A stretch of DNA of 64,000 nt from Candidatus Enterousia sp. GTDB lineage: Bacteria; Pseudomonadota; Alphaproteobacteria; Rs-D84. The notes beneath the pieces were generated by a model that saw only the letters and a list, made by a program, of their open reading frames with translations, did no database searches and was not told the DNA's origin. Numbering within the stretch: position 1 is the stretch's first letter; each line of letters starts with the position of its first letter. The DNA is taken from positions 2,280-66,279 of the forward strand of contig JAZRPS010000018.1 of assembly GCA_045649345.1 (NCBI GenBank). The letters run 5' to 3'. The translations under genes and the position numbers were made by a program. Positions 1-64,000 of this stretch are shown here, one piece after another.

Positions 1-282
1 CTCGTGATGTTTCAAACAGTCTTTTTTACCCTGATCATCACAAACATCATATAACTTTACACCGGGTGGGAATGTACCAAGATCGCCCGTTGTTAACAAC
101 GCACCATCCCTATATGTTTCTTGATTGAGCTCATTCTGTTTTTTTCGCTCCTTCTCTCGTATCGCCTTGTGTGTTGCATATGGATCGTATTCTGAATTCA
201 TATAAAAAACCGCATATGAACACGTTGTGTTTAGTACACACAACGCAAACACGCCACAAAACAACAATCGCTTTAATAACAT
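1..282 (-). CDS. hypothetical exported/lipoprotein-like protein, N-terminal 94 codons only (gene continues past window start)
   Basis: ATG at 282..280 lies inside the end of the upstream gene (..A TGT TAT TAA). The frame is open to position 1. N-terminus MLLKRLLFCGVFALCVLNTTCSYA looks like a signal peptide. Confidence 0.5.
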   Translation of the reverse strand, partial: MLLKRLLFCGVFALCVLNTTCSYAVFYMNSEYDPYATHKAIREKERKKQNELNQETYRDGALLTTGDLGTFPPGVKLYDVCDDQGKKDCLKHHE

Positions 283-1271
283 ATCGGATGACCTTTTAAT
301 TTATCAACATCTGCCAAACCGTTCAACAGGGGACGATTAACCAATTCTTTTATCATATCTGCGTCTGGACCATTATCATTTGCGAATTCTGCACGCTTTT
401 TCTCAATCAACTTATTGCAATCATTAATCATTTTTTCCAATTGGGTATCTAACTGGGATAAAATTTGTTCGCGACGCGCCAAAATTTCTTCACTGCTTTC
501 CTTTGGTCCGTTTTTATTAATCGCAATATTGGCAATGGCACTGCCAACCGCGCCAACCACCGCCATGGTGGTTCCTGTCTTTTTGTCTTTGGCGGTTTCT
601 TCTTTCTGTGCCGTCCATTCTTTGGCATCTTCGCTGCTTTCATCTGTTAATGCGCGCGACAGGGATGTATATGCGCCATCCGTCTTGCCCAGGGCAATAT
701 CGTCATATAACCCGGTCGTTGCACTGTCCAATATCTCTTCACTTTCAATGTCTGGTTGTAATCCCAAGGCTTCCTTTCGTATCTTTAAATCCGCCGCTAA
801 TTTTATATATTCTGTTTTTAGTGTCATTAATTCATTGCCACCGGGTAATTCGACTTCCTTTTCGCCACCCTGAACATTCTTGCCCGGTGCATAATTACAG
901 TGCATTGTTGCCAGATACGCCGCCATGTCCAGTTCTGCGGCTTCGTCCGCCCGTTGTTCTGCGCCGGCGGATAACGCCTGACTTAAACCCGCGCCCGTTA
1001 ATCCCATGCCAGCCGCACCCAACAGTTTATTTTCCATCGATTGTTCTTTGTCACGCATCTTTTGTGCGTTGTCTTCCAATTCGGCTAAATTACCATCCAA
1101 TGCGGCTTTTAATTTTGTCACTTCTTCACATGATTTACGATAACTAGACCCTTCATAATGGTCGCACCAGTGAAACATAGTTATGATATCATATTTGTTG
1201 TTTAAATCTTTAATTTGCGCCTCAGAAAGCCCGGAATTCTGCGGATTTAGCCCCCCCCAGCAACGTCGCAA
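273..1271 (-). CDS. hypothetical exported coiled-coil / Ala-Gly-rich protein; body ORF is out of frame with its own signal-peptide leader
   Basis: 332-codon ORF with no ATG or RBS at its 5' end. The track start is a TTG inside the leader. An in-frame fusion to the leader needs G9 or G6 instead of G8 at 1251..1258. Confidence 0.6.
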   Translation of the reverse strand: MRRCWGGLNPQNSGLSEAQIKDLNNKYDIITMFHWCDHYEGSSYRKSCEEVTKLKAALDGNLAELEDNAQKMRDKEQSMENKLLGAAGMGLTGAGLSQALSAGAEQRADEAAELDMAAYLATMHCNYAPGKNVQGGEKEVELPGGNELMTLKTEYIKLAADLKIRKEALGLQPDIESEEILDSATTGLYDDIALGKTDGAYTSLSRALTDESSEDAKEWTAQKEETAKDKKTGTTMAVVGAVGSAIANIAINKNGPKESSEEILARREQILSQLDTQLEKMINDCNKLIEKKRAEFANDNGPDADMIKELVNRPLLNGLADVDKLKGHPICY

Positions 1272-1324
1272 AACGCGTTAAGCGAGGCAAAAAACGCTAA
1301 TAAAGACAATAAAAATATCCTCAT
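1247..1324 (-). other. orphan signal-peptide leader ORF MRIFLLSLLAFFASLNAFCDVAGGG-stop, belonging to the 273..1271 gene
   Basis: ATG at 1324, a hydrophobic signal-like peptide, then the G8 tract followed at once by TAA (1249..1247). It is offset by one frame from the downstream body ORF. Confidence 0.55.
1251..1258. repeat. C8 (G8 on coding strand) homopolymer at the leader/body junction
   Basis: Read directly: gatttag-cccccccc-agcaacg. It is the longest G/C homopolymer I found in the window. Confidence 0.95.
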
Positions 1325-1379
1325 CTCATCGACAAGGATACAAAAAATACTTATCACTATGCAAGTGTTTTTCTATATA

Positions 1380-2474
1380 CTATCGCTGTTTGCTTTGCAA
1401 TTTTGTGATAATATTCTGTAAAGAATCGCGTTTTGCCACCAACGGATTTAACACAGGTGCATATTCTGCATCAATGCTATCTTTGATTGTTTTTAGACGT
1501 TGTGCTTCTTTGGCATTGCGAACCAAGATTGGACGTATCGCTATAAATTCAGGCAATGTAAAATTCAACAAACCAATCATATCAAGCTGTTGATTCAACA
1601 ATTCTGCTTCTGGTGTTGACGTACGATTTTGTTCATCAAAATCGACCATTATACGTGGTTTTTCTGGGTCGTCATCGGTTGCAATATAATACTTATCAAA
1701 AATTCGCTGCATTTTATCTTTTTGATCTGACATATCAACACGTGCCTTATAACGCTGTTTTCCTTTTATATCACCGCTATCAACACCCCAACGCAAGGCA
1801 TCATATTTTTTCTTTAATGGCATATATTCCGCATTAAATTTACGTTCTGTATCTACGTACATATTCGTATGTGCTTCAATAACATCTAATTCAAGCGCAA
1901 GTTTCATCAATTCAGACAATTTTTGTTTAACTTTTGGATCCAAAAATTCTATTGAACCAAATTCTAGCGCATTTTTCTTAAATGGCGTTGAAAATTTTTT
2001 TGTTTTGTTTTCATCAAAGTTTTCTACGCGCCACAAATAATACATCGGTGTGTTGCCATCTATTTTCAAATCCAATTTCTGTGCAAATTCAGCAGTTGAT
2101 AAAAAATATTGTTTGGTCTGCAGGAAATCAAATGATGCAATTTGTTTGATTTCTTCGTCTGTAAAATAATCTTTCAGTTTGTGATTCTTATAAATACGAT
2201 TAATATACCCTGTCATCGCTCCAAAAACCAAATCATTAGAACTTTTTTTCAAATTTTCTAAGTCATTAAATAATGACAAAGTATCTTTGGACGCAGCCTT
2301 GCGTACTTTATAATCGCGTATTGCGGTCACATTTTCAATTTTATCGTTCACAGAATTTAATTGTTCTGTTGCTTTATTAATTTTACCTTGATTACTTAAA
2401 CAAGAAGTTAACGCCATTGCAACTGCAATAGGTAACAAAGTCTTTGATTTTACGTTACTTAAAATACGGTTCAT
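1380..2474 (-). CDS. hypothetical lipoprotein
   Basis: 364-aa ORF. N-terminus ..LLPIAVAMALTSC has a lipobox-like LTSC. No recognisable domain. Confidence 0.75.
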   Translation of the reverse strand: MNRILSNVKSKTLLPIAVAMALTSCLSNQGKINKATEQLNSVNDKIENVTAIRDYKVRKAASKDTLSLFNDLENLKKSSNDLVFGAMTGYINRIYKNHKLKDYFTDEEIKQIASFDFLQTKQYFLSTAEFAQKLDLKIDGNTPMYYLWRVENFDENKTKKFSTPFKKNALEFGSIEFLDPKVKQKLSELMKLALELDVIEAHTNMYVDTERKFNAEYMPLKKKYDALRWGVDSGDIKGKQRYKARVDMSDQKDKMQRIFDKYYIATDDDPEKPRIMVDFDEQNRTSTPEAELLNQQLDMIGLLNFTLPEFIAIRPILVRNAKEAQRLKTIKDSIDAEYAPVLNPLVAKRDSLQNIITKLQSKQR

Positions 2475-2491
2475 GCTTAAAATCCTTTAAT

Positions 2492-3649
2492 TTAATGTTT
2501 CCCAGAAACAGGAATCTGTAATTTTTGTTTTGGAAATATTAAGTCTGGGTTTTCAATATTATTTCGTTCTGCAACAATGCTGAACAAAATACCGCGACGC
2601 AAAAAATTGCGCGCGATAATCCACAAACAGTCCCCACGACGAACAGTATAGAAAGTGTCGTCATCACCAGTCATTTCTGGCATAACAAATTTATGTAAAA
2701 CAGTTGCAACCACACGACCGTCACCATCATGCAAACGAACCCCCAGTTCATATTCCTTGCCCGATTCCAGTTCGCCTACATCTGCACCCAGACCATAATG
2801 CTTGTGATCTGACACGCGTGCAAACCCCATATATTTATCGTCCAGCGTCAAAGATACGCGCAAACGGGGCAGGGCATCGCCCGTCACAACAATGCGACCC
2901 GTATCCAGATAGTCAATCTTGGACACCGCCAAATCACCATCGCGCAACATTGCCGGTGTCTGCAACAACGTACTGCCATCCTTGGTCATCAATAATGACA
3001 CAGAATTTTCCACCCCATGTTCAGAAACATACACAAATACCTTATTTGAAGACTTGACTTCTGGGTCTGCACCTAATAATGCAATTGTATAATTGCCTGG
3101 GTTCCACGGATTGGATGTCACATATGCAAATTCGCCATTCGCATCTGTACGTTCTGTGGCGATAATCTTGCCATTTACAACAATAGAAATATTTTGATGC
3201 GCCAACCAGCGACCCGCGATAACAATTGTACCGTCTTTTTGTATGCGAACAATATCAAATTCTGGCACGGTTATTTCTGCAACCTTTTGAACCACCGGTT
3301 CTGGTATCGCAGGCACAACCACAACACGTGGCGTTGTTGCACCGCGAATAAACATAACCCAAATTGCAATAAAGATAACCAACAACGCACACATAATTGG
3401 GAACCAATATGCCGTCCATGCACTGCGACGATTACGCGCTTCTTCAATTGCGTCTTTTTCGACCGACTGATTCTCAGCCTTCTTTTCTGCTGGACGCGCA
3501 AACAAATTTAAAGATTTCAAGAAACCGCGTGTATATGTACGACGGTTTTCCAGCCAGTCGTTTTGTTGTGCAATCGCATCATTAATCAAATCATCCGTAG
3601 AGCGCTTTGTTTTACCTATATTATTCTTGTTATTATTCTGTTTGGACAT
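2492..3649 (-). CDS. LysM domain membrane protein
   Basis: One TM segment (WFPIMCALLVIFIAIWVMFI). C-terminal LysM-like motif YTVRRGDCLWIIARNF...NIENPDLIFPKQKLQIP. Confidence 0.8.
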   Translation of the reverse strand: MSKQNNNKNNIGKTKRSTDDLINDAIAQQNDWLENRRTYTRGFLKSLNLFARPAEKKAENQSVEKDAIEEARNRRSAWTAYWFPIMCALLVIFIAIWVMFIRGATTPRVVVVPAIPEPVVQKVAEITVPEFDIVRIQKDGTIVIAGRWLAHQNISIVVNGKIIATERTDANGEFAYVTSNPWNPGNYTIALLGADPEVKSSNKVFVYVSEHGVENSVSLLMTKDGSTLLQTPAMLRDGDLAVSKIDYLDTGRIVVTGDALPRLRVSLTLDDKYMGFARVSDHKHYGLGADVGELESGKEYELGVRLHDGDGRVVATVLHKFVMPEMTGDDDTFYTVRRGDCLWIIARNFLRRGILFSIVAERNNIENPDLIFPKQKLQIPVSGKH

Positions 3650-3709
3650 GCCAATTCTCCTAAGAAACTAAATTTAAATTACTGCTTGGACAAATTATTC
3701 CAAAATATA

Positions 3710-3738
3710 TTTCTTTGTCAATTTATTTATGATATAAT
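3710..3738 (+). promoter_or_regulatory. putative extended -10 promoter (TGaTATAAT) for pfk
   Basis: tttatgatataatg at 3727..3740. The same 14-mer recurs at 24327..24340. The -35 element is weak. Confidence 0.4.
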
Positions 3739-3761
3739 GGCATAAAAGACAAGGGAAAAAG

Positions 3762-4850
3762 ATGAAAAAGACGAAAAAAATCGGAATCATGACAACCGGT
3801 GGCGATTGCAGTGGCCTAAACACCGTTATTCAGCGTGTCGCCTATGGCGCGCGCTTGCGCGGATGGGAAACATGGGGGATTTTAGACGGTACAGATGGAT
3901 TGTCTGTGACCCCACCAGCTGCGATTAAGATTGATGATTTAACATTGCCTATCGAAAACGCGCGCCTGGCGGGCAGCTTTTTGCACAACGGTCGTGCACA
4001 TGCATTAAATTTTGAAACCGCCGTACAACGTGGCAAGGTAAAGCAATTTAATAACCGTCTGCATGAATCTTTGGAAAAATTAAAACTGGACGCTTTGATT
4101 TTAGTGGGTGGTAATGGCAGTCTGTCGCTGGCATGGGCCAATCGTGCGACGTACCGCAATTTGCAATTAGTTTGTATTCCAAAAACAATTGATATGGATA
4201 TGCCATTAACGGACAGGACGATTGGATTTGATACGGCGGTACAACAACTAACCTCATTCTGCGACCAGTTAATGTTAACTGCGCGCAGTCATCATCGCTG
4301 GTTCGTGGTGCAGGCAATGGGACGCGACTGTGGTCAGCTTGCATTAAACGCAGGTGTTGCAGTTGGCGCACACGCAATTCTAATTCCAGAAATAAAATTT
4401 GATATTGACGCATTGGTAAAACACGTAAAAAATGCCGCCACAGATTATGGTGTCATCATTGTGTCTGAGGGAATATCTCTGCGTGGGCATTCTGGTCGCC
4501 CGGCTGACATGATTTTACGGAAATTGACCGCTGCGGGCTTGGTCGCGCGTGCCGCATTCCCAGAACACACACAACGTGCTGGTGATACAACAGCCTGCGA
4601 CCGAATTTTGGCTACGCGTTTTGCAGACTGTGCATTAAACGCAATTGAAAACAACGAAACATATGTAATGACTGCACTGGACGGGAACAACGTGCATACC
4701 GTCACCTTGGCGAATTTTGTATCCGCAGGCGAAGAAATGCACGACCCAAAAATCCCAGATCTTATGACATCAAACGCCTATGTATCACCGGATAACCCAC
4801 TATTAAATGTTGCGCGTGATATGGGAATTTACATTGGCGAACAAAAGTAA
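3762..4850 (+). CDS. pfk: 6-phosphofructokinase, atypical active-site residues
   Basis: Motifs GIMTTGGDCSGLN, VGGNGS, PKTIDMD and TIGFDTA match the PFK-A family. Confidence 0.9.
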   Translation: MKKTKKIGIMTTGGDCSGLNTVIQRVAYGARLRGWETWGILDGTDGLSVTPPAAIKIDDLTLPIENARLAGSFLHNGRAHALNFETAVQRGKVKQFNNRLHESLEKLKLDALILVGGNGSLSLAWANRATYRNLQLVCIPKTIDMDMPLTDRTIGFDTAVQQLTSFCDQLMLTARSHHRWFVVQAMGRDCGQLALNAGVAVGAHAILIPEIKFDIDALVKHVKNAATDYGVIIVSEGISLRGHSGRPADMILRKLTAAGLVARAAFPEHTQRAGDTTACDRILATRFADCALNAIENNETYVMTALDGNNVHTVTLANFVSAGEEMHDPKIPDLMTSNAYVSPDNPLLNVARDMGIYIGEQK

Positions 4851-4881
4851 AAAAAAACTTCCCCCGATTCGGGGGATTTTT
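4851..4881 (+). terminator. rho-independent terminator (CCCCC/GGGGG stem family)
   Basis: aaaaaaactt-ccccc-gattc-ggggg-attttt directly after the pfk stop codon. Confidence 0.7.
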
Positions 4882-4929
4882 ATTGCCATCGCAACTAATA
4901 TTTGTTAGCCTATTTATTAATTACTGAGA

Positions 4930-5706
4930 ATGAGAAGAGAATTTTTTATCTTTTTACCTTTTGTTTTTATGGCATATTCTGCCCATTGCATCACATGTCC
5001 CAGCGGTTATTTGGCGGCATCACGTGACAACAACACCAAGATTTCAACACCATGTCCGTCTGGTTATACCGCGACACGTACAATTTCACATAATTGCAGT
5101 GCCACAGACAGTACATGCTATCCTGAATTATTATGCACAGCTGGGTCATATGATTTAAACGTTGGTTCAAATACCGTGCCACTGTGGTCCCGGGCATTCA
5201 CAACAAAATCATTAAAAGTAAAATCAGGCAACACGACATGCTATGCACAAATGGCAGCAGACGTGGTCAGTGGACGTTTAAAAGTCAAAGACAGCAGTGG
5301 CACAACATATTCGCATGCGAACATATATGAATGTAAGGTAAATATCAGTGCAACTGGCACAAATTCATATAGCGTTCCAACCACAAACAGTCCAAATTGG
5401 ACTGCAACAGTTGATGGTAAAACAATAAAAGGAATCGCATTTTGTAGCAATATCGCGTCCAGCGTTGGTACCGCCCAGGATAACATAACGGTTGATTCTG
5501 TTACATTATCAAATAACAACCAATGTTGGTGTCGTGCGACAAGCCCATATTATACAAAATGGATTTATGCCACTGTATTCATTGATGCAGGTTATACGGG
5601 CTGCTATAAATCTTGCAATGAATGGTGCGCAAAACGTGCCGCCAGTACAGGTACGAACGACGTCACATTTCGCAACGCATTAATAAAAAACCTGGTCAGG
5701 ACATAG
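4930..5706 (+). CDS. cysteine-rich secreted protein, paralog 1 of tandem family
   Basis: Signal peptide MRREFFIFLPFVFMAYSAHC. Repeated CPSGY motif. C-terminal CWCRATSPYYTKWIYA...C..C..C...DVTFR module shared with the next two genes. Confidence 0.8.
   Translation: MRREFFIFLPFVFMAYSAHCITCPSGYLAASRDNNTKISTPCPSGYTATRTISHNCSATDSTCYPELLCTAGSYDLNVGSNTVPLWSRAFTTKSLKVKSGNTTCYAQMAADVVSGRLKVKDSSGTTYSHANIYECKVNISATGTNSYSVPTTNSPNWTATVDGKTIKGIAFCSNIASSVGTAQDNITVDSVTLSNNNQCWCRATSPYYTKWIYATVFIDAGYTGCYKSCNEWCAKRAASTGTNDVTFRNALIKNLVRT
4993..5400 (+). repeat. 408-bp near-identical tract, copy A (partner 6275..6682)
   Basis: Aligned by eye at a constant offset of 1282. I counted 8 mismatches. Identity collapses right after ..agtccaaaYtgg. 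Confidence 0.9.
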
Positions 5707-5765
5707 TTTTTATGTTGTACGAAAAAACCAATTTTGGTATATTCATAAAAAGGAACGAGGGGAAA

Positions 5766-6212
5766 GTGATTTTTAACAAATACTTTGGATTTATTTATTT
5801 ATTTATAATGGCAAGTATTACTGACGCCATGGCTTTGTCACAATGTATAAAATTATCCCCAACATCTGGCGTATGCAGTCAGGTTTCCGCTGCCTATAGG
5901 GATGTCAACGCTGTTGTAGATTGCGGGGGAACCCAGGTAACGATTGTCAGCACATGTGCCATGACATCGGGGACAGCAGACGTTACTGCACTGGACGATA
6001 TTGTCATCAGTTCTGCTGCACCTGCAAACAACATACACTGCTGGTGCAAAATAATATCACCAGTTGTCACAAAATGGGTTTACCGTTATTCGTACGGTTC
6101 AAATACTAATTGCGCATACAGTTGTGTCCGCGGATGCGCAAATGCGTTTTTGTATGCAGAAAGTCAGGACGTCACATTCAGAACAACCGCATATTCAAAT
6201 CTGGTTTATTAA
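5766..6212 (+). CDS. cysteine-rich secreted protein, paralog 2 (short form; start uncertain, alternative ATG at 5712)
   Basis: GTG at 5766 follows aggaacgagggga. Signal-like IFNKYFGFIYLFIMASITDAMA. C-terminal CWCKIISPVVTKWVYR...DVTFR module. Confidence 0.65.
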   Translation: MIFNKYFGFIYLFIMASITDAMALSQCIKLSPTSGVCSQVSAAYRDVNAVVDCGGTQVTIVSTCAMTSGTADVTALDDIVISSAAPANNIHCWCKIISPVVTKWVYRYSYGSNTNCAYSCVRGCANAFLYAESQDVTFRTTAYSNLVY

Positions 6213-6214
6213 AG

Positions 6215-6988
6215 ATGTATAAATATTTTATATCTTTACCATTATTATTAATCACATGTAATGCAATGGCTGCGACATGCCCCAGCGGTTATTTGGCGGT
6301 ATCACGTGACAACAACACCAAAATTTCCACGCCATGTCCGTCTGGTTATACCGCGACACGTACAATTTCACATAATTGCAGTGCCACAGACAGTACATGC
6401 TATCCTGAATTATTATGCACAGCTGGGTCATATGATTTAAACGTTGGTTCAAATACCATGCCACTGTGGTCCCGGGCATTCACAACAAAATCATTAAAAG
6501 TAAAATCAGGCAACACGACATGCTATGCACAAATGGCAGCAGACGTGGTCAGTGGACGTTTAAAAGTCAAAGACAGCAGTGGCACAACATATTCACATGC
6601 GAACATATATGAATGTAAGGTAAATATCAGTGCAACTGGCACAAATTCATATAGCGTTCCAACCACAAACAGTCCAAACTGGACCGCCGTCATCGACGGC
6701 AAAACCATAAAGGGCATATCGTTCTGTGGCAACCTAAGTGCAACAGTGGACACAACAAAAGACATTATTACCGTCGATTCTGTCACAATGTCAAACAACA
6801 TTTATTGTTGGTGTCGCGCAACATCCCCATATACTTCAAAATGGACATATGCCACATACTATTCAACAAATGGTTATACCGGGTGTTATATGTATTGCAG
6901 TCAATCGTGTGCCAGCCGTTTATCCGGCAGCGGAAGTTTAGATACAACATTCAGAAGCACAATGCTTAATTCTATGTCAAAATCATAA
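6215..6988 (+). CDS. cysteine-rich secreted protein, paralog 3
   Basis: ATG lies 2 nt after the previous stop. Signal MYKYFISLPLLLITCNAMA. The N-terminal half is nearly identical to paralog 1. C-terminal CWCRATSPYTSKWTYA...TTFR. Confidence 0.8.
   Translation: MYKYFISLPLLLITCNAMAATCPSGYLAVSRDNNTKISTPCPSGYTATRTISHNCSATDSTCYPELLCTAGSYDLNVGSNTMPLWSRAFTTKSLKVKSGNTTCYAQMAADVVSGRLKVKDSSGTTYSHANIYECKVNISATGTNSYSVPTTNSPNWTAVIDGKTIKGISFCGNLSATVDTTKDIITVDSVTMSNNIYCWCRATSPYTSKWTYATYYSTNGYTGCYMYCSQSCASRLSGSGSLDTTFRSTMLNSMSKS
6275..6682 (+). repeat. 408-bp near-identical tract, copy B (partner 4993..5400)
   Basis: See copy A. Confidence 0.9.
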
Positions 6989-7014
6989 AAAAATCCCCCA
7001 TTTGGGGGATTTTA
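6987..7014. terminator. bidirectional terminator AAATCCCCC-attt-GGGGGATTT between paralog 3 and dnaK
   Basis: 9-bp stem at 6991..6999 and 7004..7012, with an A-run on the left and a T-run on the right. It sits between convergent genes. Confidence 0.8.
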
Positions 7015-7028
7015 AGTGCGAACTATTT

Positions 7029-8924
7029 TTATTTCTTTTCAGAAAAGTCTGCATCAACTGTGCCGTCGTCATTTTTCTTGTCTTCGGCACCTGCATTTGC
7101 CTGTTGTTCTGCCTGGGCGGCTTTATAGACAGCTTCGCCCAACTTCATTGCCTTTTCAGACAATGCGTCTGCCTTTTCTTTCAAAGATTCAGCGGTTGCT
7201 TCAGCTTTTGCCAGTTCATCCGCTAATTCTTTCTTTGCATCTTCGATTGCTTTCTTTTCATCTTCGCTAATCTTATCGCCATGTTCTTTCAATGACTTTT
7301 CAATACTGAATATAGCGGTTTCTGCCGTATTTTTTGCTTCTGCCAATGCGCGTTTCTTTTTGTCTTCTTCGGCGTTTGCAGCGGCTTCATCAACCATACG
7401 TTTGATTTCATCTTCGCTTAACCCACCATCAGATTTAATAGAAATCGCCTGTTCTTTGCCTGTGCCTTTATCTTTTGCAGACACGTGAACAATGCCATTC
7501 GCGTCGATATCAAAAGAGACCTCAATTTGTGGCATGCCGCGTGGGGCAGGGGCAATTCCTTCTAAATTAAATTGACCCAGCAATTTGTTATCTGCAGCCA
7601 TATCGCGTTCACCTTGGAATACACGAATTGTCACAGCTGATTGATTATCTTCGGCAGTACTAAACACCTGTGACTTTTTTGTTGGGATTGTTGTGTTGCG
7701 ATCAATCAAGCGTGTAAATACACCACCCAGTGTTTCAATACCCAATGACAATGGTGTCACGTCCAACAACAATACGTCTTTTACGTCACCTTTCAGAACG
7801 CCACCCTGGATTGCTGCACCCATACCAACAACTTCGTCTGGATTAACACCCTTGTGTGGTTCACGACCAAAGAATTCTTTTACAGTTTCTGCAACTTTTG
7901 GCATACGTGTCTGACCACCAACCAAGATAACTTCATTAATCTGTGATTTTTCTAAGCCTGCATCTTTCAATGCCTTTTTGCATGGTTCAATTGTACGTTC
8001 AATCAAATCTGAAACCAACGATTCCAACTTTGCACGTGTTAAAGTTGTGTTAAAGTGCTTTGGTCCTGTTGCGTCCGCTGTCAAATAAGGCAAATTAATA
8101 TCAGTTGATGTCTTAGAAGACAATTCGATTTTTGCCTTTTCTGACGCCTCTTTCAAACGTTGCAGCGCCAATTTATCCCCTGATAAATCAATGCCTGTCT
8201 GTGATTTAAATTCTGCAATCAAATGTTCCAAGATGCGTGCGTCAAAGTCCGAACCACCCAATGCAGTATCACCATTTGTTGATTTTACTTCGAATACACC
8301 ATCAACGATTTCCAAGATAGATACGTCGAATGTACCACCGCCAAGGTCATATACAGCGATAACACCATCTTTACCCTTGTCCAAACCATATGCCAATGCT
8401 GCAGCAGTTGGTTCATTAACAATACGCAAAACGTTTAAGCCTGCGATACGACCTGCGTCTTTGGTTGCCTGACGCTGTGAATCATTAAAGTATGCCGGCA
8501 CAGTAATAACCGCATCTGTCACGGGTTCACCTAAATAACTTTCCGCATCTTTTTTCAATTTTGCCAAAATCATTGCAGAAATCTGTGATGGCGCATACTT
8601 TTTACCGTCCATTTCAACCCATGCATCACCGTTATCGCCGGCAACAATTTTATATGGAACACGTGCTGCAATTTCTTTGACCGCAGGGCTATCAAAACGC
8701 AAGCCCATCAAACGTTTGATTTCATAAATTGTATTTTCAGGATTCGTCACCGCCTGATTCTTGGCGGTAATACCAACCAATTGTTCGCCACTGTTTGTCA
8801 GCGCAACCACAGATGGCGTTGTACGTTGTCCTTCGGAATTTTCGATAATTTTTGGATCGCTGCCATCCATAAATGCCATGGCAGAATTAGTTGTCCCCAG
8901 GTCAATGCCTAAAACTTTTCCCAT
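7029..8924 (-). CDS. dnaK: molecular chaperone DnaK (Hsp70)
   Basis: [22 protein letters not shown] and VGGQTRMP motifs. AAGGAG RBS before the ATG at 8924. The track ORF start at 8972 is an upstream extension. Confidence 0.97.
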
Positions 8925-8958
8925 GTTTTCACTCCTTAAAATTTTTTGCTTACCCACG

Positions 8959-8986
8959 ATATAGTTAAACATAAAATCATTTCAAG
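8959..8986 (-). promoter_or_regulatory. sigma-32-like heat-shock promoter CTTGAA-N16-CTATAT upstream of dnaK
   Basis: Minus-strand cttgaa (8986..8981), a 16-nt spacer, then ctatat (8964..8959). It resembles the proteobacterial RpoH consensus. Confidence 0.45.
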
Positions 8987-9050
8987 GGGCAATAAACTTA
9001 TTTTCTTATTTTTTCACGAAGTTCGCCCAGGCATTTATCTATAATTTATA

Positions 9051-9078
9051 AAAAGAAACGGGGCAATGCCCCGTTAAT
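9051..9078 (-). terminator. terminator after rplY
   Basis: aacgggg-caatg-ccccgtt, followed on the minus strand by tttcttttt. Confidence 0.7.
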
Positions 9079-9693
9079 TTATTTTTTTGATGCTGCCATT
9101 GCCGCTGCTTTGGCTTTTTCATCTTCTTCCATTGGCATTTTACCACCAATTATTGCGAATGCTAATTCCGCCTGGTGCAAGCCCAATTCAACGCCTTCTG
9201 GTAAAACCAAGTCTGTACCATGAACCACATCGCCAATTGTCAACGTTGCCAAATCGATAATGATTTTTTCTGGAATAACATCAACCAAGCCACGCAATGC
9301 AACCTTACGTACCGCAAAGTTCAATGTGCCGCCCAATTTCAATCCCCTTGAAATATCTGCATTGATAACTTCAACTGGAACAACCACGCTAACAGGCTTT
9401 TTAACATCGATACGTTTAAAGTCTGCGTGAATCGCAGCATCAGATACTGGATGATATTGAATATCCATCAACATTGCATCTTCTGTACCTGCTGATGTTT
9501 TAATTTGGAATAATTTTGTTCGCAAACCTGGTGTTTTCAACAGCATTTCGAATTCACGACCATTCAATTCGATTGCAACCGGGGCTTTCTTTTCCCCATA
9601 AATAACAGCAGGGATGTTTTTATTATTGCGAACACTACGTGCGGCCCCCTTGCCAGCGACGTTGCGAATTTCTGCGTTTAAATTAATTGCCAT
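9079..9693 (-). CDS. rplY: 50S ribosomal protein L25 / general stress protein Ctc (long form)
   Basis: 204 aa. The N-terminus ..NAEIRNVAGKGAARSVRNNKNIPAVIYG is typical of L25/Ctc. Confidence 0.9.
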   Translation of the reverse strand: MAINLNAEIRNVAGKGAARSVRNNKNIPAVIYGEKKAPVAIELNGREFEMLLKTPGLRTKLFQIKTSAGTEDAMLMDIQYHPVSDAAIHADFKRIDVKKPVSVVVPVEVINADISRGLKLGGTLNFAVRKVALRGLVDVIPEKIIIDLATLTIGDVVHGTDLVLPEGVELGLHQAELAFAIIGGKMPMEEDEKAKAAAMAASKK

Positions 9694-9757
9694 TTTTAAT
9701 CCTTTTTATAGCATTTGTTTTACTTTGCCCAGCCTCCAAGGGTGCTGTGCGGGGCAT

Positions 9758-9786
9758 ATTATGACCCAAAAACTTTGAAAAATCAA
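9758..9786 (-). promoter_or_regulatory. putative sigma-70 promoter TTGATT-N17-CATAAT for rplY
   Basis: Minus-strand ttgatt (9786..9781), a 17-nt spacer, then cataat (9763..9758). Confidence 0.45.
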
Positions 9787-9794
9787 GGAATTTA

Positions 9795-10355
9795 TTAATT
9801 TTTCTGCAAAATCAAGAATCGTGCACGTCCATATGTCTTATCGCGTAAAATTTGCCATGCGTTTTCGTCGGGTTCGGTTAAATTACCCACCTCTTGTTCC
9901 CAGATTAAGATTGTCCCAGCCCGCGCCACACGTGCCAATCGCGCGACAAATGCCCGTCCTAAATCCGCATCGGCATATGGCGGGTCTAAAAAGATTAAAT
10001 CTGCATCGGCACCATATTTTGCAACGACTGCCAACGCATCTGTCTGCACAACTGTTGCACGCGCGCTAACAGACAATGTTGCCAGATTATCACGCACGGT
10101 CTTGATTGATGTTGGTGCCGTATCAGTAAACAAAACCCGTGCATTCGCATATCGCGACAGGCATTCCAACCCAAACGCCCCAGACCCAGCAAACGCATCC
10201 CATACAATCATATCTGCCCCAGATTCAACAATCCCACTTTCCAGCATGTTAAACAGTGCAATACGCGCACGATTTTGTGTGGGACGTGCCATTGGGGGCA
10301 ATTTTAATTTTCGCCCACGAAGTGTGCCTGAAATAATTTGCAATTTTGAATCCAT
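9795..10355 (-). CDS. rsmD: 16S rRNA (guanine966-N2)-methyltransferase RsmD-like
   Basis: IISGTLRGRKL.., DAFAGSGAFGLE and FLDPPYA motifs. Confidence 0.85.
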   Translation of the reverse strand: MDSKLQIISGTLRGRKLKLPPMARPTQNRARIALFNMLESGIVESGADMIVWDAFAGSGAFGLECLSRYANARVLFTDTAPTSIKTVRDNLATLSVSARATVVQTDALAVVAKYGADADLIFLDPPYADADLGRAFVARLARVARAGTILIWEQEVGNLTEPDENAWQILRDKTYGRARFLILQKN

Positions 10356-10372
10356 ACGATAAAGTATAAAGC

Positions 10373-10822
10373 ATGAAATTTATGAATCAAGCCCTTGTTT
10401 TAGCAAAACGCGCGTTCGCCCACGATGACGTACCGATTGGTGCGGTAATTATACGTGACGGCAAAATCATTGCCCGTGGTGAAAACCAAGTGCAAATAAA
10501 AAACAACCCGACATTACATGCAGAAATCGTGGCTATTAATCATGCATGCAAAAAATTAGGTGTCAAATTCTTGGACGACTGTGACATTTATGTCACGCTG
10601 GAACCATGCGCAATGTGCGCGACCGCTATTTCATTGGCACGAATAAAGAATGTTTACTTCGCCGCAACCGATGAAAAGGGCGGTGGCATAACATCAAATG
10701 CACGCATTTATGACACAGACAAACACCTATGGAAGCCCTGCGTTCATCAGGTTCCTGAATATGCCGACGAATCGGCGCAACTGTTGCGTGACTTTTTTGC
10801 CTTGCGTCGTAAAAAGAAATAA
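10373..10822 (+). CDS. tadA: tRNA-specific adenosine deaminase
   Basis: CDA zinc motifs HAE and PCAMC. About 149 aa. Confidence 0.9.
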   Translation: MKFMNQALVLAKRAFAHDDVPIGAVIIRDGKIIARGENQVQIKNNPTLHAEIVAINHACKKLGVKFLDDCDIYVTLEPCAMCATAISLARIKNVYFAATDEKGGGITSNARIYDTDKHLWKPCVHQVPEYADESAQLLRDFFALRRKKK

Positions 10823-10848
10823 AAAAACCGCCAAAAGGGCGGTTTAAA
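10821..10848. terminator. bidirectional terminator between tadA and gpmI
   Basis: aaaccgcc-aaaag-ggcggttt with a flanking A-run. Confidence 0.75.
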
Positions 10849-10849
10849 T

Positions 10850-12322
10850 TTATATCAATGATTTACCTGTCATATCTGCTGGCTGATTAATACCTAATAA
10901 TTTAAGCATTGTTGGCGCAATATCTGCCAAACCGCCGTCTTTTACCGCCGGCGCATCTTTCGCAACCACGATAAAGTTCACAGGATTTGTCGTATGCGCT
11001 GTCCATGGCAGATTATTTTTATCATCCCACAATTTTTCTGCATTACCATGATCTGCGGTTATTAAGATTGTCCCCCCCAGTTCCAGCACCGCCGGAACCA
11101 ATCGTGCCAACTGTGCATCCAGCGTTTCCATTGCATGAACACACGCATCAATATTTCCAGTATGCCCAACCATATCGCCATTTGCATAATTCAAAATAAC
11201 AACATCAAATTCGCCCAGGATTGGCAATAATGCATCTGTTATTTCAATTGCAGACATTTCCGGTTTCATATCAAACGTGGCAACTGCCGGCGAATCAATC
11301 AAAACCTTTTTTCCGCCGTCAAAGTCAACATTCCTTTCAGCATCAAAAAAATATGTCACATGATTATATTTTTCTGTTTCCGCAATACGCAACTGTGAAA
11401 AACCATGTTTTGCCAACACATCACCCAGTGTGTTTTCAACAGCAACATCTGGCAACAACGCAGGACACAGTTCATTTAAACCTTCGCCATATTGCGAAAA
11501 ACACAATACATGCGCGCCTGTTTTCAATATTGCACGCATAATTTGACGCGCACGATCACTGCGATAATTTCCAAACAAGAAACCATCTTTTTCGGATATT
11601 GCGACATCACCATCGATAACAGTTGGCTTTATAAATTCATCTGTTTCGCCACGTGCATACGCATCACACAACGCATCATCAATTGTCTTGGCATGATATT
11701 GTGCCTGGGCGCGCGCGATTGCATTATATGCCAACTCTGTCCTATCCAGGTTTTGATTCCTGTCCATCGCATAATAACGCCCCGACAACGTGCCAAAGAA
11801 CGCACGCCCATCCGCCAATTCGTCCGCCAAACGTTCTTTTATTAAATTAACATACATCGGCGCCGACTGGGGCAGGGTATCACGCCCATCCGCGATAAAA
11901 TGAATACAAACACGCAGACCTGCATTAATAATACGCTTTGCCATAAACAAGACATCATTAATATCTGCATGCACACGTCCGTCTGACATCAATCCTGCGA
12001 CATGAACAATTCCACCGTCATTTCGCACAGTTTCAATAAATTCACGCAGGGCAGGGTTATTGTCCCAATTTTCAACCTCAAACCGGCGCAAGAACTGATT
12101 CACCACACGCCCGGCACCCATTGTGATATGTCCAACCTCTGAATTTCCCATTGTGCCATCTGGCAAACCAACCGCCACACCACTGGCATCCAGTTTTGAA
12201 TGCGGATATTTTTCCAACAACTCATTAAAGTACGGCATTTTTGCCCGTGTGACCGCATTAAATTCGGACTTTTCATCAATTCCGACGCCATCCATAATAC
12301 ATAAAACTAATGGTTTTTTCAT
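10850..12322 (-). CDS. gpmI: 2,3-bisphosphoglycerate-independent phosphoglycerate mutase
   Basis: N-terminus PLVLCIMDGVG, plus NSEVGH and TADHGNAE motifs. 490 aa. Confidence 0.93.
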   Translation of the reverse strand: MKKPLVLCIMDGVGIDEKSEFNAVTRAKMPYFNELLEKYPHSKLDASGVAVGLPDGTMGNSEVGHITMGAGRVVNQFLRRFEVENWDNNPALREFIETVRNDGGIVHVAGLMSDGRVHADINDVLFMAKRIINAGLRVCIHFIADGRDTLPQSAPMYVNLIKERLADELADGRAFFGTLSGRYYAMDRNQNLDRTELAYNAIARAQAQYHAKTIDDALCDAYARGETDEFIKPTVIDGDVAISEKDGFLFGNYRSDRARQIMRAILKTGAHVLCFSQYGEGLNELCPALLPDVAVENTLGDVLAKHGFSQLRIAETEKYNHVTYFFDAERNVDFDGGKKVLIDSPAVATFDMKPEMSAIEITDALLPILGEFDVVILNYANGDMVGHTGNIDACVHAMETLDAQLARLVPAVLELGGTILITADHGNAEKLWDDKNNLPWTAHTTNPVNFIVVAKDAPAVKDGGLADIAPTMLKLLGINQPADMTGKSLI

Positions 12323-12454
12323 ACTTTTCCCCTTAATAACATCAACAGATAGAATATCATAACTGTTTTTTTATTGCAAAAGCAAAAGAAAAATTGTATA
12401 AATATCTTACAGATTTAGGAAGTTCGTCTTATCTAAATTATAGGAGTTTTTTAT

Positions 12455-12877
12455 ATGAGTGGAAAGCCGTTTACACCATCGTCAATTGATGAACATATTG
12501 GTCAACGCGTACAACTTCGTCGTGTAATGATGGGACTATCTCAAAAGGACTTGGCGAAACGCTGTGGCGTGACCTTTCAACAGATACAAAAATACGAATG
12601 CGCCGGCAATCGCATCGCTGCATCACGTTTGTATGAACTAAGCACGGCATTAGAAACACCCGTTTCTTTTTTCTTTGCTGGATTACCCGGATTTATTGAA
12701 CGCGAACCACGTAATGGGCGCTTATTCAAAACACAGCGTGTTCGTGATCAGGCTGAGAACGACCCTTTGGCGAAAAACGAATCATTACAACTGGTTAATC
12801 TATACTGGAAATTACCAACGGATTCACAACGCGAAACTGTAATGAAAATGTTAAAGGCACTAAACGGTCAAGAATAA
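12455..12877 (+). CDS. XRE-family helix-turn-helix transcriptional regulator
   Basis: IGQRVQLRRVMMGLSQKDLAKRCGVTFQQIQKYECAGNRI is a classic HTH_3 motif. Confidence 0.85.
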   Translation: MSGKPFTPSSIDEHIGQRVQLRRVMMGLSQKDLAKRCGVTFQQIQKYECAGNRIAASRLYELSTALETPVSFFFAGLPGFIEREPRNGRLFKTQRVRDQAENDPLAKNESLQLVNLYWKLPTDSQRETVMKMLKALNGQE

Positions 12878-12893
12878 ATCCAACAAATTCTAT

Positions 12894-12919
12894 TACCCCG
12901 ACACCGGGGTATTTTTTTT
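12894..12919 (+). terminator. terminator after the HTH gene
   Basis: taccccg-acac-cggggta followed by T8. Confidence 0.75.
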
Positions 12920-12940
12920 ACCTTAAATATCACACCTTCA

Positions 12941-13090
12941 GAGAGTTTTGTCATCCCGTGGCTGGAGCACGGGACCCAGGTGTATGCAAATAAAAAAACT
13001 TATTAGTCCCACTCCTGCCTACGCAGGAGAGACAAAGGTACTTTATTTCCACAAAATTGAACTTTGCACTTTGAACATTGAACTTTGAAA
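12941..13090. repeat. REP/MITE-like composite of two 7-bp-stem hairpins plus TTGAACTTTG direct repeats, in a gap between convergent genes
   Basis: gagttttgtcatcc + tcccgtg-gctggag-cacggga (12954..12974). cccactcctgc + ctcctgc-ctac-gcaggag (13012..13029). ttgaactttg at 13057 and 13078. Related to 24651..24787. Confidence 0.7.
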
Positions 13091-13116
13091 AAAATCCCCC
13101 AACGGGGGATTTTTTA
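13088..13116 (-). terminator. terminator AAAATCCCCC-aac-GGGGGATTTT after the 428-aa gene
   Basis: Same stem family as 6991..7012. It lies directly downstream of the stop at 13114. Confidence 0.75.
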
Positions 13117-14400
13117 TTTACGTAATGTTGTATCCAACATATCCTGGGGGGCAATAACCTTCGAACCAGAGATACCACTGCTAGAACTACTGGTACTGGA
13201 ACTAGCATCGGTCGTACTAACACTTTCGCCTTTTACACACGGGGCATATTCTTCTATTGTAACCTTGGTCCAACACTGATTATCTACATCAGCATCAGAA
13301 TCTTTGGTCTTTCCCTTGCCATATTGCAAATCGCTTTTCTTGTACGCATCTGCATTGGCACATGCACTGGTATCTGTATTAAAATACTGTCCAACACGGT
13401 CACAAACCACACATTGACCATTTTTCGGATCTTGCCCACCACGAATAGAAGTGGCACAATCTTCACAATCAAAATTACCTGATGCAGGGAATGCTTTCGA
13501 CGCATCTTTGCAAAAATATCTAATACAAGAGCCTTCCCCATCTAACCGATGAATATCTGGATCATAACTATCAATCGGCCAACCATTACACATTGGCTTT
13601 TCTTCATACGCCAATAAATCTAACATATTTTGTGTTAATTTTACACACTCCGCACCAGTTTGATCGGCGATATAACCTTCGGCACACAGCAATTTATATT
13701 TCCCACTCGAAAAACTTTTTATATAATCAACATACGACCAATTTGTACATCCCTGATTTGTTCTACATTTAACTTCGATTGGGCCTGCAACGATACCATG
13801 TTCCTTAAAATCAATGACACCCAACAAAACATCATGTTCATAGTCGCTGTCGTTGTCGTCAGGACCGTCCCTGTCTTCATACCACGTATGAAAAGCAACA
13901 TTAGATGCCTCTGTACCACCGTCAGCACCACCAGATGTTTTCATACTTAAACCTGCAAACAATCCGTTAAGGTTGGTTGGTGTACTGCTACCCTCTGTCA
14001 CAATCGCCACCTTGGTGCAATTTGTCCCTGTATACCCCTTCTCACAAAACCAAGCACATTTTGAATCATCAAAACCAGTCGGATCATAATACACGGTATT
14101 AGATTTATGTCTACAATTTGTATTTGAACACTGAATCTGTTGTGGGCAAAAATATCCACCATGTTCAACAATTTGCCTTGCAATCACTGCGACAACACCA
14201 TACTCATCGCCATATGTTCCATGTTGTCCCTTATCACCAACTGAACCCGAAATAACAAAATTGCCTGTATTATATTGATTGCCAGACTCAAAAAGGCTGC
14301 CATCTTTCCACGAACTATACAAACCCGACACTGTACGAATTGCCCTGGCATCGTTAACAACCAACATGCAAAATAAACAAAACAAATATTTCCACTTCAT
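13114..14400 (-). CDS. cysteine-rich secreted protein with EGF-like / furin-like Cys spacing and a Ser-rich tail
   Basis: Signal MKWKYLFCLFCMLVVNDARA. CAWFCEKGYTGTNC and LLCAEGYIADQTGAEC resemble EGF-like spacing. C-terminus has a SSSTSSSSSG tail. Only 15 nt separate it from the upstream gene. Confidence 0.8.
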   Translation of the reverse strand: MKWKYLFCLFCMLVVNDARAIRTVSGLYSSWKDGSLFESGNQYNTGNFVISGSVGDKGQHGTYGDEYGVVAVIARQIVEHGGYFCPQQIQCSNTNCRHKSNTVYYDPTGFDDSKCAWFCEKGYTGTNCTKVAIVTEGSSTPTNLNGLFAGLSMKTSGGADGGTEASNVAFHTWYEDRDGPDDNDSDYEHDVLLGVIDFKEHGIVAGPIEVKCRTNQGCTNWSYVDYIKSFSSGKYKLLCAEGYIADQTGAECVKLTQNMLDLLAYEEKPMCNGWPIDSYDPDIHRLDGEGSCIRYFCKDASKAFPASGNFDCEDCATSIRGGQDPKNGQCVVCDRVGQYFNTDTSACANADAYKKSDLQYGKGKTKDSDADVDNQCWTKVTIEEYAPCVKGESVSTTDASSSTSSSSSGISGSKVIAPQDMLDTTLRK

Positions 14401-14415
14401 CTCTGTGTTCCTATT

Positions 14416-16851
14416 TTATTCCGGCTTTACATAACATACGCCATTTTCATAATACCCATTTCCCATTAACTTACAACGCTGTTCAAACCATGCTTCTTTG
14501 AACGTACATTCATCACGTGACAGGTCATATGATGCAACATTCATATTCTTGTCACCTTCTTCGTTATAATTCAAACAATGTATCATCGTGCTATTTTCAA
14601 CACACTTTCCATATGACATGTTATTTGTATTTCCACCATAAACATTGTTATAAAACGCTGTTAATGTTTTCAATTTCCCATCTTTATTATTAAATTCAGG
14701 ATGTTCAACCGGTATCCAGTAACCATCAATCGCCTCACACTCTTCGCCCAGCATATAATCCACCTGTTCTTCGACATCACGAATTGAATTTTCAACCGTT
14801 AATCTAACCTGTTGTGGCAAAGAAGCATACCCCTGTGATTCCTGTGTCGGATCAGAACAATTCTTTACCGCAAAATCTTTCACATTTGACCATAGCGATG
14901 CATTATACGATGCATCAGCCGTATGTTCTTCATTCCCAACTGTTTTCAAAAGACAATTCCATGGATATCCCTTGTCCCCGGTCGCAGGTGTACACAAATC
15001 CGTCACATATTTTTCAACCGCGGCTGCACACCCCTCTGCCACACGGGTATTGTCAACGGAATCAACAAAATCTAACAATGCCTCCAGACCGCAACGTTTA
15101 CCAGCACTGCTTTTCTGTAATTTTCCATTCCCATCAAACGAACAGCCATCTGTATCGCCATACAACGCCGCACACGCCGTCACTTTTTCCTGACACATCG
15201 CTTTGGCTGCATATGCAGATAACGCACCTGCATTTTTCGCCGTTGTTGTATCAAAATCTTTTAATGCACTTGATTGCGTATCATAACATTGCGCCATTGT
15301 ACTAACACAAGTTGTTTTTACTTCTTCTATTTTTTCATCTTGCGCTTGGGCAATTTCTATCAATGCGCTACGCTTAAATTCCGTCCATACGACATCCGCA
15401 ATACCGCGACATGAATCCAATGCGGACGTCGCAAACATACGTTTTTCGTCCAAAAACTGACTAAACTTTGGATTTTGAGCCAACAAATCAGTACTTGCAT
15501 CTGCGCCACCCAACACAATTAAATTTTCCAGTTCAAATAGACGCTGGGAATAAATTGGTTCGCCGGTTGTTGAATTTATATACGCACCGCTGTAATCCAA
15601 ACAACGGTTATAATTCGGTCCACACGCCACATCTGTTGTCAAAGCGGCCTTTACCTTGGTAATACATTCATTAACATCCGCAGAATTATGCGCACGATAT
15701 TCTTCTAGGCGCGCCTCTCTCAAAAACTTTTCTGCCTGACGAACCGTGGTCAATACAGCTTCGCGCTGTTTATTAATTTTCTTTTCATACGCATTACAAT
15801 CCTGGGTAATCATTATATTATATGCACTGGTTGCCATATTTAAGACCGCGCTATTTTCACATGCATCACCAACCAATTGCAAACACTGTTTATTTGAAAT
15901 ATTATACAGGTCTATACCCTCCATAACACTCATATCAACACCGGTATCTGCATCAAATATCGAACTGCCTGAATCGCCACCCCAAATATCATCCACATCA
16001 GCTGAAAAATCCACGGACATCAAACCAGACAACCTATTATTTTGTTGTTGTGGTTGCGTTGCTTTCTTCTTTCCTGACAACAAGTCCCCAATTTCATTCA
16101 GAATATTTTGCGCGCCACTGGTATCTTTTTTAATTGCTTGTTCACCAATTGTGGCACTGTACATTGCCTCAACCTCTGCTACGGTTTTATCAACAGCATT
16201 TAAATTATTATCCTCAAACTGCTGCAACAATACTTTTGCTTGATCCAAGGCTTCTTCTGTATCACGAAATTCTGTGAACCTTGCACTGCAAAAGCATCTG
16301 CGATACGTATCGTTCGCATTTGCACAGAATTGATCCATACATGTCGCATACGATTCGCGACACTGGGCATAACCACCGCCAATTTTTGAAACATCTGTAA
16401 ACACCGCTGTTGCACGTGCAACACGCGCCATACCGGCATTTGAAACATTTGTTGCACTGCGCGCGCGCCCCCCGGTCACCGGTGCAACCGCACTGCGTGC
16501 CACAGACGCATTTGTCTTAACGACGGCACCACTGCGCGCACCAGACACTTTTGCACCAGAACGCGCAACAGAATTCTGACGAACGGCACCACGCGCAACA
16601 GGCGCACTAACAACATTACTTGCACTGCGCGCACCAGACACATTTGCCCCAGAACGACCAACCAAGCCACGTGAAATATTTTGTCCCCCAATCACAGAAC
16701 GTTTTGATACACGCCCCTCTGCACGCGCAACCGTTGGTACAGAAACAGCACTACGCGGATTTGGCGCCTGATCTGCATACACAAAGCCACCGACAAAAAA
16801 CGTCGCAAAAAGCGCAGAAAACTTAAAAAAAACACAACCAAAACGTTTCAC
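14416..16851 (-). CDS. large secreted protein: Arg/Ser/Ala/Gly low-complexity N-region plus cysteine-rich helical body
   Basis: GTG start and signal-like MKRFGCVFFKFSALFATFFVGGFVYA. Repeated ARSGA.VSGARS units. Many paired Cys residues (CRESYATCMDQFC..). 811 aa. Confidence 0.8.
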   Translation of the reverse strand: MKRFGCVFFKFSALFATFFVGGFVYADQAPNPRSAVSVPTVARAEGRVSKRSVIGGQNISRGLVGRSGANVSGARSASNVVSAPVARGAVRQNSVARSGAKVSGARSGAVVKTNASVARSAVAPVTGGRARSATNVSNAGMARVARATAVFTDVSKIGGGYAQCRESYATCMDQFCANANDTYRRCFCSARFTEFRDTEEALDQAKVLLQQFEDNNLNAVDKTVAEVEAMYSATIGEQAIKKDTSGAQNILNEIGDLLSGKKKATQPQQQNNRLSGLMSVDFSADVDDIWGGDSGSSIFDADTGVDMSVMEGIDLYNISNKQCLQLVGDACENSAVLNMATSAYNIMITQDCNAYEKKINKQREAVLTTVRQAEKFLREARLEEYRAHNSADVNECITKVKAALTTDVACGPNYNRCLDYSGAYINSTTGEPIYSQRLFELENLIVLGGADASTDLLAQNPKFSQFLDEKRMFATSALDSCRGIADVVWTEFKRSALIEIAQAQDEKIEEVKTTCVSTMAQCYDTQSSALKDFDTTTAKNAGALSAYAAKAMCQEKVTACAALYGDTDGCSFDGNGKLQKSSAGKRCGLEALLDFVDSVDNTRVAEGCAAAVEKYVTDLCTPATGDKGYPWNCLLKTVGNEEHTADASYNASLWSNVKDFAVKNCSDPTQESQGYASLPQQVRLTVENSIRDVEEQVDYMLGEECEAIDGYWIPVEHPEFNNKDGKLKTLTAFYNNVYGGNTNNMSYGKCVENSTMIHCLNYNEEGDKNMNVASYDLSRDECTFKEAWFEQRCKLMGNGYYENGVCYVKPE

Positions 16852-16918
16852 GTTTATTCTCTCTTTTCAGAATAGTACCATTTTTTTTATATTTAAATCA
16901 ACACCAAAGTACACACAA

Positions 16919-17281
16919 TCATAATTTTATATCTTCTATCGTTATTAACCCCATATTTATACCCCAAAACATCGAATATAATTCATATGCACGGTTATAC
17001 AATTTATATGCTGCATCACCTGTGACCTTATTCCCATCGTCTATCAAATGCATCGCCGCCCCCAGTAATTTTTCTGACTCTTTCCATATATTCGTATTAC
17101 GCGCCACAATCCGAGACATCAATTCCTGGCGAACATCACGCACATATTCAAATTCATCTTCAATTGCCAACAAATTCATCAACGCAACTGTTAAATCCTG
17201 ATCTGATGACAAATCCAACGGATTTACCTTTTTTGCATCATCTGCATTTTTGACCAACTTATTTAGCGATGATTTTTTCAT
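16919..17281 (-). CDS. small soluble hypothetical protein (120 aa)
   Basis: ATG at 17281 preceded by aaaggaaagg. No TM segment. Located downstream of rsmH. Confidence 0.6.
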   Translation of the reverse strand: MKKSSLNKLVKNADDAKKVNPLDLSSDQDLTVALMNLLAIEDEFEYVRDVRQELMSRIVARNTNIWKESEKLLGAAMHLIDDGNKVTGDAAYKLYNRAYELYSMFWGINMGLITIEDIKL

Positions 17282-17329
17282 ACTGCCTTTCCTTTTCATT
17301 ACCAGCATACAAAACATTCGACCGTACGG

Positions 17330-18181
17330 TCAACATGATTTTATTACGCCACGCATATGTGCAGACCGCGCACGCGAATTATTCGCCAGTTCTGCATCAG
17401 TCGGCACCGCCGGTTTCATCAATTCAAATTGCGCGACCGCAACGGTCGGCAAATGTGGATCGCCCGGTGCAGTAGCCCAACGCCGAAACGTATTTTTTAC
17501 AATTCGGTCTTCTAATGAATGAAATGTCACACAAACACACTTTCCACCAACACCCAACAAATCCGGCACCGCTGTCAACGCACGTTCCAATTCGCCCATT
17601 TCATCGTTGACTGCAATTCGCAACGCCTGGAACACCGGCGCAACATCTTTTGGATTATGAATCAAATCCCGCAATTCAAAAGTTGTCTTTGGGACTGCTT
17701 CTTTTATTGCACGCGCCAATATATTTGACTTTTTCAAATCACCATATGTACGCAACACGCCCGCCAATTCTGACACACTGTGCATTTCAATCCATTTAAC
17801 AGCGTCAATCCCACTTTCTGACATGCGCATATCCAGTGGTGCATTTGATCGAAAAGAAAAACCACGTTCTGGCACATCGATTTGCATTGACGATATACCC
17901 AAATCAAACACAATTGCATCAACAACCAAGTCTAAATCAGCAATATGCGAAAACGGCTTCGGCACAAACGTAAATCTGTCACCGTATTCAGCATATATTT
18001 TTTCGGCATCTGCGACCACGTTTGGATCCCTATCAAACGCAATAACATTTGCGCCACGTTCTAAAAAAGCACGCGAATATCCACCGGCACCAAACGTACA
18101 ATCGACAATCGTTTTCCCACCGACGTCACCCAACGCATTCAATACCGCATCTAACAACACAGGAATATGTTTCATTGTCAT
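17330..18181 (-). CDS. rsmH: 16S rRNA (cytosine1402-N4)-methyltransferase
   Basis: MTMKHIPVLL.., DCTFGAGGYS and DLGISSMQ motifs. The ATG lies 1 nt after the dnaE stop. Confidence 0.93.
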   Translation of the reverse strand: MTMKHIPVLLDAVLNALGDVGGKTIVDCTFGAGGYSRAFLERGANVIAFDRDPNVVADAEKIYAEYGDRFTFVPKPFSHIADLDLVVDAIVFDLGISSMQIDVPERGFSFRSNAPLDMRMSESGIDAVKWIEMHSVSELAGVLRTYGDLKKSNILARAIKEAVPKTTFELRDLIHNPKDVAPVFQALRIAVNDEMGELERALTAVPDLLGVGGKCVCVTFHSLEDRIVKNTFRRWATAPGDPHLPTVAVAQFELMKPAVPTDAELANNSRARSAHMRGVIKSC

Positions 18182-18182
18182 G

Positions 18183-21100
18183 TTATTGTATCTCCACACG
18201 AACGCCCAAGGCCGTTAAATCCGCAACAGTTGTTGCACCTAATTCAACACCCCCAGGCAATGCCACCTTAACCGTTTTATCTGCGCCATGCAGATTTAAA
18301 ATCACTTTTGTAAATCCACGGGGCAGGGCAATCAAAGCCTTTTTTACATCTTGCAATACCGCCTGATCACGAATATCCATTGTCACTTGTTTCGCGATTT
18401 TTGCAACCCACTCAGTCAACGGTGTAATAGAATCAACAAATATTGAAACCCTGTCATCACGATTTGACACCTTGCCCGAAATCAGCACAACATTTTCTGT
18501 ACTTAATATCTGCGAAAATTCAATTGCCATATCGCCAAATGCGACCGCATCAATGTTTCCAAAACTATCTGACGCATTAATCGTAATCATTTCTTTACCA
18601 GTTTTTGTACGACGACGCCCAAACGAATTTACGTTTGCCGCAATTTGCACAGGCTTTCTGTCGCCCATGGTTTCCAGGCTTGCACTGGTGGCCAGTTTAG
18701 CCCGTTCAATCAAGTGCTTATATTGATCCAACGGATGTGCAGAAATATAAAATCCCAACGCAGATAATTCATTTTCCAAACGTTGACCAAATGTCCACGG
18801 TTCTGTTTTCGGCAAATTCTTGCGCAATCTATCTTCTGGGACATCGTCTTCGACCGTATTTGCAAACAACGACAACATATTTGCCCCATCACGCGCCTTG
18901 GATGCATACGTCAATATTGCATCAGCATTCATGTAAATCAATGCACGATTTGGTTCCAAAGAATCCAACACGCCTGTTTTTGCGAATGCCTCTAAGACAC
19001 GCTTGTTCATAAATGGCGCGCAACGTTTTGCAAAATCTGTTAAATTCTTAAACTTTCCACCTGTATTTCTTTCCGCAACAATTGCATCTGTGACGGCTGT
19101 ACCGACCCCCTTTAACGCCGCAAAGGCATAAATAATCTTGCCATCACGAACAGTAAACAAAGATTCACTTTGATTAATATCAGGCGCAATAATCTGAATA
19201 CCGAAATTCGTCTTGGCATCATCAACGAATATAGCCAACTGATCTGTGTCGTTCAAATTACTGGACATTGATGCAGCCAAAAATTCTGGTGTATAGTTTG
19301 CCTTTAAATACGCACACTGATTTGCAACAATAGAATACGCAATCGCATGCGATTTATTAAATGCATACTTTGCAAAGTCCTTAAACTTTTCCCACAGGTC
19401 TTTGGCCGTATCTCTATCCAGGGTTCCTTCTTTCTCGCACCCCTCATAAAATTTACCTTCCAGTTCATCCAACATGGCGATAATCTTTTTACCCATCGCC
19501 TTGCGTACGTTATCAGATTGTCCACGCGTAAACCCTGCCAAGGCACGCGTCAATTGCATAACCTGTTCCTGGTACACGATAATGCCATATGTTTCTTTTA
19601 AAATAGGTTCTGCCTTTGGATGAACATATTCAATTGATTCTTCGCCATGCATACGCGCAATAAATTGCGGAATAAACGCGATTGGTCCTGGGCGATTTAA
19701 GGCATTTAGCGCAGAAATTTCCAAGAAACTTGTTGGGTGCATTTTACGCAAAGTCTGTTGAACGAACGGGGCATCGAATTGGAATATACCTTCGGTTAAT
19801 CCCTGTTGCCATAACTTCATTGTCTTTGGGTCATCAGTTGGAATCTGATCCAAGTCAATATTAACACCACGCGTCTGCTGTATCAAGCGCGTCGCATATT
19901 TCAACACGACCAACGTTTCCAACCCCAAAAAGTCAAACTTAATCAGTCCCGATTTTTCCAAATATTTTCCATCATACTGGCATGACGGCAACGGGTTCGC
20001 AGGATCACGATACACCGGCGCAATTTTTGTTGTTGGTCTGTCCCCAATAACAACACCACACGCATGCTGTCCCAAGTTTCTTAACGACCCCTCCAATTCT
20101 TCTGCGATTATCACGACCTTGTTTAAATCTTGGTCATTATTCAAAACATCTTGAATCTCAGTTGACATATCAACCGCATCTTTTAATGTCTTTGCATCTT
20201 GTGGAATCAGTTTTGACAATCTGTCTGACTTAGAATAGGGCATACCATACACACGTCCAATATCACGAATGGCACCACGTGCCTGTAATGAACCAAACGT
20301 AATAATTCGACACACGGAATCGTGTCCATATTTATCACAAACGTATGCCAACACGCGTTCAATTCCTGTTGGTTCAAAGTCCACATCAAAGTCCGGCATA
20401 GAAATACGATCCGGATTCAAGAAACGCTCAAACAACAAACCGTATTTTAACGGATCAACATTTGTAATCCCCAACGCCCACGCCACAATGGAACCTGCAC
20501 CCGACCCACGCCCAGGACCGGTCAAAACATCATTATTTCTGCACCAATCGATATAGTCTGCCACAATCAAGAAATACCCAGGGAATCCCATACCAATAAT
20601 AACCCCCAGTTCGAATTCAGCCTGTTCATAATATGGCGCAGTATCTGTAATACCATTTTGTTCCAGCCGGCGTTTTAAACCACTCATCGTATTATCGCGC
20701 AACATCTGACATTCTGTTTCCAAATCATCACCAAAACGTGGCAACAATGGTTTTTCATGAACATTAACCATAAAACCACAACGTTGCGCAATTGCAAAAG
20801 TATTCTCTATTGCCTCTGGCAGGTCAGAAAATATTTCTGCCATCTGTTCTGACGACTTAAAATATTGTTCAGATGATTTGCGTGGTCGCTCTGGGTCAAT
20901 AACCTTGGTCTGTCCCAAAACGCACCCCAACGCATCAGCAGATTCATAATCTTTATTTGACGCAAAACAAACATCATTTGTTGCGACTATTGGAATATTT
21001 AATTCCTGTGCAATTTTCAAAAACACTGGCTCTGTCTTTATTTCATCAGCCAATCCATGTCGTTGGATTTCGACATAAAATCTATCACCAAAAATATCTA

Positions 21101-21590
21101 ATAAACGTTTAGCATATGTATGCGCCAAATCGTCTTGACCATTTAATATCGCCATACCAACTGGTCCCAAATGCGCGCCCGACAAACAAATTAAACCATC
21201 ACTGTGTGACCCCAATTCGTCAAAAGACACTTGCGGTCCCAAATGATGATTTTCACCACGCATATACATTATTCTGTTTAATTCGCACAGGTTTAAATAT
21301 CCGTTGTGATTTTGCGCCAACAATACGATTTTAGACATTGAATTTGCCCGCAAAATTTTCGGATCGGCACTATGATGATTCAGCGATATCTCAATGCCAA
21401 TAATCGGCTGAACTTTATTTTTGGGCATAACATCAGAAAATTCTGCACACCCAGACATCAAATTAGTATCAGTCAACGCACACGCCGACATACCATGTTC
21501 TAAACACAGCGCCGGAATTTTTTTTATTGTTAATGTACTGGCACCAACAGAAAAACGCGAATGTGTACGCAGATGAATAAATTCTTGCAT
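18183..21590 (-). CDS. dnaE: DNA polymerase III alpha subunit
   Basis: 1135 aa. PHP N-terminus FIHLRTHSRFS. PDFDVDF catalytic motif. Confidence 0.97.
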   Translation of the reverse strand: MQEFIHLRTHSRFSVGASTLTIKKIPALCLEHGMSACALTDTNLMSGCAEFSDVMPKNKVQPIIGIEISLNHHSADPKILRANSMSKIVLLAQNHNGYLNLCELNRIMYMRGENHHLGPQVSFDELGSHSDGLICLSGAHLGPVGMAILNGQDDLAHTYAKRLLDIFGDRFYVEIQRHGLADEIKTEPVFLKIAQELNIPIVATNDVCFASNKDYESADALGCVLGQTKVIDPERPRKSSEQYFKSSEQMAEIFSDLPEAIENTFAIAQRCGFMVNVHEKPLLPRFGDDLETECQMLRDNTMSGLKRRLEQNGITDTAPYYEQAEFELGVIIGMGFPGYFLIVADYIDWCRNNDVLTGPGRGSGAGSIVAWALGITNVDPLKYGLLFERFLNPDRISMPDFDVDFEPTGIERVLAYVCDKYGHDSVCRIITFGSLQARGAIRDIGRVYGMPYSKSDRLSKLIPQDAKTLKDAVDMSTEIQDVLNNDQDLNKVVIIAEELEGSLRNLGQHACGVVIGDRPTTKIAPVYRDPANPLPSCQYDGKYLEKSGLIKFDFLGLETLVVLKYATRLIQQTRGVNIDLDQIPTDDPKTMKLWQQGLTEGIFQFDAPFVQQTLRKMHPTSFLEISALNALNRPGPIAFIPQFIARMHGEESIEYVHPKAEPILKETYGIIVYQEQVMQLTRALAGFTRGQSDNVRKAMGKKIIAMLDELEGKFYEGCEKEGTLDRDTAKDLWEKFKDFAKYAFNKSHAIAYSIVANQCAYLKANYTPEFLAASMSSNLNDTDQLAIFVDDAKTNFGIQIIAPDINQSESLFTVRDGKIIYAFAALKGVGTAVTDAIVAERNTGGKFKNLTDFAKRCAPFMNKRVLEAFAKTGVLDSLEPNRALIYMNADAILTYASKARDGANMLSLFANTVEDDVPEDRLRKNLPKTEPWTFGQRLENELSALGFYISAHPLDQYKHLIERAKLATSASLETMGDRKPVQIAANVNSFGRRRTKTGKEMITINASDSFGNIDAVAFGDMAIEFSQILSTENVVLISGKVSNRDDRVSIFVDSITPLTEWVAKIAKQVTMDIRDQAVLQDVKKALIALPRGFTKVILNLHGADKTVKVALPGGVELGATTVADLTALGVRVEIQ

Positions 21591-21652
21591 AACCCCTTCC
21601 TTTTAGCATGCAAAAAGAACAAATAGATACAGATAAATTGCACTATTTAGTT

Positions 21653-24265
21653 TTAGTGCAATTTACCACAACAATGCTTAAACTTTTTACCAGAACCACA
21701 TGGACATGGTGCATTGCGACGACTATCCATACCGGCGGCCTGATTTAAACCTGCGTCATGTTTTGCACGTTCTGCCTCGGTCGCGGCAACATCTTCGCGC
21801 GTTAATTCCATACGACTGATATAAGATACAGACATTATCTTGAAATTATTAATCGTATTTTTAAATATATCTAACGCTTCGCGCTTATATTCATACAGTG
21901 GATTTTTCTGGGCATATCCACGCAAGCCAATCGCGCTTTGCAGATAATCCATCTGTTGCAAATGTTTTTTCCACACCGCGTCCAACGCACCCAACATCAT
22001 CTGACGCGATGCCATTTGCATTAAATCTGGACCATATTTTGTTGCCTGATGTTCATATCTGCGCATTGCCAAGTTGAACAGAGTTTCATACGCCTTGCGC
22101 TCTGTAATTTGTTCATCTGTTTTCCACTTTTCAATATCCGTAATATCCAGCGCGAACACACGCAACATCGCATTATGAATTCCATTCAGATTCCAATCCG
22201 CAGACGTACCCTTTTCTGGAATGTTATTTTCGCAAATCAGTTCAACAACATCACCAATCATTTCTGACGCCAGACCAGACAAATCTTCGGACGTCATCAA
22301 ATCATCACGTTGCTTATAAACGACTGTACGCTGTTCATTTGCAACATCATCATATTTTAACAATTCCTTACGCGCTTCGAAATAGCGTGCCTCTACACGT
22401 TTTTGCGCTTTTTCCAAGGCTTTGGTAATCCACGGATGTGTAATTGCCTCACCTGTTTTCAAACCCAAAGTCGACAACATACCCTGCAAACGTGCCGCAC
22501 CAAAGATACGCATTAAGTCGTCATCTAACGCCAAAAAGAACTTTGAATCACCTGGGTCACCCTGACGTCCAGAACGACCACGCAACTGATTGTCGATACG
22601 ACGCGATTCGTGTCTTTCGGTACCAATTACGTACAACCCACCGGCATCCAAGACTTGTTTTTTGTTTGCCTCAATCGTTGCATAGATTTCTTTTTTCTTT
22701 TCTTCGTAATCTGGCGCGTCTACATCTAATTTTGCAATCAGTTCTTCTGCATTACCGCCCAGTTTAATATCGGTACCACGCCCCGCCATATTCGTTGCAA
22801 TTGTGACCGCCCCCGGCGCGCCAGCCTGGGCAACAATTTTCGCCTCAGACTCATGCTGTTTTGCATTCAAGACCGCCGGATTAACACCCAGCTTCTTACG
22901 TACAATTTCTGCCAATTCTTCTGATTTTTCAATCGACACCGTACCAACCAGTACCGGCTGTTTACGGGTCATACAATCTGCAATTTGTTTCAATATTGCG
23001 TCATATTTTTCATCCTTATTACGATAAATTTCATCGTGATGATCAACACGTGCAACCGGACGATTTGTTGGAATCGACACGACGCGCAATTTATAGATTT
23101 CTTCGAATTCTGCTGCCTCTGTCATCGCAGTACCTGTCATACCAGACAACGTTGGATATAAACGAAACAAATTCTGATATGAAATACTGGACACAGTTTG
23201 ATTTTCCGGCTGAACACGCACATGTTCTTTGGCTTCTATCGCTTGGTGCAAACCTTTACCAAAACGACGTCCGGTCATAACACGTCCTGTAAATTCATCA
23301 ACAATTAAAATTTCACCATTACGCACAACATAGTTCACATTTTTCTGGAACAAATGGTGTGCCAACAAGGCCTGTTGAATATGCATCACCAGCGCTGCAT
23401 TATCAGATGCATATAAATTATCGCCCACCAACAGTCCTGCTTCTTTTAACAAACGCGTTGCGGTATCCGCACCACTTTCGGTCAACGTCACATGTCTATC
23501 TTTTTCATCTTTTTTGAAATCAGATTCTGTAAACTGTGCAACAACCGCATCAACCTGGGCGTACAGTTCACTGGTATCTTCGGCTGGTCCAGATATAATC
23601 AGCGGCGTACGTGCCTCGTCAATCAAGATGCTATCAACTTCGTCAACAATTGCATAAAAGAACGGGCGTAGAACCTGTTGTTTTTTTGTAAACTTCATAT
23701 TATCGCGCAGATAATCAAACCCCAGTTCAGAATTAGTCACATATGTAATATCGCACGCATATGCAGCACGTCTTTCTTCGTCCGTCATATCATGCTGAAT
23801 AATACCAACCGTCAGCCCCAAGAAACGATAGATTTCACCCATCCATTCTGCGTCACGCGATGCCAAATAGTCATTTACCGTAATCAAGTGCGCACCTTTG
23901 CCATGCAACGCCTTTAAATACATTGCCAGCGTTGCAACCAGTGTTTTACCTTCACCGGTTTTCATTTCTGCGATTTGTCCATTGGTCAGAACCATACCAC
24001 CAATCATTTGCACATTAAAATGACGCAATCCGATTGTACGAACCGATGCCTCGCGTACCAGGGCGAATGCATCTGGCAAAATATCTTTTTCTTTTTCACC
24101 ATTTGCCAATCTCTCGCGCAGGCTAACTGTCTGTGCGCGCAATTCATCATCCGTCATTGCGTGATATTTAGGCTCTAAATCATTAATCAAAGACACCGTC
24201 TTATCATAACTTTTAACAATTCTGTCGTTGGCAGACCCCAATAATTTACTAAAAATGTTTTTCAT
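21653..24265 (-). CDS. secA: preprotein translocase ATPase SecA
   Basis: 870 aa. MKTGEGKTLVA Walker A. C-terminal zinc motif CPCGSGKKFKHCCG. Confidence 0.97.
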   Translation of the reverse strand: MKNIFSKLLGSANDRIVKSYDKTVSLINDLEPKYHAMTDDELRAQTVSLRERLANGEKEKDILPDAFALVREASVRTIGLRHFNVQMIGGMVLTNGQIAEMKTGEGKTLVATLAMYLKALHGKGAHLITVNDYLASRDAEWMGEIYRFLGLTVGIIQHDMTDEERRAAYACDITYVTNSELGFDYLRDNMKFTKKQQVLRPFFYAIVDEVDSILIDEARTPLIISGPAEDTSELYAQVDAVVAQFTESDFKKDEKDRHVTLTESGADTATRLLKEAGLLVGDNLYASDNAALVMHIQQALLAHHLFQKNVNYVVRNGEILIVDEFTGRVMTGRRFGKGLHQAIEAKEHVRVQPENQTVSSISYQNLFRLYPTLSGMTGTAMTEAAEFEEIYKLRVVSIPTNRPVARVDHHDEIYRNKDEKYDAILKQIADCMTRKQPVLVGTVSIEKSEELAEIVRKKLGVNPAVLNAKQHESEAKIVAQAGAPGAVTIATNMAGRGTDIKLGGNAEELIAKLDVDAPDYEEKKKEIYATIEANKKQVLDAGGLYVIGTERHESRRIDNQLRGRSGRQGDPGDSKFFLALDDDLMRIFGAARLQGMLSTLGLKTGEAITHPWITKALEKAQKRVEARYFEARKELLKYDDVANEQRTVVYKQRDDLMTSEDLSGLASEMIGDVVELICENNIPEKGTSADWNLNGIHNAMLRVFALDITDIEKWKTDEQITERKAYETLFNLAMRRYEHQATKYGPDLMQMASRQMMLGALDAVWKKHLQQMDYLQSAIGLRGYAQKNPLYEYKREALDIFKNTINNFKIMSVSYISRMELTREDVAATEAERAKHDAGLNQAAGMDSRRNAPCPCGSGKKFKHCCGKLH

Positions 24266-24312
24266 AATATATCTTCCTTATTTTCTCACGAAATATATAG
24301 CAATTTTGCGAC

Positions 24313-24340
24313 TTGCGGTCAAGATACTTTATGATATAAT
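24313..24340 (+). promoter_or_regulatory. putative promoter TTGCGG-N16-(TGa)TATAAT
   Basis: Read directly. The extended -10 14-mer tttatgatataatg is shared with the pfk promoter. Confidence 0.45.
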
Positions 24341-24412
24341 GCACTTAACAACGACAAACAAGTCAAAAATCGAATATTTTAAAAAAAATCACGGAATAGG
24401 GGGGATAAAAAC

Positions 24413-24625
24413 ATGCATGAACCAGTACAAAAATTAAATCCAGAATCAATAACCAGCGACATTTACGTCATTGCCCCGACCCAGATTGAATACATTGCAC
24501 GCCTGTTTGGCAACACGGTTGCGGACACAATGAACATGCGCACATTTGCCCCAAAAATCCGCCAGATTGCGGAACAGGCCTTGCGTCACGCCTTAGGCAA
24601 CGCACGCAAAATGGGCGAAAAATAA
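24413..24625 (+). CDS. small hypothetical protein (70 aa)
   Basis: ATG preceded by aggggggataaaaac and by the promoter above. No recognisable domain. Confidence 0.55.
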   Translation: MHEPVQKLNPESITSDIYVIAPTQIEYIARLFGNTVADTMNMRTFAPKIRQIAEQALRHALGNARKMGEK

Positions 24626-24650
24626 GCCAATTCCAACACCAAAACTTTTT

Positions 24651-24787
24651 GAGTTTTGTCATTCCTGCGTAGGCAGGAACAGGGTCTATAAAATTTACAT
24701 TCATCACTATTTTATAATTTCTATGGTTCGCGTTGCTCACGCTGTATAGCCCCACTCCTGCTATCGCTGGGTGACAAGAACATAAAC
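24651..24787. repeat. REP/MITE-like hairpin repeat, second locus
   Basis: gagttttgtcattcc + ttcctgc-gtag-gcaggaa (24662..24679), then cccactcctgc (24751..24761). Same order and flanks as 12941..13030, also in a convergent gap. Confidence 0.7.
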
Positions 24788-24811
24788 AAAATCCCCCAAA
24801 CGGGGGATTTT
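24788..24811. terminator. bidirectional terminator AAAATCCCCC-aaac-GGGGGATTTT
   Basis: Its core is identical to the copies at 49432 and 63555. It lies directly after the giant gene's stop. Confidence 0.8.
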
Positions 24812-24813
24812 CC

Positions 24814-27800
24814 TTATTCAACGGCATAATATTTAGTTCCGCCAACATTCACACGCAACGAACCGCTTGGTGCGTTTCCTGTATCTTGTTCCAAACGCCC
24901 ATAACAAGCCGTCTGACCACCATCCAAGCTGACCCCAATTGCACGCGCCCAACCGGCACCCTTGGATGAATACAGCGGTATCGACAGACCTGTGCTGGAC
25001 TTAATATAATTCATACCCGGCACAGTACACATCTGACCACACATTGGATTGCCATTTGCATCAACGGTCTGATTATACCCATCATTACATTCCCATGGGC
25101 AGTCAAGCCCCCCATTCCAACCAACCGTTGTATAAACCGCATTTTCTGGTGCGTTTGTACACGCCGGACACGTCGTTGTTTTGCCATAATATACAATACT
25201 TGCTTCCCAATATGTACCTGCGGCACATTGTTTCTGTTCCTCCGAATACGGTGTATCAATATAATAACCTTCCTCTAACACACCATAACACTCGCTTTCG
25301 TCATCTGCCCCCCTATAAGATCCTGAATAGAAACCATTTTCTGTCAGTGCCGCGCAACTATAAAACCCACCATTCGAACCATAATTAACATTGACTCCAC
25401 CTGGGCAATAAGCCCCCCCTGGGCACGCCTCTGGATACTCTGTAGAGTATACAGCCTCGCCCGGTTTTGTTGTCAGATAGCACTGCGTTGCTTGCGATGA
25501 ACCGACCGGACTATACGGATAATATCCTGTTTCCTCTTGTACAATCAACGATGAACAACTGTTTATCCCCATTTCTTCCAAATATTCACCAGACGAACAC
25601 TTTGGTATCAGGGAATTACTTGCATACCCTGGGCAATACGAACCCTCTGGACACTGAACCGCAGTACGATAATACATATAAGTACCACCATTCTTGCAAT
25701 ACCAATCAGAATACCGTGTCTTGAAATAGAACCCTGGATTCAGTGTTGCATAATACTGATCACCACCTATATCATAATCACCAGTATTTTCATTAAAACG
25801 TACACTTTCGATATTTGTATCACCTGCTGCATTCGTTATAAAATACTGTGCACGACATAAACCGATACTACCAAGCCCCTTGGTCCATAACTGTTGCTTA
25901 AAGTCACGAACATTTATCATATTCGCATTATCTGGCGCATGACCATCTTGCCACACCGGATACCAAGACGCAGGAAATGTTGTCATTCTGGTATCATCAT
26001 TCGCCGCAGGACAGGCATTGTTTCCTCCAGTTGCCCCCCAATAAATATCCGTCGCAGGACAATAATAACCACCTGGACACGTCACCGGTGCTGCATTTGG
26101 TTCTGCCACATATGTACCGGCCGTTGTTGTCAGATAGCACTGATTTTGTGCCGTTGCACGTGCCGGCGACGCACCATAGTTTGTCGGACATATTTCCATA
26201 CCAAATGTCGACGTATGCACCGTTGCCTGATTTGACGAATCACATGCCACCTTGTCTTTACCTGGGCAATACTGACCAGATTCACATTCGTTCAGCACAT
26301 GATAATACGCATACGCACCACATGCCACCGGACTGCTTAGATAATAACCTGGTTGTACACTCATATACCCCCACGCAGTTGTATTACTATATTCGCCGTT
26401 TTCTTCATCACCAACATACATTGCGTATTCATACAATGATGCCTTACCACCTTGGTCAACTGGCTTTGCCGTATACCAGCTTAGCACCTGGCAACCGGTA
26501 ATATCACCAACAAGCGTACGACTTGTCACACTTGTATTCGTCAATTCTTCCAACATATCCAGTGTCACTGTTGGCATAATCAAGTTGCTGTTTGTTGATG
26601 TAAACTGTGTCGTACGTCTATGCGTCCGGGCATCAGGACATGCCTTTCGTATACCGGTTTGTGCGGTACAATAATATCCACCATCACATCCTGCTTGCCC
26701 TGTACACGCAACGCCATCAGTACATTCTGCACCATTTTTGGTTGTATAATAACCCCAACTTACTGTATTACACGATGTTTGTGCGGTTAAATCCTGATAC
26801 TTATCTTGCCCACTGCATGCGATATATTCATACCCCAGCACATCCACAGACGTCTCACCATAACCAACCGAATGTGATGTTGGCTGATAATACCCCGGAT
26901 CTGTTGCGACATATTGTGTTGCGCCGGATTCTGCGACGTAATACCCACCTGGAACATCCATTAAACACTGACGAACAAGTTCTTTACCCAGTGCTGTATT
27001 ATCTAAATATGGATCTGGACACGGATAATTACCCCCATGTTCTGGCTGTTCATCAGAGCCACCATCAGAAACGAACGTATAAATCTTTTCATCACCTGGA
27101 CAGTAATCATCCGCTGGACACGGTGCGGCACCGGTGCCTTGCGCCGCCACATATTCGCCCGGTTTTAGTGTCACATAACACAGCCCCCATTCACTATTAC
27201 CAGGTGCCGATTCTGGATATTTCGGAGAACAATATTCAAACCCACCGGTCATATCCGAACCGCTTTGTTTACCATAATAGACCGTCGTCCCACCGATACA
27301 AAACTGCCCAGCCTGACACATAACCTGACCTGCGCCCTGTTCATAGACAGCATAACCACCAGACGTATTCAAATAACACAAATCCTTGCTTTCTGCGCCG
27401 ACATCAGAATAAACATACTTACCATTCGTACCCCATGCACATGTCGCCGCCCCCAAATCATCGCCATATGTAAACGATGTATAACCAAACTGTGTCCGCA
27501 CAGAATCTGCTGCACCACACTTCGGCATTGATTTCAATCCTGGGCAATAACTATTTTGTGGGCATTTTTCTGCAAATTGATAGTACATTCCATTTGCATT
27601 ACCGGTTGTGCAATATGTCGCAGTATACGGCGTATGTAAATAATACCCCGGATTTAATTGCGCATAATACGGTATCAAAGCCCTATCATCAGTATACTGT
27701 TCACTGTCGCTGTCATAATAAATACCTTCCAGCAGCATTGTACCCGCGTCATTTTGAATCGTATACGTCACACGACATTGATTAATTGATTGCAAATTCT

Positions 27801-30800
27801 TGCTCCATGTATTTAGCGTCACAACACTAACAACCGATGTATTCTTTCGTTCATCTGGCAACTTGGCAGAATCCACCCAATCAACGTTTTCCCGGGGGGC
27901 ATAGTTTTCATCTGCTGGATCTGGGCAAGCTTCCCGCCCACAATCCATGGTGGCACTAAAACTGCACGTTGCACCCGGACAGTACGAACCACCCGCCCCA
28001 CATTCTGCCGGCGTTAACGACCCAGCTGGCAGATAAGAACCCGCCGGAACCGTCACTGATACAGGCACGCATTTTTGTGTGGCATTTGTAATGGTTGCGG
28101 CACCATCTGACACCTGATACCCATAATTACATGTACAGTGCGTCTGATCCGCCGACGTGGTTGAATTCACCGGACATGTATAATACCCCAAATATTTATT
28201 TGTAACGCACCAAGTAATTGGATCGTTTTCTTTAGCCACTTCATCAATGGTCACAGTATACCCTGGACAAAAATAAGACATATCACCACCGGCGCAAGAC
28301 CCCACCGTATTAACAAAAGTGAAATCACACCCATCAATACTATCCCCCGGTTGCAATTTGAATGCACATTGACCGCGCGAACTGATTGCGCTTTGTGCAT
28401 CAACAAAGGAATCAGGACACTCTTCAACACCTGTCAAACCTGGACCTTGATATTTTATTTTGTCCCCGCCCGGGCAATAATAAGCTCCCACATCCATACC
28501 ATACAAGATTGCATCTCGCATTATTATTTCACTATCACATGCATCAACTGTCACAGATCCATTTGCCTGATCAACTGATACGGCATAACCTGGGGACAGA
28601 TTGATATAACACACATTTTCATCTTCCAACCCCATTGTATTGTCAGACGTGGCGCCTGGATCTGATGTAAAGTGTTCAGGACATGAATAAATCCCCCCGT
28701 CCTTAGATTCATTATATGTGACATTTTGAACCCCCGGACAATAAGAACCCGCTAGGCATATATCACATGTCGTCTTACCCATTGGCAAATATGTCCCAGC
28801 CTCGCAAGAGAACTTTTTCGCCGTGCGACATGCATATAATTTTTCCGGAACAGAATCACCGTCGTAAAAATAATAATCTGTCCCTGGGGTATACGTTGCA
28901 CGTTCGCAACCCGTATCTGTCCCCCATTGATTCGTAAAGTTATAAATAGAACTGGACAAAGATGTCGTTGCTGGGAACTTATTATCGCCCATGTCATAAT
29001 ACACCCTTTGTACCGCAGAATCCGTACCAGAAACACCATTAATCGTACCAGAACCGCCGTTTTTATCCAACACAATCTGGGCATAACAAGCGCCTTGACT
29101 GCCCGGTTCAGAATACACGAACCGATCCGACCCCAGGTCATCAGCACAGGTCATGGCAGAGGAAAGCACGACCTTTTGGGCGCCATAATAAAATCTGTCT
29201 GAGTAAAACGAATAATTCGCCGGCGATAAATCTGTGGTCAATCCAGCCACCCCATCATCAGTATAACCTAAGAAAATCAATCTGTATCCTGAATATGATT
29301 CGACATAACACTGTGTTTTTTGACTTGATGTATTGCTGGCACTGCCGATATTGAGGTGCGATTTATCTGTGGTGGTTTCAAAAGTAAACCAGTCAGAACA
29401 AGAATGGCGTCCAAAATCACCACCTGCGGTTGTACCACCGCCACCCGGGCAGTAATAGCCATAACCACACTTGTTATTACATGTTGTTTCGCCCTTTTTG
29501 GCATAGTATCCCGGCGCACATGTCACACCGTTTTCAATCCATTGCGCTGTAAACTCTATGGCATACGGGGATTCACACCCACCACCAACAATTGACACAT
29601 CGTCGCCCGGTTGAAAAACATTCCCCAGATACCCACCATCACAATCATCGCCGGTATTCATCCAACCTGCAAAGACATAGCCCGCTTTTGAACAAGATAT
29701 TTCCGGCAATATACACTCACCACTGTTTGCATAACATTCCATGGTCGGCAATTCACACCCCGAAACGCCGATATTAAAATCGACGGTCATATCAACACCC
29801 TTTTTTACCGCGTACAGGCGTGCCGGACAGCCTTCGTCACCAACCTTTATTGATGTCATCTGGTTCGGCACCTTTGCCAACGAATACGCTGAGTGTGGCA
29901 TCGGCTTGTCCGGCGACCAATAACCGGTAAAGGTCGCGTTTTCTGCACTCAATGTCGATGCCCGGGGCAGGGTAATTGTCACACCATAATTCAGTTTCCT
30001 TGTTGCGTTGTTGGTACCCGTCGCACCAAAAATCGTACCACTTAATCCATTTTTATCCAATACCGTCGTACAATAACATGATGATAGCGTACTGGCAGTG
30101 ATATCACTGGTAAAACCAGCTGGGCATTCTGTCGCGGTCGCACTGACTTGGCCATAATAAATCTTTTCATCGGCGCCATAGCCCCCCTCTGGATATTCAC
30201 CACCGGGACAATATGAACCCACCGGACAATCTTCGGGTTCTGCATATGGCGTCAAAACCGTAAATCCAGGAACCGCCAAACCAAAACATTGTTCGGGTTT
30301 TGACGCGCCCACGCCATCAGTGCCATAGTAAAAGCCAGCTGTGTTTGGCAAATAAACACATCTTGTACTTGGCAATGCGTCTGTATACGTTTCTCCATCT
30401 GTACAGGACATATTGCCCGTGTGATTGCAATAATAGTTGATGGGGCATTTTTGTACAGCCTTGTAATACCGCTGACCACCATAGCAAACACCATTGTTCG
30501 CCGGGGTTGTCAGCTGATACCCCGGGGTCACATAATAATATGCCCACGCAGAATCAGACGCACTGGTTTCTTCATATTTACCAGTTTCTTCGTTATAAGT
30601 CACATATTCATACAACCCGGCTGGCGCGCCATTCGGTTTCCAGAAAAATAACGCCTGGCAACCTGTTACGGCACTTTGTCCCGTACGTTGTGATAAACTG
30701 GAACTGCCCAATATCACGTTTGACAGACTAATCGTCACACCGGTTGAATTATTTGCGTTATACGCAGCTGGAAACGCCGCCGTACGAACCGCACTTTTCG

Positions 30801-32004
30801 GGTCTGGACATTCTTCTTTCTGCCCACCAGTACAATAATAACCACCATCGCATATCGTCTGACCGGTACATCTGGTACCATTATTGGTACATGTTGTACC
30901 ACCCGTCGCGTAATACCCACTTGACGTATTTGAACACGCCGATGCACCAGCCGCCGAATATTTATAACCCGTACATTCATACATTCCGCTATTCGCATTT
31001 GGATTATGGCCATACGTTCCTCCCGGGCAACGATACCCGGCAACACATGTTGCACATGTTGTTGCACCACGTGGCAAATACGTCCCAGCCGAACAAGGGT
31101 ATGACTTTGCCGACCAACACGCATACAGTGTTGTATCTGCATACACGCGTGGATCGTTCGCATAGTATCCATTCGCATTAATTATCTGCGTACCACTGCA
31201 CCCAGGACTTTTATAATAACCACCAAAATCATCCCCTGTCTTTACCGGTATTGTAATTGGGTTTGCAGACGAAACCATCTTTTTGGCATACGCCGAATCT
31301 AAATACATTCCATTACCATAGATATAGTATAAACTGGCAGTTCCCTGGGTATCACAACCCTGGCAATCCAGGCTGATTCCTGGTTTTGCCTTTATCACAG
31401 GGTATAATGTATACGACGTCGCAGTACTTATATTCGTAAATGTCACAGCCGTTGAACTAGAGCTAGAACCATAGGTAGAATTCGCCATAGTCGATGCCCA
31501 ACCACCAACTTCGTACCACTTGCTATCAAAGGTCAAACCACTGGATGCCGGCAATGTAAACGCCGTGTTATAATAAACCTGAATCGTTAAATCACCACTG
31601 GACCATGCAATTGTCCCGCCCGTCACAGGATTCAAAACATTCAGCGTGCCGGTTGCAGAACTGTTCCCACCATTATACTTACGACTGATGACAACATTAC
31701 GATAACATTGATTGCGCGCGGTTTTACCGGCACCACCCGTCGTCCAAATATTGCTGGAATTGGCGGTTGTTGAACCACTGTCACAATCATGTGGCGCAGT
31801 ATATGTTCCCCCAGGGCAATAAGAACCAACAGGACAAATCACACACGAATTTCCAACACCCGTACCACTAAGATAATAGCCGGCATTACATGACGTATAC
31901 TGCTTATACGACGGACACGTATACCCCGCACCAAACGCATCAACGACAAAAAATGAAACGAACAAAATCGCGCAAAGACGCAGAAATCCTGAAAATCTTC
32001 CCAC
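24814..32004 (-). CDS. giant (2,396 aa) cysteine-rich secreted mosaic protein, adhesin-like
   Basis: Uninterrupted ORF. GTG start preceded by agaggaag. Signal MGRFSGFLRLCAILFVSFFVVDAFGA. Recurrent CP.G.YCPGG motif, NGG...GY.F.GW repeats, and four ~130-aa internal modules. Confidence 0.9.
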   Translation of the reverse strand: MGRFSGFLRLCAILFVSFFVVDAFGAGYTCPSYKQYTSCNAGYYLSGTGVGNSCVICPVGSYCPGGTYTAPHDCDSGSTTANSSNIWTTGGAGKTARNQCYRNVVISRKYNGGNSSATGTLNVLNPVTGGTIAWSSGDLTIQVYYNTAFTLPASSGLTFDSKWYEVGGWASTMANSTYGSSSSSTAVTFTNISTATSYTLYPVIKAKPGISLDCQGCDTQGTASLYYIYGNGMYLDSAYAKKMVSSANPITIPVKTGDDFGGYYKSPGCSGTQIINANGYYANDPRVYADTTLYACWSAKSYPCSAGTYLPRGATTCATCVAGYRCPGGTYGHNPNANSGMYECTGYKYSAAGASACSNTSSGYYATGGTTCTNNGTRCTGQTICDGGYYCTGGQKEECPDPKSAVRTAAFPAAYNANNSTGVTISLSNVILGSSSLSQRTGQSAVTGCQALFFWKPNGAPAGLYEYVTYNEETGKYEETSASDSAWAYYYVTPGYQLTTPANNGVCYGGQRYYKAVQKCPINYYCNHTGNMSCTDGETYTDALPSTRCVYLPNTAGFYYGTDGVGASKPEQCFGLAVPGFTVLTPYAEPEDCPVGSYCPGGEYPEGGYGADEKIYYGQVSATATECPAGFTSDITASTLSSCYCTTVLDKNGLSGTIFGATGTNNATRKLNYGVTITLPRASTLSAENATFTGYWSPDKPMPHSAYSLAKVPNQMTSIKVGDEGCPARLYAVKKGVDMTVDFNIGVSGCELPTMECYANSGECILPEISCSKAGYVFAGWMNTGDDCDGGYLGNVFQPGDDVSIVGGGCESPYAIEFTAQWIENGVTCAPGYYAKKGETTCNNKCGYGYYCPGGGGTTAGGDFGRHSCSDWFTFETTTDKSHLNIGSASNTSSQKTQCYVESYSGYRLIFLGYTDDGVAGLTTDLSPANYSFYSDRFYYGAQKVVLSSAMTCADDLGSDRFVYSEPGSQGACYAQIVLDKNGGSGTINGVSGTDSAVQRVYYDMGDNKFPATTSLSSSIYNFTNQWGTDTGCERATYTPGTDYYFYDGDSVPEKLYACRTAKKFSCEAGTYLPMGKTTCDICLAGSYCPGVQNVTYNESKDGGIYSCPEHFTSDPGATSDNTMGLEDENVCYINLSPGYAVSVDQANGSVTVDACDSEIIMRDAILYGMDVGAYYCPGGDKIKYQGPGLTGVEECPDSFVDAQSAISSRGQCAFKLQPGDSIDGCDFTFVNTVGSCAGGDMSYFCPGYTVTIDEVAKENDPITWCVTNKYLGYYTCPVNSTTSADQTHCTCNYGYQVSDGAATITNATQKCVPVSVTVPAGSYLPAGSLTPAECGAGGSYCPGATCSFSATMDCGREACPDPADENYAPRENVDWVDSAKLPDERKNTSVVSVVTLNTWSKNLQSINQCRVTYTIQNDAGTMLLEGIYYDSDSEQYTDDRALIPYYAQLNPGYYLHTPYTATYCTTGNANGMYYQFAEKCPQNSYCPGLKSMPKCGAADSVRTQFGYTSFTYGDDLGAATCAWGTNGKYVYSDVGAESKDLCYLNTSGGYAVYEQGAGQVMCQAGQFCIGGTTVYYGKQSGSDMTGGFEYCSPKYPESAPGNSEWGLCYVTLKPGEYVAAQGTGAAPCPADDYCPGDEKIYTFVSDGGSDEQPEHGGNYPCPDPYLDNTALGKELVRQCLMDVPGGYYVAESGATQYVATDPGYYQPTSHSVGYGETSVDVLGYEYIACSGQDKYQDLTAQTSCNTVSWGYYTTKNGAECTDGVACTGQAGCDGGYYCTAQTGIRKACPDARTHRRTTQFTSTNSNLIMPTVTLDMLEELTNTSVTSRTLVGDITGCQVLSWYTAKPVDQGGKASLYEYAMYVGDEENGEYSNTTAWGYMSVQPGYYLSSPVACGAYAYYHVLNECESGQYCPGKDKVACDSSNQATVHTSTFGMEICPTNYGASPARATAQNQCYLTTTAGTYVAEPNAAPVTCPGGYYCPATDIYWGATGGNNACPAANDDTRMTTFPASWYPVWQDGHAPDNANMINVRDFKQQLWTKGLGSIGLCRAQYFITNAAGDTNIESVRFNENTGDYDIGGDQYYATLNPGFYFKTRYSDWYCKNGGTYMYYRTAVQCPEGSYCPGYASNSLIPKCSSGEYLEEMGINSCSSLIVQEETGYYPYSPVGSSQATQCYLTTKPGEAVYSTEYPEACPGGAYCPGGVNVNYGSNGGFYSCAALTENGFYSGSYRGADDESECYGVLEEGYYIDTPYSEEQKQCAAGTYWEASIVYYGKTTTCPACTNAPENAVYTTVGWNGGLDCPWECNDGYNQTVDANGNPMCGQMCTVPGMNYIKSSTGLSIPLYSSKGAGWARAIGVSLDGGQTACYGRLEQDTGNAPSGSLRVNVGGTKYYAVE

Positions 32005-32057
32005 TTTTCTTCCTCTTTATACCCATATCTTAGAAAAAAGCAAGGGGACTGCACAAG

Positions 32058-32086
32058 CAAAAAATCCGGCGACGCCGGATTTTTTT
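32058..32086 (-). terminator. terminator after the M14-like gene
   Basis: atccggc-gac-gccggat flanked by A and T runs. Confidence 0.7.
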
Positions 32087-33191
32087 ATCGTGACAGACGA
32101 TTCGTAATATCACGAAACAATACATCTGCACGTGCCAGCGCTGCATCACGCCAACGATTATCTGACGGATACCAACTTTCTGTCAGATTTTTCCATGTCT
32201 GGGGATTAATTTCACCAGAATTTAGTAAATCATATCGCGCGTCCCCCATATCCATACGCTTATAAATCGGAGACATTATCGGAAATTCACCGGTTCCAAT
32301 CTCAAAATCAGCCGTATAAACCGGACGATTTTCTAATGCATAACGATTTTCCAATGCGTCAACCAAATCACCCAACAATGTTGGTCCACTTACTGCATTT
32401 TCATCAGGTACAACTGTTGTGTTTGGTGTCAATTCTGCAAAAAATCGTGTATTTTTATGCGCACCTGGGTGCGATACCAGCAATTGCGATGTCACATGCC
32501 CAGCCTTTCTATAAAAACGCCCCAGCCCGGTATGCATGCCAATCGAAATCAAAGAATCTGCATCACACATAATTTCATCATATATCGCCATCGTCATCAA
32601 ATTTTCAATCATCGGCGCTGCACCACCATAAAACAGCCCATACGGTTGTGTATACTGACCATAACTGATTGCTGACCACGCGCCATCATGTAAATGCGTC
32701 GCACGAAAATCTTTTATCGCGTTCTTTTTTGCAACTTTGTCCGGTTTTGATAACAACAAATCATGCGCCAATTCATATTTTGGGTTCTGGGGCAGGGCAT
32801 CAGGACGCGAAAAATCAACACCAAAATTACGATTTAAATCAACCAAGCCACCACGCTTGTTGTCTAAAACTTCCCTCATCCTGTTTTGCATGCCCCAGCC
32901 ATTAATAATATGAATTAAAACAAAAGTATATTTTTTCAATAATTCAGGCGATAAATTCGGCACAATTTTATCAAGAAACAGCATTTGTGCTGCACTGCCA
33001 AAATATCCTTCCAACCCATGAACACCAGAATTTATAACAACCTTATTCGGTCCACAACCAATCGAAACATATGGAATGTCAAAATCATGCCCCGGCGCAG
33101 TACACCAACGCAAAGCCCCACACTTTATTGCACCTTGACAGAATTTTTCTGTCGCCTGATGCCAATTTTCAGAATAATAACTTCGTCGCAT
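32085..33191 (-). CDS. M14-family (DUF2817-like) metallopeptidase homolog
   Basis: VHGLEGYFG and GGLVDLNRNFG motifs, recalled from zinc carboxypeptidase-like families. ATG at 33191. The track start at 33227 is a TTG. Confidence 0.6.
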   Translation of the reverse strand: MRRSYYSENWHQATEKFCQGAIKCGALRWCTAPGHDFDIPYVSIGCGPNKVVINSGVHGLEGYFGSAAQMLFLDKIVPNLSPELLKKYTFVLIHIINGWGMQNRMREVLDNKRGGLVDLNRNFGVDFSRPDALPQNPKYELAHDLLLSKPDKVAKKNAIKDFRATHLHDGAWSAISYGQYTQPYGLFYGGAAPMIENLMTMAIYDEIMCDADSLISIGMHTGLGRFYRKAGHVTSQLLVSHPGAHKNTRFFAELTPNTTVVPDENAVSGPTLLGDLVDALENRYALENRPVYTADFEIGTGEFPIMSPIYKRMDMGDARYDLLNSGEINPQTWKNLTESWYPSDNRWRDAALARADVLFRDITNRLSR

Positions 33192-33234
33192 AATCTTGCC
33201 TTTGGTTTTTTCTCTCTCCGCTGGCAATATATAC

Positions 33235-34041
33235 CTACATCACCTTACCCTGGGTTGGATAAAAAGTTAACTGTATTTTTTTCCATTTGTCAAATTCATT
33301 TGCCGGCAACATGCGTAATGGCTGACATGTATTAATCGCCGCACGTATCGTATCCAAGACATACGCAAACGCAGGATCGGTTTCTGCACGTGATTCTGAT
33401 TCAAACCAAACATCTTGAACCGTGCCATTTTTTCGCATCGTCAGATGTGCCACTGCGCGGATATCTGAAATATCTGGACGCGCGCTATCAATCACCCAAC
33501 AGCGTGTCATCGCAACACGCAGCGCATCAACAACAGATATAGTCAATGTTCTGTCCAGGGATAAAACCTCGCGATTGACGCGCACAACTTTCTTTTTCTT
33601 GGGCGCAATGGGCGCATCCTCAACAGGTTTTGATGCTTCTTTTGATTCTTCTTTCTTTGGCTCTGGCTTTTCTTCTGTTTTTTCCTCAACCTTTTCTTCT
33701 GGTTCTGGCTTCGGCTCTTCAACCAATGTTGGCGCCTCTATCTCCACCTTTTCGGGTTCTTCTGCCTTTACTTCCTTGACATCGGGTTTTGCGACCGGGG
33801 CAGGGGTCGATTCTTCCTCTTTCTGTTCTGCAACCTGACCAACATTATAAAGTTTGGTTTCATCCCCCGACACAACAACCTGATTTAAATCAATTTCAAT
33901 AATCTCAATCCTGTCTGGTGTCACCAAGCGCGCACGATTAACAACAATCGCGAACGATGTAATCATAATCGCAACCAACGCCAAATGCCCACCAACAGAC
34001 ATTAACAGATTTTCTGATGAAAAATGATTTAACTTTGCCAT
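33235..34041 (-). CDS. tolA: TolA-like envelope protein
   Basis: N-terminal TM, a Glu/Lys/Pro-rich linker (EEKVEEKTEEKPEPKKEE), and a TonB/TolA-type C-terminal domain. It follows tolQ-tolR. Confidence 0.8.
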   Translation of the reverse strand: MAKLNHFSSENLLMSVGGHLALVAIMITSFAIVVNRARLVTPDRIEIIEIDLNQVVVSGDETKLYNVGQVAEQKEEESTPAPVAKPDVKEVKAEEPEKVEIEAPTLVEEPKPEPEEKVEEKTEEKPEPKKEESKEASKPVEDAPIAPKKKKVVRVNREVLSLDRTLTISVVDALRVAMTRCWVIDSARPDISDIRAVAHLTMRKNGTVQDVWFESESRAETDPAFAYVLDTIRAAINTCQPLRMLPANEFDKWKKIQLTFYPTQGKVM

Positions 34042-34053
34042 CGAAGCCCATTC

Positions 34054-34452
34054 TTACTCTGGTTGTGTGCGCAATCCAACTTTCTGGAATCCAACATCTT
34101 TTAATTTGCCCATCATTGACATAACCGCACCATAATCGGCATGCGTATCACCACTTATCATTATAGTTAAATTCGGATTTTCACCACGCATCGCGATTGC
34201 ACGCTTTACAATTTCATCACGTGGCAATTCCATTTCAGACAAAAAATAATGCCCACGCGCATCAACACTAATTTGGATTGCGTGGTCGTTGCCTGTCATC
34301 GCAGACGCGCCAGCACGCGGCAATTCTAAATCAATCCCCGTCGTCATCATCGGGGTTGTCACCATAAACACAGCCAACAACACCGTCATAACGTCAATCA
34401 TTGGCGTTAATTGAATCCCAGAATCAGATTGTCTGCGACGTATACGTGACAT
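34054..34452 (-). CDS. tolR: TolR (ExbD/TolR family)
   Basis: IQLTPMIDVMTVLLAVFM motif. 132 aa. Confidence 0.88.
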   Translation of the reverse strand: MSRIRRRQSDSGIQLTPMIDVMTVLLAVFMVTTPMMTTGIDLELPRAGASAMTGNDHAIQISVDARGHYFLSEMELPRDEIVKRAIAMRGENPNLTIMISGDTHADYGAVMSMMGKLKDVGFQKVGLRTQPE

Positions 34453-34462
34453 TATAACATCC

Positions 34463-34954
34463 TTATTTTTTTGAATTCACTTCACGACGAACATCGTCCA
34501 AACGATCATATAAATCATCTGCCTTTTTCGCAAAAATCTGGTGTGCAATCGCCGCCGGAACCGCCGCAATCAGTCCCAACGCAGTTGTACCCAATGCAAC
34601 CGCCAGCCCCGGGGCAATAACACCAATACTAACAGACTGATTAATTCCAATCGACGCAAAAGAATCCATCACCCCCCAAACCGTACCAAACAAACCAATA
34701 AACGGCGAAATATACGCAACCATCGCCAAAAACCATAAATTTTTATCAAACGGACGAACTAAACGCTCTGGCGCAACCGCCATATTATCAGATGCCTTTA
34801 ATTTGACAGGATTTCTTTTAACCATTTTCCACAGGCGGATTTTTTCAATAATAACCGCCCACGACAAAACACTGAATATCACCAAGACAATCGACACAAA
34901 TATTGTCATAATATCGCCTGTAAACAAACTTAACAGCGAAAAATTACTTTCCAT
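34463..34954 (-). CDS. tolQ: TolQ (MotA/TolQ/ExbB channel), short form
   Basis: GLFGTVWGVMDSF and TTALGLIAAVPA motifs. 163 aa. Confidence 0.88.
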   Translation of the reverse strand: MESNFSLLSLFTGDIMTIFVSIVLVIFSVLSWAVIIEKIRLWKMVKRNPVKLKASDNMAVAPERLVRPFDKNLWFLAMVAYISPFIGLFGTVWGVMDSFASIGINQSVSIGVIAPGLAVALGTTALGLIAAVPAAIAHQIFAKKADDLYDRLDDVRREVNSKK

Positions 34955-34975
34955 TTTTTCCTTCCTTTTTTATTT

Positions 34976-35350
34976 TTATACCAACTCTTTAATAAATTCT
35001 TTTGGTATCCGTTTAGGACGCATATCTGCCCCCAAATACGCAACCTTAAGATTTATTATAGCATATTCATTCCCATCTTTCACGAACTTTTGTTCAATTT
35101 TTACCGTTGCTGCACCAACATCTGTCATAACAGTTTTTACAACAAAGTCATCTGCCGCCTTTAACGGTTGCAAATACTTGATATTTAATTCACGAATAAC
35201 AAATCCGACATCATCACCAACGACCACATGCCCCCGCAACCAATTCATGCGCGCACGTTCCGCAATTTCCAGATATCTGGCATGATACACAATACCTTCG
35301 GCATCTGTGTCCGCATACGCAACCGTAAATGGGAAAAGATGTTCCTTCAT
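34976..35350 (-). CDS. ybgC: YbgC-type acyl-CoA thioesterase (4HBT fold)
   Basis: FTVAYADTDAEGIVYHARY motif. Adjacent to tolQ. Confidence 0.85.
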   Translation of the reverse strand: MKEHLFPFTVAYADTDAEGIVYHARYLEIAERARMNWLRGHVVVGDDVGFVIRELNIKYLQPLKAADDFVVKTVMTDVGAATVKIEQKFVKDGNEYAIINLKVAYLGADMRPKRIPKEFIKELV

Positions 35351-35742
35351 CGCTGTTTGTCCGTCACGCCCATCATTTCTTGGCGCAGTTCTTCTGGAAT
35401 ATGCTTTAAACGCAAATCAGGTCCAATATAAGCAACACGACTGTTCATCGTTGCGCAAATTTTATTGTCTGGATTCAAGAAATATTGAACCGTATCCAGG
35501 AACACATTGCCAACCTTTAAAACCTCTGTTTCTACACAGATATCTTCACCCAATTTTAGTGGGGAACTATAATTTACGTTTAAATTTTTAATAATAAAAT
35601 TATCACCCTTTGGGATTTGCTTACCACGCATCCAATTCATACGCGCGCGTTCCGCAATTTCAATATAACGCCCATGATACACGATTCCCCCCGCATCAGT
35701 ATCTGCATAGGCAATTGTAAAATTATACTTATGTCTTGCCAT
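35347..35742 (-). CDS. second YbgC-type thioesterase (tandem paralog)
   Basis: FTIAYADTDAGGIVYHGRY motif. ATGA overlap with the downstream copy. Confidence 0.85.
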   Translation of the reverse strand: MARHKYNFTIAYADTDAGGIVYHGRYIEIAERARMNWMRGKQIPKGDNFIIKNLNVNYSSPLKLGEDICVETEVLKVGNVFLDTVQYFLNPDNKICATMNSRVAYIGPDLRLKHIPEELRQEMMGVTDKQR

Positions 35743-35760
35743 GTTTTACTTTTTCCTTTT

Positions 35761-36750
35761 TTATTTTTCCAACCCCAGATGTGCATAACCCGCATCTGTT
35801 ATTATTCGACCACGCGGCGTACGTTGCACAAACCCAAGTTGCATTAAATACGGCTCTATGACATCCTCTATCGTATCCGTTGGCTCCGACAGCGCTGCTG
35901 ACAAATTCTCGATTCCAACCGGCCCCCCCGCATAGAACTTTATAATCATATTCATATATTCACGATCGATTTCGTCCAACCCACATTCGTCAATATGCAA
36001 TTGAAATAGTGTGGTTTTAATCGTATCTGCTGTAATATGCGTTTTACCCAAGGCACCTGCAAAATCACGCGCACGCTTTAACAAACGATTGGCGATACGC
36101 GGCGTACCACGCGCAGAACGCGCCAACATCAACGCGCCATCTACATCAATTGGCATTCCCAAAATATTCGCACTGCGCGATATAATCTTAGACAAATCTT
36201 CTGGCGAATAAAAGCTTAAACGCAAATCAATTCCAAATCTATCACGCAACGGATTGGAAAGCAAACCTGTTCTGGTTGTCGCCCCAACCAACGTAAATGG
36301 GGGCAGGTCGATACGCACACTTTTTGCGCTGGGACCTTCGCCCAACATAATATCCAGCTTAAAGTCTTCCATCGCGGAATACAAAACTTCTTCAATCGCT
36401 GTCGGCAAACGATGAATTTCATCAATGAACAATACGTCCATTGGTTCCAACGCCGTCAAAATCGCAGCCAAATCACCTTGTTTGGTAAGCATCGGTGCCG
36501 CCGTTGCACGGAAATTTGTCCCCAGCTCATTCGCAACAATATGCGCCAAAGTTGTTTTCCCCAACCCCGGGGGACCATACAACAACACATGATCCATCGC
36601 TTCGCCACGATTACGCGCACCAGACACAAATACAGATAAATTTTGTTTCAAACTTTCATGCCCAATAAAGTCAGACAGCGAACGTGGGCGAATTGACGCC
36701 ACCATATCATCTGGAATATTTGCATCTAAAAATCTTTCTTTGTTCTGCAT
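35761..36750 (-). CDS. ruvB: Holliday junction branch migration helicase RuvB
   Basis: [14 protein letters not shown] Walker A, DEIHRL, and the overall RuvB pattern. Confidence 0.96.
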
Positions 36751-36753
36751 ATC

Positions 36754-37413
36754 TTATAGCAACTTATCTTCTTCGTTTTCGCGACCAACATAGGCCTTTA
36801 AATCATTATACATTTGTCGCAAATCAGCAGGCTGACTGTACATTGCATCAGCCCCTTTGACACGAATTGTTTCCAAATCAATCTGCGCCTGTTTTTTCAA
36901 GACCTGAGTCAAATGTGTTGAAAACGCACGCGCCTCATCAGATTCTGCCGCCCCTTGCAATAACAGTCCACGATTTGGACGCGGCGACAAAAATGCAAAA
37001 TCAGATACTGTTGAATCGGGCGACACCAATACAAACCCAGAAATTTCTGGTCGACGCATCATTGCTTGCAGTACATACCATGCGCCCAATTGATGACCTG
37101 CTAACCAAATTTTATCACTGTCTTCATTATGGTTTTGAATCCAATCTATAACCGTTGCGATATCAAGCATGTTTTCTGAGGTTGTACCAATTATCCCTTC
37201 GGAATCACCAACACCACGATAGTTAAAACGAACAACTGAAAACCCAATATCCATAAACGCACGAAACATCGCATATGACACACGATCATTCATATGATAC
37301 TTTTGACGCGGATTCCCAGACAGAATCACCGCCAGAGGCGCCGCCTCTTGCGCAGACTTATGATATACCGCGTGCAGCTTGCCAGATTCACCAGAAATAA
37401 TAATATCAACCAT
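36754..37413 (-). CDS. alpha/beta-hydrolase-fold protein with apparently degenerate catalytic triad
   Basis: NYRGVGDSEG motif. The nucleophile elbow reads GHQLG instead of G-x-S-x-G. ATG at 37413 follows agggtgaa. Confidence 0.7.
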   Translation of the reverse strand: MVDIIISGESGKLHAVYHKSAQEAAPLAVILSGNPRQKYHMNDRVSYAMFRAFMDIGFSVVRFNYRGVGDSEGIIGTTSENMLDIATVIDWIQNHNEDSDKIWLAGHQLGAWYVLQAMMRRPEISGFVLVSPDSTVSDFAFLSPRPNRGLLLQGAAESDEARAFSTHLTQVLKKQAQIDLETIRVKGADAMYSQPADLRQMYNDLKAYVGRENEEDKLL

Positions 37414-37552
37414 ATGATTCACCCTGTAATTATTTTTAGTTCGTACTTTAAAATACAACAAAGCAATTAAAAATTTCAATAAAAATATTTTTGTTTTGAC
37501 ACAATAATCCAAAATGTTCTAAGATTTAAAAGAGAGAACCAAAGGCAACATC

Positions 37553-38476
37553 ATGTTAAAACCTATTTTTATGACTTTTTTCGCTATTTTCTGTGCATAT
37601 TCTGCATACGCCATGGACGACACATTTTATGAAGAATTCCAGACAATATACACCGAAACACCGGTACAGTCTTACTATGCATACCCAGACGATCCAAATT
37701 TTATTCCAGAATCAGAATTTATGGAACGCGCGGACAGCCTGGATTATGATCAAAACATAATTGCTGCACGCGACATTGAAATGCAAATGCACCCGGGGGT
37801 AATGTTTGCCGACAAACCAATGGTCATATGTCGTAATTTTGGTTGTACACGCCTGAACGACCGCATAACACGCACATTTTTATTCAACAGTTTGGCAAAC
37901 ATGTTCATGATGAACGCCCATTCACGCGTTTATATATGCGAGGCAGACCCATTCTCACGCGATTGTTTACAATCCGGAATATCATTCCCTGTACGCAGTG
38001 GCATTGCCAATGCAATGGTTAAAATTCCAAAGGCAACAATATCCCAGGTTAATGTTTCTACTGGATTATCCAAGGCAACCGTTGGCATGACATACGAATT
38101 CTTGGTAAACGGCATCGACAGACGATGCGAACCAACCGTTATGGACATTATGGTCCCAATTAATTCCCAAGCAACACTGTCCAACCGCGAATTTGCCTGC
38201 AATATGACCAGCGACGGTTTCAGCAACGTATCATTGATGGTCAGCATTGACTACATCGACCTGGACTATGGTATTTTGGGCGGTTATTATTCCTTGGGAA
38301 TGCAGGGACCAACCACCGGTGGTGGCACGGGTTATGCACTATTTAAGACAGAATTTGCAACATCAGGTATGCAATTTCGTGCCGCGGTATACGATGAAGA
38401 AGATATGCAGGGTGTAAATAACGCCATGCGCACAATTCAACCCGGCGAATATGCCGTTGAACCATTAAATAAATAG
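37553..38476 (+). CDS. hypothetical secreted protein, first gene of a two-component operon
   Basis: Signal MLKPIFMTFFAIFCAYSAYA. Only 3 nt separate it from the response regulator gene. Confidence 0.75.
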   Translation: MLKPIFMTFFAIFCAYSAYAMDDTFYEEFQTIYTETPVQSYYAYPDDPNFIPESEFMERADSLDYDQNIIAARDIEMQMHPGVMFADKPMVICRNFGCTRLNDRITRTFLFNSLANMFMMNAHSRVYICEADPFSRDCLQSGISFPVRSGIANAMVKIPKATISQVNVSTGLSKATVGMTYEFLVNGIDRRCEPTVMDIMVPINSQATLSNREFACNMTSDGFSNVSLMVSIDYIDLDYGILGGYYSLGMQGPTTGGGTGYALFKTEFATSGMQFRAAVYDEEDMQGVNNAMRTIQPGEYAVEPLNK

Positions 38477-38479
38477 TTA

Positions 38480-39145
38480 ATGACAAACAAAGTGATTCTT
38501 ATTATTGACGACGACGATATTTTACGCAACGCCTTGGCCAAGGGGCTGCGCAAAGATGGTTTCAACATAATAACATCACCATCTGCCGAAAATGCATCTG
38601 ACATTTTAAAACGCATTCGTGTCAACGCAATTGTCCTGGACAGAATGATGACCGGCATGGACGGTCTAACATTTCTAAAAAAAATCCGTGGGGCAGGCGA
38701 TACAACACCCGTGATTATGTTAACTGCAATGACTGGCGCAGAAAACGCAATTGACGGTCTGTCTGGTGGGGCGAATGATTATCTGGCCAAACCGTTTCAA
38801 ATACGCGAATTAGTTCTGCGTTTAAACAATATCATCAAAAACGCCCCCAGTGTTGAACCAACGGCACCAAATGGTATGACGTTCATCAATAATGAATTTT
38901 ATATCTCTGACCCAACAGACACCACCAGTCCAACAAAAATACTGGCATTATCAGGCGAAGAAAAAAAGTTATTACAGCATTTAATCACACCAATTGGCAA
39001 TATCGTTCCTGCATCACCAATGGTTGCAAAACGCTTGCGCAATAAAATAAATGTTGTATTATCAAATCTAGACATAATAACAATCCGCGGTCGTGGCTAT
39101 AAATTGGTCGACAAAACCGCACAAACAGAAAACAAAGGTATTTAG
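38480..39145 (+). CDS. OmpR-family response regulator
   Basis: Receiver motifs IIDDDD, VLDRMMTGMDG, MLTA and AKPF. Winged-helix tail ..IRGRGYKL. Confidence 0.88.
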   Translation: MTNKVILIIDDDDILRNALAKGLRKDGFNIITSPSAENASDILKRIRVNAIVLDRMMTGMDGLTFLKKIRGAGDTTPVIMLTAMTGAENAIDGLSGGANDYLAKPFQIRELVLRLNNIIKNAPSVEPTAPNGMTFINNEFYISDPTDTTSPTKILALSGEEKKLLQHLITPIGNIVPASPMVAKRLRNKINVVLSNLDIITIRGRGYKLVDKTAQTENKGI

Positions 39146-39147
39146 GC

Positions 39148-40428
39148 ATGAGATTGACACCACGCAGTTTTCTATGGCGCACGATATTAATGATATTAGT
39201 CCCACTGGTCGTTGCGCTGGTTATTATTGCCAATGTATTTTTTGGCAACCATTGGTCACGTGTACACGACACATTGGCACGTACATTGGCGGGTGAAATC
39301 ACAACCATGATGAATTTTATGGACGCCGGCAACCCAGAATCTGCCCAACAAATGGCACGGGACATTGGCATCAACGTCACAATAAATGAACATCTTAATC
39401 GCCCTAAAAAGAACGATAACGACTCGCACGAGGCAGGCAAACTGGCGTCCGAACTATCTAAACGCCTGAAACGCCCTGCAAAATTGTACATTGATAAAGG
39501 CAAACGTCTTGTTTTTATTGACGTTCCAACCAAAGACAACAAAACCGCAACATTCGGCACATCATTATATCGTATCTATTCAACCAGTACCGAAGTGTTT
39601 ATCATCTGGTTATTGGGTTCGATCTTAATCGTATCAATATTGATATCGCCATTTATTATCATGCACACACGCAGCATACGCCGCATTGCCAAGGCTGCCA
39701 ACCGTTTTGGTCGTGGTCTGGATGCGCCTGGGTTTGAACCAACCGGTTCCAAGGAAATCCGCGACGCTGCAAAATCAATGATAACAATGAAAGAACGTCT
39801 GGACAGATATAATCGCACACGTACAGACATGCTAAACGCGGTCAGTCATGACTTAAAGGCACCCCTGACACGTATGCGTCTGGCAATTGAAACAGAAACC
39901 GCAACAAATGATGAATTAATCCGCGACATTGACAGAATGACAGAAATGGTAAACGGGTATCTGGCGTTTGCACGTGGCGAAACCCCAGAAATAGAACAAG
40001 CAACTGAATTACCACCAATGTTGACACGCATTGCCCGTGATGCGGCCGGCAACAAAAAAATCATCACAGATTTCCCAGAAACACCGGCCCAATTCTATGC
40101 CCGTCCTATGGCGCTGGCGCGCGCATTCAGCAACATAATTGAAAATGCGGCCCGATATGCAAATAAAAACATCCGCATCATTGAACACGACGGCCCAGAA
40201 TCCGTTGAAATTATAATCGAAGATGACGGTCCTGGCATTCCAGACGAACGCAAGAAAGATGCACTGCGTCCATTCGTACGCCTGGACGACGCACGACGTG
40301 CCGACACTGGCGGCACAGGATTGGGATTATCAATCGCCCAAACCGCCATTGAAAACCACGGCGGTCAAATGTTCCTGGAAGACAGCGAACTGGGCGGATT
40401 AAAAGTTAGAATTGTTTTACCGATATAA
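39148..40428 (+). CDS. sensor histidine kinase (EnvZ-like)
   Basis: Two TM segments. H-box SHDLKAPLTRM. N, G1 and G2 boxes (NAARYA, DDGPGIP, GGTGLGLSI). Confidence 0.9.
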   Translation: MRLTPRSFLWRTILMILVPLVVALVIIANVFFGNHWSRVHDTLARTLAGEITTMMNFMDAGNPESAQQMARDIGINVTINEHLNRPKKNDNDSHEAGKLASELSKRLKRPAKLYIDKGKRLVFIDVPTKDNKTATFGTSLYRIYSTSTEVFIIWLLGSILIVSILISPFIIMHTRSIRRIAKAANRFGRGLDAPGFEPTGSKEIRDAAKSMITMKERLDRYNRTRTDMLNAVSHDLKAPLTRMRLAIETETATNDELIRDIDRMTEMVNGYLAFARGETPEIEQATELPPMLTRIARDAAGNKKIITDFPETPAQFYARPMALARAFSNIIENAARYANKNIRIIEHDGPESVEIIIEDDGPGIPDERKKDALRPFVRLDDARRADTGGTGLGLSIAQTAIENHGGQMFLEDSELGGLKVRIVLPI

Positions 40429-40455
40429 TTACAAGCATACAAAGAGTATATAAAA

Positions 40456-42117
40456 ATGAACCTATATAAACACGTATCAAACGCGATAAATGAAAAACTG
40501 GGAACAGCGGTTAATTTAGAGGTTCCACGCAATCGCGATTTTGGCGACTTTTCAACAAACGCCGCCATGGTAATGGCAAAATCCGCCGAAAAAAATCCAC
40601 GCGAATTGGCGGCCGAAATTGCACCCAAACTGGCAGAGCTGGACTTTGTTGCCGAAACATCCGTTGCAGGTCCTGGATTTATTAATATTAAATTAAAAGA
40701 TGATTTCTTGGTAATGCCAGAAAAATATAACGTCATGACACAAAAGTCAGAACCATTGGTTATCGACATGGACTATGGCAGCTATAATATTGGCAAGGCA
40801 TTGCATATTGGACATTTGCGTACAACAGTGGTGGGCGATACATTTAATCGCATCGCACGTGCATTGGGTCACAAAACGAAATCATATAATCATATGGGCG
40901 ACTGGGGACGCCCGATGGGATTGATTATTGCATGGATTTTGGAATACGGCATGCCGAAAAATGCAGACGATATAAACATTATGTATCCTGCATCATCTGC
41001 ACGCGCCAAAGAAGATAAAGCATGGTTGGAACATGCACAAAAGGTAACGGTTGATTTACAAAATGGTAATCCGGAATATTTAAAGATATACAATGAATTC
41101 GCACCGATGTCATTGGCACAGATTTCAGATATTTTGGTACGCTTAAACATCTTACCATTTGATGAAAACAAAGGCGAACGCTTGGTTGCAGAATACGTAC
41201 CAGCAGTTCAAAAGATTTTAGAAGAAAAACAATTGTTGGTTAACGATGATGGTGCCGTAATTATCCCTGTAAGACAGGAAACAGATACTGCACCAATGCC
41301 ACCGGTTTTATGGCGTTCCAGCACAGGTGCACAAACCTATGCAGCGGCTGATTTGGCGGCGATTTATTATCGTACAACAACTGACAAACCAACTGATATT
41401 GTTTATTTCACGGACAGTCGTCAGAATTTGCATTTTACCCAAGTATTCCGTGCGGCAAAGATGGCTGGCATGGATTCTGCGAACCTGCAGCATATTGGTT
41501 TTGGAACAATAACTGGGGCCGACGGTAAACCGTTTAAAACACGCGATGGTGATGTACCAAGTCTGCATCAAATGGTTGATATGGTTGCGGATTCTGTACG
41601 AGCACGCGCGACCGAATCTGGCAAAGAATTACCCGATGAAACAATTGAAATGATTGCATTGGCAGCATTAAAGTTTAACGATTTAATGCACGATGTTAAA
41701 TCAGATTATGTTTTTGATGTGGATTCTGTGACACAATTCGAAGGACGGACGGGGCCATATATCTTGTACACAGCAGTACGATTAAATGCTGTTGTAAAAA
41801 AAGCAAAAGATATGGGTGTTTTAGCCAACGCAGATATTAAAACATTACGACCCGAAGAACGTAATTTATTGCTACTTGTAATGGATTTTGAACGTGTTTT
41901 AGAAAATGCGTTTGCACGTCGTGCGACAGACCTGTTGGCCAACTATGCCTATGATTTGTGTCAGTTAATAAATACATTCTATCACAACTGTCCAATTCTG
42001 CGCGATGATGTTGCACCAGAAGTTCGGGCAGGGCGCTTACATATTGTAAACGTTGCGCGCGACACATTGGCAAAAACGATTGATTTAATGGGGCTAAAAA
42101 TCCCAAATGAAATGTAA
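40456..42117 (+). CDS. argS: arginine--tRNA ligase
   Basis: HIGH-type motif ALHIGHLR. 553 aa. The C-terminal DALR-like anticodon-binding region ends in ..IPNEM. Confidence 0.92.
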   Translation: MNLYKHVSNAINEKLGTAVNLEVPRNRDFGDFSTNAAMVMAKSAEKNPRELAAEIAPKLAELDFVAETSVAGPGFINIKLKDDFLVMPEKYNVMTQKSEPLVIDMDYGSYNIGKALHIGHLRTTVVGDTFNRIARALGHKTKSYNHMGDWGRPMGLIIAWILEYGMPKNADDINIMYPASSARAKEDKAWLEHAQKVTVDLQNGNPEYLKIYNEFAPMSLAQISDILVRLNILPFDENKGERLVAEYVPAVQKILEEKQLLVNDDGAVIIPVRQETDTAPMPPVLWRSSTGAQTYAAADLAAIYYRTTTDKPTDIVYFTDSRQNLHFTQVFRAAKMAGMDSANLQHIGFGTITGADGKPFKTRDGDVPSLHQMVDMVADSVRARATESGKELPDETIEMIALAALKFNDLMHDVKSDYVFDVDSVTQFEGRTGPYILYTAVRLNAVVKKAKDMGVLANADIKTLRPEERNLLLLVMDFERVLENAFARRATDLLANYAYDLCQLINTFYHNCPILRDDVAPEVRAGRLHIVNVARDTLAKTIDLMGLKIPNEM

Positions 42118-42121
42118 AGCA

Positions 42122-42150
42122 ACAAAAATGCCCCAATCGGGGCATTTTTT
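42122..42150. terminator. bidirectional terminator between argS and the 261-aa gene
   Basis: aaaaatgcccc-aatc-ggggcattttt. Confidence 0.8.
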
Positions 42151-42934
42151 ACATTTCGCGTTGCATATCATTTATGGTCACCATTCTCGGTCTGCCATCC
42201 TTGTCCCATATACGTATTCTTCGAACGCGATTTTGCCCGTCTCTAAATCCCTGGACAATGGTATCACGCCCTTGCTCTGGCAATTTTTCCTTATCGAACA
42301 TATATTTTTGGCCTTGAAACATAAAACCAATGCAATTCCCGTCCTTGTCCCAATACTGCACAATATCTGCATAACTGCTTTTCGCTTCGCCCCGCCCATT
42401 GGGTATTGGCTTGGTCACCATGGTATGACATCTGTATGCACAGGAATATGCAATACCATTAAAAGGCGGATTATGCTCTATTACGTCCTCTTTTGAATAA
42501 TTTTTTCTAAATGTTTCCAGTTTTCGTTTCGGCAAAAATCCTGTTAAGTAAGACACGACTCTTTCTGCCCATGAATCATTCACCGTCATCTGTCCCCCTA
42601 ATTCCCGGTCGCGCTCTGGCAAATTTTCCTTATCGAACATATATTGTTGACCTTTATAACCAAAGCCTATTGGATTACCATCTTTATCCCAATAACGTTC
42701 AAAATCAAAAAAACCACCGCGCCCTTCTGACATTGAAAGATGCATAAAATCTTTGCCTATATACGCAATGCCGTCTTGTGGCGGATTAATTTCTATAACC
42801 TCAAGTTTTCGAGGTACAATTTTTTCTTTTATTCCTTTTCTAAACTCTTCCAGATTTTCTTTTGGGCTTTTATACATAAAATCCACAAAGATTTTATCTG
42901 CACCACTATTATCAATTATTCTAGTTGTCATCAT
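42149..42934 (-). CDS. hypothetical protein with internal ~115-aa duplication
   Basis: Two copies of IE.NPP.(D/N)GIAY ... YWDKDGN.IGF...GQ.YMFDKE.LPE. ATGA overlap with the J-domain gene. Confidence 0.75.
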   Translation of the reverse strand: MMTTRIIDNSGADKIFVDFMYKSPKENLEEFRKGIKEKIVPRKLEVIEINPPQDGIAYIGKDFMHLSMSEGRGGFFDFERYWDKDGNPIGFGYKGQQYMFDKENLPERDRELGGQMTVNDSWAERVVSYLTGFLPKRKLETFRKNYSKEDVIEHNPPFNGIAYSCAYRCHTMVTKPIPNGRGEAKSSYADIVQYWDKDGNCIGFMFQGQKYMFDKEKLPEQGRDTIVQGFRDGQNRVRRIRIWDKDGRPRMVTINDMQREM

Positions 42935-43626
42935 CTGCCCCCTTGTTTATTTGTCTGATTAAATCTTGCGCTGGCGTCCTGGTACTGTTTCAGGTACAAT
43001 TCTGCTGTTTTTGCCAGCATAACGGCGCGCGCCACCTGCATTTTTTCTTGCACCAGCAAACGTTGCAACGTTTGCACATAGCCTAACTTTTTATCTAAGT
43101 TATCTGCCTGCACCAGCTTAGATTCTGTGTCTTTGACCTTTTGACGCGTTGCAGCCAATTCGCCGTGAATAAAGTTTTCATGTTCGCGTTTTGCCCGTTG
43201 ATAGTTTTGCCAAAAAGTTTTCAAAATTGAATCTATGTTTACCCCGGCCGAACCCGTGCGCCCCGAACCACCACCGGTATTATTCCCAGGTCTTGAACCG
43301 CCAGATGTACCACCTGGGCGCGTACCGGTTCCTGCCCCTGGACGCGTACCCGTATTACCAGAACGACCACCGGTATTCTGTGAACCGCCTTGACCTGTAT
43401 TTGTACCAGACGAACCACCAGTATTTTGATTTCCACCCCTTTCTAAGTGCTTTACAAATACTTCATAGGCTTGATTTATCTTTATCATCATTTCCTTAGC
43501 TTTATTATCACCCGGATTTGTATCAGGATGATACTTTTTTACTAATTTTTTATAGGCTTTTTTTAACTGTGCCAGGGTTGCATTCAACGGAATTCCCAAA
43601 ATTTGCGCGGCTTCATTTATCGTCAT
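42931..43626 (-). CDS. stand-alone J-domain protein (J domain + Gly/Thr/Asn-rich linker + coiled coil)
   Basis: LKKAYKKLVKKYHPDTNPGD contains the HPD motif. It lacks the DnaJ zinc finger and C-terminal domains. Confidence 0.85.
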   Translation of the reverse strand: MTINEAAQILGIPLNATLAQLKKAYKKLVKKYHPDTNPGDNKAKEMMIKINQAYEVFVKHLERGGNQNTGGSSGTNTGQGGSQNTGGRSGNTGTRPGAGTGTRPGGTSGGSRPGNNTGGGSGRTGSAGVNIDSILKTFWQNYQRAKREHENFIHGELAATRQKVKDTESKLVQADNLDKKLGYVQTLQRLLVQEKMQVARAVMLAKTAELYLKQYQDASARFNQTNKQGGR

Positions 43627-43638
43627 AACAATCTCCTT

Positions 43639-44559
43639 TTAATCACGTTCTTTGGTTGGGGCAGGGGTCGCTAGCACCTTTTTATCTTTGACCTTTTCCT
43701 TAACGCGCTCACCCGCCCGGTCAAAAATATTTTGATATTCTTCATTGCCTTGCTGGACATTGGACACAGGCTTGCCATCTACATAGTCCACCGATGAAAT
43801 AACTTTGCCGTCTTGATAAACCATTTGATTCAAAATTCGTCCCACATCGTCATAAGAAGTCATAGTTTTTGGATTGTTATCTTTATCCTTGCGCAGGATT
43901 GACGCAACGCGCCCCGTGGGGTGATAATTAACCTCGTCAAATTCATGCAGTTGCACCGACAACAACAAATTTCCACTTTCATCCATTTGTTCAATTGACG
44001 ACACAAAAGATTCTGCCACATATGTTTCTTCCCGGTCTGTGCCACGCAAAGAATTTTCCAAGCTATCCGCATTACCGCGCCCTGTATTCCGTGTTCTTTG
44101 TTGATATGTGGTATGTGTCGCAATATGACCATTGTCATAGTAAGTTGTCTTGTCCGTCGTCATCCACTTGCCACTGCCTGGGCTTCGCAAACCAAATTTA
44201 TCCCGTATTCTTACCTTGTGCACAGACGACAACATACGCCCATTTTCACCATATTGAATTTCGTTCATTCCAATTATTGCAGAGTCAAAAAAACGTCCGT
44301 TCTCTTCATACTTTATGATACTGGAAATATATCCGTCCTTGAAATTCACAACATCATTGTCCTTCAAGATTTGCGAAACTGTTACACGTCCTTCTTTATC
44401 ATACTGGGTAATAACACGGTACCCACTATGTTCTTCCATGATAGTTATAATGTTTCCTTCTTTATCTTTTGTTACTGTTTTTCCAACTGTCCCATCAGCC
44501 ATTCTCTCTGCAATTCCAGCAATCGCTGCATTTATCGCGTCCAATCCTGCATCTGCCAT
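43639..44559 (-). CDS. YD/MORN-like beta-hairpin repeat protein
   Basis: About nine Y-[DE]-x-x-G-[RN] units (QYDKEGRV, KYEENGRF, QYGENGRM, SYDDVGRI and others). Confidence 0.75.
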   Translation of the reverse strand: MADAGLDAINAAIAGIAERMADGTVGKTVTKDKEGNIITIMEEHSGYRVITQYDKEGRVTVSQILKDNDVVNFKDGYISSIIKYEENGRFFDSAIIGMNEIQYGENGRMLSSVHKVRIRDKFGLRSPGSGKWMTTDKTTYYDNGHIATHTTYQQRTRNTGRGNADSLENSLRGTDREETYVAESFVSSIEQMDESGNLLLSVQLHEFDEVNYHPTGRVASILRKDKDNNPKTMTSYDDVGRILNQMVYQDGKVISSVDYVDGKPVSNVQQGNEEYQNIFDRAGERVKEKVKDKKVLATPAPTKERD

Positions 44560-44590
44560 TTTTTTTACCCCTTTTTCTCAAATTCTTAAC

Positions 44591-44698
44591 AAACCACCCT
44601 TTTTTTTAGGCGTAATATTTGTGTTTATTTTCCTTAAAAAAAGTGCTATAATCAAAGGGTGAGAGAGAACGGTAACTGCCTAAAAAAAAGGGTGGTTT
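44591..44698. repeat. 21-bp perfect inverted repeat (aaaccacccttttttttaggc / gcctaaaaaaaagggtggttt) enclosing 66 nt
   Basis: Arms at 44591..44611 and 44678..44698, read directly. The spacer contains gtgctataat (TGnTATAAT-like). Confidence 0.9.
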
Positions 44699-44754
44699 TA
44701 TTAGGCATAGTTTTTATTATTTATTGCGGTACAATAATACCATATCGATTTTTC

Positions 44755-44783
44755 TTGACATTTCTATGGCTTTCCGTCATAAT
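44755..44783 (+). promoter_or_regulatory. sigma-70 promoter TTGACA-N17-CATAAT for rplM-rpsI
   Basis: Read directly, about 40 nt upstream of the rplM ATG. Confidence 0.6.
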
Positions 44784-44823
44784 AGCGACGCTTTAATTAA
44801 TTAAAACAACAAGGAAAACAAAA

Positions 44824-45297
44824 ATGGCAGCGACAAAATCGTTAAAAAAATGCGAATTAGACGCCAAATGGTATCTGATTGACGCAACTGATTGCACGCT
44901 GGGACGTTTGGCGGCATACACTGCAAACATCTTGCGTGGCAAGCATAAGCCAACATGGACACCAAACATGGATTGCGGTGACCACGTTATCATCATCAAC
45001 GCGGACAAGGTTGCATTGTCTGGTCACAAGGCTGATAAAGATCGTTTCTTCTGGCATTCATTGTGGACAGGTTCTTTGAAATCACGCACATTGGGTCAGA
45101 TGCGTTCTGAAAAACCAGAAAAATTGGTTTTCAACGCTGTAAAGCGCATGATGGGTCGTCGCACCGCGGTTGCATTGGCAAACCAACGTTTGACCAAATT
45201 GCACGTTTATGCAGGTGCAGAACACAAACACGAAGCACAGAAACCAGTTGTTATTGATTTCGGTGGCTTGAACCGTAAGAACAAAAGGGGCGAATAA
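44824..45297 (+). CDS. rplM: 50S ribosomal protein L13
   Basis: KWYLIDA..LGRLA...LRGKHKP motif. Confidence 0.96.
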
Positions 45298-45782
45298 TGG
45301 CAGAAGCAAAGAAAACAGCAACAAAGACAGTTAAAAAAGCTGCCCCTGCAAAAAAAGCAACTGCGAAAAAAGCACCAGTTGCTGCACCAAAGTTGACAGA
45401 CGCAACATACGCAACAGGTAAACGTAAAGATTCCGTTGCACGCGTATACTTGGTTCCAGGCAAGGGCAACATCACAGTTAACGGTAAACCATCCAACGAA
45501 TACTTCCGTCGCGCAGTATTACAGATGATTATCGCACAGCCATTCGGTGTCACAAAACGCGAAACCGCATATGACATCGTTGCAATGGTCGAAGGTGGCG
45601 GTTTATCTGGTCAGGCAGGTGCCGTCAAACACGGTATTTCCAAAGCGTTGGAAAAAATCGAACCAGAATTACGCGCTGTATTGAAGTCTGCTGGCTTCTT
45701 GACACGCGACAGCCGTGTTGTTGAACGTAAACACTATGGTTATCGCAAGGCACGTCGTTCTACACAGTTCAGCAAACGTTAA
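45297..45782 (+). CDS. rpsI: 30S ribosomal protein S9 with Lys/Ala-rich N-terminal extension
   Basis: C-terminus ..[22 protein letters not shown] core. About 30 extra residues ([24 protein letters not shown]). Confidence 0.95.
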
Positions 45783-45793
45783 GTTTGCAGAAC

Positions 45794-45822
45794 AAAAAAT
45801 CCCGCCCCGGCGGGATTTTTTA
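45794..45822 (+). terminator. terminator after rpsI
   Basis: aaaaaatcccg-ccccgg-cgggatttttt. Confidence 0.75.
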
Positions 45823-45887
45823 TTATTGCGCTTTGCAAAAAAACTTTGTATAGTCAGACGGCAAATTGTATACAAAGGGAATTTAAT

Positions 45888-47195
45888 ATGTTCAAAAAAG
45901 AAAAAATCAAAGATTTACACTATTCCGTTAACGGCGTAATTCCGGCGGATAAATTACAGGCTGCTGCCGACGAAATCTTGCTGGAATACGGCAAAAAGGT
46001 TAAAATGCCCGGCTTTCGCACAGGTAAGGTTCCATTAAACATCCTGCGTCAAAAATACAATGCATCCGCATACGGCGAAGCCATTGATAAATTAATGAAC
46101 GATGATTTAAATAATTATATCGCCGAAAAGAAAATCCGCCTTGCTGGCGCACCAAAGGCAGACCTGGCAGGTTGGGAAATTGGCAAAGACGCAGAATATA
46201 GCATGGAATTTGATATTTTGCCAACACTGCCTGCAATCGACCTGGAAAAATTCACAATAACCAAAAAAGTGGCAGAACTGGACGAAAAAGAAGTTGAAAC
46301 AGCATTGGAAAACATCCGCAAATCGCGCAGTGTCGCAGAAAAACAGGACGAAAAGTACAAGGCTGCAAATGGCGACGTCGCAGTAATTGACTTCAAAGGC
46401 TTTGTCGGTGACGACGCTTTCGAAGGTGGCGAAGCAAAAAAACACCATCTGATTTTGGGTTCTGGCGCATTTATCCCAGGCTTTGAAGATCAAATTATCG
46501 GTCATAAAATCGGTGATAAATTTGACGTTAACGTTAAATTCCCAACCGAATATCACGCAGCAAACCTGGCAGGCAAAGATGCACGTTTCGCGGTTGAAAT
46601 TCACGAAATTCGCAAACATATCTTGCCAGAATTAAACGACGAATTGGCAAAACAAGTTGGTCAAGAATCTGTTGACGCATTAAAACAACACATTCGCAAT
46701 ATCTTGATCGAACAATACAACGATGCTGCACAACGTGAAATGCGCAATGAATTGTTGGATATCTTGGGCGACAAGGTAAAACTAGAACTGCCAGAAACAC
46801 TGGTCGAACAAGAATACAACATGGCAAAAAGTGAATTTGACCGCAATCATTCACACTGCCATGACGAAAAATGCGACCACAAATGGGACGAAAAATCCGA
46901 ACGTAAAGATGCCGAACGTCGCGTAAAATTGGGCTTAATCTTGGCAGAGTGGGGTACCCAGAACAAAGTAGAAGTATCACGCGATGACCTGCAACAAGCC
47001 ATCTGGGCCGAAGCTGCACGCTATCCAGACCCAAAACAAGTTTTTGAATTCTATAACAAGAATCAGAACGCCGTGGCAATGTTGCGTGGCATGCTGTTTG
47101 AACGCAAAGCGTTGGACGCAATGCTGACACACGTCAAGACCAAAGAAAAAAAGGTCAAAGCCGACGATTTGTTCAAACAAGCATCTGTACGATAA
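45888..47195 (+). CDS. tig: trigger factor
   Basis: MPGFRTGKVPLNILRQKY, and the FKBP-type segment GFVGDDAFEGGEA...FIPGFEDQIIGHK. ATG at 45888 follows aaggga. Confidence 0.92.
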   Translation: MFKKEKIKDLHYSVNGVIPADKLQAAADEILLEYGKKVKMPGFRTGKVPLNILRQKYNASAYGEAIDKLMNDDLNNYIAEKKIRLAGAPKADLAGWEIGKDAEYSMEFDILPTLPAIDLEKFTITKKVAELDEKEVETALENIRKSRSVAEKQDEKYKAANGDVAVIDFKGFVGDDAFEGGEAKKHHLILGSGAFIPGFEDQIIGHKIGDKFDVNVKFPTEYHAANLAGKDARFAVEIHEIRKHILPELNDELAKQVGQESVDALKQHIRNILIEQYNDAAQREMRNELLDILGDKVKLELPETLVEQEYNMAKSEFDRNHSHCHDEKCDHKWDEKSERKDAERRVKLGLILAEWGTQNKVEVSRDDLQQAIWAEAARYPDPKQVFEFYNKNQNAVAMLRGMLFERKALDAMLTHVKTKEKKVKADDLFKQASVR

Positions 47196-47201
47196 ATGCA
47201 T

Positions 47202-47226
47202 AGCGCGCCATTGGCGCGCTTTTTTA
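47202..47226 (+). terminator. terminator after tig
   Basis: agcgcgcc-att-ggcgcgct followed by ttttt. Confidence 0.75.
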
Positions 47227-47251
47227 TCACAAGAAAAAAAAGGAATTACAT

Positions 47252-48058
47252 ATGACTACACAAAAATACAATCCAAAATACTGGCTATATGAACTAATCA
47301 AAAACCTGGCCCCGGAAACCCAGAGTTGTATTATCAAACATGGCGCACATCAACACAATTTAGACCGCAAAACCACCGCGTCCAATCAGCAACTAACACA
47401 AACCGAAGTTCATGATATATTGGCATATCTGATACACATATACACAAAATATTATTTACCAGAACAACGAAAATCACCACACTGGCAAGACATAATTGAC
47501 GAACAAAAATACAAACAAATTCCACGCAGATACCATGGCATATATCGACCGCTGGGCGTTGGGAAATACTGCATCAAGAAATCATTCTATAATGTATGCA
47601 AAACAAATTGGTACCATACCCCAAATGCCAGCGTACTGGCAAACCCAGGTACAGACAAAAACAAATTAAAAAAATTGATAACACAACTACATCCATATAC
47701 CAGTGTCTTTTATGAATACGATTTCGAAAAAATACGCGAAATTCTGGTTCAATTAATTGATATGACACATGTACTGCATGTTCCAACCCCACAAACAGAA
47801 TATGGCGCATTTGGCTGTATAACAGTTATACCAAAAGACCCTACATATCATGAATATATCACGGAACAAGCAACACGAAACAGCAAACTACGCGCATTAA
47901 AAGAACTACAAGGCATACGCGACTCAAACAAACACTTAATTAGCCTTGAAGACGAACGACACAAACACAACAAAAAAATGCTGGCCAACGAATTTGAAAA
48001 TAGAAAATCTAAATTTTTCAAAAAGGCACGCTCTCCTTTCTCAATAAAAACCCGTTAA
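47252..48058 (+). CDS. hypothetical protein (268 aa, basic, no signal peptide)
   Basis: Long ORF with an aaggaattacat RBS. It ends 12 nt before thyA. No recognisable domain. Confidence 0.7.
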   Translation: MTTQKYNPKYWLYELIKNLAPETQSCIIKHGAHQHNLDRKTTASNQQLTQTEVHDILAYLIHIYTKYYLPEQRKSPHWQDIIDEQKYKQIPRRYHGIYRPLGVGKYCIKKSFYNVCKTNWYHTPNASVLANPGTDKNKLKKLITQLHPYTSVFYEYDFEKIREILVQLIDMTHVLHVPTPQTEYGAFGCITVIPKDPTYHEYITEQATRNSKLRALKELQGIRDSNKHLISLEDERHKHNKKMLANEFENRKSKFFKKARSPFSIKTR

Positions 48059-48070
48059 AAAAGATATAAA

Positions 48071-49045
48071 ATGAAAGCATACCTAGATATTCTAAGCGAC
48101 ATTTATAAAAAGCGTTACACATCTGACGTTCGCAATAATCGTACCGGCATTCCCGATATCGGAATTGGTCACGGCGCAACATTTGTTCACGATATGGACA
48201 TGGGATTCCCACTAATTACAACAAAAAAAATGGGACTAAAAAATATTGCAACAGAACTAGAATTTTTCCTATACGGAATAACCGACAAAAAATGGCTGAC
48301 CGACCGCAACTGCAAAATCTGGAACGAATGGGCAAATCCAATCAAAGTCGAACAAGAATACAACACGCGAATGGACGCGCTAAAACACCTTAACATAACA
48401 CCACCCGACAAGAGCAAACAAATAGTCCGCAATTCTATCATGGACAAAGAGCGCGACCTGGGGCCAATCTATGGATTCCAATGGCGTCACTTTGGTGGCG
48501 AATATCAGTGGGACGAAAATCGCATTGAACGCAATCCGACAGATAATTTTAACCCACATAAACCAGGTATCGACCAAGTCGCAAACGCGATTGATAAAAT
48601 AAAGAACAATCCAAACGACCGTCGTATTATTGTATCTGCGTGGAATCCGGTTGACTTTCCACAAATGGCATTACCACCATGCCACATGATGCACCAATTA
48701 ATTGTACGCGACGGCAAATTGAATTTAATTTGGACCCAACGGTCATGCGATATGTTCTTGGGCATTCCATATAATATCGCCAGTTATGCACTGTTGTTGT
48801 TGCTATACGCCAAAGAGGCGGGCTTAAAACCCGGCATTCTAAAAGGCGAATTACACGACGCACACATTTACACAAACCATCTGCCCCAGGTTGAAAAACA
48901 ATTGCAACGCAAACCACTACCATTACCAACCGTTGAAATACCAGATGAAAATTGGCACGGCATGTTAAATTGGCATGCAAATGATGGTTTTAAACTAAAA
49001 GACTATGTTTGTCACGAACGCCTGCGTGGCGACGTCGCCCGATAA
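48071..49045 (+). CDS. thyA: thymidylate synthase (ThyA) with insertions
   Basis: LGPIYGFQWRHF, DRRIIVSAWNP, LPPCHMMHQL and RSCDMFLGIPYNIASYALL motifs. 324 aa. Confidence 0.93.
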   Translation: MKAYLDILSDIYKKRYTSDVRNNRTGIPDIGIGHGATFVHDMDMGFPLITTKKMGLKNIATELEFFLYGITDKKWLTDRNCKIWNEWANPIKVEQEYNTRMDALKHLNITPPDKSKQIVRNSIMDKERDLGPIYGFQWRHFGGEYQWDENRIERNPTDNFNPHKPGIDQVANAIDKIKNNPNDRRIIVSAWNPVDFPQMALPPCHMMHQLIVRDGKLNLIWTQRSCDMFLGIPYNIASYALLLLLYAKEAGLKPGILKGELHDAHIYTNHLPQVEKQLQRKPLPLPTVEIPDENWHGMLNWHANDGFKLKDYVCHERLRGDVAR

Positions 49046-49047
49046 AC

Positions 49048-49071
49048 AAATCCCCCATTTGGGGGATTTTT
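49048..49071. terminator. bidirectional terminator AAATCCCCC-attt-GGGGGATTT
   Basis: Same family as above. It sits between thyA and the small minus-strand gene. Confidence 0.8.
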
Positions 49072-49092
49072 GTTCTATTCTTGAAAAAGAAT

Positions 49093-49362
49093 CTATCTAT
49101 TTTTTTGCGTCAGCTCTGCTAACTTCTTTTGCGAAACCGTATCCTTGGACTTTCCCCGTGCACGCTTTTTATGTTTATTCTTTAACATTCTTGCACGCAA
49201 TTTCATTGCCCCATACGTAAATCCAGCACCACCAACCGCACCAGCCGTCGCAGCCCCTGCAACAGCAGCCGTAGAAACAGCAGCACCAGTTCCAAAACCA
49301 ATTGCACCGCCAGCAACCAAACCAGCAGCACCAATCGCAACCGGTATCAAAGGCACAACCAT
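49093..49362 (-). CDS. small Gly/Ala-rich membrane protein with Lys/Arg-rich tail (89 aa)
   Basis: Strong RBS aaggaggag. N-terminus VPLIPVAIGAAGLVAGGAIGFGTGAAV.. looks like a glycine zipper. Basic tail KNKHKKRARGKSK. Confidence 0.7.
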   Translation of the reverse strand: MVVPLIPVAIGAAGLVAGGAIGFGTGAAVSTAAVAGAATAGAVGGAGFTYGAMKLRARMLKNKHKKRARGKSKDTVSQKKLAELTQKNR

Positions 49363-49431
49363 TATACTCCTCCTTTCTCATACAATTTCACATCTCACAT
49401 TATAACATTTATTGATAAATATTACAAACTT

Positions 49432-49456
49432 AAAATCCCCCAAACGGGGGATTTGT
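49432..49456. terminator. bidirectional terminator AAAATCCCCC-aaac-GGGGGATTT
   Basis: Lies between the start side of the small gene and the stop of the 744-aa gene. Confidence 0.8.
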
Positions 49457-49458
49457 TT

Positions 49459-51693
49459 TTACATTGGTGGGAAACATTCGTCTGTCCCATCTGCACAACA
49501 CAAACCATCAACAAATGTTTCACCAGCACAGCAACCATTCATATCAGGTGCATTACCATCAGAACAAACTTCCTGTTCCACATCATCTGCATCTATCGCA
49601 CCAACAACCACTGGTTCTGAATAATCAACCACAGGCGCATCAACGACAACCGCTTCTTCAACAGTATCCACCGCATCTGTTTCATATTCTTCATCTGCGA
49701 CAAACATTTTTTCTTGTTGCGAAACATTATAAACAGGTTTCGATGCGATTATTTCTGCCACAGATTTTGTTTCAGCAGGTGCGACAACCTCGTCTGACAA
49801 GAATGGCGAATCTGATATATCTTCAACCTCATCATTAATCACCACTTCTTCTGGCGTATCTGTCACAACCGGCACCACAACAGGCTCAACATCTGGGAAT
49901 ACAGCGGCATTAATATCAACCACATCATCTGCATCTTCTTGCACCACAACAGATTCTGATGACTGCTGTTCCATCTGGGGTTGTTCCGTCGTTTCAACCA
50001 CATCTTCACCATCTGCAACAATATCAACTGTGTCTATATCTGATTTTTCTTCGGTCGCGTCATCAACAATAAACGGCGACACATCATCTGTTGCTTCCTT
50101 TTCTGGCACAACATCTTCTTTTTGCTCTTCTTCTGCCACCACTGTGCTTGGCACTTCCTCTACTGCTTCAACCTTAGCATCCAGGGCAGGGACATTCATA
50201 TCAGGGGTCGATTTTTGATAAAACCACAACGTAAACACAGACAAAATAATCAGCACCACCAACAACAAATAATACAATTTCGTCGGTTTGCGACGGGTTG
50301 CACCAACAGCTGAAACCGCCCCAGTAATTGGCGACACAGGACGCGCGTCTGGCACAGTTGGCGCGGGTTCAATTTCTGGCATCGGTGTCGGTGCCGACTC
50401 TTCAACAATTTCCTGAACTGTTGGTTCTGTATATTCAGGCACAGGCTCAACAGGGAACACAGGCTCCGAATAAACCGGTGCTTCTGTCTTTGTCACAACA
50501 GATGTCTCAGACGGGACATCTGGAATATCTGTAAATCCAGGAATATCAACCGTTGCCATTAATTCAGAATCAATATGTTCAGACTGCTGGGACGGCACAG
50601 ACGTCAACGAATTTAGCACTGGTGCCGTGTCTTCCACCGGAATACCATCAGATGCACGAACAGGCGGCGCAAACGACAGTGGCTGAACAGCACCCTTCGT
50701 TTCAATATCAATGTCATCATGTGCAACAGGCGCAGGTTTAACCTCATCACCAGACGTTGCACCAAAATCAATTGGTTTAAACGCTATATTTTCATCCAAG
50801 ATTTCTGGATCTTCATCAAATAATGGTTTTACTTCTTCATCGGCCATATCATCTGCCTTTGTTTGTATGGTTAAATCTGTAAATTGTGGTGACGACGTCA
50901 TTGGCACAGACGGATCCTTGACCACCGCAACATCTGTTGTTGCCGGCATCGCAGGCAATTCATAATCTGTACCGTCATTCATCGCCACAAAATCATCCAA
51001 CGTTTCCAAGATGTCACGCGCGACATCCGCATCTTCTTCGGCTGCAACCAATCTGCGTTGCGCACTAACCAAGCGCTTTTTAGAACGCGCCATCTTTTCA
51101 TTTATTGCATCAATTTGCGCCTCTGTCTTTAATATCTTAGACGCCGATTGTTTTGTTGGTTCTTTACCAACCTTTTTACGTTGCGCCGTTAATTTGGAAC
51201 GCAAGTCCTTTAATTTTTCCTGCTGTTCCGCAATCGTTTGCTTGGTCTTTTCGATTGTTTCGCGCGCGTTCCCGGCGGTTATTTCCGCCACCCCCAGACG
51301 TTCAAACGCGGCACGACGCGACGCATCATTTCTGAATATCTCCAACTGCTTTAACGCACCGGCAACATCTTTGTCATCATCGTATGCGCGAAACAGGTTG
51401 TCATAAACCCCCAGTCCTGTATACTCTATATCCAGTTTTTGATATTTATTGTCCTTTTTTGGACGAACACTTTCCAAATCGACATCATAATCATTGACCA
51501 GAATATCATCCCATTTGCGATTCCCAACAGGATTCGTCACCAACAAAACATTCGGTTTAGTATCGCTAGTCGCAAAATCCAAGACGCAAACCAACTTTCC
51601 ATCTGCATCATAATACGCGCGCATATAGCCGCCAGAAATATCATATTCGACAATTTTCAAAGCACCGTTAAAATTCTCTCTCTCGTTCGGCAT
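49459..51693 (-). CDS. large bitopic protein: N-terminal domain + coiled coil + TM + long acidic region + C-terminal Cys cluster
   Basis: ATG at 51693 is best spaced from the ggggag RBS. TM LYYLLLVVLIILSVFTLWFY. D/E/V-rich region. The protein ends CSDGNAPDMNGCCAGETFVDGLCCADGTDECFPPM. Confidence 0.8.
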   Translation of the reverse strand: MPNERENFNGALKIVEYDISGGYMRAYYDADGKLVCVLDFATSDTKPNVLLVTNPVGNRKWDDILVNDYDVDLESVRPKKDNKYQKLDIEYTGLGVYDNLFRAYDDDKDVAGALKQLEIFRNDASRRAAFERLGVAEITAGNARETIEKTKQTIAEQQEKLKDLRSKLTAQRKKVGKEPTKQSASKILKTEAQIDAINEKMARSKKRLVSAQRRLVAAEEDADVARDILETLDDFVAMNDGTDYELPAMPATTDVAVVKDPSVPMTSSPQFTDLTIQTKADDMADEEVKPLFDEDPEILDENIAFKPIDFGATSGDEVKPAPVAHDDIDIETKGAVQPLSFAPPVRASDGIPVEDTAPVLNSLTSVPSQQSEHIDSELMATVDIPGFTDIPDVPSETSVVTKTEAPVYSEPVFPVEPVPEYTEPTVQEIVEESAPTPMPEIEPAPTVPDARPVSPITGAVSAVGATRRKPTKLYYLLLVVLIILSVFTLWFYQKSTPDMNVPALDAKVEAVEEVPSTVVAEEEQKEDVVPEKEATDDVSPFIVDDATEEKSDIDTVDIVADGEDVVETTEQPQMEQQSSESVVVQEDADDVVDINAAVFPDVEPVVVPVVTDTPEEVVINDEVEDISDSPFLSDEVVAPAETKSVAEIIASKPVYNVSQQEKMFVADEEYETDAVDTVEEAVVVDAPVVDYSEPVVVGAIDADDVEQEVCSDGNAPDMNGCCAGETFVDGLCCADGTDECFPPM

Positions 51694-51714
51694 ACGCATA
51701 CTCCCCAATTGTTT

Positions 51715-52323
51715 TTATTTCTTTTTTGGTGGCGCGAACTGATAAGCCTGCTTACAATGCTCATAACAATACGGTTTGCCCACAAAAACCGTTTCGCCAC
51801 AAAAATGGAAATGTTCAGAATCAGGATCGCCGATCGGCCACCGACACTGATTTGGTTTTAAACTTGCCATTTCCAAGGAATGCTGAATAATCCGCTGATG
51901 CATTGCCAAGTTTTTCGCACTTGTTTTCGCCGACACTGTCTTGCATTCTGTATTCTTTGGCGTCGCAATTTTCTTTTCAATCGGCGCCTTTTTTGCAACA
52001 ACAGATTTCTTTGGCTCAGCTTTTTTTGTCACCACCTTCTTTGCAGCTGGTTTTTTTGCTGCGACAACTGCCGTCTTCTTTGCAACCGTTTTTTTTGCCA
52101 CCGCCTCTTTCACAGACGTTTTTTTCGTTGCAGTATTCTTTTCTTTCAACGGTTCTGCCTTGGCTGCGCCACCTGCCTTGGCATTCCAGCCCAGACGATT
52201 CAGTTTACCAACAATGGCATTTTTTGACATTCCCAAACGCTTGCCAATCTCAGCTGTCGACAACCCCTTGCCAGTCAAAGCCTTTAACTTTTTTAACGCG
52301 ACACTATCCCAACCCTTGCTCAT
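51715..52323 (-). CDS. gcrA: cell-cycle transcriptional regulator GcrA
   Basis: N-terminus W..V.LKKLKAL...GLSTAEIGKRLG.SKNAIVGKLNRLGW. C-terminus CRWPIGDPDSEHFHFCG...PYCYEHCKQAYQ. Lys/Ala-rich linker. Confidence 0.9.
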   Translation of the reverse strand: MSKGWDSVALKKLKALTGKGLSTAEIGKRLGMSKNAIVGKLNRLGWNAKAGGAAKAEPLKEKNTATKKTSVKEAVAKKTVAKKTAVVAAKKPAAKKVVTKKAEPKKSVVAKKAPIEKKIATPKNTECKTVSAKTSAKNLAMHQRIIQHSLEMASLKPNQCRWPIGDPDSEHFHFCGETVFVGKPYCYEHCKQAYQFAPPKKK

Positions 52324-52394
52324 TTTACAAAACCCTTGTTATACATTATGATATTAGTGTAGCATATATTCGATTCGAAAGGCAAGGGGGAAAA

Positions 52395-52865
52395 ATGTTT
52401 TTACAAATATTTTTCATTTTTTTAATTCTGGGTGCAATTTGTCTGGCAACAAAGATTTCAATTGCAGATTTTAAGCGTCGCATCATACCAGATGCATATT
52501 TATTTCCACTGATGCTGATTGGCCTGATTTTAATTGTATTTTTCAGATTTCCAACAAGCATTGCTGACGCAGTTATTGGTGCCACGTCTGGTTATTTACT
52601 GGCGACATTTGTCGGATTCATATTTGATTACTATATGCACAAAAACAACGACACAATTACCCCACCAATTGGCATGGGCGACATAAAGCTAATTGGGGTC
52701 GGTGGATTATGGCTGGGGACAACAGGATTGGCAATTTCATTAATTATTGCATGCATATCCGGTGCAGTTTGGGCATATTGTCGACACGAAAAATACATCC
52801 CTTTTGCACCATTCTTTTTACTTGGTGGATTTTTATCTTTGATTACAATTCACATTTTGTTATAA
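52395..52865 (+). CDS. A24-family prepilin peptidase (CpaA/TadV-like, no methyltransferase domain)
   Basis: 156 aa and polytopic. IADFKRRIIPD and GMGDIKL carry the two catalytic Asp motifs. RBS aaggggg. Confidence 0.85.
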   Translation: MFLQIFFIFLILGAICLATKISIADFKRRIIPDAYLFPLMLIGLILIVFFRFPTSIADAVIGATSGYLLATFVGFIFDYYMHKNNDTITPPIGMGDIKLIGVGGLWLGTTGLAISLIIACISGAVWAYCRHEKYIPFAPFFLLGGFLSLITIHILL

Positions 52866-52888
52866 TACACACATACAAGGGAACAGGA

Positions 52889-53764
52889 ATGAGAGTAAAT
52901 TCATCTATATTCTTTGCAATATCTGCATTAATTTTGACGTCTGCATATGCGGCGGGCCCCGTTCCATTTTCGCAATATGGCGTAATTCAGAACGTACAAA
53001 ACTATTCAACAAACCCATATTGGGACGCAAACGGTCCATACAATCAACGCCTGCCACAGCCTGTTTATGTCCAAGGCGTTCAGATAGAAACTGCCGAATG
53101 TCAACAGGTTGTTGCCGGTCTGGTTGCAACCCAATGTGCCATGCGCAACAATTGTCGCGACGCACGGCTTAGTGATATTCGCCCCGGCGTAATGTTGCAA
53201 CTGTCACAAATCCCCAGTGGGAATTATGCAACGGCATGTGCCGGCTATATCGACAGTGCATTTGATAACTATGTAAAACAATATGGTTATGCAATGCCAA
53301 CCGGCGTTGAACAGTTTCCTGACGCCATTGTTGAGGAGCCTGCACCCCAAATTGAATTTCAAAATCCATACAAGAAATCTGCCCCAGATTGGGCGACTGA
53401 GATGATGGAACGCAAACAAGAACTATTAGATTTACAGGCACAAAATGGCGCAAATCAAATCGAATTAACCAAAACAGAATTTCCAACCATATTTGCAGAC
53501 CTGTCATTCCAAGATCGTATGAACAACCTGGCGACTGGTTATGAACCGTACAAGGACAAAAAGGCATACATTCCAATCAAGGTTGAAGACAAGGCGTCAT
53601 ATCTGGAACGCAGAAAAAAGATTGAAGAACTGGAACAACAGCGCGCCTGTTTAAACAAAAAAACAGAATTTGACAAAATGATTGTCGCATTAAACGCAAT
53701 ACGTAAATGTCGCGCAAACAAAACACCAAAATCAAAATGTGACGGAATCAAAGATTATTTATGA
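52889..53764 (+). CDS. hypothetical secreted protein (operon gene 2)
   Basis: Signal MRVNSSIFFAISALILTSAYA. Several Cys residues. Coiled-coil C-terminal half. Confidence 0.75.
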   Translation: MRVNSSIFFAISALILTSAYAAGPVPFSQYGVIQNVQNYSTNPYWDANGPYNQRLPQPVYVQGVQIETAECQQVVAGLVATQCAMRNNCRDARLSDIRPGVMLQLSQIPSGNYATACAGYIDSAFDNYVKQYGYAMPTGVEQFPDAIVEEPAPQIEFQNPYKKSAPDWATEMMERKQELLDLQAQNGANQIELTKTEFPTIFADLSFQDRMNNLATGYEPYKDKKAYIPIKVEDKASYLERRKKIEELEQQRACLNKKTEFDKMIVALNAIRKCRANKTPKSKCDGIKDYL

Positions 53765-54288
53765 CAAAACGTTTCATTTGTTATTTCATGACTTTTCTTG
53801 CCGGGGCAACATGCACCAAGGTTTCGTTTGCATCAAACACCGTTGCAAATACAGCAAACACTGTTGCAAACGTTGCCAGCACTGTCGCGAATACTGCAAA
53901 CACCATTGCAAATACAGCGAACGCTATCACAAACACTGCAAATACCGCAACACCACAATATGTATTGGTTCAGCCTGCGACAACAAATTCACAAACCGCG
54001 ACACAAACTGCTGCGGAACCATCAATGCTGAGTGTAAACGACGAATACACCGACATTGTCAAAAAAATTGATGCCGAAATGGATGTGATTATGGCAGAAT
54101 GTTCATCACTGGGGCTAAAAAAACCAGAATTCTTGACTGGCACCCAACAACAAAATACGGGTCAACAATCCAACGCCGGAACCAATGGACAATCATCTTC
54201 TGGCGGTGGTGACAGTTCATCGTCAGGTGGCGAAACACCTGGTGGGGATTCAACAACCAACAACGACGAAATTGTATTTTACCTATGA
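53761..54288 (+). CDS. hypothetical secreted protein with N-T-V-A-N-T-A heptad repeats and Gly/Ser-rich tail (operon gene 3)
   Basis: ATGA overlap with the previous gene. Signal-like MTKRFICYFMTFLAGATC. 21-bp repeats at 53836..53949. Confidence 0.75.
   Translation: MTKRFICYFMTFLAGATCTKVSFASNTVANTANTVANVASTVANTANTIANTANAITNTANTATPQYVLVQPATTNSQTATQTAAEPSMLSVNDEYTDIVKKIDAEMDVIMAECSSLGLKKPEFLTGTQQQNTGQQSNAGTNGQSSSGGGDSSSSGGETPGGDSTTNNDEIVFYL
53836..53949 (+). repeat. imperfect 21-bp tandem repeat, about 5.4 units, in frame
   Basis: Encodes NTVANTA NTVANVA STVANTA NTIANTA NAITNTA NTA. Confidence 0.85.
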
Positions 54289-55340
54289 CCATGAAAACGA
54301 TAACACGATTTTTATCAACATTTTTCTTATTTTGCGCCATTGTCACAAACGCCAATGCCGATGCCATGACCGATTGCATGGCAACAATTGGCGCCAACCA
54401 AGAGACATTTATTAAACCACTTAGTACAGAAATTTTTCCAAACACCACTAAACTAGAAGAAAGTATAGTTAAGAAAAATCGTGCAAAAATCCTAACATTA
54501 ATCGCTGGAAATATTTTTACACAATGCAATAAACAGCTTGCTGAACTACAATCCGCACAAAAAGGCAAATTATCATTTGTATTAAACAATCAAAAATATG
54601 CATTTGTATTTAATCCCAAAGACGTTTTTGAATTTTTAGACCTGCGCACAGGAATAATGGTTTATAACAATCGTACCAGGACAGCAGGCGACGTTATACA
54701 AGTTGGCGATATAAAAAAATTATATTGGTCTGACGAATGTTCTGACCACACAATATGGGACAATCTGGATGACGATGCCGCCGTTAATAAAGCCGGACAA
54801 AAATCATTCGCATCATACGGCGGTTCTGACAATGAATACTTCCTTGATTTCGAAGAAGGAAACAACCGTCGCGCATTCCCAGGTCTGGTTTTAATGGACG
54901 AAACAAGTTCAACAACCGAAAAAATCGTCACATTTACAGATTTGACATCCGCCATTGATGCCGCACAAAGATTTCAATCTGCATTAAAAAATTCTGCATG
55001 CAGTTCCCAGGGATTGGCAGTCTATGTGGTTGGACTAGATGTAAAAAAAGACAACACCAACAAAGACGGTTGGGCATTAGGCGCATCGATTGGCGGTGGC
55101 GTAATGGCATTCGCAGGTCTTGCCACCGCATTATCCGCATCAACAATTGTTGCGGCTACAGGCAGCATGGCATTAGTAAACGCAACACTTGCTGTTGCTG
55201 GGGCTGCATCCACTGTCCCTGTTGCCGGGTGGATTGTTGCCGGGGTCGCCGTTGCAGCGGTTGGCGTCATTTCCCTTGTTCCCGGAACGATAGAAGAACT
55301 AAACCAAGTAATGGTTATCGCAGGACCATATAATATATGA
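54285..55340 (+). CDS. hypothetical exported protein with ~75-aa Gly/Ala-rich hydrophobic C-terminus (operon gene 4)
   Basis: ATGA overlap with the previous gene. Signal ..FLSTFFLFCAIVTNANA. C-terminus GWALGASIGGGVMAFAGLATAL...VAGWIVAGVAVAAVGVISLV. Confidence 0.75.
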   Translation: MTMKTITRFLSTFFLFCAIVTNANADAMTDCMATIGANQETFIKPLSTEIFPNTTKLEESIVKKNRAKILTLIAGNIFTQCNKQLAELQSAQKGKLSFVLNNQKYAFVFNPKDVFEFLDLRTGIMVYNNRTRTAGDVIQVGDIKKLYWSDECSDHTIWDNLDDDAAVNKAGQKSFASYGGSDNEYFLDFEEGNNRRAFPGLVLMDETSSTTEKIVTFTDLTSAIDAAQRFQSALKNSACSSQGLAVYVVGLDVKKDNTNKDGWALGASIGGGVMAFAGLATALSASTIVAATGSMALVNATLAVAGAASTVPVAGWIVAGVAVAAVGVISLVPGTIEELNQVMVIAGPYNI

Positions 55341-55349
55341 TATTAAGAA

Positions 55350-57155
55350 ATGAAAAAACTTATATTCATTTTTATCGCTTTATTTTCTATCTCAGCGTTT
55401 GCAAATACAGACGTGACGGCGACACCCGTCACCGCAACAGCGTCTGAGGCAGCATCACTTGTCGGCGACGGCACAACACCGGACGGGTACGATGACGCAA
55501 TGACCGTCGATGATATTTTATATACACCACCATCACAAACAGAATGTGCAACGAAAATATTTGCAGATGCACTGGCACAAAACGCAAACAGTGTAAAAGA
55601 AAGCGATCCAGAACATATCGTACAAACATGGATTCAGCAAACATTATCCCAGGGTGATGTATTAACAAAAGTTTTAACATGCCCAGAAATTACCAGCATT
55701 GCCGAAGATGAAACAATTAAATTCCAACCAATTCAATACACCTTTCCAGGCGGTCGTGAAATCGTCGTAAACTATGAAACACAACCAAAGGTTTTAAAAC
55801 AACGCCTGACACTGGCAACGAAACGCGGTTTGCCGTCCAATGACCCAAATCCACGCGTTGGCAGTATCGACGACACCGCCGTTTGGACAAATACAGACCC
55901 GGCATGGTATGCAATTATGGTGACCGAACACGGCGCACTGGACAATTTTGTTGGCCCCGATAAAAATAATACGATCTCGCTTGAATACATTAACGATCAT
56001 ATTGATGAACTATACCCAACTGCCATGTTTAACGGTGGAAACTGCACCAGTCGCAGTGCTCTGGCAGGCGATACAAACATGATTAATCGCGCTGTCACAA
56101 AAACAGTAAACATGAAAGAAACAACCGGCGAAGATGACACAAATGACTATTATGTCGCCGGCGATGTCAGCCTGCGATGGATTTCATATCTGGAAATCGC
56201 ACTTGATATTGTTATCACAGTCGTCACATTGGGTGGCGGAACCATTATTACCGGCGCCACCAAGGCGGCACGCGCATCCAAAGCGTTAAAGGGTATGAAA
56301 ACCACCCTGAATACACTAAAAACATCTGATAAGGTTATCGATTTTATCAAAACCACCCAACGTATCGATAAAATAACAGACGAAATAAAAGCATTGGACA
56401 AGGTTGCAGACGCAGCAAAAATCCTTGACAAAACCAAAGAATTGGACGCATTAAAAGATAATCTAAAAGCGCTTGATAATATTGACGACGTAAAAAAGTA
56501 TAAAGAAACCGTTGACACATATAAAAAATTAAACGCCTATCGACGCAGTCTGCGCCTGATGCGTCCGGCACAACGTGGCAATATTATCGCACGCGCAGTA
56601 CGTGCCGGCAAATCTGCGTGGTCTGGCAACAAATTAATTTCAAAGGGCGCAAAACTGGGACGCAGTGGCAAATTTTCTGGTCGTATTCGTGATTGGCTAT
56701 TTCAATCAACAATGCGAAATGCAGGTCGCCTTGGCAAGCTAGAGGCCACCGGCGGTATAATATACACCGCAACAAAAATCGCAGGCGACATGTACGATTG
56801 GACCGACACCAGCACTGGCGAATTTACCAGTGGGGTTGAATTCTCGCCATTGTTGCTGTTATCTGCCGACGATATAAAAGGGCAAGAAAATGTCATCAAT
56901 CACGGTATGTGGTTAATGTGGGTTGGCGACACACTAAACGCCGCCGATGATGATGCCGCATATTTACAGGCAATGGATTTTGCAGCCAAGGTTCACGAAG
57001 ACATAATGGAATTACAATCAGATTCAAACAGCCCCTGCAATATCGACATCTTTATTGTACGCCCAATTTTGCGTGACCCTGGGTCTGACACCGCCGCACT
57101 ATATTACTTGGTTATGACAGATACGCCATGGACAACCGCCGAACCAAACAAGTAA
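55350..57155 (+). CDS. hypothetical 601-aa protein: signal peptide, central TM, Lys-rich coiled coil, basic region (operon gene 5)
   Basis: Signal MKKLIFIFIALFSISAFA. TM WISYLEIALDIVITVVTLGGGTIITGA. Then KALD/KELD-type coiled coil. Confidence 0.78.
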   Translation: MKKLIFIFIALFSISAFANTDVTATPVTATASEAASLVGDGTTPDGYDDAMTVDDILYTPPSQTECATKIFADALAQNANSVKESDPEHIVQTWIQQTLSQGDVLTKVLTCPEITSIAEDETIKFQPIQYTFPGGREIVVNYETQPKVLKQRLTLATKRGLPSNDPNPRVGSIDDTAVWTNTDPAWYAIMVTEHGALDNFVGPDKNNTISLEYINDHIDELYPTAMFNGGNCTSRSALAGDTNMINRAVTKTVNMKETTGEDDTNDYYVAGDVSLRWISYLEIALDIVITVVTLGGGTIITGATKAARASKALKGMKTTLNTLKTSDKVIDFIKTTQRIDKITDEIKALDKVADAAKILDKTKELDALKDNLKALDNIDDVKKYKETVDTYKKLNAYRRSLRLMRPAQRGNIIARAVRAGKSAWSGNKLISKGAKLGRSGKFSGRIRDWLFQSTMRNAGRLGKLEATGGIIYTATKIAGDMYDWTDTSTGEFTSGVEFSPLLLLSADDIKGQENVINHGMWLMWVGDTLNAADDDAAYLQAMDFAAKVHEDIMELQSDSNSPCNIDIFIVRPILRDPGSDTAALYYLVMTDTPWTTAEPNK

Positions 57156-57397
57156 ATAAAATGAAATTTGCGCATCTGTCTTTTTTTATCGCTTTTGATG
57201 ATACAACTATCACTGCTGCAAAAATTATCAAGGCAACAATAGAAAATTCTTAAAGGGTTGGATGCGCGGCATAAAACTGTATCGAAAAAACGGTTGCCAT
57301 TATCCGACACAACAACCATTGAAACGCGAATAATTATTCCTGTTGTATTTTTTCTGATATTTATTTATAATCAATACATAAAAGTAAGGAGGCAATA

Positions 57398-57715
57398 ATG
57401 AAAAAACTATTATCTGCATTGCTTATCGTTATCTCAGCAATTTATACCGCCGATGCGTATCAGGTTTTATCGTCCAAAGAACTGGGCAAAAACGACGCAA
57501 AGAACCAAAATATTGTTGTAAAATGCACAACCGATACCGGCAAATTATCAAATCAAACATGTTCACTGCGCCGATATGCAAAATGCACAGGCACAGGTAA
57601 TAAAAAACGTTGCAACGGCTGGCAACCATGGCGCGACCTGCGCAATCCGTCGAAACAGTATTCTGATTGGAAAACCGCGGCATCCGCATGCTGTCGTGCC
57701 AAGGGATTAAGATAA
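57398..57715 (+). CDS. small basic cysteine-rich secreted protein (105 aa)
   Basis: Strong RBS taaggagg. Signal MKKLLSALLIVISAIYTADA. Mature part is rich in Cys, Lys and Arg. Confidence 0.75.
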   Translation: MKKLLSALLIVISAIYTADAYQVLSSKELGKNDAKNQNIVVKCTTDTGKLSNQTCSLRRYAKCTGTGNKKRCNGWQPWRDLRNPSKQYSDWKTAASACCRAKGLR

Positions 57716-57716
57716 T

Positions 57717-57745
57717 AAAAAAACGCCAAATTGGCGTTTTTTTAT
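57717..57745. terminator. bidirectional terminator between the 105-aa gene and lpxB
   Basis: aaacgcc-aaatt-ggcgttt with A7 and T7 flanks. Confidence 0.8.
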
Positions 57746-58878
57746 TTACGTATACCATCTGCGATCAGCTTACCTGCACCTTCATCAGATAATTGCCATA
57801 ATTTATCCGCACTCTTTAAATCATTAATCATCTTTTCGCGTTTTGACGGGATTGTTAACTGTTGAACCGCATCCAACACATTTGTCGCCGTCGCCGCAGG
57901 TCCCAAAAATTCAGGATACACACCACGATTTAACAAAATATTCACCAACGACACCCAACGCACGTTAATCATTTGACGTACCAACCATGTTGTAATTGGA
58001 TTCATCTTGTACACAACAATCGCCGGCACATGCAACATTGCCAATTCAGCCGATACAGTACCACTGGCAACAATTGCAATATATGTTTTTGCATATATAT
58101 CATAACGTTCAGACGCAGGAACTAATTCCGGCTTTACCCGCCAACGCGACGTTTCTTGTTTTATATATTCGGCCGTTGTTTCCACCGTTGGAATAACAAA
58201 ACGATACCCCATATACCCATTTCGCGACAGCATATCAATAACATCACGCATCAATGGCAACAGACGCTTAACCTCACTCATTCTGCTGCCTGGGACCAGG
58301 GTAATAATCTTTTCTGTCTGCTTCTTTTGCGATTTATACTTTCCAATTAAATTGTCTGCAATCGGATGTCCAACCGCCACCGTTTCCAAACCATGCTTTG
58401 TGAAATAAGGTACCTCAAATTCAAAAAAGGCATACAATTTATCAAACATTTTGGCATACTTTTTTGCACGCCCCGGACGCCATGCCCAAACCTGGGGTGC
58501 AACAACATGATGAAACTTTAATCCCCTGGCAATTAATTCGGAACCTACCGAACTTTTCCTAATCTGTTTTATGACACTTTTTGCAAAGCCCGGCGAATCA
58601 ATTGTCAAAACAACATCCGGTTTTTCCGCAATAATCGCATCAACCGTTTGCTTTATTCGCGTGGTTAACGTACGCGCATGTGCCAAAACCTCTATTGCAC
58701 CCATAACAGACAAATCCCCCATCGGGAACAGCGATTTCAATCCGAACTTTTGCATATTTTCACCACCGACACCGACGAATTCAGCATCCGTCATTTGCGA
58801 CATAATGCGCGCCCCCAGGACATCACCTGAAACCTCGCCAGCGATGACAAAAACCTTGATTTTTTTATTATTCTGCAT
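57742..58878 (-). CDS. lpxB: lipid-A-disaccharide synthase
   Basis: N-terminus KIKVFVIAGEVSGD. ATG at 58878 overlaps the lpxA 3' end. Confidence 0.9.
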   Translation of the reverse strand: MQNNKKIKVFVIAGEVSGDVLGARIMSQMTDAEFVGVGGENMQKFGLKSLFPMGDLSVMGAIEVLAHARTLTTRIKQTVDAIIAEKPDVVLTIDSPGFAKSVIKQIRKSSVGSELIARGLKFHHVVAPQVWAWRPGRAKKYAKMFDKLYAFFEFEVPYFTKHGLETVAVGHPIADNLIGKYKSQKKQTEKIITLVPGSRMSEVKRLLPLMRDVIDMLSRNGYMGYRFVIPTVETTAEYIKQETSRWRVKPELVPASERYDIYAKTYIAIVASGTVSAELAMLHVPAIVVYKMNPITTWLVRQMINVRWVSLVNILLNRGVYPEFLGPAATATNVLDAVQQLTIPSKREKMINDLKSADKLWQLSDEGAGKLIADGIRK

Positions 58879-59668
58879 TTTTAGACGTACCAATTCCACG
58901 CTTTGAACGATTTTCGATAAAATCAATAGCGTCCATGGCATACTTATTATTCTTTACTTCTTTGCGAACCTTGGCCAAACGTTCTGACACCGTACCTTCA
59001 CCACCACGGAACACCGCAGAATACACAGAATGAATGGCATGCATATCTTCATTTGTAAATCCATGACGCATCAGACCGACGCGGTTGATTGTACGATATA
59101 CTGCGCGTGGACTGCCGTCATAAATTGCATATGGCAACACATCATTACCGACCCCCGACATACCGCCAATAAATGCATTACGCCCAATACGCGCAAATTG
59201 CAAAACCATGGCACCACCACTGATAATTGCGAAATCTTCAACCTCTACATGTCCTGCTAATTGCACCAAGTTAGACATAACGACACTATTGCCAACCTTG
59301 CAATCATGGGCAACGTGTGCATTAACCATAATCTGACAATCATCACCAATCACCGTACCATCAGACGCAGGTGTTCCAGAATGAATTGTTGCATATTCAC
59401 GAATTTTGCAACGTTTACCAATACGCACACCAGTCATTGTGCTTTCATCTTGCCATTTTAAGTCCTGGCTCATCACGCCGACAACAGCAAACGGATAAAC
59501 AATAGAATCATCGCCGATTGACGTCTTGCCATCAACCACGACATTTGCGACCAATTCGACACGGTCGCCCAGGACAACGTTTGCCCCCACAATACAAAAA
59601 GGACCAATTTTACAATCCGCGCCCAATTTTGCGCCTTCATGAATAATTGCAGTTGGATGTATAGCCAT
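58868..59668 (-). CDS. lpxA: acyl-ACP--UDP-GlcNAc O-acyltransferase
   Basis: IHPTAIIHEGAKLG, hexapeptide repeats, and a ..GLNxVGLxRxGF-type segment (RVGLMRHGF). Confidence 0.92.
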   Translation of the reverse strand: MAIHPTAIIHEGAKLGADCKIGPFCIVGANVVLGDRVELVANVVVDGKTSIGDDSIVYPFAVVGVMSQDLKWQDESTMTGVRIGKRCKIREYATIHSGTPASDGTVIGDDCQIMVNAHVAHDCKVGNSVVMSNLVQLAGHVEVEDFAIISGGAMVLQFARIGRNAFIGGMSGVGNDVLPYAIYDGSPRAVYRTINRVGLMRHGFTNEDMHAIHSVYSAVFRGGEGTVSERLAKVRKEVKNNKYAMDAIDFIENRSKRGIGTSKNAE

Positions 59669-59754
59669 AATAAATTCCCGCTTGTTTTTACATTATTATC
59701 GCCAAGAATAATACATTATAGCCATACAAATTGATACTAAATAAATATAACCAA

Positions 59755-60741
59755 TTATAACAAACGTTTTGTTTCTGCCCAAAAATCAACAGAATCAGTA
59801 TTTAACCAATACAAAACCCCCAGCGCACTTATCACCGGCATAACAGTTATCAGCCCAAACAACCCCAACATCACTGCAAACATTTTATCTGCAATTGCGA
59901 CATTCAATTGCTTTACATGCCAAACAGACAACGCAGTCAACGCACAAATTGCAACCAATGTACCCAACAGAACGGGTACTGCCTCTGTCAAAACAAATAA
60001 TGCAGCCCCAAGCAGACAGACCACACGTCCCAGCCACTTTAATTTTACATATGCACTACGATGAACTTTGCCACACGCCTTAACATTTCGTACTGCAATC
60101 ACAATTGCGGCGCATACCCCCAATAATAACACAGCCAACAGATGCACAATCGTCAGATTGCCCAACTGACCAAATCTGAAAAATTCGGGCTGCATCAAAA
60201 TCGCAGTTGTTGTCATTAATACTATCAAGACAACACCCGGGATTACACGCATTTCTGACTTTGCACGACGCCCCAGAATCACGCCCAACGCCAGCGCACC
60301 AATCTGCAACAACGGCCCCCACCAGGCATGCGTATCCGACAACCCAACCATTGCAACAACAGACAGCACAAACACCCATTTTCGCCAGTCCATACAGGGC
60401 AGGGGGCGTGAACGCAAGTGCGACGAAACAAACAACGCAGACAAAAATATTATAACAGCCACCATCATCGGCAGCACAGACAAACTGTCACGCAAAACGT
60501 TATAATTACCGCCGAATAATACTATCCACGCAAACGTTAACACAACCGTCCACAATGATACCTGTTGCAATATATTATTGCGCGTCCAGCCCAATTTATT
60601 TAACAGCACACCAGAACACCAATAGATTACAATAAACAACGGCGTTGCCAACATACCCCACCATAAAAACGCAGGCGCCCATAATGCTGCATTATTAAAT
60701 GCACTAACCGCACTTTGCACAACAACGATATCATCAAACAT
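59755..60741 (-). CDS. polytopic inner-membrane protein, unknown function
   Basis: About 9 hydrophobic segments. ATG at 60741 follows aaaggcaag. The longer GTG start at 60789 would overlap the divergent gene. Confidence 0.7.
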   Translation of the reverse strand: MFDDIVVVQSAVSAFNNAALWAPAFLWWGMLATPLFIVIYWCSGVLLNKLGWTRNNILQQVSLWTVVLTFAWIVLFGGNYNVLRDSLSVLPMMVAVIIFLSALFVSSHLRSRPLPCMDWRKWVFVLSVVAMVGLSDTHAWWGPLLQIGALALGVILGRRAKSEMRVIPGVVLIVLMTTTAILMQPEFFRFGQLGNLTIVHLLAVLLLGVCAAIVIAVRNVKACGKVHRSAYVKLKWLGRVVCLLGAALFVLTEAVPVLLGTLVAICALTALSVWHVKQLNVAIADKMFAVMLGLFGLITVMPVISALGVLYWLNTDSVDFWAETKRLL

Positions 60742-60781
60742 AAACTTGCCTTTTACTTTTATTGTTTTATTATAAAGGGAT

Positions 60782-61465
60782 ATGAACACAAAACAAGAAA
60801 TTTTTACCCTGATGGGCGGTCGTGTAAAAATACAACGCGGACATTATAATCCTACATCTGACGCTGTATGGCTGGCAGCCTTTGCACCCAATAACGCAAA
60901 AACTGTACTGGATGTCGGTGTTGGTACAGGCGGCGTATCTTTATGTTATCTGGCAAACAATCCATCTGCCAAAATAACAGGCATCGACACATCTGTTGAT
61001 ATGTTACGCGAATGCGAACAAAACGCTATACTAAACAACGCAACAATTGAAACAATCGAACAAGACATTACCACATGGCGCACAAATCGCACTTTTGACT
61101 TGGTTTTAACCAACCCACCTTATTTTAATGGTACACCTGCAAAACATAATGCCCATCATAATGCAGATTTACGCACATGGATTTCACGCTGTATCGCACG
61201 TGTACGCCCAATGGGGACATTCTGCATAATTACAGATGCAACAACAATTGCGCTGGTTATATCTGCGATGTCGCACAAATTAGGCGACATAACAATATTC
61301 CCACTTTTTGGTGCAAAAAACACCGCGGAACGCGTTCTTATATCCGGCAAACTGGGTACCAAGGGCATATCAATATTGCACAACGGATTATCGATGAATT
61401 ATGAGCCTGTTTTGCGCAACGGCTTGACTATTGCGGATACTTTGTCTACACTATCACAGAAATGA
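60782..61465 (+). CDS. class I SAM-dependent N6-adenine-type methyltransferase (NPPY motif; TrmN6/YfiC-like)
   Basis: VLDVGVGTGGVSL and DLVLTNPPYF motifs. Confidence 0.8.
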   Translation: MNTKQEIFTLMGGRVKIQRGHYNPTSDAVWLAAFAPNNAKTVLDVGVGTGGVSLCYLANNPSAKITGIDTSVDMLRECEQNAILNNATIETIEQDITTWRTNRTFDLVLTNPPYFNGTPAKHNAHHNADLRTWISRCIARVRPMGTFCIITDATTIALVISAMSHKLGDITIFPLFGAKNTAERVLISGKLGTKGISILHNGLSMNYEPVLRNGLTIADTLSTLSQK

Positions 61466-62739
61466 TAAATTTTATAACACGATACTTTACGTCTTTGTGG
61501 GCGTTCATAACATCACCATTTCGTGCCATTTGGCGCGTTATTGTGCGTATATTTCCACCACGTGAATTTACCGTAATGGACACACCACGTGGCAACGTAT
61601 ACACATTTAACCAAAGCAGTTTTTGGCGTTTTACCCGTTTTTGCGGCAAGGTCGGATTAATTATTTGGGCGACATGGTCAACATACGTATTCGTATACCA
61701 TCGCCCATTATTGCAAAAACGCACACAACAACTGGAAGAAGCGCGCGCCACACATGCCCGACATATGAGCGCACTGCAAACATACCTCACAAAATACAAC
61801 GACTTAACCCGTGATTTAAACGTCACAGACGACAAAATCCTGCGAACAAAGGAACTAAGCGATACAGAAAAAGAAAAACTGATGAACAGTCGCATAAAAA
61901 CATGGGGCGAACTTGACTTTTTACGTACACGTATTGTTGAAATGTTACGCGACGAAGAATTTGAACCAGAATACTCAAAACTGTCCGAATTATCTGTGGA
62001 ATACGAACTAACACGTGCCGAAAACGAAGAATTAAAACGTCGCAATGCACAGATGACAGAATCAATGGCAACCATTGCAGACGCCGATAACATAATCGTC
62101 GATACTGTCACCGCATTAACCAAAGAAAACACAGAAGAATTACACAAAAACATCAAGCAGATAAACAGTACGCTTGCATCACTTGGGCTGGACGAACAAA
62201 CACTGGTCAGGAACGCCAACAAGCATTCCAACCTGCTTGTTGGTTCTGCATTCAGTCCTATTGAATTTGACAAGACATTGGACGCAAAATATCAAAAATT
62301 GGCTGACGGTCTGGAACGTTGGAATGGATTACGTCGTTTAAATCAAATGTTGCCATTAGGCAAACCTGTAAATGCACGCATCACTTCAAACTATGGCACA
62401 CGCAACGACCCATTCACAGGCAAACCCAAAAAGCATCGCGGAATCGATTTCGCCGGCAAAATTGGCACAGAATTGATGGCGGTTGCCCCTGGTCGCGTTG
62501 TATCTGCGGGCGAACGCGTTGGTTATGGCACAACAGTTGAAATTGATCATGGAATGGGCTTTACAACATTATATGCCCATCTATCACGAATATTGGTATC
62601 ACGTGGCGACTGGGTACGTCCTGGAACCGTTATCGGATTAGCAGGCTCGTCCGGTCGTTCTACGGGACCGCACTTGCACTATGAAATCAGATACAAGGGT
62701 TCACCATTTGACCCAACTAAATTTGTAAAGGAAGAATAA
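61462..62739 (+). CDS. M23 (LytM) peptidase with N-terminal TM and coiled coil
   Basis: HRGIDFAG, YGTTVEIDHG and GPHLHYEI motifs. TM GLIIWATWSTYVFVY. Confidence 0.9.
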   Translation: MINFITRYFTSLWAFITSPFRAIWRVIVRIFPPREFTVMDTPRGNVYTFNQSSFWRFTRFCGKVGLIIWATWSTYVFVYHRPLLQKRTQQLEEARATHARHMSALQTYLTKYNDLTRDLNVTDDKILRTKELSDTEKEKLMNSRIKTWGELDFLRTRIVEMLRDEEFEPEYSKLSELSVEYELTRAENEELKRRNAQMTESMATIADADNIIVDTVTALTKENTEELHKNIKQINSTLASLGLDEQTLVRNANKHSNLLVGSAFSPIEFDKTLDAKYQKLADGLERWNGLRRLNQMLPLGKPVNARITSNYGTRNDPFTGKPKKHRGIDFAGKIGTELMAVAPGRVVSAGERVGYGTTVEIDHGMGFTTLYAHLSRILVSRGDWVRPGTVIGLAGSSGRSTGPHLHYEIRYKGSPFDPTKFVKEE

Positions 62740-62740
62740 A

Positions 62741-63091
62741 ATGCTGGCATTTACAAACTCTACAGAAAAGCAATCTCCAACCGTCATCGGGGCGGGCTGC
62801 AAATTAACAGGCGATATAAAAACAGACCACACTGTACAAATTCACGGCGAAGTTGTTGGTAATATCATTGCTGAAACTGTTGTCATTGGTCGCGGCGGTC
62901 GTGTCATAGGTGAAGTAAAAACCCCTGTGTTATTTCTGCACGGATGCTTAGATGGTCCCGCAACGGTCAATACCGCAAACATATTCAGCGCGGCACAAAT
63001 GACCGGAACATTATCATACCGTACCCTGAACATCACTGGCAACACAGGACTGGAATGCAAATTACAAAAAAGAAAGGACAAGGAAAAATGA
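62741..63091 (+). CDS. bactofilin
   Basis: 116 aa. Beta-helical repeat pattern VIGAGCKLTGDIKTDHTVQIHGEVVGNI..VVIGRGGRVIGEV (DUF583-like). Confidence 0.85.
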   Translation: MLAFTNSTEKQSPTVIGAGCKLTGDIKTDHTVQIHGEVVGNIIAETVVIGRGGRVIGEVKTPVLFLHGCLDGPATVNTANIFSAAQMTGTLSYRTLNITGNTGLECKLQKRKDKEK

Positions 63092-63534
63092 ACAAGACCA
63101 TATCAAAAATCTACATCGCCAGCGACCACCGTGGGGCAGGGTTAAAATTATACCTGATTGAAATGCTGGCTGCATCTGGTTATAACGTTGTAAATTTGGG
63201 CGTTGACGACCCAAATACATCTGTTGACTATCCGGATGTCGCTGCAAACTTAGCCGATGCAATGATTGACGATCCAAAATCACGTGGCATCATCATCTGT
63301 GGCACGGGCGCAGGCGTTATGATTGCCGCCAACAGATACCGTCACATTCGCGCATCCCGTTGCAACACACCAACCCAGGCACGCGACGATAGATTCCATG
63401 ACGACATAAATGTTTTAGCGTTGGCAGCAGACGATATTGATATAGAGGTTGCTTTCTTATGCGTTCAATCATTCCTGGAAAGCCCATTTGATGATTGCGA
63501 ACGTCGCATCCGTCGCATTGAAAAAATATCATAA
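63088..63534 (+). CDS. rpiB: ribose-5-phosphate isomerase B
   Basis: IYIASDHRGAGLK and IICGTGAGVMIAANR motifs. ATGA overlap with the bactofilin gene. Confidence 0.9.
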   Translation: MNKTISKIYIASDHRGAGLKLYLIEMLAASGYNVVNLGVDDPNTSVDYPDVAANLADAMIDDPKSRGIIICGTGAGVMIAANRYRHIRASRCNTPTQARDDRFHDDINVLALAADDIDIEVAFLCVQSFLESPFDDCERRIRRIEKIS

Positions 63535-63554
63535 AAAGCACATATAACAAAAAT

Positions 63555-63583
63555 AAAAATCCCCCAAACGGGGGATTTTTTTT
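63555..63583 (+). terminator. terminator AAAAATCCCCC-aaac-GGGGGATTTTT after rpiB
   Basis: Same core as the copies at 24788 and 49432. Confidence 0.8.
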
Positions 63584-63630
63584 ACAACCCAGGATTTTAT
63601 AAAATAAAAGATAATGATGTAGATGCAATT

Positions 63631-63676
63631 AAACCCGCAACCGCAGTGTACAGACGCTACATAAGGTTGCGGGTTT
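63631..63676 (-). terminator. 12-bp-stem hairpin with 22-nt loop downstream of leuS
   Basis: aaacccgcaacc ... ggttgcgggttt. Only a weak T-run follows on the minus strand. Confidence 0.45.
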
Positions 63677-63699
63677 AAGCGCAGATACGCCATTAGATT

Positions 63700-64000
63700 T
63701 TATTTTATTACAAAGTTAACCAGTTTCTTTGGCACTACAATCGTCTTAATAATTGTTGCACCATCAAGTTTGACACCCGCCGCATCTTTTGCCGCCGCAA
63801 CAATAGCTTCTTCGTCTGCATTTGCCGAAACAACAAAGTCCGCCGCACGTTTCCCATTAACAGACACAACAATTGTCATTTCCGTTGCAATCAACTTAGA
63901 CGCATCGTACGTCGGCCATTGCGCAAACACCAACATATCTGCATGACCTAATTTTTCCCACATTTCTTCGGTCAAATGTGGCGCAAACGGATTCAACATT
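63700..64000 (-). CDS. leuS: leucine--tRNA ligase, C-terminal ~100 codons (gene continues past window end)
   Basis: ..PFAPHLTEEMWEKLG...WPTYD...VVSVNGKRA...VPKKLVNFV matches the LeuS C-terminal pattern. Confidence 0.88.
   Translation of the reverse strand, partial: MLNPFAPHLTEEMWEKLGHADMLVFAQWPTYDASKLIATEMTIVVSVNGKRAADFVVSANADEEAIVAAAKDAAGVKLDGATIIKTIVVPKKLVNFVIK

What the first reader, a model, noticed from the sequence alone, without database searches (positions are those of the whole stretch)
1247..1324. G8 tract separates a signal-peptide leader from its 332-codon body: candidate phase-variable exported protein
On the minus strand, an ATG at 1324 encodes MRIFLLSLLAFFASLNAFCDVAGGG. The peptide ends in TAA (1249..1247) right after a run of eight G residues (plus-strand C8, 1251..1258). 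The long ORF 273..1271 continues in the next frame and has no ATG or RBS of its own near its 5' end. With G9 or G6 the product would read ...CDVAGGG-LNPQNSGLSEAQIK... as one secreted protein. As sequenced the gene is OFF. This is the longest G/C homopolymer I found in the window. It sits exactly where slipped-strand switches lie in contingency loci. The leader's own RBS is weak.
Basis: partly seen in the sequence, partly recalled or inferred. Interest (0 to 1): 0.65.

Follow-up and report, generated by a model that had tools for sequence, protein, structure and literature searches.

The report
Poly-G on/off switch in secreted-protein gene
A run of eight G's sits between the export signal and the body of a gene in an uncultured ruminant-gut alphaproteobacterium, and its length differs (8 to 11) between otherwise near-identical wild strains, so it very probably works as a classic slipped-strand on/off switch; the mechanism is well known, but this organism and this protein family are new for it.

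Summary
On the minus strand, a G8 tract (1258..1251) separates a 22-codon signal-peptide leader (ATG 1324) from a 325-codon body (1250..276). As sequenced the leader stops at TAA 1249..1247, and G9 would fuse the two into a 350-aa protein.

- Assemblies from other ruminant and gut metagenomes carry the same locus with G8, G9, G10 or G11, some in frame and some out of frame.
- Three samples of one strain show no contig difference over 13 kb except G10 versus G11 at this tract.
- Three independent alleles with an interrupted, non-slippery tract are all exactly 9 nt, which is in frame. One of them is on record as an intact 350-aa protein.
- The body is under purifying selection (dN/dS 0.11) between two lineages that are both OFF.
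- All of about 35 full-length homologues start with a signal peptide.

Not shown:
- Switching within a clone, because no raw reads were available.
- Export of the protein.
- Its function, because Pfam, NCBIfam, PDB and Foldseek gave no match.

Verdict: a new member of a known kind, a homopolymer contingency gene of the gonococcal pilC type. Public annotation truncates the OFF alleles to 301 aa.

The parts
1251..1258 (-). Homopolymeric G8 tract (plus-strand C8). It is the proposed slipped-strand switch and encodes Gly-Gly-Gly in the ON frame.
   Evidence: The same site is G9, G10 or G11 in other samples. It is replaced by GGGGAGGGG, GGGAAGGGG or GAGAAGGAA in three in-frame alleles.
1259..1324 (-). 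Leader of 22 codons, MRIFLLSLLAFFASLNAFCDVA. It is a signal-peptide-like N-terminus, with ATG at 1324..1322.
   Evidence: It is the most hydrophobic segment of the fused protein. It stays open in all lineages, with two frame-compensating indels in lineage B. It aligns with the signal peptides (..A-x-A|D-D) of about 35 homologues.
1247..1249 (-). TAA stop that ends the leader peptide after 25 aa in the G8 (OFF) state.
273..1250 (-). Body of the gene: 325 codons plus TAA at 275..273. It is read only when the tract is 9 (or 6 or 12) nt long. The product is a mostly helical protein of an uncharacterised family, with two Gly/Ala-rich hydrophobic segments.
   Evidence: omega 0.114 against L002; AlphaFold2, pLDDT 67. 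No family or fold match.
1335..1364 (-). Putative promoter: TTGCAT (1364..1359), 18-nt spacer, TATCCT (1340..1335). It ends 10 nt before the ATG, which would give an almost leaderless mRNA.
   Evidence: Inference. The hexamers and their spacing are kept in the window, L002 and L015 while the spacer diverges. It falls below the cut-off of the consensus scan. The ATG has no Shine-Dalgarno sequence.
1315..1341 (-). Hairpin with an 11-bp stem and loop GAUGA, followed by a U-run. Its 3' arm contains the leader's AUG. It may be the terminator of the upstream gene and/or may occlude the start codon in read-through transcripts.
   Evidence: terminator-like site. (about -17 and -21 kcal/mol, z-scores -2.4 and -4.3). 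One compensatory pair change, U-A to C-G, in L002 and L015.
1..282 (-). Start of the downstream gene (825 aa in L002). Its ATG at 282..280 overlaps the body's stop by 10 nt (ATGTTATTAA). It has its own signal-peptide-like N-terminus. It may be coupled to the switch.
   Evidence: A metatranscriptome contig runs from the body's 3' end into this gene (X41).
1380..2474 (-). Upstream gene of 364 aa with a lipoprotein-type signal (..LTSC). It is very divergent between lineages (34% aa identity to its counterpart in L002).
   Evidence: No Pfam or NCBIfam match.

Best explanation
This is a contingency (phase-variable) gene of an uncultured ruminant-gut alphaproteobacterium.

How it works. A poly-G tract lies just after the signal-peptide coding region. 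During replication it gains or loses G's by slipped-strand mispairing.
- With 9 G's (or any 9-nt equivalent), the leader and body form one 350-aa precursor. Its N-terminal signal peptide would send it across the inner membrane. The likely cleavage site is after AFC, which would leave DVAGGGLNPQ... as the mature N-terminus.
- With 8, 10 or 11 G's, translation stops after 25 to 34 residues and the body is not made.
- The window carries G8, so it is OFF.

What is shown: the frame logic; tract lengths 8 to 11 in nature, including between haplotypes with no other contig difference over 13 kb; in-frame pure-G alleles; three non-slippery alleles that are all in frame; purifying selection on the body.

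What is inferred: that switching is frequent and reversible within a clone; that the product is exported to the envelope or surface; that the OFF state also lowers expression of the overlapping downstream 825-aa gene, through loss of translational coupling or Rho polarity; and that the selective agent is host immunity or phage.
For: Frame anatomy.

Tract states by lineage:
- Lineage A (window-like): G8 in the window; G9 in X5, a contig with no other difference over 1156..1382; G10 in X1; GGGGAGGGG in X19.
- Lineage B (GCG Ala codon, so the run is one G longer at the same phase): run of 9, OFF, in X7 and X9; run of 10, ON, in X6.
- Lineage C: G10 in MAG RGIG4147 (L002), in L001/X23 and in X26; G11 in X24.
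- X33/X34: exactly +1 nt across leader, tract and body at depth 8, so ON.

Control: over 13,051 bases of L002 in four samples, the only 1-nt indel is at the tract. Between them, X23, X24 and X26 show only three base differences from L002.

Assembly breaks: contigs stop at or in the tract in X2, X3, X13/X14, X25, X28 and X29. A length-heterogeneous site in a de Bruijn graph would produce this.

Intact product: P0122 (350 aa) is encoded on L015 and L016 with GCT GAGAAGGAA CTA. X27 has GGGAAGGGG TCA. All three interrupted alleles are 9 nt.

Selection: window versus L002, body dN/dS 0.114 with dS 0.215, although both are OFF.

Homologues: about 35 full-length homologues all begin with a signal peptide.

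Precedent: a homo-G tract in the signal-peptide region of gonococcal pilC (PMC5354566), and 5' homopolymer switches in general (PMC2831843, PMC1891110).
Against: - No raw reads were available. Every length comes from low-depth (2.5-8x) Logan or ENA contigs, one consensus per sample. Within-population heterogeneity and reversibility are therefore not shown.
- Contig breaks at the tract could also come from low coverage or from poor Illumina reads through G runs.
- A G8 run is expected by chance in about 40% of such windows.
- No second G/C tract of 8 or more lies in a 5' gene end anywhere in the 64-kb window, so there is no sign here of a genome-wide 'phasome'.
- The leader has no Shine-Dalgarno sequence, and its AUG lies in a hairpin.
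- Export is predicted only from hydrophobicity and from alignment with the homologues' signal peptides. The -1 residue of the putative cleavage site (Cys) is unusual.
Confidence: 0.8

Rival explanations
1. Consensus or sequencing error. The true tract in the window's organism is G9, the gene is simply intact, and the length differences between assemblies are homopolymer artefacts.
For: Homopolymers are error-prone. No other sample was seen with the window-type GCT + G8. All depths are low. The window's reads could not be inspected.
Against: Different lengths recur in independent assemblies and pipelines (Logan contigs, an NCBI MAG, ENA scaffolds). In 13 kb across four samples, no other 1-nt indel appears, including at two G7 tracts. 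OFF lengths are seen in three lineages. Even if the window's G8 were an error, the locus would still be polymorphic in length.
Confidence: 0.07
2. Plain pseudogene. The gene was inactivated by a frameshift in a run of G's and is decaying. The tract lengths drift neutrally with no function.
For: Most pure-G alleles seen are out of frame (the window, X1, X7, X9, L002/X23/X26, X24). NCBI annotates only a 301-aa remnant (P0121, P0123).
Against: Body dN/dS is 0.114 over dS 0.215 between two OFF lineages, with no further stops or indels in 978 nt in three lineages. The leader stays open, with compensating indels. In-frame pure-G alleles exist. All three non-slippery alleles are in frame. Random slippage alone would put two thirds of lengths out of frame.
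Confidence: 0.06
3. Recoding rather than switching. The G run is a site of transcriptional slippage or ribosomal frameshifting, so a fixed 'OFF' genotype still yields some full-length protein and DNA length changes are secondary.
For: Long homopolymers can cause RNA polymerase slippage (established for A/T runs of 9 or more; my own knowledge). OFF alleles are common yet the body is conserved.
Against: No frameshift-stimulating signal is evident. G/C runs of 8-11 are poor slippage sites compared with A/T runs (my own knowledge). The DNA itself varies in length, and in-frame DNA alleles exist. The one RNA run found does not cover the tract.
Confidence: 0.05

Closest known systems
Neisseria gonorrhoeae pilC (pilC1/pilC2) phase variation
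   Same: A homo-G tract lies inside the signal-peptide coding region. Frameshifts in it switch an exported protein on and off independently of RecA (PMC5354566, citing Jonsson et al. 1991). The position and logic match this locus.
   Different: There is no sequence or fold relation: the product here matches nothing in Pfam, NCBIfam or the PDB. The organism is an uncultured gut alphaproteobacterium, not a betaproteobacterial pathogen. Switching rates are measured for pilC but not here.
Poly-G contingency genes of Campylobacter jejuni and CT-repeat outer-membrane protein genes of Helicobacter pylori (my own knowledge, not checked here)
   Same: AT-rich host-associated bacteria in which G/C tracts of 8 or more, or repeats in the 5' or signal-sequence coding region of surface-structure genes, vary in length between and within strains.
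   Different: Those genomes carry dozens of such tracts. Only one was found in this 64-kb window, and the rest of the genome could not be surveyed.
5' homopolymer switches such as Listeria monocytogenes inlA poly(A) and Bordetella pertussis homopolymeric tracts
   Same: A homopolymer near the 5' end gives a very short truncated peptide in the OFF state and reverts by single-base insertion (PMC2831843). Tract-length microevolution among near-clonal isolates is also documented (PMC1891110).
   Different: The base composition differs (poly-A in inlA). Those cases have experimental switching rates. Here the evidence is comparative only.

Membership tests
Simple-sequence-repeat (homopolymer) phase-variable / contingency locus | A mutable repeat tract, for G/C homopolymers usually 7-8 nt or more, lies in the coding region or promoter | tested here: met
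   G8 at 1258..1251(-). G9 to G11 in relatives.
Simple-sequence-repeat (homopolymer) phase-variable / contingency locus | Changes of tract length by non-multiples of 3 toggle between a full-length product and an early stop | tested here: met
   G8 gives a 25-aa peptide, G10 a 34-aa peptide, and G9 the 350-aa fusion. The fusion has the same length and N-terminus as the intact natural allele P0122.
Simple-sequence-repeat (homopolymer) phase-variable / contingency locus | Tract length is polymorphic among closely related strains while the flanks are conserved, and both ON and OFF states occur | tested here: met
   X5 versus the window: a single +1 difference. X23 versus X24: G10 versus G11 is the only contig difference between them over 13 kb. 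ON: X5, X6, X33/X34. OFF: the window, X1, X7, X9, L002, X24.
Simple-sequence-repeat (homopolymer) phase-variable / contingency locus | High-frequency, reversible switching within a clonal population | not testable with these tools
   All runs were held as contigs only and the organism is uncultured. Contig breaks at the tract in at least six samples are suggestive only.
Simple-sequence-repeat (homopolymer) phase-variable / contingency locus | The gene stays functional (purifying selection) despite frequent OFF states | tested here: met
   dN/dS 0.114. No extra stops or indels in three lineages.
Sec-exported (signal-peptide) protein | N-terminal positive residue, a hydrophobic core of 10-15 residues, and a small-residue cleavage motif | tested here: inconclusive
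   The pattern MR + IFLLSLLAFFASL + NAFC|D is present, and this is the most hydrophobic segment. It aligns with the A-x-A|DD signal peptides of homologues. No dedicated predictor was available, and Cys at -1 is atypical. The sequence is not a canonical lipobox.
PilC/PilY1 family (as a homologue) | Sequence or fold similarity to PilC/PilY1 | tested here: not met
   No Pfam, NCBIfam or PDB sequence hit and no Foldseek hit. The resemblance is in mechanism only.

The most novel reading that the evidence does not exclude
The tract may be the master switch of a whole, previously undescribed envelope or surface module of gut Alphaproteobacteria. The conserved phase-variable protein sits between a hypervariable lipoprotein gene (34% identity between lineages) and an overlapping, equally divergent 825-aa secreted-protein gene. 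The OFF state would then silence the downstream gene as well, through lost translational coupling or polarity. The allele series GAGAAGGAA, GGGAAGGGG, GGGGAGGGG, G9 may record the stepwise birth, or the loss, of a mutable tract under selection for evolvability.
Probability: 0.25. Interest if true: 0.65.

Novelty: new member of a known kind. Interest (0 to 1): 0.45.

Why it matters
Slipped-strand phase variation is documented almost entirely in cultured pathogens. This is a well-supported case in an uncultured commensal alphaproteobacterium of ruminant guts, recovered from public metagenomes alone. It makes three practical points.

- A lineage-restricted family of secreted proteins with no known function is flagged as probably exposed to host or phage selection.
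- Standard annotation mis-calls such genes. The OFF alleles are deposited as 301-aa 'hypothetical proteins' that lack their signal peptide.
- Comparing tract lengths across assemblies, with in-frame 'locked' alleles as an internal control, can find contingency genes without cultures.

The mechanism itself is textbook, so the conceptual gain is modest.

Tried and rejected
- Raw-read pile-ups, the decisive test: every run found was held only as Logan contigs, so per-read length heterogeneity could not be measured.
- Exact-pattern scan of JGI metagenome contigs for the tract plus its downstream flank: no hits.
- Protein-guided scan of the same collection: only paralogues at 41-57% identity.
- Function of the product: Pfam, NCBIfam, a PDB profile search and Foldseek on a pLDDT-67 AlphaFold2 model all gave nothing significant.
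- Neighbouring genes (lipoprotein, 825-aa protein): no family match either.
- Other copies of the module in the window: none.
- Other simple repeats in the window that could act as switches: Tandem Repeats Finder found only weak arrays of 2-5 copies, and no other G/C run of 8 or more exists.
- Paralogues in other genomes (L003-L008): none has a tract at the equivalent place.
- Looking up the contig of the window's own annotated protein, P0123: not on record.
- RNA evidence: the one metatranscriptome holds pieces of the body but not the tract.
- Lipoprotein reading of the leader: considered and set aside, because N-A-F-C does not fit the L-[AS]-[GA]-C lipobox.

Full report
**1. The observation**

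- ATG 1324..1322 opens MRIFLLSLLAFFASLNAFCDVAGGG, which ends at TAA 1249..1247.
- The eight G's occupy 1258..1251.
- The 332-codon ORF 273..1271 lies in the adjacent frame.
- One extra G (or two fewer, or four more) reads GCT GGG GGG GGG CTA AAT and gives a 350-aa protein.
- It is the only G/C run of 8 or more in the 64-kb window.
- The leader lacks the AAGGA-type ribosome-binding site that most genes of the window have. The body has no start signal of its own.

By composition alone such a run is unremarkable. Markov simulations give 0.51 runs per window. The significance therefore rests on where the tract lies and how it behaves in other samples.

**2. Organism and gene**

The window is chromosomal: it carries SecA, DnaE, DnaK and PFK. 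The closest genome is a metagenome-assembled alphaproteobacterium from roe deer colon, RGIG4147 (L002). The MAG set is described in PMC8199421. Gene order matches: PFK, a LysM protein, a lipoprotein, leader plus body, and an 825-aa protein.

The body belongs to a large family that has no Pfam, NCBIfam, PDB or Foldseek match. The family is found in uncultured gut Alphaproteobacteria.
- About 35 full-length members of roughly 350 aa all begin with a signal peptide ending ..A-x-A|D-D.
- The conserved core also occurs fused to OmpA, trypsin-like or CarboxypepD_reg domains in paralogues.
- The AlphaFold2 model (pLDDT 67) is helical, with two low-confidence Gly/Ala-rich hydrophobic segments.

A member of this family without a signal peptide would be anomalous. 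Only the leader can supply one here.

**3. The tract in other samples**

No raw reads were available, so contigs of public runs were laid on the locus. Each gives one consensus per sample.

| Lineage | Sample | Tract | State |
|---|---|---|---|
| A (window-like) | window | G8 | OFF |
| A | X5 (no other difference over 1156..1382) | G9 | ON |
| A | X1 | G10 | OFF |
| A | X19 | GGGGAGGGG | ON |
| B (Ala codon GCG, so the run is one G longer at the same phase) | X7, X9 | run of 9 | OFF |
| B | X6 | run of 10 | ON |
| C | L002 (RGIG4147) | G10 | OFF |
| C | L001/X23, X26 | G10 | OFF |
| C | X24 | G11 | OFF |
| near C | X27 | GGGAAGGGG then TCA; the contig ends 11 nt later | ON (inferred) |
| not assigned | X33/X34 | exactly +1 nt across leader, tract and body, depth 8 | ON |

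The control matters. Over 13,051 bases of L002, the contigs of X23, X24 and X26 show only three base differences from L002. The only 1-nt indel anywhere in four samples is at this tract. Two G7 tracts in the same stretch show no single-base length change.

Contigs also terminate at or inside the tract in X2, X3, X13/X14, X25, X28 and X29. A length-heterogeneous site in a de Bruijn graph would produce this. Low depth could produce it too.

**4. Intact, non-slippery alleles**

The 90% cluster of the nearest database protein has four members.
- P0122 is a 350-aa ENA protein that starts MRVFLLSLLMIFSPLGAFCDVAEKELNPQNSG.
- Two 301-aa NCBI proteins start at the internal Met of MFHWCDHY. P0123 is identical to the window. 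P0121 (MBQ8255810.1) comes from RGIG4147.

The DNA of P0122 (L015 and L016, from two samples) reads GCT GAGAAGGAA CTA. That is nine non-repetitive bases exactly where the others have G8 to G11.

Together with X19 and X27, all three interrupted alleles are 9 nt long, which is in frame. Pure-G alleles occur both in and out of frame. A dead gene would not show this pattern. A functional gene with a mutable switch would.

**5. Selection**

Between the window and L002, both OFF, the body has dN 0.024, dS 0.215 and omega 0.114. It shows no stop or indel in 978 nt.

The leader stays open in every lineage. In lineage B it stays open through two compensating single-base indels.

The body's dS is a third of that of the neighbouring LysM and PFK genes (0.65). 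The genes on either side of it are extremely divergent: the lipoprotein is 34% identical, and the N-terminus of the downstream protein is unalignable in L002. The locus therefore looks like a recombining, diversifying surface-gene region around a conserved, switchable core.

**6. Mechanism**

*Shown:* frame toggling by tract length; natural length polymorphism on near-identical backgrounds; both expression states in nature; constraint on the product.

*Inferred from the established behaviour of homopolymer tracts* (PMC2831843, PMC1891110; pilC in PMC5354566): slipped-strand mispairing at replication generates the changes reversibly and at high frequency. The population therefore always holds ON and OFF cells.

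*Further inferences, less secure:*
- **Export.** The ON product would be exported by Sec. The Gly run would lie three residues after the likely cleavage site, where its length is harmless.
- **Promoter.** A promoter-like TTGyrT-N17/18-TAyCCT ends 10 nt before the ATG. It is conserved in three lineages while its spacer is not. That would give a near-leaderless mRNA and would explain the missing ribosome-binding site.
- **Hairpin.** An 11-13-bp hairpin plus U-run includes the AUG in its 3' arm and shows one compensatory change. It may terminate the upstream gene.
- **Downstream gene.** Its ATG overlaps the body's stop by 10 nt, and an RNA contig spans the junction. The OFF state may therefore depress this gene as well.

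**7. Rivals**

- **Artefact.** This cannot be excluded for the window's own G8, but it does not explain recurrent lengths in independent assemblies with clean controls.
- **Pseudogene.** This is contradicted by omega, by the in-frame alleles and by the locked-ON alleles.
- **Recoding by slippage of RNA polymerase or the ribosome.** This is untested. It is unnecessary, given that the DNA itself varies in length.

**8. Comparison and novelty**

The closest analogue in mechanism is gonococcal pilC, with a G tract in the signal-peptide region (PMC5354566). There is no homology to it. The defining features of a contingency locus are met, except for the direct demonstration of rapid reversible switching, which these tools cannot give.

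This is a new member of a known kind, in an uncultured commensal lineage and in an uncharacterised protein family. Public annotation currently truncates the OFF alleles.

Interest is moderate. A specialist would find the case clean and useful rather than surprising.

Noticed in passing
window 1315..1341 (-); L002 5988..6014; L015 about 141..167: A conserved hairpin plus U-run whose 3' arm contains the leader's AUG. One pair changes U-A to C-G between the window and L002/L015. Lineage B shows the G-U intermediate. It may be the terminator of the upstream gene, overlapping the -10 element and start codon of the switch gene.
   Followed up: partly
window 1380..2474 (-) versus L002 4881..5954: The upstream lipoprotein gene is only 34% identical in protein between the two lineages, while the LysM protein next to it is 98% identical and PFK is 92.5%. 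It looks like a hypervariable, probably surface-exposed protein.
   Followed up: partly
window 273..1250 (-) versus flanks: The body gene's synonymous divergence to L002 (dS 0.215) is a third of that of neighbouring housekeeping genes (0.65). The blastn match at 93% covers only window 266..1348. This suggests recent exchange of this cassette between lineages.
   Followed up: partly
window 1..282 (-); L002 7045..9522; L015 1199..3118: The downstream 825-aa gene overlaps the body's stop by 10 nt (ATGTTATTAA) in all lineages. It has a signal-peptide-like N-terminus and no Pfam or NCBIfam match. Its N-terminus is alike in the window and L015 but unalignable in L002.
   Followed up: partly
proteins P0121 (MBQ8255810.1) and P0123: Public annotation of the OFF alleles starts at an internal Met (MFHWCDHY...) and gives 301-aa 'hypothetical proteins' without the signal peptide. 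This mis-call is caused by the tract.
   Followed up: yes
alleles at the tract: L015 216..224, X27, X19: The interrupted alleles form a graded series that shares its A positions: GAGAAGGAA, GGGAAGGGG, GGGGAGGGG, then pure G9. This could record stepwise gain or loss of the mutable tract.
   Followed up: no
family-wide (P0002, P0011, P0025 and others; L003-L008): The conserved core of about 200 aa (EQSxxNKLLG...YLATxxC...LPGGNEL...GIESE..LYDD) is also found fused to OmpA, CarboxypepD_reg or trypsin-like domains, and inside a 2083-aa protein (L008). It is an undescribed envelope module of gut Alphaproteobacteria.
   Followed up: partly
window 24814..32004 (-): A giant 2396-codon ORF with no Pfam match at E <= 1e-5. 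ORFs 14416..16851 (811 aa) and 49459..51708 (749 aa) are also without matches.
   Followed up: no
whole window: Strong strand asymmetry: 15,880 C against 11,443 G on the plus strand. Most long ORFs up to about 37 kb lie on the minus strand.
   Followed up: no
L002 9157..10028 and 10465..10900: Contig depth is 5-10 times higher than the surroundings in three samples, with many loose ends. These are probably repeated or widely shared elements next to the locus.
   Followed up: no
L008 1..22: The contig begins with a run of 22 C's, most likely an assembly or sequencing end artefact.
   Followed up: no

What the first reader, a model, noticed from the sequence alone, without database searches (positions are those of the whole stretch)
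24814..32004. Giant 2,396-aa cysteine-rich secreted mosaic protein occupying 11% of the window
A single uninterrupted 7.2-kb ORF runs between its own promoter-like region and a terminator. It has a GTG start after agaggaag and a Sec-type signal peptide. Cys made up about 7% of the two 100-residue stretches I counted. The recurring motif is C-P-x-G-x-Y-C-P-G-G, together with T-C-x-x-C-x-A-G-x-Y. This resembles eukaryotic GCC2_GCC3 / ephrin-receptor-like repeats and Giardia VSP-type repeats more than typical bacterial adhesin repeats. The protein also carries about five units with the Listeria-Bacteroides (InlB B-repeat) signature, V-x-(D/Y)-x-NGG ... (Y/F)-x-F-x-(G/Q)-W. Examples are VLDKNGGSGT...YNFTNQWG and AGYVFAGWMN. 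It has no obvious autotransporter, LPXTG or T1SS-type C-terminus. Such heavy disulfide-type architecture is unusual for a bacterial protein, and it is the centrepiece of a Cys-rich exoproteome in this window.
Basis: partly seen in the sequence, partly recalled or inferred. Interest (0 to 1): 0.8.

Follow-up and report, generated by a model that had tools for sequence, protein, structure and literature searches.

The report
Hypervariable giant cysteine-rich surface protein
This 2,396-residue secreted, cysteine-rich protein is real. It belongs to an undescribed family of giant proteins in tiny-genome gut bacteria (Candidatus Enterousia). Its middle part differs drastically between otherwise near-identical strains, as expected for an exposed surface adhesin or antigen.

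Summary
The ORF is real: window 24814-32004, minus strand, GTG start, 2,396 aa, with a Sec signal peptide, 126 Cys (5.3%) and terminators on both sides. No curated family covers it. Only one Listeria-Bacteroides repeat passes threshold, and the ephrin-receptor/TNFR-like resemblance is sub-threshold.

It belongs to a large unnamed family of 1.4-6.3 kaa Cys-rich proteins. All members found are in uncultured gut Alphaproteobacteria (Candidatus Enterousia / order Rs-D84, genomes under 1 Mb).

Members share three things:
- a signal peptide followed by AGY(T/S)C;
- a roughly 130-aa beta domain with no PDB match, present four times here;
- a roughly 75-aa C-terminal beta domain, found in 991 protein clusters and almost always at the extreme C-terminus.

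The key result is hypervariability. A second strain has SecA 100% and DnaE 99.6% identical, with 98% flank DNA identity. Its allele in the same slot is only 65% identical. The ends are 96-100% identical, but the core (aa 501-1300) is 24-66% per 50-aa block, with saturated dS and a retained Cys scaffold. A second species shows alleles of 1,490, 2,351 and 3,068 aa between 98%-identical flanks.

Best reading: a disulfide-scaffolded, exposed adhesin or antigen diversified by recombination. Function, export route and oxidative folding remain inferred.

The parts
24814..32004 (-). Giant gene: 2,396 codons plus stop, GTG start
   Evidence: A 2,391-aa allele sits in the same locus of an independent assembly.
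32009..32016 (-). Shine-Dalgarno-like agaggaag, 4 nt upstream of the GTG
32058..32086 (-). Hairpin plus T-run terminator of the upstream DUF2817 gene. It isolates the giant gene as its own transcription unit.
   Evidence: read from the sequence; DUF2817 assignment
24788..24811 (-). Intrinsic terminator (10-bp stem, T-run) immediately after the stop codon
31930..32004 (-). Sec-type signal peptide, aa 1-25, with predicted cleavage at AFG|AGYTC
   Evidence: Only hydrophobic segment in the protein. The N-terminus is conserved across the family.
31555..31929 (-). Conserved N-terminal Cys-rich cap, aa 26-150. It is 96-98% identical between the two conspecific alleles.
28105..30504 (-). Hypervariable core, aa 501-1300. 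Identity between strains is 24-66% per 50-aa block and is lowest (24-58%) over aa 551-1200. About aa 520-1200 has no BLASTN match. dS is saturated. 38 of 45 Cys are retained.
29536..29691 (-). The one Listeria-Bacteroides (InlB B-type) repeat that passes threshold, aa 772-823
30400..30813 (-). X domain copy 1 (aa 398-535): family-specific beta domain, CPDP..R..FP ... PGYYL ... CPxxxYC
27535..27942 (-). X domain copy 2 (aa 1355-1490)
26260..26646 (-). X domain copy 3 (aa 1787-1915)
25627..26052 (-). X domain copy 4 (aa 1985-2126), the copy that was modelled
25225..26196 (-). Supermodule aa 1937-2260 (Cys knots, X domain, Cys knots). AF2 pLDDT 87.6, pTM 0.78. No significant PDB or BFVD match.
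24817..25047 (-). C-terminal beta domain (divergent 'CTD-a', aa ~2320-2396). It is 96-100% identical between alleles. I propose it as an anchoring or sorting module.
4930..5706 (+). Small Cys-rich secreted protein with an internal CTD-a (E 4e-8) and a C-terminal CTD-b. It belongs to the same exoproteome family.
6110..6988 (+). Paralog of the 4930-5706 protein (CTD-a plus CTD-b). The real start is probably internal, at MYKYF...
5622..6212 (+). Third small Cys-rich ORF, ending in CTD-b

Best explanation
The gene encodes a lineage-specific giant exported protein of a Candidatus Enterousia-like (order Rs-D84) gut alphaproteobacterium.

Proposed mechanism:
1. The Sec signal peptide takes the protein across the inner membrane.
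2. Its roughly 125 conserved cysteines form disulfide-stapled, TNFR / ephrin-receptor-CRD-like knots. These string together a long, protease-resistant stalk. The stalk is interrupted by small beta domains: four copies of a family-specific 'X' domain and one or two InlB-B-type repeats.
3. The invariant ends mediate export and/or attachment to the cell envelope. These are the signal peptide plus the AGYTC cap at the N-terminus and the roughly 75-aa C-terminal beta domain.
4. The exposed middle part is the business end. It binds partner or host surfaces and/or is seen by antibodies and phages.
5. The middle part is kept diverse within species by recombination that swaps or reshuffles modules.

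What is shown: gene reality, family membership, architecture, the conserved genomic slot, and within-species hypervariability with conserved ends and a retained Cys scaffold.

What is inferred: disulfide formation, cell-surface location, the anchoring or sorting role of the C-terminal domain, and an adhesin/antigen function.
For: ORF, signal peptide and terminators.

Family:
- 267 hits of 1.4-4 kaa were found, and fetched loci hold ORFs up to 6,344 aa with 4.5-7.5% Cys.
- Members share the N-terminus and C-terminal domains.
- All 96 confirmed genome loci lie in uncultured gut Alphaproteobacteria or Ca. Enterousia MAGs.
- The lineage has genomes under 1 Mb, lacks a TCA cycle and respiration, and is proposed to be partner-dependent (PMC12306168).

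Hypervariability:
- In locus L081, SecA is 100% and DnaE 99.6% identical, flank DNA is 98% identical and flank dS is 0.03-0.04.
- The giant protein is 64.7% identical overall. aa 1-150 are 96-98% identical and aa 2301-2396 are 96-100%. The core (aa 501-1300) is 24-66% per 50-aa block.
- Core dS is above 1. About aa 520-1200 has no BLASTN match.
- dN/dS is 0.5-1.0 in six of the seven interior 100-aa windows with dS <= 0.30; the seventh gives 0.28.
- In the core, 38 of 45 Cys are kept, against 14 of 55 Asp and 11 of 48 Val.
- In block aa 1101-1200 the window allele is closer to a sister-species allele (64-65%) than to the conspecific one (26-34%).

Generality:
- A second species has alleles of 1,490, 2,351 and 3,068 aa between 98.4-98.8% identical flanks.
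- 48, 20 and 16 distinct 90%-identity clusters each share a single signal peptide.
- The slot TolQR-...-giant-SecA-DnaE is conserved across the genus, while the gene itself has no DNA similarity between species.

C-terminal domain:
- It aligns colinearly with the family CTD.
- Its profile finds 991 clusters. In 123 of 138 new representatives the match ends within 8 aa of the C-terminus, in proteins of 106-4,949 aa.

Structure:
- The supermodule model has pLDDT 87.6. The nearest, non-significant, folds are Elapor1, OX40R and EphA2-CRD.
- Homologs hit TNFR_ELAPOR1 and Ephrin_rec_like just below cutoff.

The organism is diderm: LpxA, LpxB and TolQR are in the window.
Against: - There is no direct evidence of expression, disulfides or surface location.
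- No outer-membrane export or anchoring machinery is linked to the gene.
- No Dsb-like oxidoreductase is present in the DNA at hand. That DNA is only partial, so this is uninformative.
- The lineage is reported to lack respiratory chains, which makes classical DsbB-type oxidation questionable.
- The link between this protein's C-terminus and the family CTD is weak by score: 10 bits directly, 16.5 bits via P0106. It rests mainly on colinear strand patterns.
- The CTD model is only moderately confident (pLDDT 72.5) and has no structural analogue.
- dN/dS stays below 1, so positive selection is not demonstrated. The pattern shows recombination or ancient alleles plus relaxed constraint.
- Only two alleles of this species were found.
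Confidence: 0.6

Rival explanations
1. It is a structural envelope or coat protein (S-layer-like or matrix protein). Its variability would reflect phage and immune pressure on a coat, not ligand binding. In this reading it does not act as an adhesin.
For: - It is highly abundant in module repeats, acidic (pI 4.5), and rich in Thr, Gly and Tyr.
- Its ends are conserved and its middle is variable, as in some S-layer proteins.
- Many family members per genome share one C-terminal domain.
Against: - Known S-layer proteins are generally Cys-poor and 40-200 kDa (general knowledge).
- There is no SLH or other known S-layer anchoring domain.
- A rod of TNFR-like knots carrying interspersed binding-type domains (a List_Bact_rpt repeat here, F5/8-type-C in homologs) looks more like an adhesin stalk.
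Confidence: 0.2
2. It is a secreted polymorphic toxin or effector delivered to neighbouring cells. The variable region would be the payload.
For: - It is giant, is found in a partner-dependent lineage, and varies within species.
- Giant virulence-factor-like proteins are transferred between partners in other bacterial symbioses (bioRxiv 10.64898/2026.03.19.712371; abstract only).
Against: - The variable part is central, not C-terminal, and the C-terminus is the most conserved part.
- There is no toxin, peptidase or nuclease domain.
- There is no immunity-like gene downstream; only a conserved 70-aa ORF and secA follow.
- No T1SS, T5SS, T6SS or T7SS genes lie nearby.
Confidence: 0.07
3. It is an assembly artefact, a chimera or a decaying pseudogene. 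The apparent variability would come from mis-assembly of repeats.
For: The data come from metagenome assemblies, the protein contains internal repeats, and most 90% clusters hold few member sequences (1-12).
Against: - The internal repeats are only 28-53% identical at protein level.
- No DNA repeat exceeds 43 nt, and there are no tandem repeats.
- The 7.2-kb frame is intact in two independent assemblies of near-equal length (2,396 and 2,391 aa), with 118 of 126 Cys conserved.
- Dozens of intact multi-kb homologs occupy the same slot.
Confidence: 0.03
4. It is a recent acquisition of eukaryotic GCC2_GCC3 / ephrin-receptor-like repeats from gut protists or the host. In that case it would be a mimic of host or protist surface proteins.
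For: - PF07699 and PF23091 hits in homologs are sub-threshold to near-threshold.
- Top Foldseek hits are Elapor1, EphA2-CRD and TNFRSF4.
- The gut habitat is shared with Cys-rich-coated protists (general knowledge).
Against: - All similarity is below curated cutoffs, and Foldseek E-values are >= 0.07.
- The most conserved module, the X domain, has no eukaryotic or any other match.
- GC content (0.46) and strand bias fit the host genome.
- The family is deeply diversified within one bacterial order. That points to old, endogenous evolution or convergence.
Confidence: 0.1

Closest known systems
NCBI 'InlB B-repeat-containing protein' annotations (TIGR02543 / PF09479 Listeria-Bacteroides repeat proteins), e.g. 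HNY25310.1 from an Alphaproteobacteria MAG
   Same: Homologs of this protein carry that automatic name. One unit here passes TIGR02543.
   Different: The repeat covers about 2% of the protein. The name says nothing about the Cys-knot stalk, the X domain, the C-terminal domain or the hypervariability. There are no LRRs and no GW or LPXTG anchoring as in Listeria internalins.
Eukaryotic GCC2_GCC3 / ephrin-receptor-like and TNFR-like cysteine-rich domains (PF07699, PF23091; ELAPOR1, EphA2 CRD, TNFRSF4)
   Same: Both have small two- or three-strand disulfide knots in tandem that form an elongated rod. The [YF]CxGG signature recurs. These are the nearest, though non-significant, fold and profile neighbours.
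   Different: All scores are below curated cutoffs on this protein (E = 5 for PF07699). The host is bacterial, and the knots are interleaved with bacterial-type beta domains.
Giardia variant-specific surface proteins and other Cys-rich coats of gut-lumen protists
   Same: By analogy only: an exported Cys-rich scaffold with conserved termini and a variable exposed region, in an anaerobic gut dweller. The Cys scaffold is conserved while surface residues turn over.
   Different: The protein has only 5 CxxC motifs, no C-terminal TM segment and no CRGKA tail. It is ten times larger. Variation here is allelic between strains; switching among silent copies has not been shown.
Giant RTX/T1SS adhesins (LapA, SiiE, BapA type) and autotransporter adhesins of Proteobacteria
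   Same: Size, modular repeat architecture and a likely adhesive role.
   Different: Those adhesins are essentially Cys-free, are exported unfolded and carry C-terminal RTX/T1SS signals or beta-barrels (general knowledge). This protein has a Sec signal peptide, 126 Cys, one GGxGxD motif, and no barrel or adjacent T1SS genes.
Giant surface proteins of reduced-genome, host-dependent bacteria (Vampirococcus / CPR, Omnitrophota)
   Same: Both are small-genome, partner-dependent lineages that invest heavily in very large exported proteins presumed to mediate cell-cell contact (PMC8080830 and PMC10066038, found; PMC12306168 for Enterousia).
   Different: The phylum is different and there is no sequence relationship. 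The Cys-rich knot architecture, the shared C-terminal domain and the documented within-species hypervariability are specific to this family.
Hypervariable surface-antigen loci maintained by recombination (e.g. Anaplasma Msp2/P44, Neisseria pilE/opa, Campylobacter fetus sap)
   Same: Conserved ends frame a variable core. The divergence is mosaic, with saturated dS next to near-identical flanks.
   Different: No silent donor cassettes, invertase or DGR were seen in the window. The donors are unknown.

Membership tests
Listeria-Bacteroides repeat (TIGR02543 / PF09479 Flg_new) | Profile match above the curated cutoff | tested here: met
   TIGR02543 scores 22.6-24.1 bits against a cutoff of 20.95 for one unit, aa 772-823. 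Pfam Flg_new reaches only E 0.053 and 14.1 bits against a cutoff of 27.
   A second unit (aa ~246-293) reaches only E 0.55. The three other proposed units give no profile signal.
GCC2_GCC3 / Ephrin_rec_like (PF07699) | Profile match above the gathering score (23.1 bits) | tested here: not met
   This protein scores 7.4 bits, E = 5. Homolog P0112 scores 18.3 bits, 2 of 20 supermodule homologs reach E about 7e-4, and a few homologs have precomputed hits.
GCC2_GCC3 / Ephrin_rec_like (PF07699) | Fold similarity to solved ephrin-receptor or TNFR cysteine-rich domains | tested here: inconclusive
   Elapor1, OX40R and EphA2-CRD are the top Foldseek hits, but with E of 0.07-7 and TM <= 0.3.
Giardia VSP | Frequent CxxC motifs, a C-terminal TM helix and a CRGKA tail | tested here: not met
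   There are 5 CxxC motifs in 2,396 aa. No hydrophobic segment exists apart from the signal peptide, and the C-terminus is ...GGTKYYAVE.
T1SS RTX giant adhesin | C-terminal GGxGxD nonapeptide array, Cys-poor sequence, adjacent ABC/MFP/TolC genes | tested here: not met
   There is one isolated GGxGxD and 126 Cys. The neighbours are DUF2817, TolQR and SecA.
Autotransporter / T5SS | C-terminal beta-barrel translocator domain or a TpsB partner | tested here: not met
   No Pfam or NCBIfam hit. The C-terminal model is a roughly 60-aa six-strand domain.
Sortase (LPXTG) substrate | LPXTG followed by a TM segment and a charged tail | tested here: not met
   There are 0 LPXTG motifs and no C-terminal hydrophobic segment. 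The organism is diderm (LpxA, LpxB).
Unnamed Enterousia / Rs-D84 giant Cys-rich protein family (defined here) | Signal peptide followed by AGY(T/S)CP at the mature N-terminus | tested here: met
   This protein starts MGRFSGFLRLCAILFVSFFVVDAFG|AGYTCPSYK. Homologs start ...A(A/G)GY(T/S)CP.YK.
Unnamed Enterousia / Rs-D84 giant Cys-rich protein family (defined here) | One or more X-domain supermodules | tested here: met
   Four copies are present. Identity to homolog segments is 32-64%, with 24 invariant columns in alignment A1.
Unnamed Enterousia / Rs-D84 giant Cys-rich protein family (defined here) | C-terminal CTD-a beta domain | tested here: inconclusive
   The five-strand pattern aligns colinearly. 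The direct HMM score is only 10 bits (16.5 for the intermediate P0106), so I treat it as a divergent subtype.
Unnamed Enterousia / Rs-D84 giant Cys-rich protein family (defined here) | Location in the conserved slot between tolQR(-DUF2817) and secA-dnaE | tested here: met

The most novel reading that the evidence does not exclude
Rs-D84 / Enterousia bacteria may carry a previously unrecognised surface-display and variation system. A lineage-specific C-terminal beta domain (about 1,000 protein clusters) would target a whole Cys-rich exoproteome to the cell surface. Its flagship giant proteins are built on a eukaryote-like disulfide-knot scaffold that is convergent with the coats of gut protists. 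These proteins would serve as hypervariable partner- or host-recognition and immune-evasion molecules, diversified by inter-strain and inter-species module exchange at fixed genomic slots. This would be the key to the obligate partner-dependent lifestyle of these tiny gut bacteria.
Probability: 0.3. Interest if true: 0.8.

Novelty: new variant of a known kind. Interest (0 to 1): 0.62.

Why it matters
Candidatus Enterousia / Rs-D84 are widespread, uncultured gut bacteria of humans and livestock. Their genomes are under 1 Mb, and their partner and lifestyle are unknown.

- One MAG devotes at least 38 kb to this family, which would be about 4% of a ~0.9-Mb genome (my estimate from lineage genome sizes). 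This gene alone takes 7.2 kb. The family is also the most variable locus between near-identical strains. That singles it out as the likely interface with the partner, the host immune system or phages.
- It gives concrete handles for finding the partner, using conserved ends as probes or baits and variable cores as specificity determinants.
- It adds two new domains to catalogue: the X domain and the C-terminal domain.
- It is a rare case of a heavily Cys-rich giant bacterial exoprotein in an anaerobe reported to lack a respiratory chain. This raises a testable question about how oxidative folding is achieved.

Tried and rejected
- Pfam and NCBIfam on the whole protein and on 300-aa tiles gave nothing above cutoff except one List_Bact_rpt unit.
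- PDB sequence searches with the protein and with the supermodule profile found nothing.
- Foldseek of the supermodule against PDB and BFVD, and of the C-terminal domain against PDB, gave no hit at E <= 1e-3.
- The alignment-based genome scan with A1 failed because no stretch was conserved enough. It worked with the subset alignment A2.
- A metagenome-contig scan with aa 1-151, meant to fetch more alleles of this species, returned 171 pattern hits but none confirmed.
- An exact look-up of the window protein in the gene index found no record.
- I searched the top 120 homologs for donors of the hypervariable core. The best match was 27-34% identical.
- I looked for DNA repeats, inverted repeats and tandem repeats that could drive phase variation or assembly collapse. 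None exist in this window. In a second species, about 150-bp inverted repeats and a mobile GIY-YIG gene do flank the giant gene.
- A diversity-generating retroelement (DGR), an invertase or a recombinase was considered as the driver. No such gene turned up among the annotated window ORFs.
Only genome fragments are at hand, so this is uninformative.
- A literature search found no paper on these proteins.
Full report
**1. Observation**

The window holds one uninterrupted ORF at 24814-32004 on the minus strand, 2,396 codons long, starting with GTG.
- The GTG is preceded by agaggaag (32009-32016). Further upstream lies the hairpin plus T-run that ends the DUF2817 gene.
- A 10-bp-stem intrinsic terminator (24788-24811) follows the stop codon.
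- The N-terminus MGRFSGFLRLCAILFVSFFVVDAFG|AGYTC is a textbook Sec signal and the only hydrophobic segment. The mature protein is 252 kDa with pI 4.5.
- Composition is G 12%, T 9.9%, Y 8.9% and C 5.26% (126 Cys, 0-11 per 100 aa).
- YCPG occurs 11 times, [YF]CxG 14 times and CPxGxYCPG 4 times.
- The gene contains no DNA repeat longer than 43 nt and no tandem repeat. Its internal repeats are old (28-53% protein identity), so repeat collapse is not a concern.

**2. Known families**

- Pfam finds nothing on the whole protein.
- On tiles, only sub-threshold hits appear: DUF7631 (24.3 bits against a cutoff of 27), Flg_new (E 0.053) and Ephrin_rec_like (E 5).
- NCBIfam finds one Listeria-Bacteroides repeat above cutoff (aa 772-823) and one weak unit (aa ~246-293). 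The other proposed units are not detected.
- No PDB sequence relative exists.
- There is no LPXTG motif, RTX array, autotransporter barrel or lipobox.

**3. Architecture**

- Tile-against-protein BLAST shows four copies of a roughly 250-300-aa supermodule, at about aa 355-612, 1320-1620, 1743-1985 and 1962-2250. There are also paired modules at 613-708 / 936-1039 and 293-400 / 1056-1198.
- Each supermodule contains a roughly 130-aa 'X domain' (CPDP..R..FP ... PGYYL ... YY....CPxxSYCPG) flanked by small Cys-rich units.
- I aligned aa 1937-2260 with 19 homolog segments (alignment A1, 24 invariant columns, 11 of them Cys). It gave a confident AlphaFold2 model (pLDDT 87.6, pTM 0.78): a seven-strand beta domain between strings of two- or three-strand knots.
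- Foldseek found no significant match in PDB or BFVD. The top non-significant PDB hits were Elapor1, OX40R/TNFRSF4, EphA2-CRD and CaSR-CRD.
- Homologs hit TNFR_ELAPOR1_6th (31.5 bits against 33.2) and Ephrin_rec_like (18.3 against 23.1) just below cutoff.
- So 'ephrin-receptor / TNFR-like Cys knots' is a reasonable description of how the stalk is built. Membership in PF07699 is not demonstrated.
- The X domain matches nothing known.

**4. Family and organism**

- The protein search returned 267 relatives. Nearly all are 1.4-4 kaa with 4.5-8.4% Cys. Where named, they are 'InlB B-repeat-containing protein' or 'hypothetical', from Alphaproteobacteria MAGs.
- A scan of one genome per species confirmed 96 loci. 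The 80 loci listed are almost all titled as uncultured gut Alphaproteobacteria or Proteobacteria, many as Candidatus Enterousia. Two titles deviate: one says 'Tenericutes' and one only 'bacterium'. Sources are ruminants, horse, chicken, mouse and Hadza humans.
- Those loci hold ORFs up to 6,344 aa, sometimes in tandem. One MAG (CAKQGH01) carries at least 12,700 codons (38 kb) of them.
- The window itself is alphaproteobacterial and diderm: GcrA, LpxA, LpxB and TolQR are present.
- Enterousia / Rs-D84 genomes are under 1 Mb and lack a TCA cycle, respiration and several glycolytic steps. A partner-dependent lifestyle has been proposed for them (PMC12306168). No paper describes these proteins.

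**5. Conserved ends**

- Family members start with a near-identical signal peptide plus A(A/G)GY(T/S)CP.YK.
- Most end in a roughly 75-aa domain that I call CTD-a: ..DCGR.LH.G..K.YLRS.KKTTPSLNVK.GDTTYYGNM...GKLRVKSG.TTYSVHDD.
- Some members add a further Cys-rich CTD-b: CWCK.TSP...W.Y....C..KCAY.CA.
- The giant's last roughly 75 aa align strand-for-strand with CTD-a via the intermediate P0106. The direct score is weak.
- The AF2 model of the last 100 aa shows a six-strand beta domain (pLDDT 72.5, or 80-90 within the domain) with no PDB analogue.
- A CTD-a profile searched against 1.84 billion representatives found 991 clusters (440 at E <= 1e-10). In 123 of 138 new representatives the match ends within 8 aa of the C-terminus. 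Those proteins range from 106 to 4,949 aa, with a median of 5.7% Cys.
- Three small Cys-rich secreted ORFs in the window carry CTD-a and/or CTD-b: 4930-5706, 5622-6212 and 6110-6988.
- This distribution is what one expects of a sorting or anchoring module shared by an exoproteome. That role is inferred, not shown.

**6. Hypervariability (the main new finding)**

- The closest relative, P0002, lies in an independent assembly (Logan SRR18763218) in the same locus: giant, 70-aa ORF, SecA, DnaE, RsmH.
- SecA is 100% identical, DnaE 99.6% and RsmH 99.3%. Flank DNA is 98.0% identical over 9.9 kb, with dS of 0.033-0.036.
- The giant proteins are only 64.7% identical.
- Identity is 96-98% over aa 1-150 and 96-100% over aa 2301-2396. 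It is 24-66% per 50-aa block over aa 501-1300, and lowest (24-58%) over aa 551-1200. Further divergent blocks lie at about aa 1501-1550, 2001-2100 and 2201-2300.
- About aa 520-1200 has no BLASTN match, and dS there is saturated (above 1).
- Of the seven interior 100-aa windows with dS <= 0.30, six have dN/dS of 0.5-1.0 and one (aa 1901-2000) has 0.28. By comparison, dN/dS is about 0 for SecA and 0.06 for DnaE.
- Length is almost unchanged (2,396 against 2,391 aa), and 118 of 126 Cys are conserved. In the core, 38 of 45 Cys are kept, against 14 of 55 Asp and 11 of 48 Val.
- In block aa 1101-1200 the window allele is 64-65% identical to the allele of a sister species (L001, roe-deer MAG, about 87% flank identity). 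It is only 26-34% identical to the conspecific allele. This indicates exchanged alleles or alleles that persist across species.
- The pattern generalises. In another species, three strains with 98.4-98.8% identical flanks and 99.4-99.7% identical SecA carry alleles of 2,351, 3,068 and 1,490 aa that differ by module gains and losses.
- Among the top 120 hits, 48, 20 and 16 distinct 90%-identity clusters each share one signal peptide. Length ranges are 1,810-2,745, 1,490-3,068 and 1,605-2,504 aa.
- Across the genus the slot RuvB-YbgC-TolQ-TolR-(TolA-like)-(DUF2817)-giant-SecA-DnaE is conserved at 73-87% DNA identity. The giant gene itself shows little or no DNA similarity between species. Some genomes hold two giants there, or another one next to gcrA.

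**7. Interpretation**

- Shown: a real, intact, Sec-exported, Cys-scaffolded modular giant protein. It belongs to a lineage-restricted family. It has conserved termini and a recombining, hypervariable centre at a fixed chromosomal slot.
- Inferred: the Cys form disulfide knots that make a stiff, protease-resistant stalk. The protein is displayed on the cell, with the C-terminal domain and/or the N-terminal cap serving export or anchoring. The variable centre interacts with partner or host surfaces and is under frequency-dependent pressure from immunity or phages.
- I put about 0.6 on this adhesin/antigen model.
- Rivals are a coat or S-layer-like role (0.2), eukaryote-derived mimicry (0.1, not exclusive of the main model), a toxin or effector (0.07) and an artefact (0.03).
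- Open problems:
  - No outer-membrane export route is evident.
  - No thiol oxidase was seen in the partial DNA at hand.
  - The lineage reportedly lacks a respiratory chain.
  - dN/dS does not exceed 1.
  - Only two alleles exist for this species.

**8. Novelty**

The kind of thing, a giant variable surface protein of a host-dependent bacterium, is known. The building blocks and combination are not described:
- a TNFR / ephrin-like Cys-knot stalk in a bacterium;
- a new X domain;
- a new C-terminal domain shared by about 1,000 clusters;
- extreme within-species allelic divergence in a genome under 1 Mb.

I rate it a new variant of a known kind, with interest 0.62.

Noticed in passing
window 4930-5706 (+), 5622-6212 (+), 6110-6988 (+): This is a cluster of three small (about 200-290 aa) Cys-rich (5-6%) secreted paralogs. 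Two carry an internal CTD-a-like domain, and all end in the CTD-b motif CWC(R/K).(T/I)SP...W.Y...C...C. The annotated starts of 5622 and 6110 probably lie too far upstream; signal-peptide-like segments begin at ...YLFIMASI and MYKYFISLPLLL.
   Followed up: partly
window 13114-14400 (-) and 14416-16851 (-): These are two further secreted, Cys-rich orphan proteins with no Pfam hit: 428 aa with 5.1% Cys and EGF-like spacing, and 811 aa with 3.6% Cys. The 811-aa protein is 94.6% identical between the two strains (dS 0.096, dN/dS 0.28). That is more divergent than SecA or DnaE but far less than the giant.
   Followed up: partly
window 24413-24625 (+): A 70-aa ORF (MHEPVQKLNPESITSD...) lies between the giant gene and secA on the opposite strand. 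A 70-71-aa gene is called in the same position in every related locus examined. It has no Pfam hit.
   Followed up: partly
L082 15209-15631, L084 6995-7417, L083 7199-7357 and 17490-17642: In a second Enterousia species a 104-aa GIY-YIG gene sits downstream of the giant gene in one strain. It sits upstream and inverted in another and is absent in a third. About 150-bp inverted-repeat copies flank the giant gene in L083. This may be a mobile endonuclease element that promotes recombination at the slot. There is no counterpart in this window.
   Followed up: partly
window 49459-51708 (-), next to gcrA at 51715-52323 (-): This 749-aa orphan has a coiled-coil-like N-terminal part, a long acidic Pro/Val/Glu-rich region, one TM segment and a terminal Cys cluster (...CSDGNAPDMNGCCAGETFVDGLCCADGTDECFPPM). 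A 693-aa gene follows gcrA in L086, where a 4,073-aa giant occupies the adjacent slot.
   Followed up: no
window 52709-57155 (+): This is a run of four orphan ORFs, three of them with signal peptides. One has TVANTANT-type low-complexity repeats, and one of 351 aa has a Gly/Ala-rich hydrophobic C-terminus. In L086 the equivalent neighbourhood contains a prepilin peptidase (Peptidase_A24), which hints at a pilus or T2SS-like apparatus.
   Followed up: no
window 24468-24848 (-): This 126-aa ORF overlaps the 3' end of the giant gene and its terminator. It is Cys-rich by chance composition and is most likely spurious.
   Followed up: no
window 1-64000: GC skew is persistently negative on the plus strand (about -0.2 over most of the window), and most long genes, including the giant, lie on the minus strand. 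This is consistent with one replichore in which the minus strand is the leading strand. The giant gene's GC content (0.46) is slightly above the window mean (about 0.42), as expected from its Gly/Cys/Ala/Thr-rich composition.
   Followed up: no

Follow-up and report, generated by a model that had tools for sequence, protein, structure and literature searches.

A TadV/CpaA-type A24 peptidase at the head of a conserved operon in Candidatus Enterousia (order Rs-D84): a possible lineage-specific cell-envelope assembly with one exchangeable slot

What does an A24 prepilin-type peptidase do at the head of an operon of exported proteins that resemble no known family? The question is raised by a locus within the window, i.e. 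the whole 64-kb stretch of DNA that was analysed. The window comes from Candidatus Enterousia of the order Rs-D84, which comprises gut Alphaproteobacteria with genomes of ca. 0.75-1 Mb and a lifestyle presumed to be partner-dependent. The locus, compared with 84 related loci, has the following features:

49459..51708, minus strand: up749, an ORF of 749 aa, downstream of gcrA and co-conserved with the block
51715..52323, minus strand: gcrA, cell-cycle regulator of Alphaproteobacteria, oriented divergently to the operon
52324..52394, no strand: near-invariant divergent promoter and leader region of 71 nt (promoter scan and 65-species comparison)
52395..52865, plus strand: g1, 156-aa A24 aspartyl peptidase of TadV/CpaA type (PF01478)
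52889..53764, plus strand: g2, conserved Sec-exported protein (78/81 non-duplicate loci)
53761..54288, plus strand: g3, secreted low-complexity protein of 175 aa, either an accessory or a split module of the variable slot, lineage-restricted
54285..55340, plus strand: g4, middle-slot occupant of the 'MC' type (132 homologues)
55350..57155, plus strand: g5, conserved 601-aa core protein (more than 771 homologues)
57208..57327, plus strand: 120-nt 3' relic of a deleted GH108 muramidase gene (tblastn)
57398..57715, plus strand: g6, secreted basic protein of 105 aa, containing six Cys (76/81 non-duplicate loci)

As the earlier note had described, the A24 gene and four ORFs lie on the same strand, with gaps of 23 nt (A24/g2), -4 nt (g2/g3 and g3/g4, both through ATGA) and 9 nt (g4/g5), and the operon diverges from gcrA; the overlap of stop and start codons is also found in one related locus (L001). 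In the ca. 80 species genomes, the 749-aa protein and gcrA read in one direction from the 71-nt promoter region, and A24, g2, the middle gene(s), g5, in some loci GH108, and g6 read in the other. Conservation of the neighbourhood in relatives, a check which the earlier note had proposed, was found for A24 followed by g2 and g5 in all related loci with sufficient flanking DNA, and for the full block, including the divergent gcrA and up749, in essentially every locus with enough flank. The outer flanks vary between species. The conserved block also takes in gcrA, the 749-aa protein and the near-invariant promoter region. What did not stand is the proposed unit of the peptidase and its four followers: g3 and g4 fill an interchangeable slot, g6 and an ancestral GH108 gene also belong, and the operon runs on beyond 57155 to g6, the 242-nt g5-g6 spacer holding the GH108 relic. 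Contigs assembled from metatranscriptomes of related strains, in which DNA carry-over is possible, cover g2, g3 and g5 and span two junctions, g3/g4 and g4/g5. The homologue counts, the synteny and these contigs show that the downstream ORFs are genuine genes, not chance ORFs.

Concerning the peptidase itself, g1 passes the Pfam threshold for PF01478 over residues 15-127 (53.8 bits vs. a cut-off of 26.5, E=2.9e-14) and has no methyltransferase domain. Both catalytic Asp motifs are intact, as first noticed, with D25 (ADFKRRIIPD) and D96 (GMGDIKL) invariant among 73 orthologues. More than 650 homologues were found, the top ones all being 58-99% identical and 153-160 aa long. With a median identity of 59% vs. 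57% for g5, the peptidase is equally conserved. NCBI and JGI label the g1 orthologues as prepilin peptidase.

No partner of the pilin type was found for it. Scanning every frame of the window revealed no Flp or type IV pilin motif, and class III signal peptides (an N-terminal hydrophobic helix preceded by Gly at -1) were absent from the window and from ±10 kb in 80 relatives. Scans for Flp pilins (G/xxxxEY) and TadE/TadF gave chance matches only (out of frame, in very short ORFs or at internal ORF positions), all of which lacked a pilin-like leader, and no operon protein matched PF04964 or PF07811. T2SSE, T2SSF and Secretin domains were absent from every real window ORF of at least 150 aa and from the called genes of four related loci (L001-L004), while N-methyl pilin-like proteins (G|FTLIE), a PilB/GspE ATPase and a PilC/GspF platform were not found in the window and local flanks. 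These empty motif and domain scans uphold the remark that no Flp or type IV pilin, secretion ATPase or secretin is present, and the peptidase is an 'orphan' within the window and ±10 kb of 80 relatives. The N-termini of the downstream proteins are likewise Sec-type, without G/FTLIE-like or G/xxxxEY motifs, as had been claimed; no recognisable A24 site (Gly at -1 with a hydrophobic helix and Glu at +5, or G/xxxxEY) was seen in the operon proteins. A candidate internal Gly-Gly site precedes the second hydrophobic stretch of g5; that stretch is short, and the site lacks conservation across the MB and MD families. Two identities were rejected for the window and its local flanks: a Tad/Flp pilus locus (no flp, TadE/TadF, TadA/CpaF, TadB/C or RcpA/CpaC by the peptidase) and a type IV pilus, type II secretion or Com pseudopilus locus (component scans empty).

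It is possible, though rather unlikely, that g1 is an ordinary prepilin peptidase for pilins (Flp, type IV or competence) whose genes lie in another part of the genome, its place in the operon reflecting shared regulation or a gene order frozen in a streamlined genome, and the downstream genes forming an unrelated envelope module. Type IV pili are often retained by reduced-genome, partner-dependent bacteria, g1 resembles a standard short A24 peptidase and is named accordingly by NCBI and JGI, and its downstream neighbours bear Sec rather than class III signals. The same scans, however, showed no pilin or pilus machinery in the window or ±10 kb of 80 relatives, and the 23-nt spacing, together with an order-wide linkage that is unbroken amid reshuffled outer flanks, argues for a functional tie. 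Also, in a genome survey of the order Rs-D84, genes for type IV pili and competence are mentioned solely for another lineage (PMC12306168).

As for the conserved downstream genes, g2 and g5 are present in nearly all of the 84 related loci. g2 consists of an N-terminal domain with four invariant Cys (C71, C83, C89 and C117) and a C-terminal helical module of ca. 100 aa, which recurs at the N-terminus of the GH108 protein in 25-30 related loci; full g2-GH108 fusions occur in six species and g2-middle protein fusions in about ten loci. An intact GH108 (+PG_binding_3) gene occupies the position of the relic in 24/75 loci and is missing there in 51/75, the domains in relatives matching PF05838 (E=3.4e-9) and PF09374 (E=6.5e-5). 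The window operon holds no intact Glyco_hydro_108 and PG_binding_3 but only the 40-codon 3' relic, which matches the C-terminal 40 aa of the GH108 protein from L001 (tblastn, 55% identity, E=2.8e-10). The GH108 muramidase is an ancestral operon member that was lost in the window's lineage.

The homologues of g5 are 53-95% identical, and the family is present in 253 GTDB species genomes; in an exhaustive HMMER search of 1.84 billion representative proteins, it amounted to 140 clusters only. From its N-terminus, g5 comprises a signal peptide, an N-domain (ca. 62-275), a hydrophobic helix ending in GGG (277-303), a Lys-rich coiled coil (ca. 305-395), a basic stretch (396-465), the short second hydrophobic stretch and an acidic C-domain (ca. 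495-601), which bears out the signal peptide, central TM, coiled coil and basic segment described before. Its 96 invariant columns include C66, C111, C232 and C563, and its AF2 model is only partly confident (pLDDT 59.5). g6 surpasses all other genes of the block in conservation (median identity 78%), which sets in directly behind the predicted AxA cleavage site and includes six invariant Cys. Searches of Pfam, NCBIfam, PHROGs and the PDB gave no relative for g2, g4, g5 or g6, g5 had no PDB fold match either, and Foldseek found no match for the g4 AF2 model in the PDB and BFVD. The first impression that the downstream proteins belong to no recognisable family thus held in all these searches (PDB by sequence and profile, Foldseek with two models).

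On the upstream side, up749 carries a coiled-coil region in its N-terminal part and a single TM helix at its centre; its C-terminal half is acidic/Pro-rich and its end Cys-rich, and searches of Pfam and PHROG gave no match. By tblastn, it was found in 71/81 non-duplicate related loci, always adjoining gcrA, with a median identity of 45%. The identity of gcrA is 59-86% across 72 loci, and PF07750 (GcrA) was found on its orthologues in L001-L004. The 71-nt region between gcrA and the peptidase gene, which matched no Rfam family, contains a sigma70-like promoter (TTTACA-17-TATGAT, 52324-52352, by promoter scan), a GANTC site (GATTC, 52372-52376) within the palindrome CGAWTCG, and a strong Shine-Dalgarno sequence (AAGGGGGA). 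GANTC was present in the intergenic regions of 65/65 species, and the final ca. 30 nt are nearly identical.

The middle of the operon behaves differently. The slot holds one of four apparently unrelated families (g3 and g4 in the window), one of them clearly paralogous to g5 (hhalign 99.9%). On the g5 tree, the types lie scattered, and they have been exchanged many times, whole genes and not C-terminal tips being replaced. The g4/MC family occurs in 13-15 of ca. 80 loci. For g3, relatives are confined to locus L006, namely an ORF of 138 aa in the corresponding position (60% identity over 105 aa) and the N-terminus of the MB-type protein; the other loci among the 84 lack g3. Neither g3 nor g4 is a conserved partner of the peptidase. 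The Gly/Ala-rich hydrophobic tail ascribed to g4 exists, and the AF2 model (pLDDT 82, pTM 0.78, residues 281-329 of low confidence) shows it as an insertion (ca. 265-335) in a predicted globular extracytoplasmic domain, the last strand (341-350) rejoining the fold. Gly/Ala-rich hydrophobic hairpins of the GxxxG type are shared by g4 and the MA, MB and MD middle proteins. Membership of a Pfam Gly-zipper family was rejected, as g4 has no Pfam match and an MA-type relative scored below threshold with Gly-zipper_YMGG (16.0 bits, cut-off 28.9, E=0.01); a weak compositional match to the VasX hydrophobic region was not significant (E=0.19). A polymorphic toxin or contact-dependent inhibition locus was also rejected, given the absence of any toxin/immunity family match, the lack of a secretion system nearby and the swapping of whole genes.

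A housekeeping module for envelope or peptidoglycan remodelling, possibly division-related or polar and timed by GcrA and DNA methylation, with a minor or incidental peptidase, would account for the fixed gcrA linkage and the GANTC region of all 65 species, for the strong conservation of g6, g5 and A24, and for the GH108 muramidase with PG_binding_3 in or near the operon; lpxA/lpxB and genes for a LysM protein and an M23 peptidase also lie in the vicinity. We consider it improbable: repeated swapping of one subunit among four unrelated families is not expected of such a module, the muramidase is dispensable (see above), and the operon proteins have no similarity to known divisome, elongasome or Tol-Pal components. 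Least probable of all are membrane-active effectors or toxins, i.e. Gly-zipper or helical-hairpin pore formers directed at competitors or a partner cell, with the variable slot as an arms-race cassette and g6 or g2 as accessory or protective protein, since the zipper-rich hairpins inserted in soluble-looking domains, the weak, non-significant VasX and Gly-zipper_YMGG matches, the rapid cassette turnover and the associated muramidase are set against the absence of a toxin domain, of a delivery secretion system and of an adjacent immunity-like small gene varying with the cassette, and against a g5 of the same architecture that is highly conserved instead of variable.

The reading that we tentatively favour, and which comes close to an even chance, is that the block encodes a lineage-specific cell-envelope assembly whose maturation would use the A24 peptidase. 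Sec would export g2, g5, g6 and the one protein that occupies the interchangeable middle slot (in the window g4, accompanied by the small g3). The exported proteins would form extracytoplasmic domains with disulfide bonds, and Gly-rich hydrophobic helices would hold g5 and the middle protein in a membrane; the topology is predicted solely by hydrophobicity and the positive-inside rule. The GH108 muramidase, which shares its docking module with g2, would open the peptidoglycan locally; the window's lineage has lost it. The TadV/CpaA-type peptidase would be the processing enzyme of the assembly, acting on a non-pilin substrate at the cytoplasmic membrane face, and transcription would start from the GANTC-bearing region shared with gcrA, which suggests cell-cycle timing of the operon. 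That the middle subunit is exchanged suggests that it is exposed and faces a partner or phages, for instance in attachment.

This envelope assembly is favoured because of the order-wide synteny, the coupled stop and start codons, the g2 fusions and shared module, the middle-slot swapping, the invariant catalytic Asp of a peptidase as conserved as g5, the extracytoplasmic features (Sec signals, Gly-rich hydrophobic segments, invariant Cys), the conserved GANTC region, the RNA contigs over junctions and the lack of local pilus genes. It is weakened by operon proteins devoid of a recognisable A24 site and by pilins or Tad genes that may be encoded elsewhere in the genome, operon position alone being no proof of a protease-substrate relation. 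The data show the reality of the genes, their synteny and transcription, the slot swapping, the fusions and shared module, the missing relatives and the catalytic conservation; from these we infer the membrane topology, the physical complex, the peptidase-substrate link, the cell-cycle control and the biological role; the stoichiometric envelope complex suggested earlier would be compatible with the natural gene fusions. A bolder version, which we find doubtful, is that an A24 (GXGD) peptidase was recruited order-wide to mature a non-pilin, Gly-zipper-anchored envelope apparatus of novel folds, with one swappable subunit and no PilB/TadA-type ATPase, for contact with a partner cell. If true, it would represent a new class of A24-dependent surface structure.

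Among known systems, the short A24 peptidases of Tad (Flp) pili, TadV/CpaA/FppA, whose family features are well established, resemble g1 in their size (ca. 140-170 aa), PF01478 domain, two Asp in DxxxxxIPD and GxGD motifs, absence of an N-methyltransferase domain and alphaproteobacterial host. Unlike them, g1 does not lie beside flp/pilA, cpaB-F or tadA-G and heads an operon of Sec-signal proteins without known relatives. The middle proteins share Gly/Ala-rich GxxxG hairpins with glycine-zipper proteins (SlyB/Pcp, the Rickettsia 17-kDa antigen, YMGG-type zippers and Caulobacter CdzC/CdzD), but they exceed these considerably in size, contain novel globular domains and, judged by sequence, are no lipoproteins. 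VirB1, EtgA, FlgJ and the GH108/PG_binding_3 'secretion activator' proteins are dedicated peptidoglycan hydrolases of trans-envelope machines, to which the operon-borne GH108 + PG_binding_3 of 24/75 species, tied in by the g2 module and fusions, may be likened, although it is often absent from the Rs-D84 operon and the window keeps a relic only. Finally, in the 'bindosome' of Sulfolobus, sugar-binding proteins bear class III signal peptides, and the archaeal A24 peptidase PibD matures this non-pilus surface assembly. Even though the bindosome substrates are canonical class III and need a PilB/PilC-like ATPase and platform, whereas the Rs-D84 proteins are Sec-type with no such components nearby, PibD and the bindosome provide a precedent for A24 maturation of non-pilus envelope proteins.

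The A24 prepilin-type aspartyl peptidase gene and the four open reading frames (ORFs) that follow it (g2 to g5) appear in the ORF list with the coordinates and spacing that the earlier note had read from the sequence, and gcrA lies divergently from them, as stated there. Together with the ORF beyond gcrA (up749) and the small gene g6, they form the following block, in which a 3' relic of a GH108 muramidase gene was also found.

49459-51708, minus strand: up749 (749 aa), next ORF beyond gcrA
51715-52323, minus strand: gcrA, divergent from the A24 operon
52395-52865, plus strand: A24 peptidase (156 aa)
52889-53764, plus strand: g2, after a 23-nt gap with a Shine-Dalgarno sequence before the start
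53761-54288, plus strand: g3, ATGA overlap with g2
54285-55340, plus strand: g4, ATGA overlap with g3
55350-57155, plus strand: g5, after a 9-nt gap from g4
57208-57327, plus strand: GH108 3' relic, last 40 codons (55% identity, E=2.8e-10)
57398-57715, plus strand: g6, a 105-aa secreted, basic protein

Overlapping genes were seen again in relatives, for instance in locus L001. Metatranscriptome contigs (at least 90% identity) cover g2, g3 and g5 as well as the g3/g4 and g4/g5 junctions, which fits a polycistronic RNA, with the caveats that hold for assembled contigs.

Gene order was compared by tblastn of the window proteins against 84 related loci, each taken as ±10 kb around g5. The order up749 and gcrA on one strand, then A24, g2, an interval of 1.0-1.9 kb, g5 and g6 on the other, was found in essentially every sufficiently long locus, with raw matches to A24 in 77/84, to g2 in 81/84 and to g6 in 79/84, the missing cases being contig ends. 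As for the outer flanks, they vary from thyA and lpxB in the window to an M48 peptidase and a radical-SAM gene in L001, and enolase and RNase H/dxs in L004. Since order is kept inside the block while the outer flanks differ, the block itself is the conserved unit; it is about 8 kb in size (about 1% of the genome) and is present in every sampled species. Median identity to the window is highest for g6 (78%), the most conserved gene of the block, followed by gcrA (65%), A24 (59%), g5 (57%), g2 (47%) and up749 (45%). A prophage origin was rejected, with zero PHROG matches and a chromosomal position fixed across the order.

The most divergent copy of the block is that of a termite-gut 'Rickettsiales' MAG (L045, 2151-7853), where A24 is merely 41% identical, the gcrA-A24 spacer measures 196 nt and g6 is inverted, and where the GANTC element, g2, an MA-type middle gene and g5 are kept. 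As for up749, which accompanies gcrA in every case, its N-terminal half is a coiled coil, one TM helix follows, and the C-terminal half is very acidic and Pro-rich with a Cys-rich end (CC...CC...C); this protein may be part of the same system as the operon.

Homologues of g5 number more than 771 (53-95% identity), all from uncultured Alphaproteobacteria of gut metagenomes, and when GTDB was scanned at one genome per species, g5 relatives turned up in 253 genomes. Their labels are Ca. Enterousia, Alphaproteobacteria or 'Rickettsiales' MAGs, and the hosts are ruminants, horses, chickens, humans and termites; one of the genomes is a closed MAG of 958,618 bp. Rs-D84 / Ca. Enterousia is widespread in the guts of ruminants, horses, chickens and humans; Enterousia, assigned to the order Rs-D84, has genomes of 0.75-1.0 Mb, without flagella, TCA cycle or respiration and with many biosynthetic pathways missing, and a partner-dependent lifestyle is suspected (PMC12306168). 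Elsewhere, the window carries core-chromosome genes (dnaK, dnaE, secA, ruvB, argS, tig, thyA, lpxA/B and ribosomal proteins). It also holds a 2396-aa ORF on the minus strand (24814-32004), notable for a genome of about 1 Mb and with no Pfam match at E<=0.001, and further family-less ORFs of 250-810 aa (273-1271, 1380-2474, 4930-5706, 6110-6988, 13114-14400, 14416-16851, 33235-34041, 37553-38476, 42149-42934, 47252-48058 and 59755-60789). A 306-aa ORF on the minus strand (43639-44559) resembles RHS repeats weakly, below the threshold (E=0.0011, 19.8 bits vs the 22 cut-off). In GCA_017463185.1 (L001/L002), a Cas9 gene (20670-21671; HNH, RuvC_III, Cas9_RuvC) lies about 9 kb downstream of the operon; type II CRISPR is therefore retained by some very small genomes of the lineage.

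The peptidase scores above the Pfam gathering threshold for Peptidase_A24 (53.8 bits, E=2.9e-14) and carries the motifs ADFKRRIIPD and GMGDIKL, whose catalytic aspartates, previously described as intact, are both invariant in 73 orthologues. This domain and these residues place it in family A24, among the short enzymes of the TadV/CpaA type. A word-based homologue search with it returned in-clade orthologues only, with no outgroup context. Pilin maturation is the sole job known for such a peptidase, and the enzyme could serve conventional pilins encoded elsewhere. Six-frame scans for Flp, type IV pilins and generic class III signals in the window and 80 related loci gave spurious matches only, and no pilus ATPase, platform, secretin or pilin domain was found in the rest of the 64-kb window, so that the absence of pilin, secretion ATPase and secretin reported from the sequence held under domain and motif scans. 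The same is true of the ordinary Sec signals without a class III motif, as the operon proteins carry Sec cleavage sites of the usual AxA form, and conservation of g6 begins exactly after its AxA site. In the literature on the order (PMC12306168), genes for type IV pili and competence are mentioned only for another lineage, UBA9783, which bears on pili in Enterousia indirectly. The link between peptidase and operon rests on their order-wide linkage, on the invariance of the catalytic residues and on the failure to find canonical substrates nearby. Service to pilins encoded elsewhere is less likely than the main reading given below and is the most probable of the alternatives.

The gcrA-A24 intergenic region (52324-52394; 71-73 nt across loci) is almost invariant DNA in 65/65 species, conserved above every block protein and the flanking coding sequences. 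It contains a sigma70-like promoter (TTTACA-17-TATGAT, 52324-52352) and, in all 65 species, a palindrome CGAWTCG with a GANTC (GATTC in the window, 52372-52376), followed by a strong ribosome-binding site. In Caulobacter, CcrM methylates GANTC, and promoters that depend on GcrA characteristically carry this site. Conservation above that of the flanking coding sequences suggests that both divergent operons would be under cell-cycle control of the CcrM/GcrA type, which is a reasonable hypothesis. An Rfam search of the conserved leader gave no match, and an RNA element was dropped on that ground. Such a promoter would also suit a GcrA-timed housekeeping peptidoglycan or envelope module, and a muramidase gene is found between g5 and g6 in 24/75 loci; the muramidase is optional and the middle of the operon interchangeable, and we hold this second alternative to be improbable. 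In the window, deletion of the GH108 gene down to its 40-codon relic accounts for the 242-nt gap before g6, and the close relative L005 still has GH108, which makes the deletion recent in the window's lineage.

An iterative module search was conducted with the C-terminal ~125 residues of g2. This C-module is also present at the N-terminus of the GH108 + PG_binding_3 muramidase encoded after g5 and in full-length fusions of g2 with GH108 in six species; in L031, L040, L041, L047, L054 and L069 such a fusion, downstream of g5, joins a second complete g2 paralogue to the GH108 domain. In-frame fusions of g2 with the middle protein occur in about ten species (loci L004, L008, L009, L033, L037, L053, L056, L058, L066 and L083, at ~7.7-10.0 kb in each), the partner being an MD protein (see below) in L004 and L037. 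The recurring element is this broader module rather than a strict 'NDEY...C' helix motif, rejected as a universal docking element since few proteins carry it.

The earlier note had asked whether the A24 gene always travels with the four downstream genes. The linkage of A24, g2 and g5 is kept, whereas g3 and g4 do not accompany A24 across loci and are not its fixed companions. The ORF(s) between g2 and g5 sort into four BLAST clusters: MA (~36-43 loci), with a Ser/Thr-rich linker, a Gly-zipper and a Cys-rich domain, MB (~15-17 loci), MC, the g4 family (~11-15 loci), and MD (4 free-standing genes, ~10 including fusions to g2). This slot holds MC in the window, and MA and MC+MB in its nearest relatives L005 and L006, respectively; the four types are thoroughly interleaved on a neighbour-joining g5 tree, which implies many slot replacements. 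An orthologue of g3 was found only in L006 (a 138-aa ORF), and g3 has a module of ~55-110 aa in common with the N-terminus of the L006 MB protein; g3 is an accessory or split piece of the variable slot. MD is clearly paralogous to residues 185-591 of g5 (hhalign 99.9%), g4 and g5 give a suggestive 40% probability across ~70 columns of their N-domains, and the remaining pairs, MA and MB included, have no significant profile similarity, so that a single superfamily for all middle proteins was rejected. Pfam found nothing beyond a weak Gly-zipper match in representatives of the alternative middle families. Replacements of this kind might also be expected of membrane-active effectors with an arms-race cassette, a reading that we consider highly improbable.

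Chain analysis of g5 agreed with its earlier description (signal peptide, hydrophobic helix, Lys-rich coiled coil, basic segment) and gave the order signal peptide, N-domain (invariant C66, C111 and C232), 23-residue hydrophobic helix ending in GGG, Lys-rich coiled coil, very basic stretch, short second hydrophobic stretch and acidic C-domain (invariant C563, DDDAA motif). By the positive-inside rule, we infer that the coiled coil and the basic region would face the cytoplasm, with the domains at the two ends on the extracytoplasmic side. A candidate Gly-preceded site was sought where the second hydrophobic stretch would begin on the cytoplasmic side; g5 reads ...KLEATG-GIIY there, and neither MB nor MD keeps this site, so that conservation is too weak to claim an A24 site common to g5, MD and MB ahead of the stretch. 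The AF2 model of g5 (pLDDT 59.5) is confident for residues 60-160 and 530-600 only. That of g4 is confident (pLDDT 82, pTM 0.78), with residues 281-329, the core of the Gly/Ala-rich stretch, as a low-confidence insertion, after which the last β-strand (341-350) returns to the globular fold; in the model, the insertion would fit a helical-hairpin membrane anchor. As for g6, it has six invariant Cys and an invariant C-terminal CCRxxGLR, with a variable signal peptide and a mature part 83% identical on average.

Scans of g2-g5 against Pfam, NCBIfam and PHROGs, and of g6 and up749 against Pfam and PHROGs, gave sub-threshold noise only, and phmmer and profile searches of PDB sequences with g2, g4, g5, g6 and the peptidase gave nothing significant, in keeping with the remark in the earlier note that none of g2-g5 matched anything recognised. 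Foldseek, proposed as a check in the same note, was run on the g4 and g5 models and found no relative, with zero matches for the confident g4 model in PDB and BFVD and coiled-coil noise only for g5 in PDB. An exhaustive HMMER search with a g5 profile against 1.84 billion representative proteins yielded 140 clusters, all from its own family or MD paralogues. Judged by these searches, the operon proteins apart from the peptidase are lineage-restricted orphan families.

The most likely reading, held tentatively, is a lineage-specific envelope assembly with an exposed, partner- or phage-facing function, to which the swapped middle subunit points. It would comprise g2, an interchangeable middle subunit, g5 and g6, with the muramidase optional, and the A24 peptidase would take part in its biogenesis. 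Being peptidase-headed, conserved and otherwise made of families without relatives, the block is a prime candidate for the envelope or contact machinery of the lineage. Should the peptidase act on the operon proteins, bacterial A24/GXGD enzymes would have a wider range of substrates than class III signal peptides. Specificity or an arms race could be studied through the swapped middle gene as a natural handle, and the invariant GANTC promoter by gcrA could serve as a simple model of how the cell cycle is controlled in a minimal alphaproteobacterium.

The locus is not a Tad, type IV pilus or type II secretion locus: pilin, ATPase, platform and secretin were all looked for locally and not found. 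Apart from the peptidase and the optional muramidase, none of the components has known relatives, and the architecture, an A24 gene heading an operon of Sec proteins with a swappable slot, is not known to have been described; on both grounds it is judged a new gene system, of putative function. Its nearest conceptual precedent is the archaeal PibD/bindosome, which still relies on class III signals and a PilB-like ATPase.
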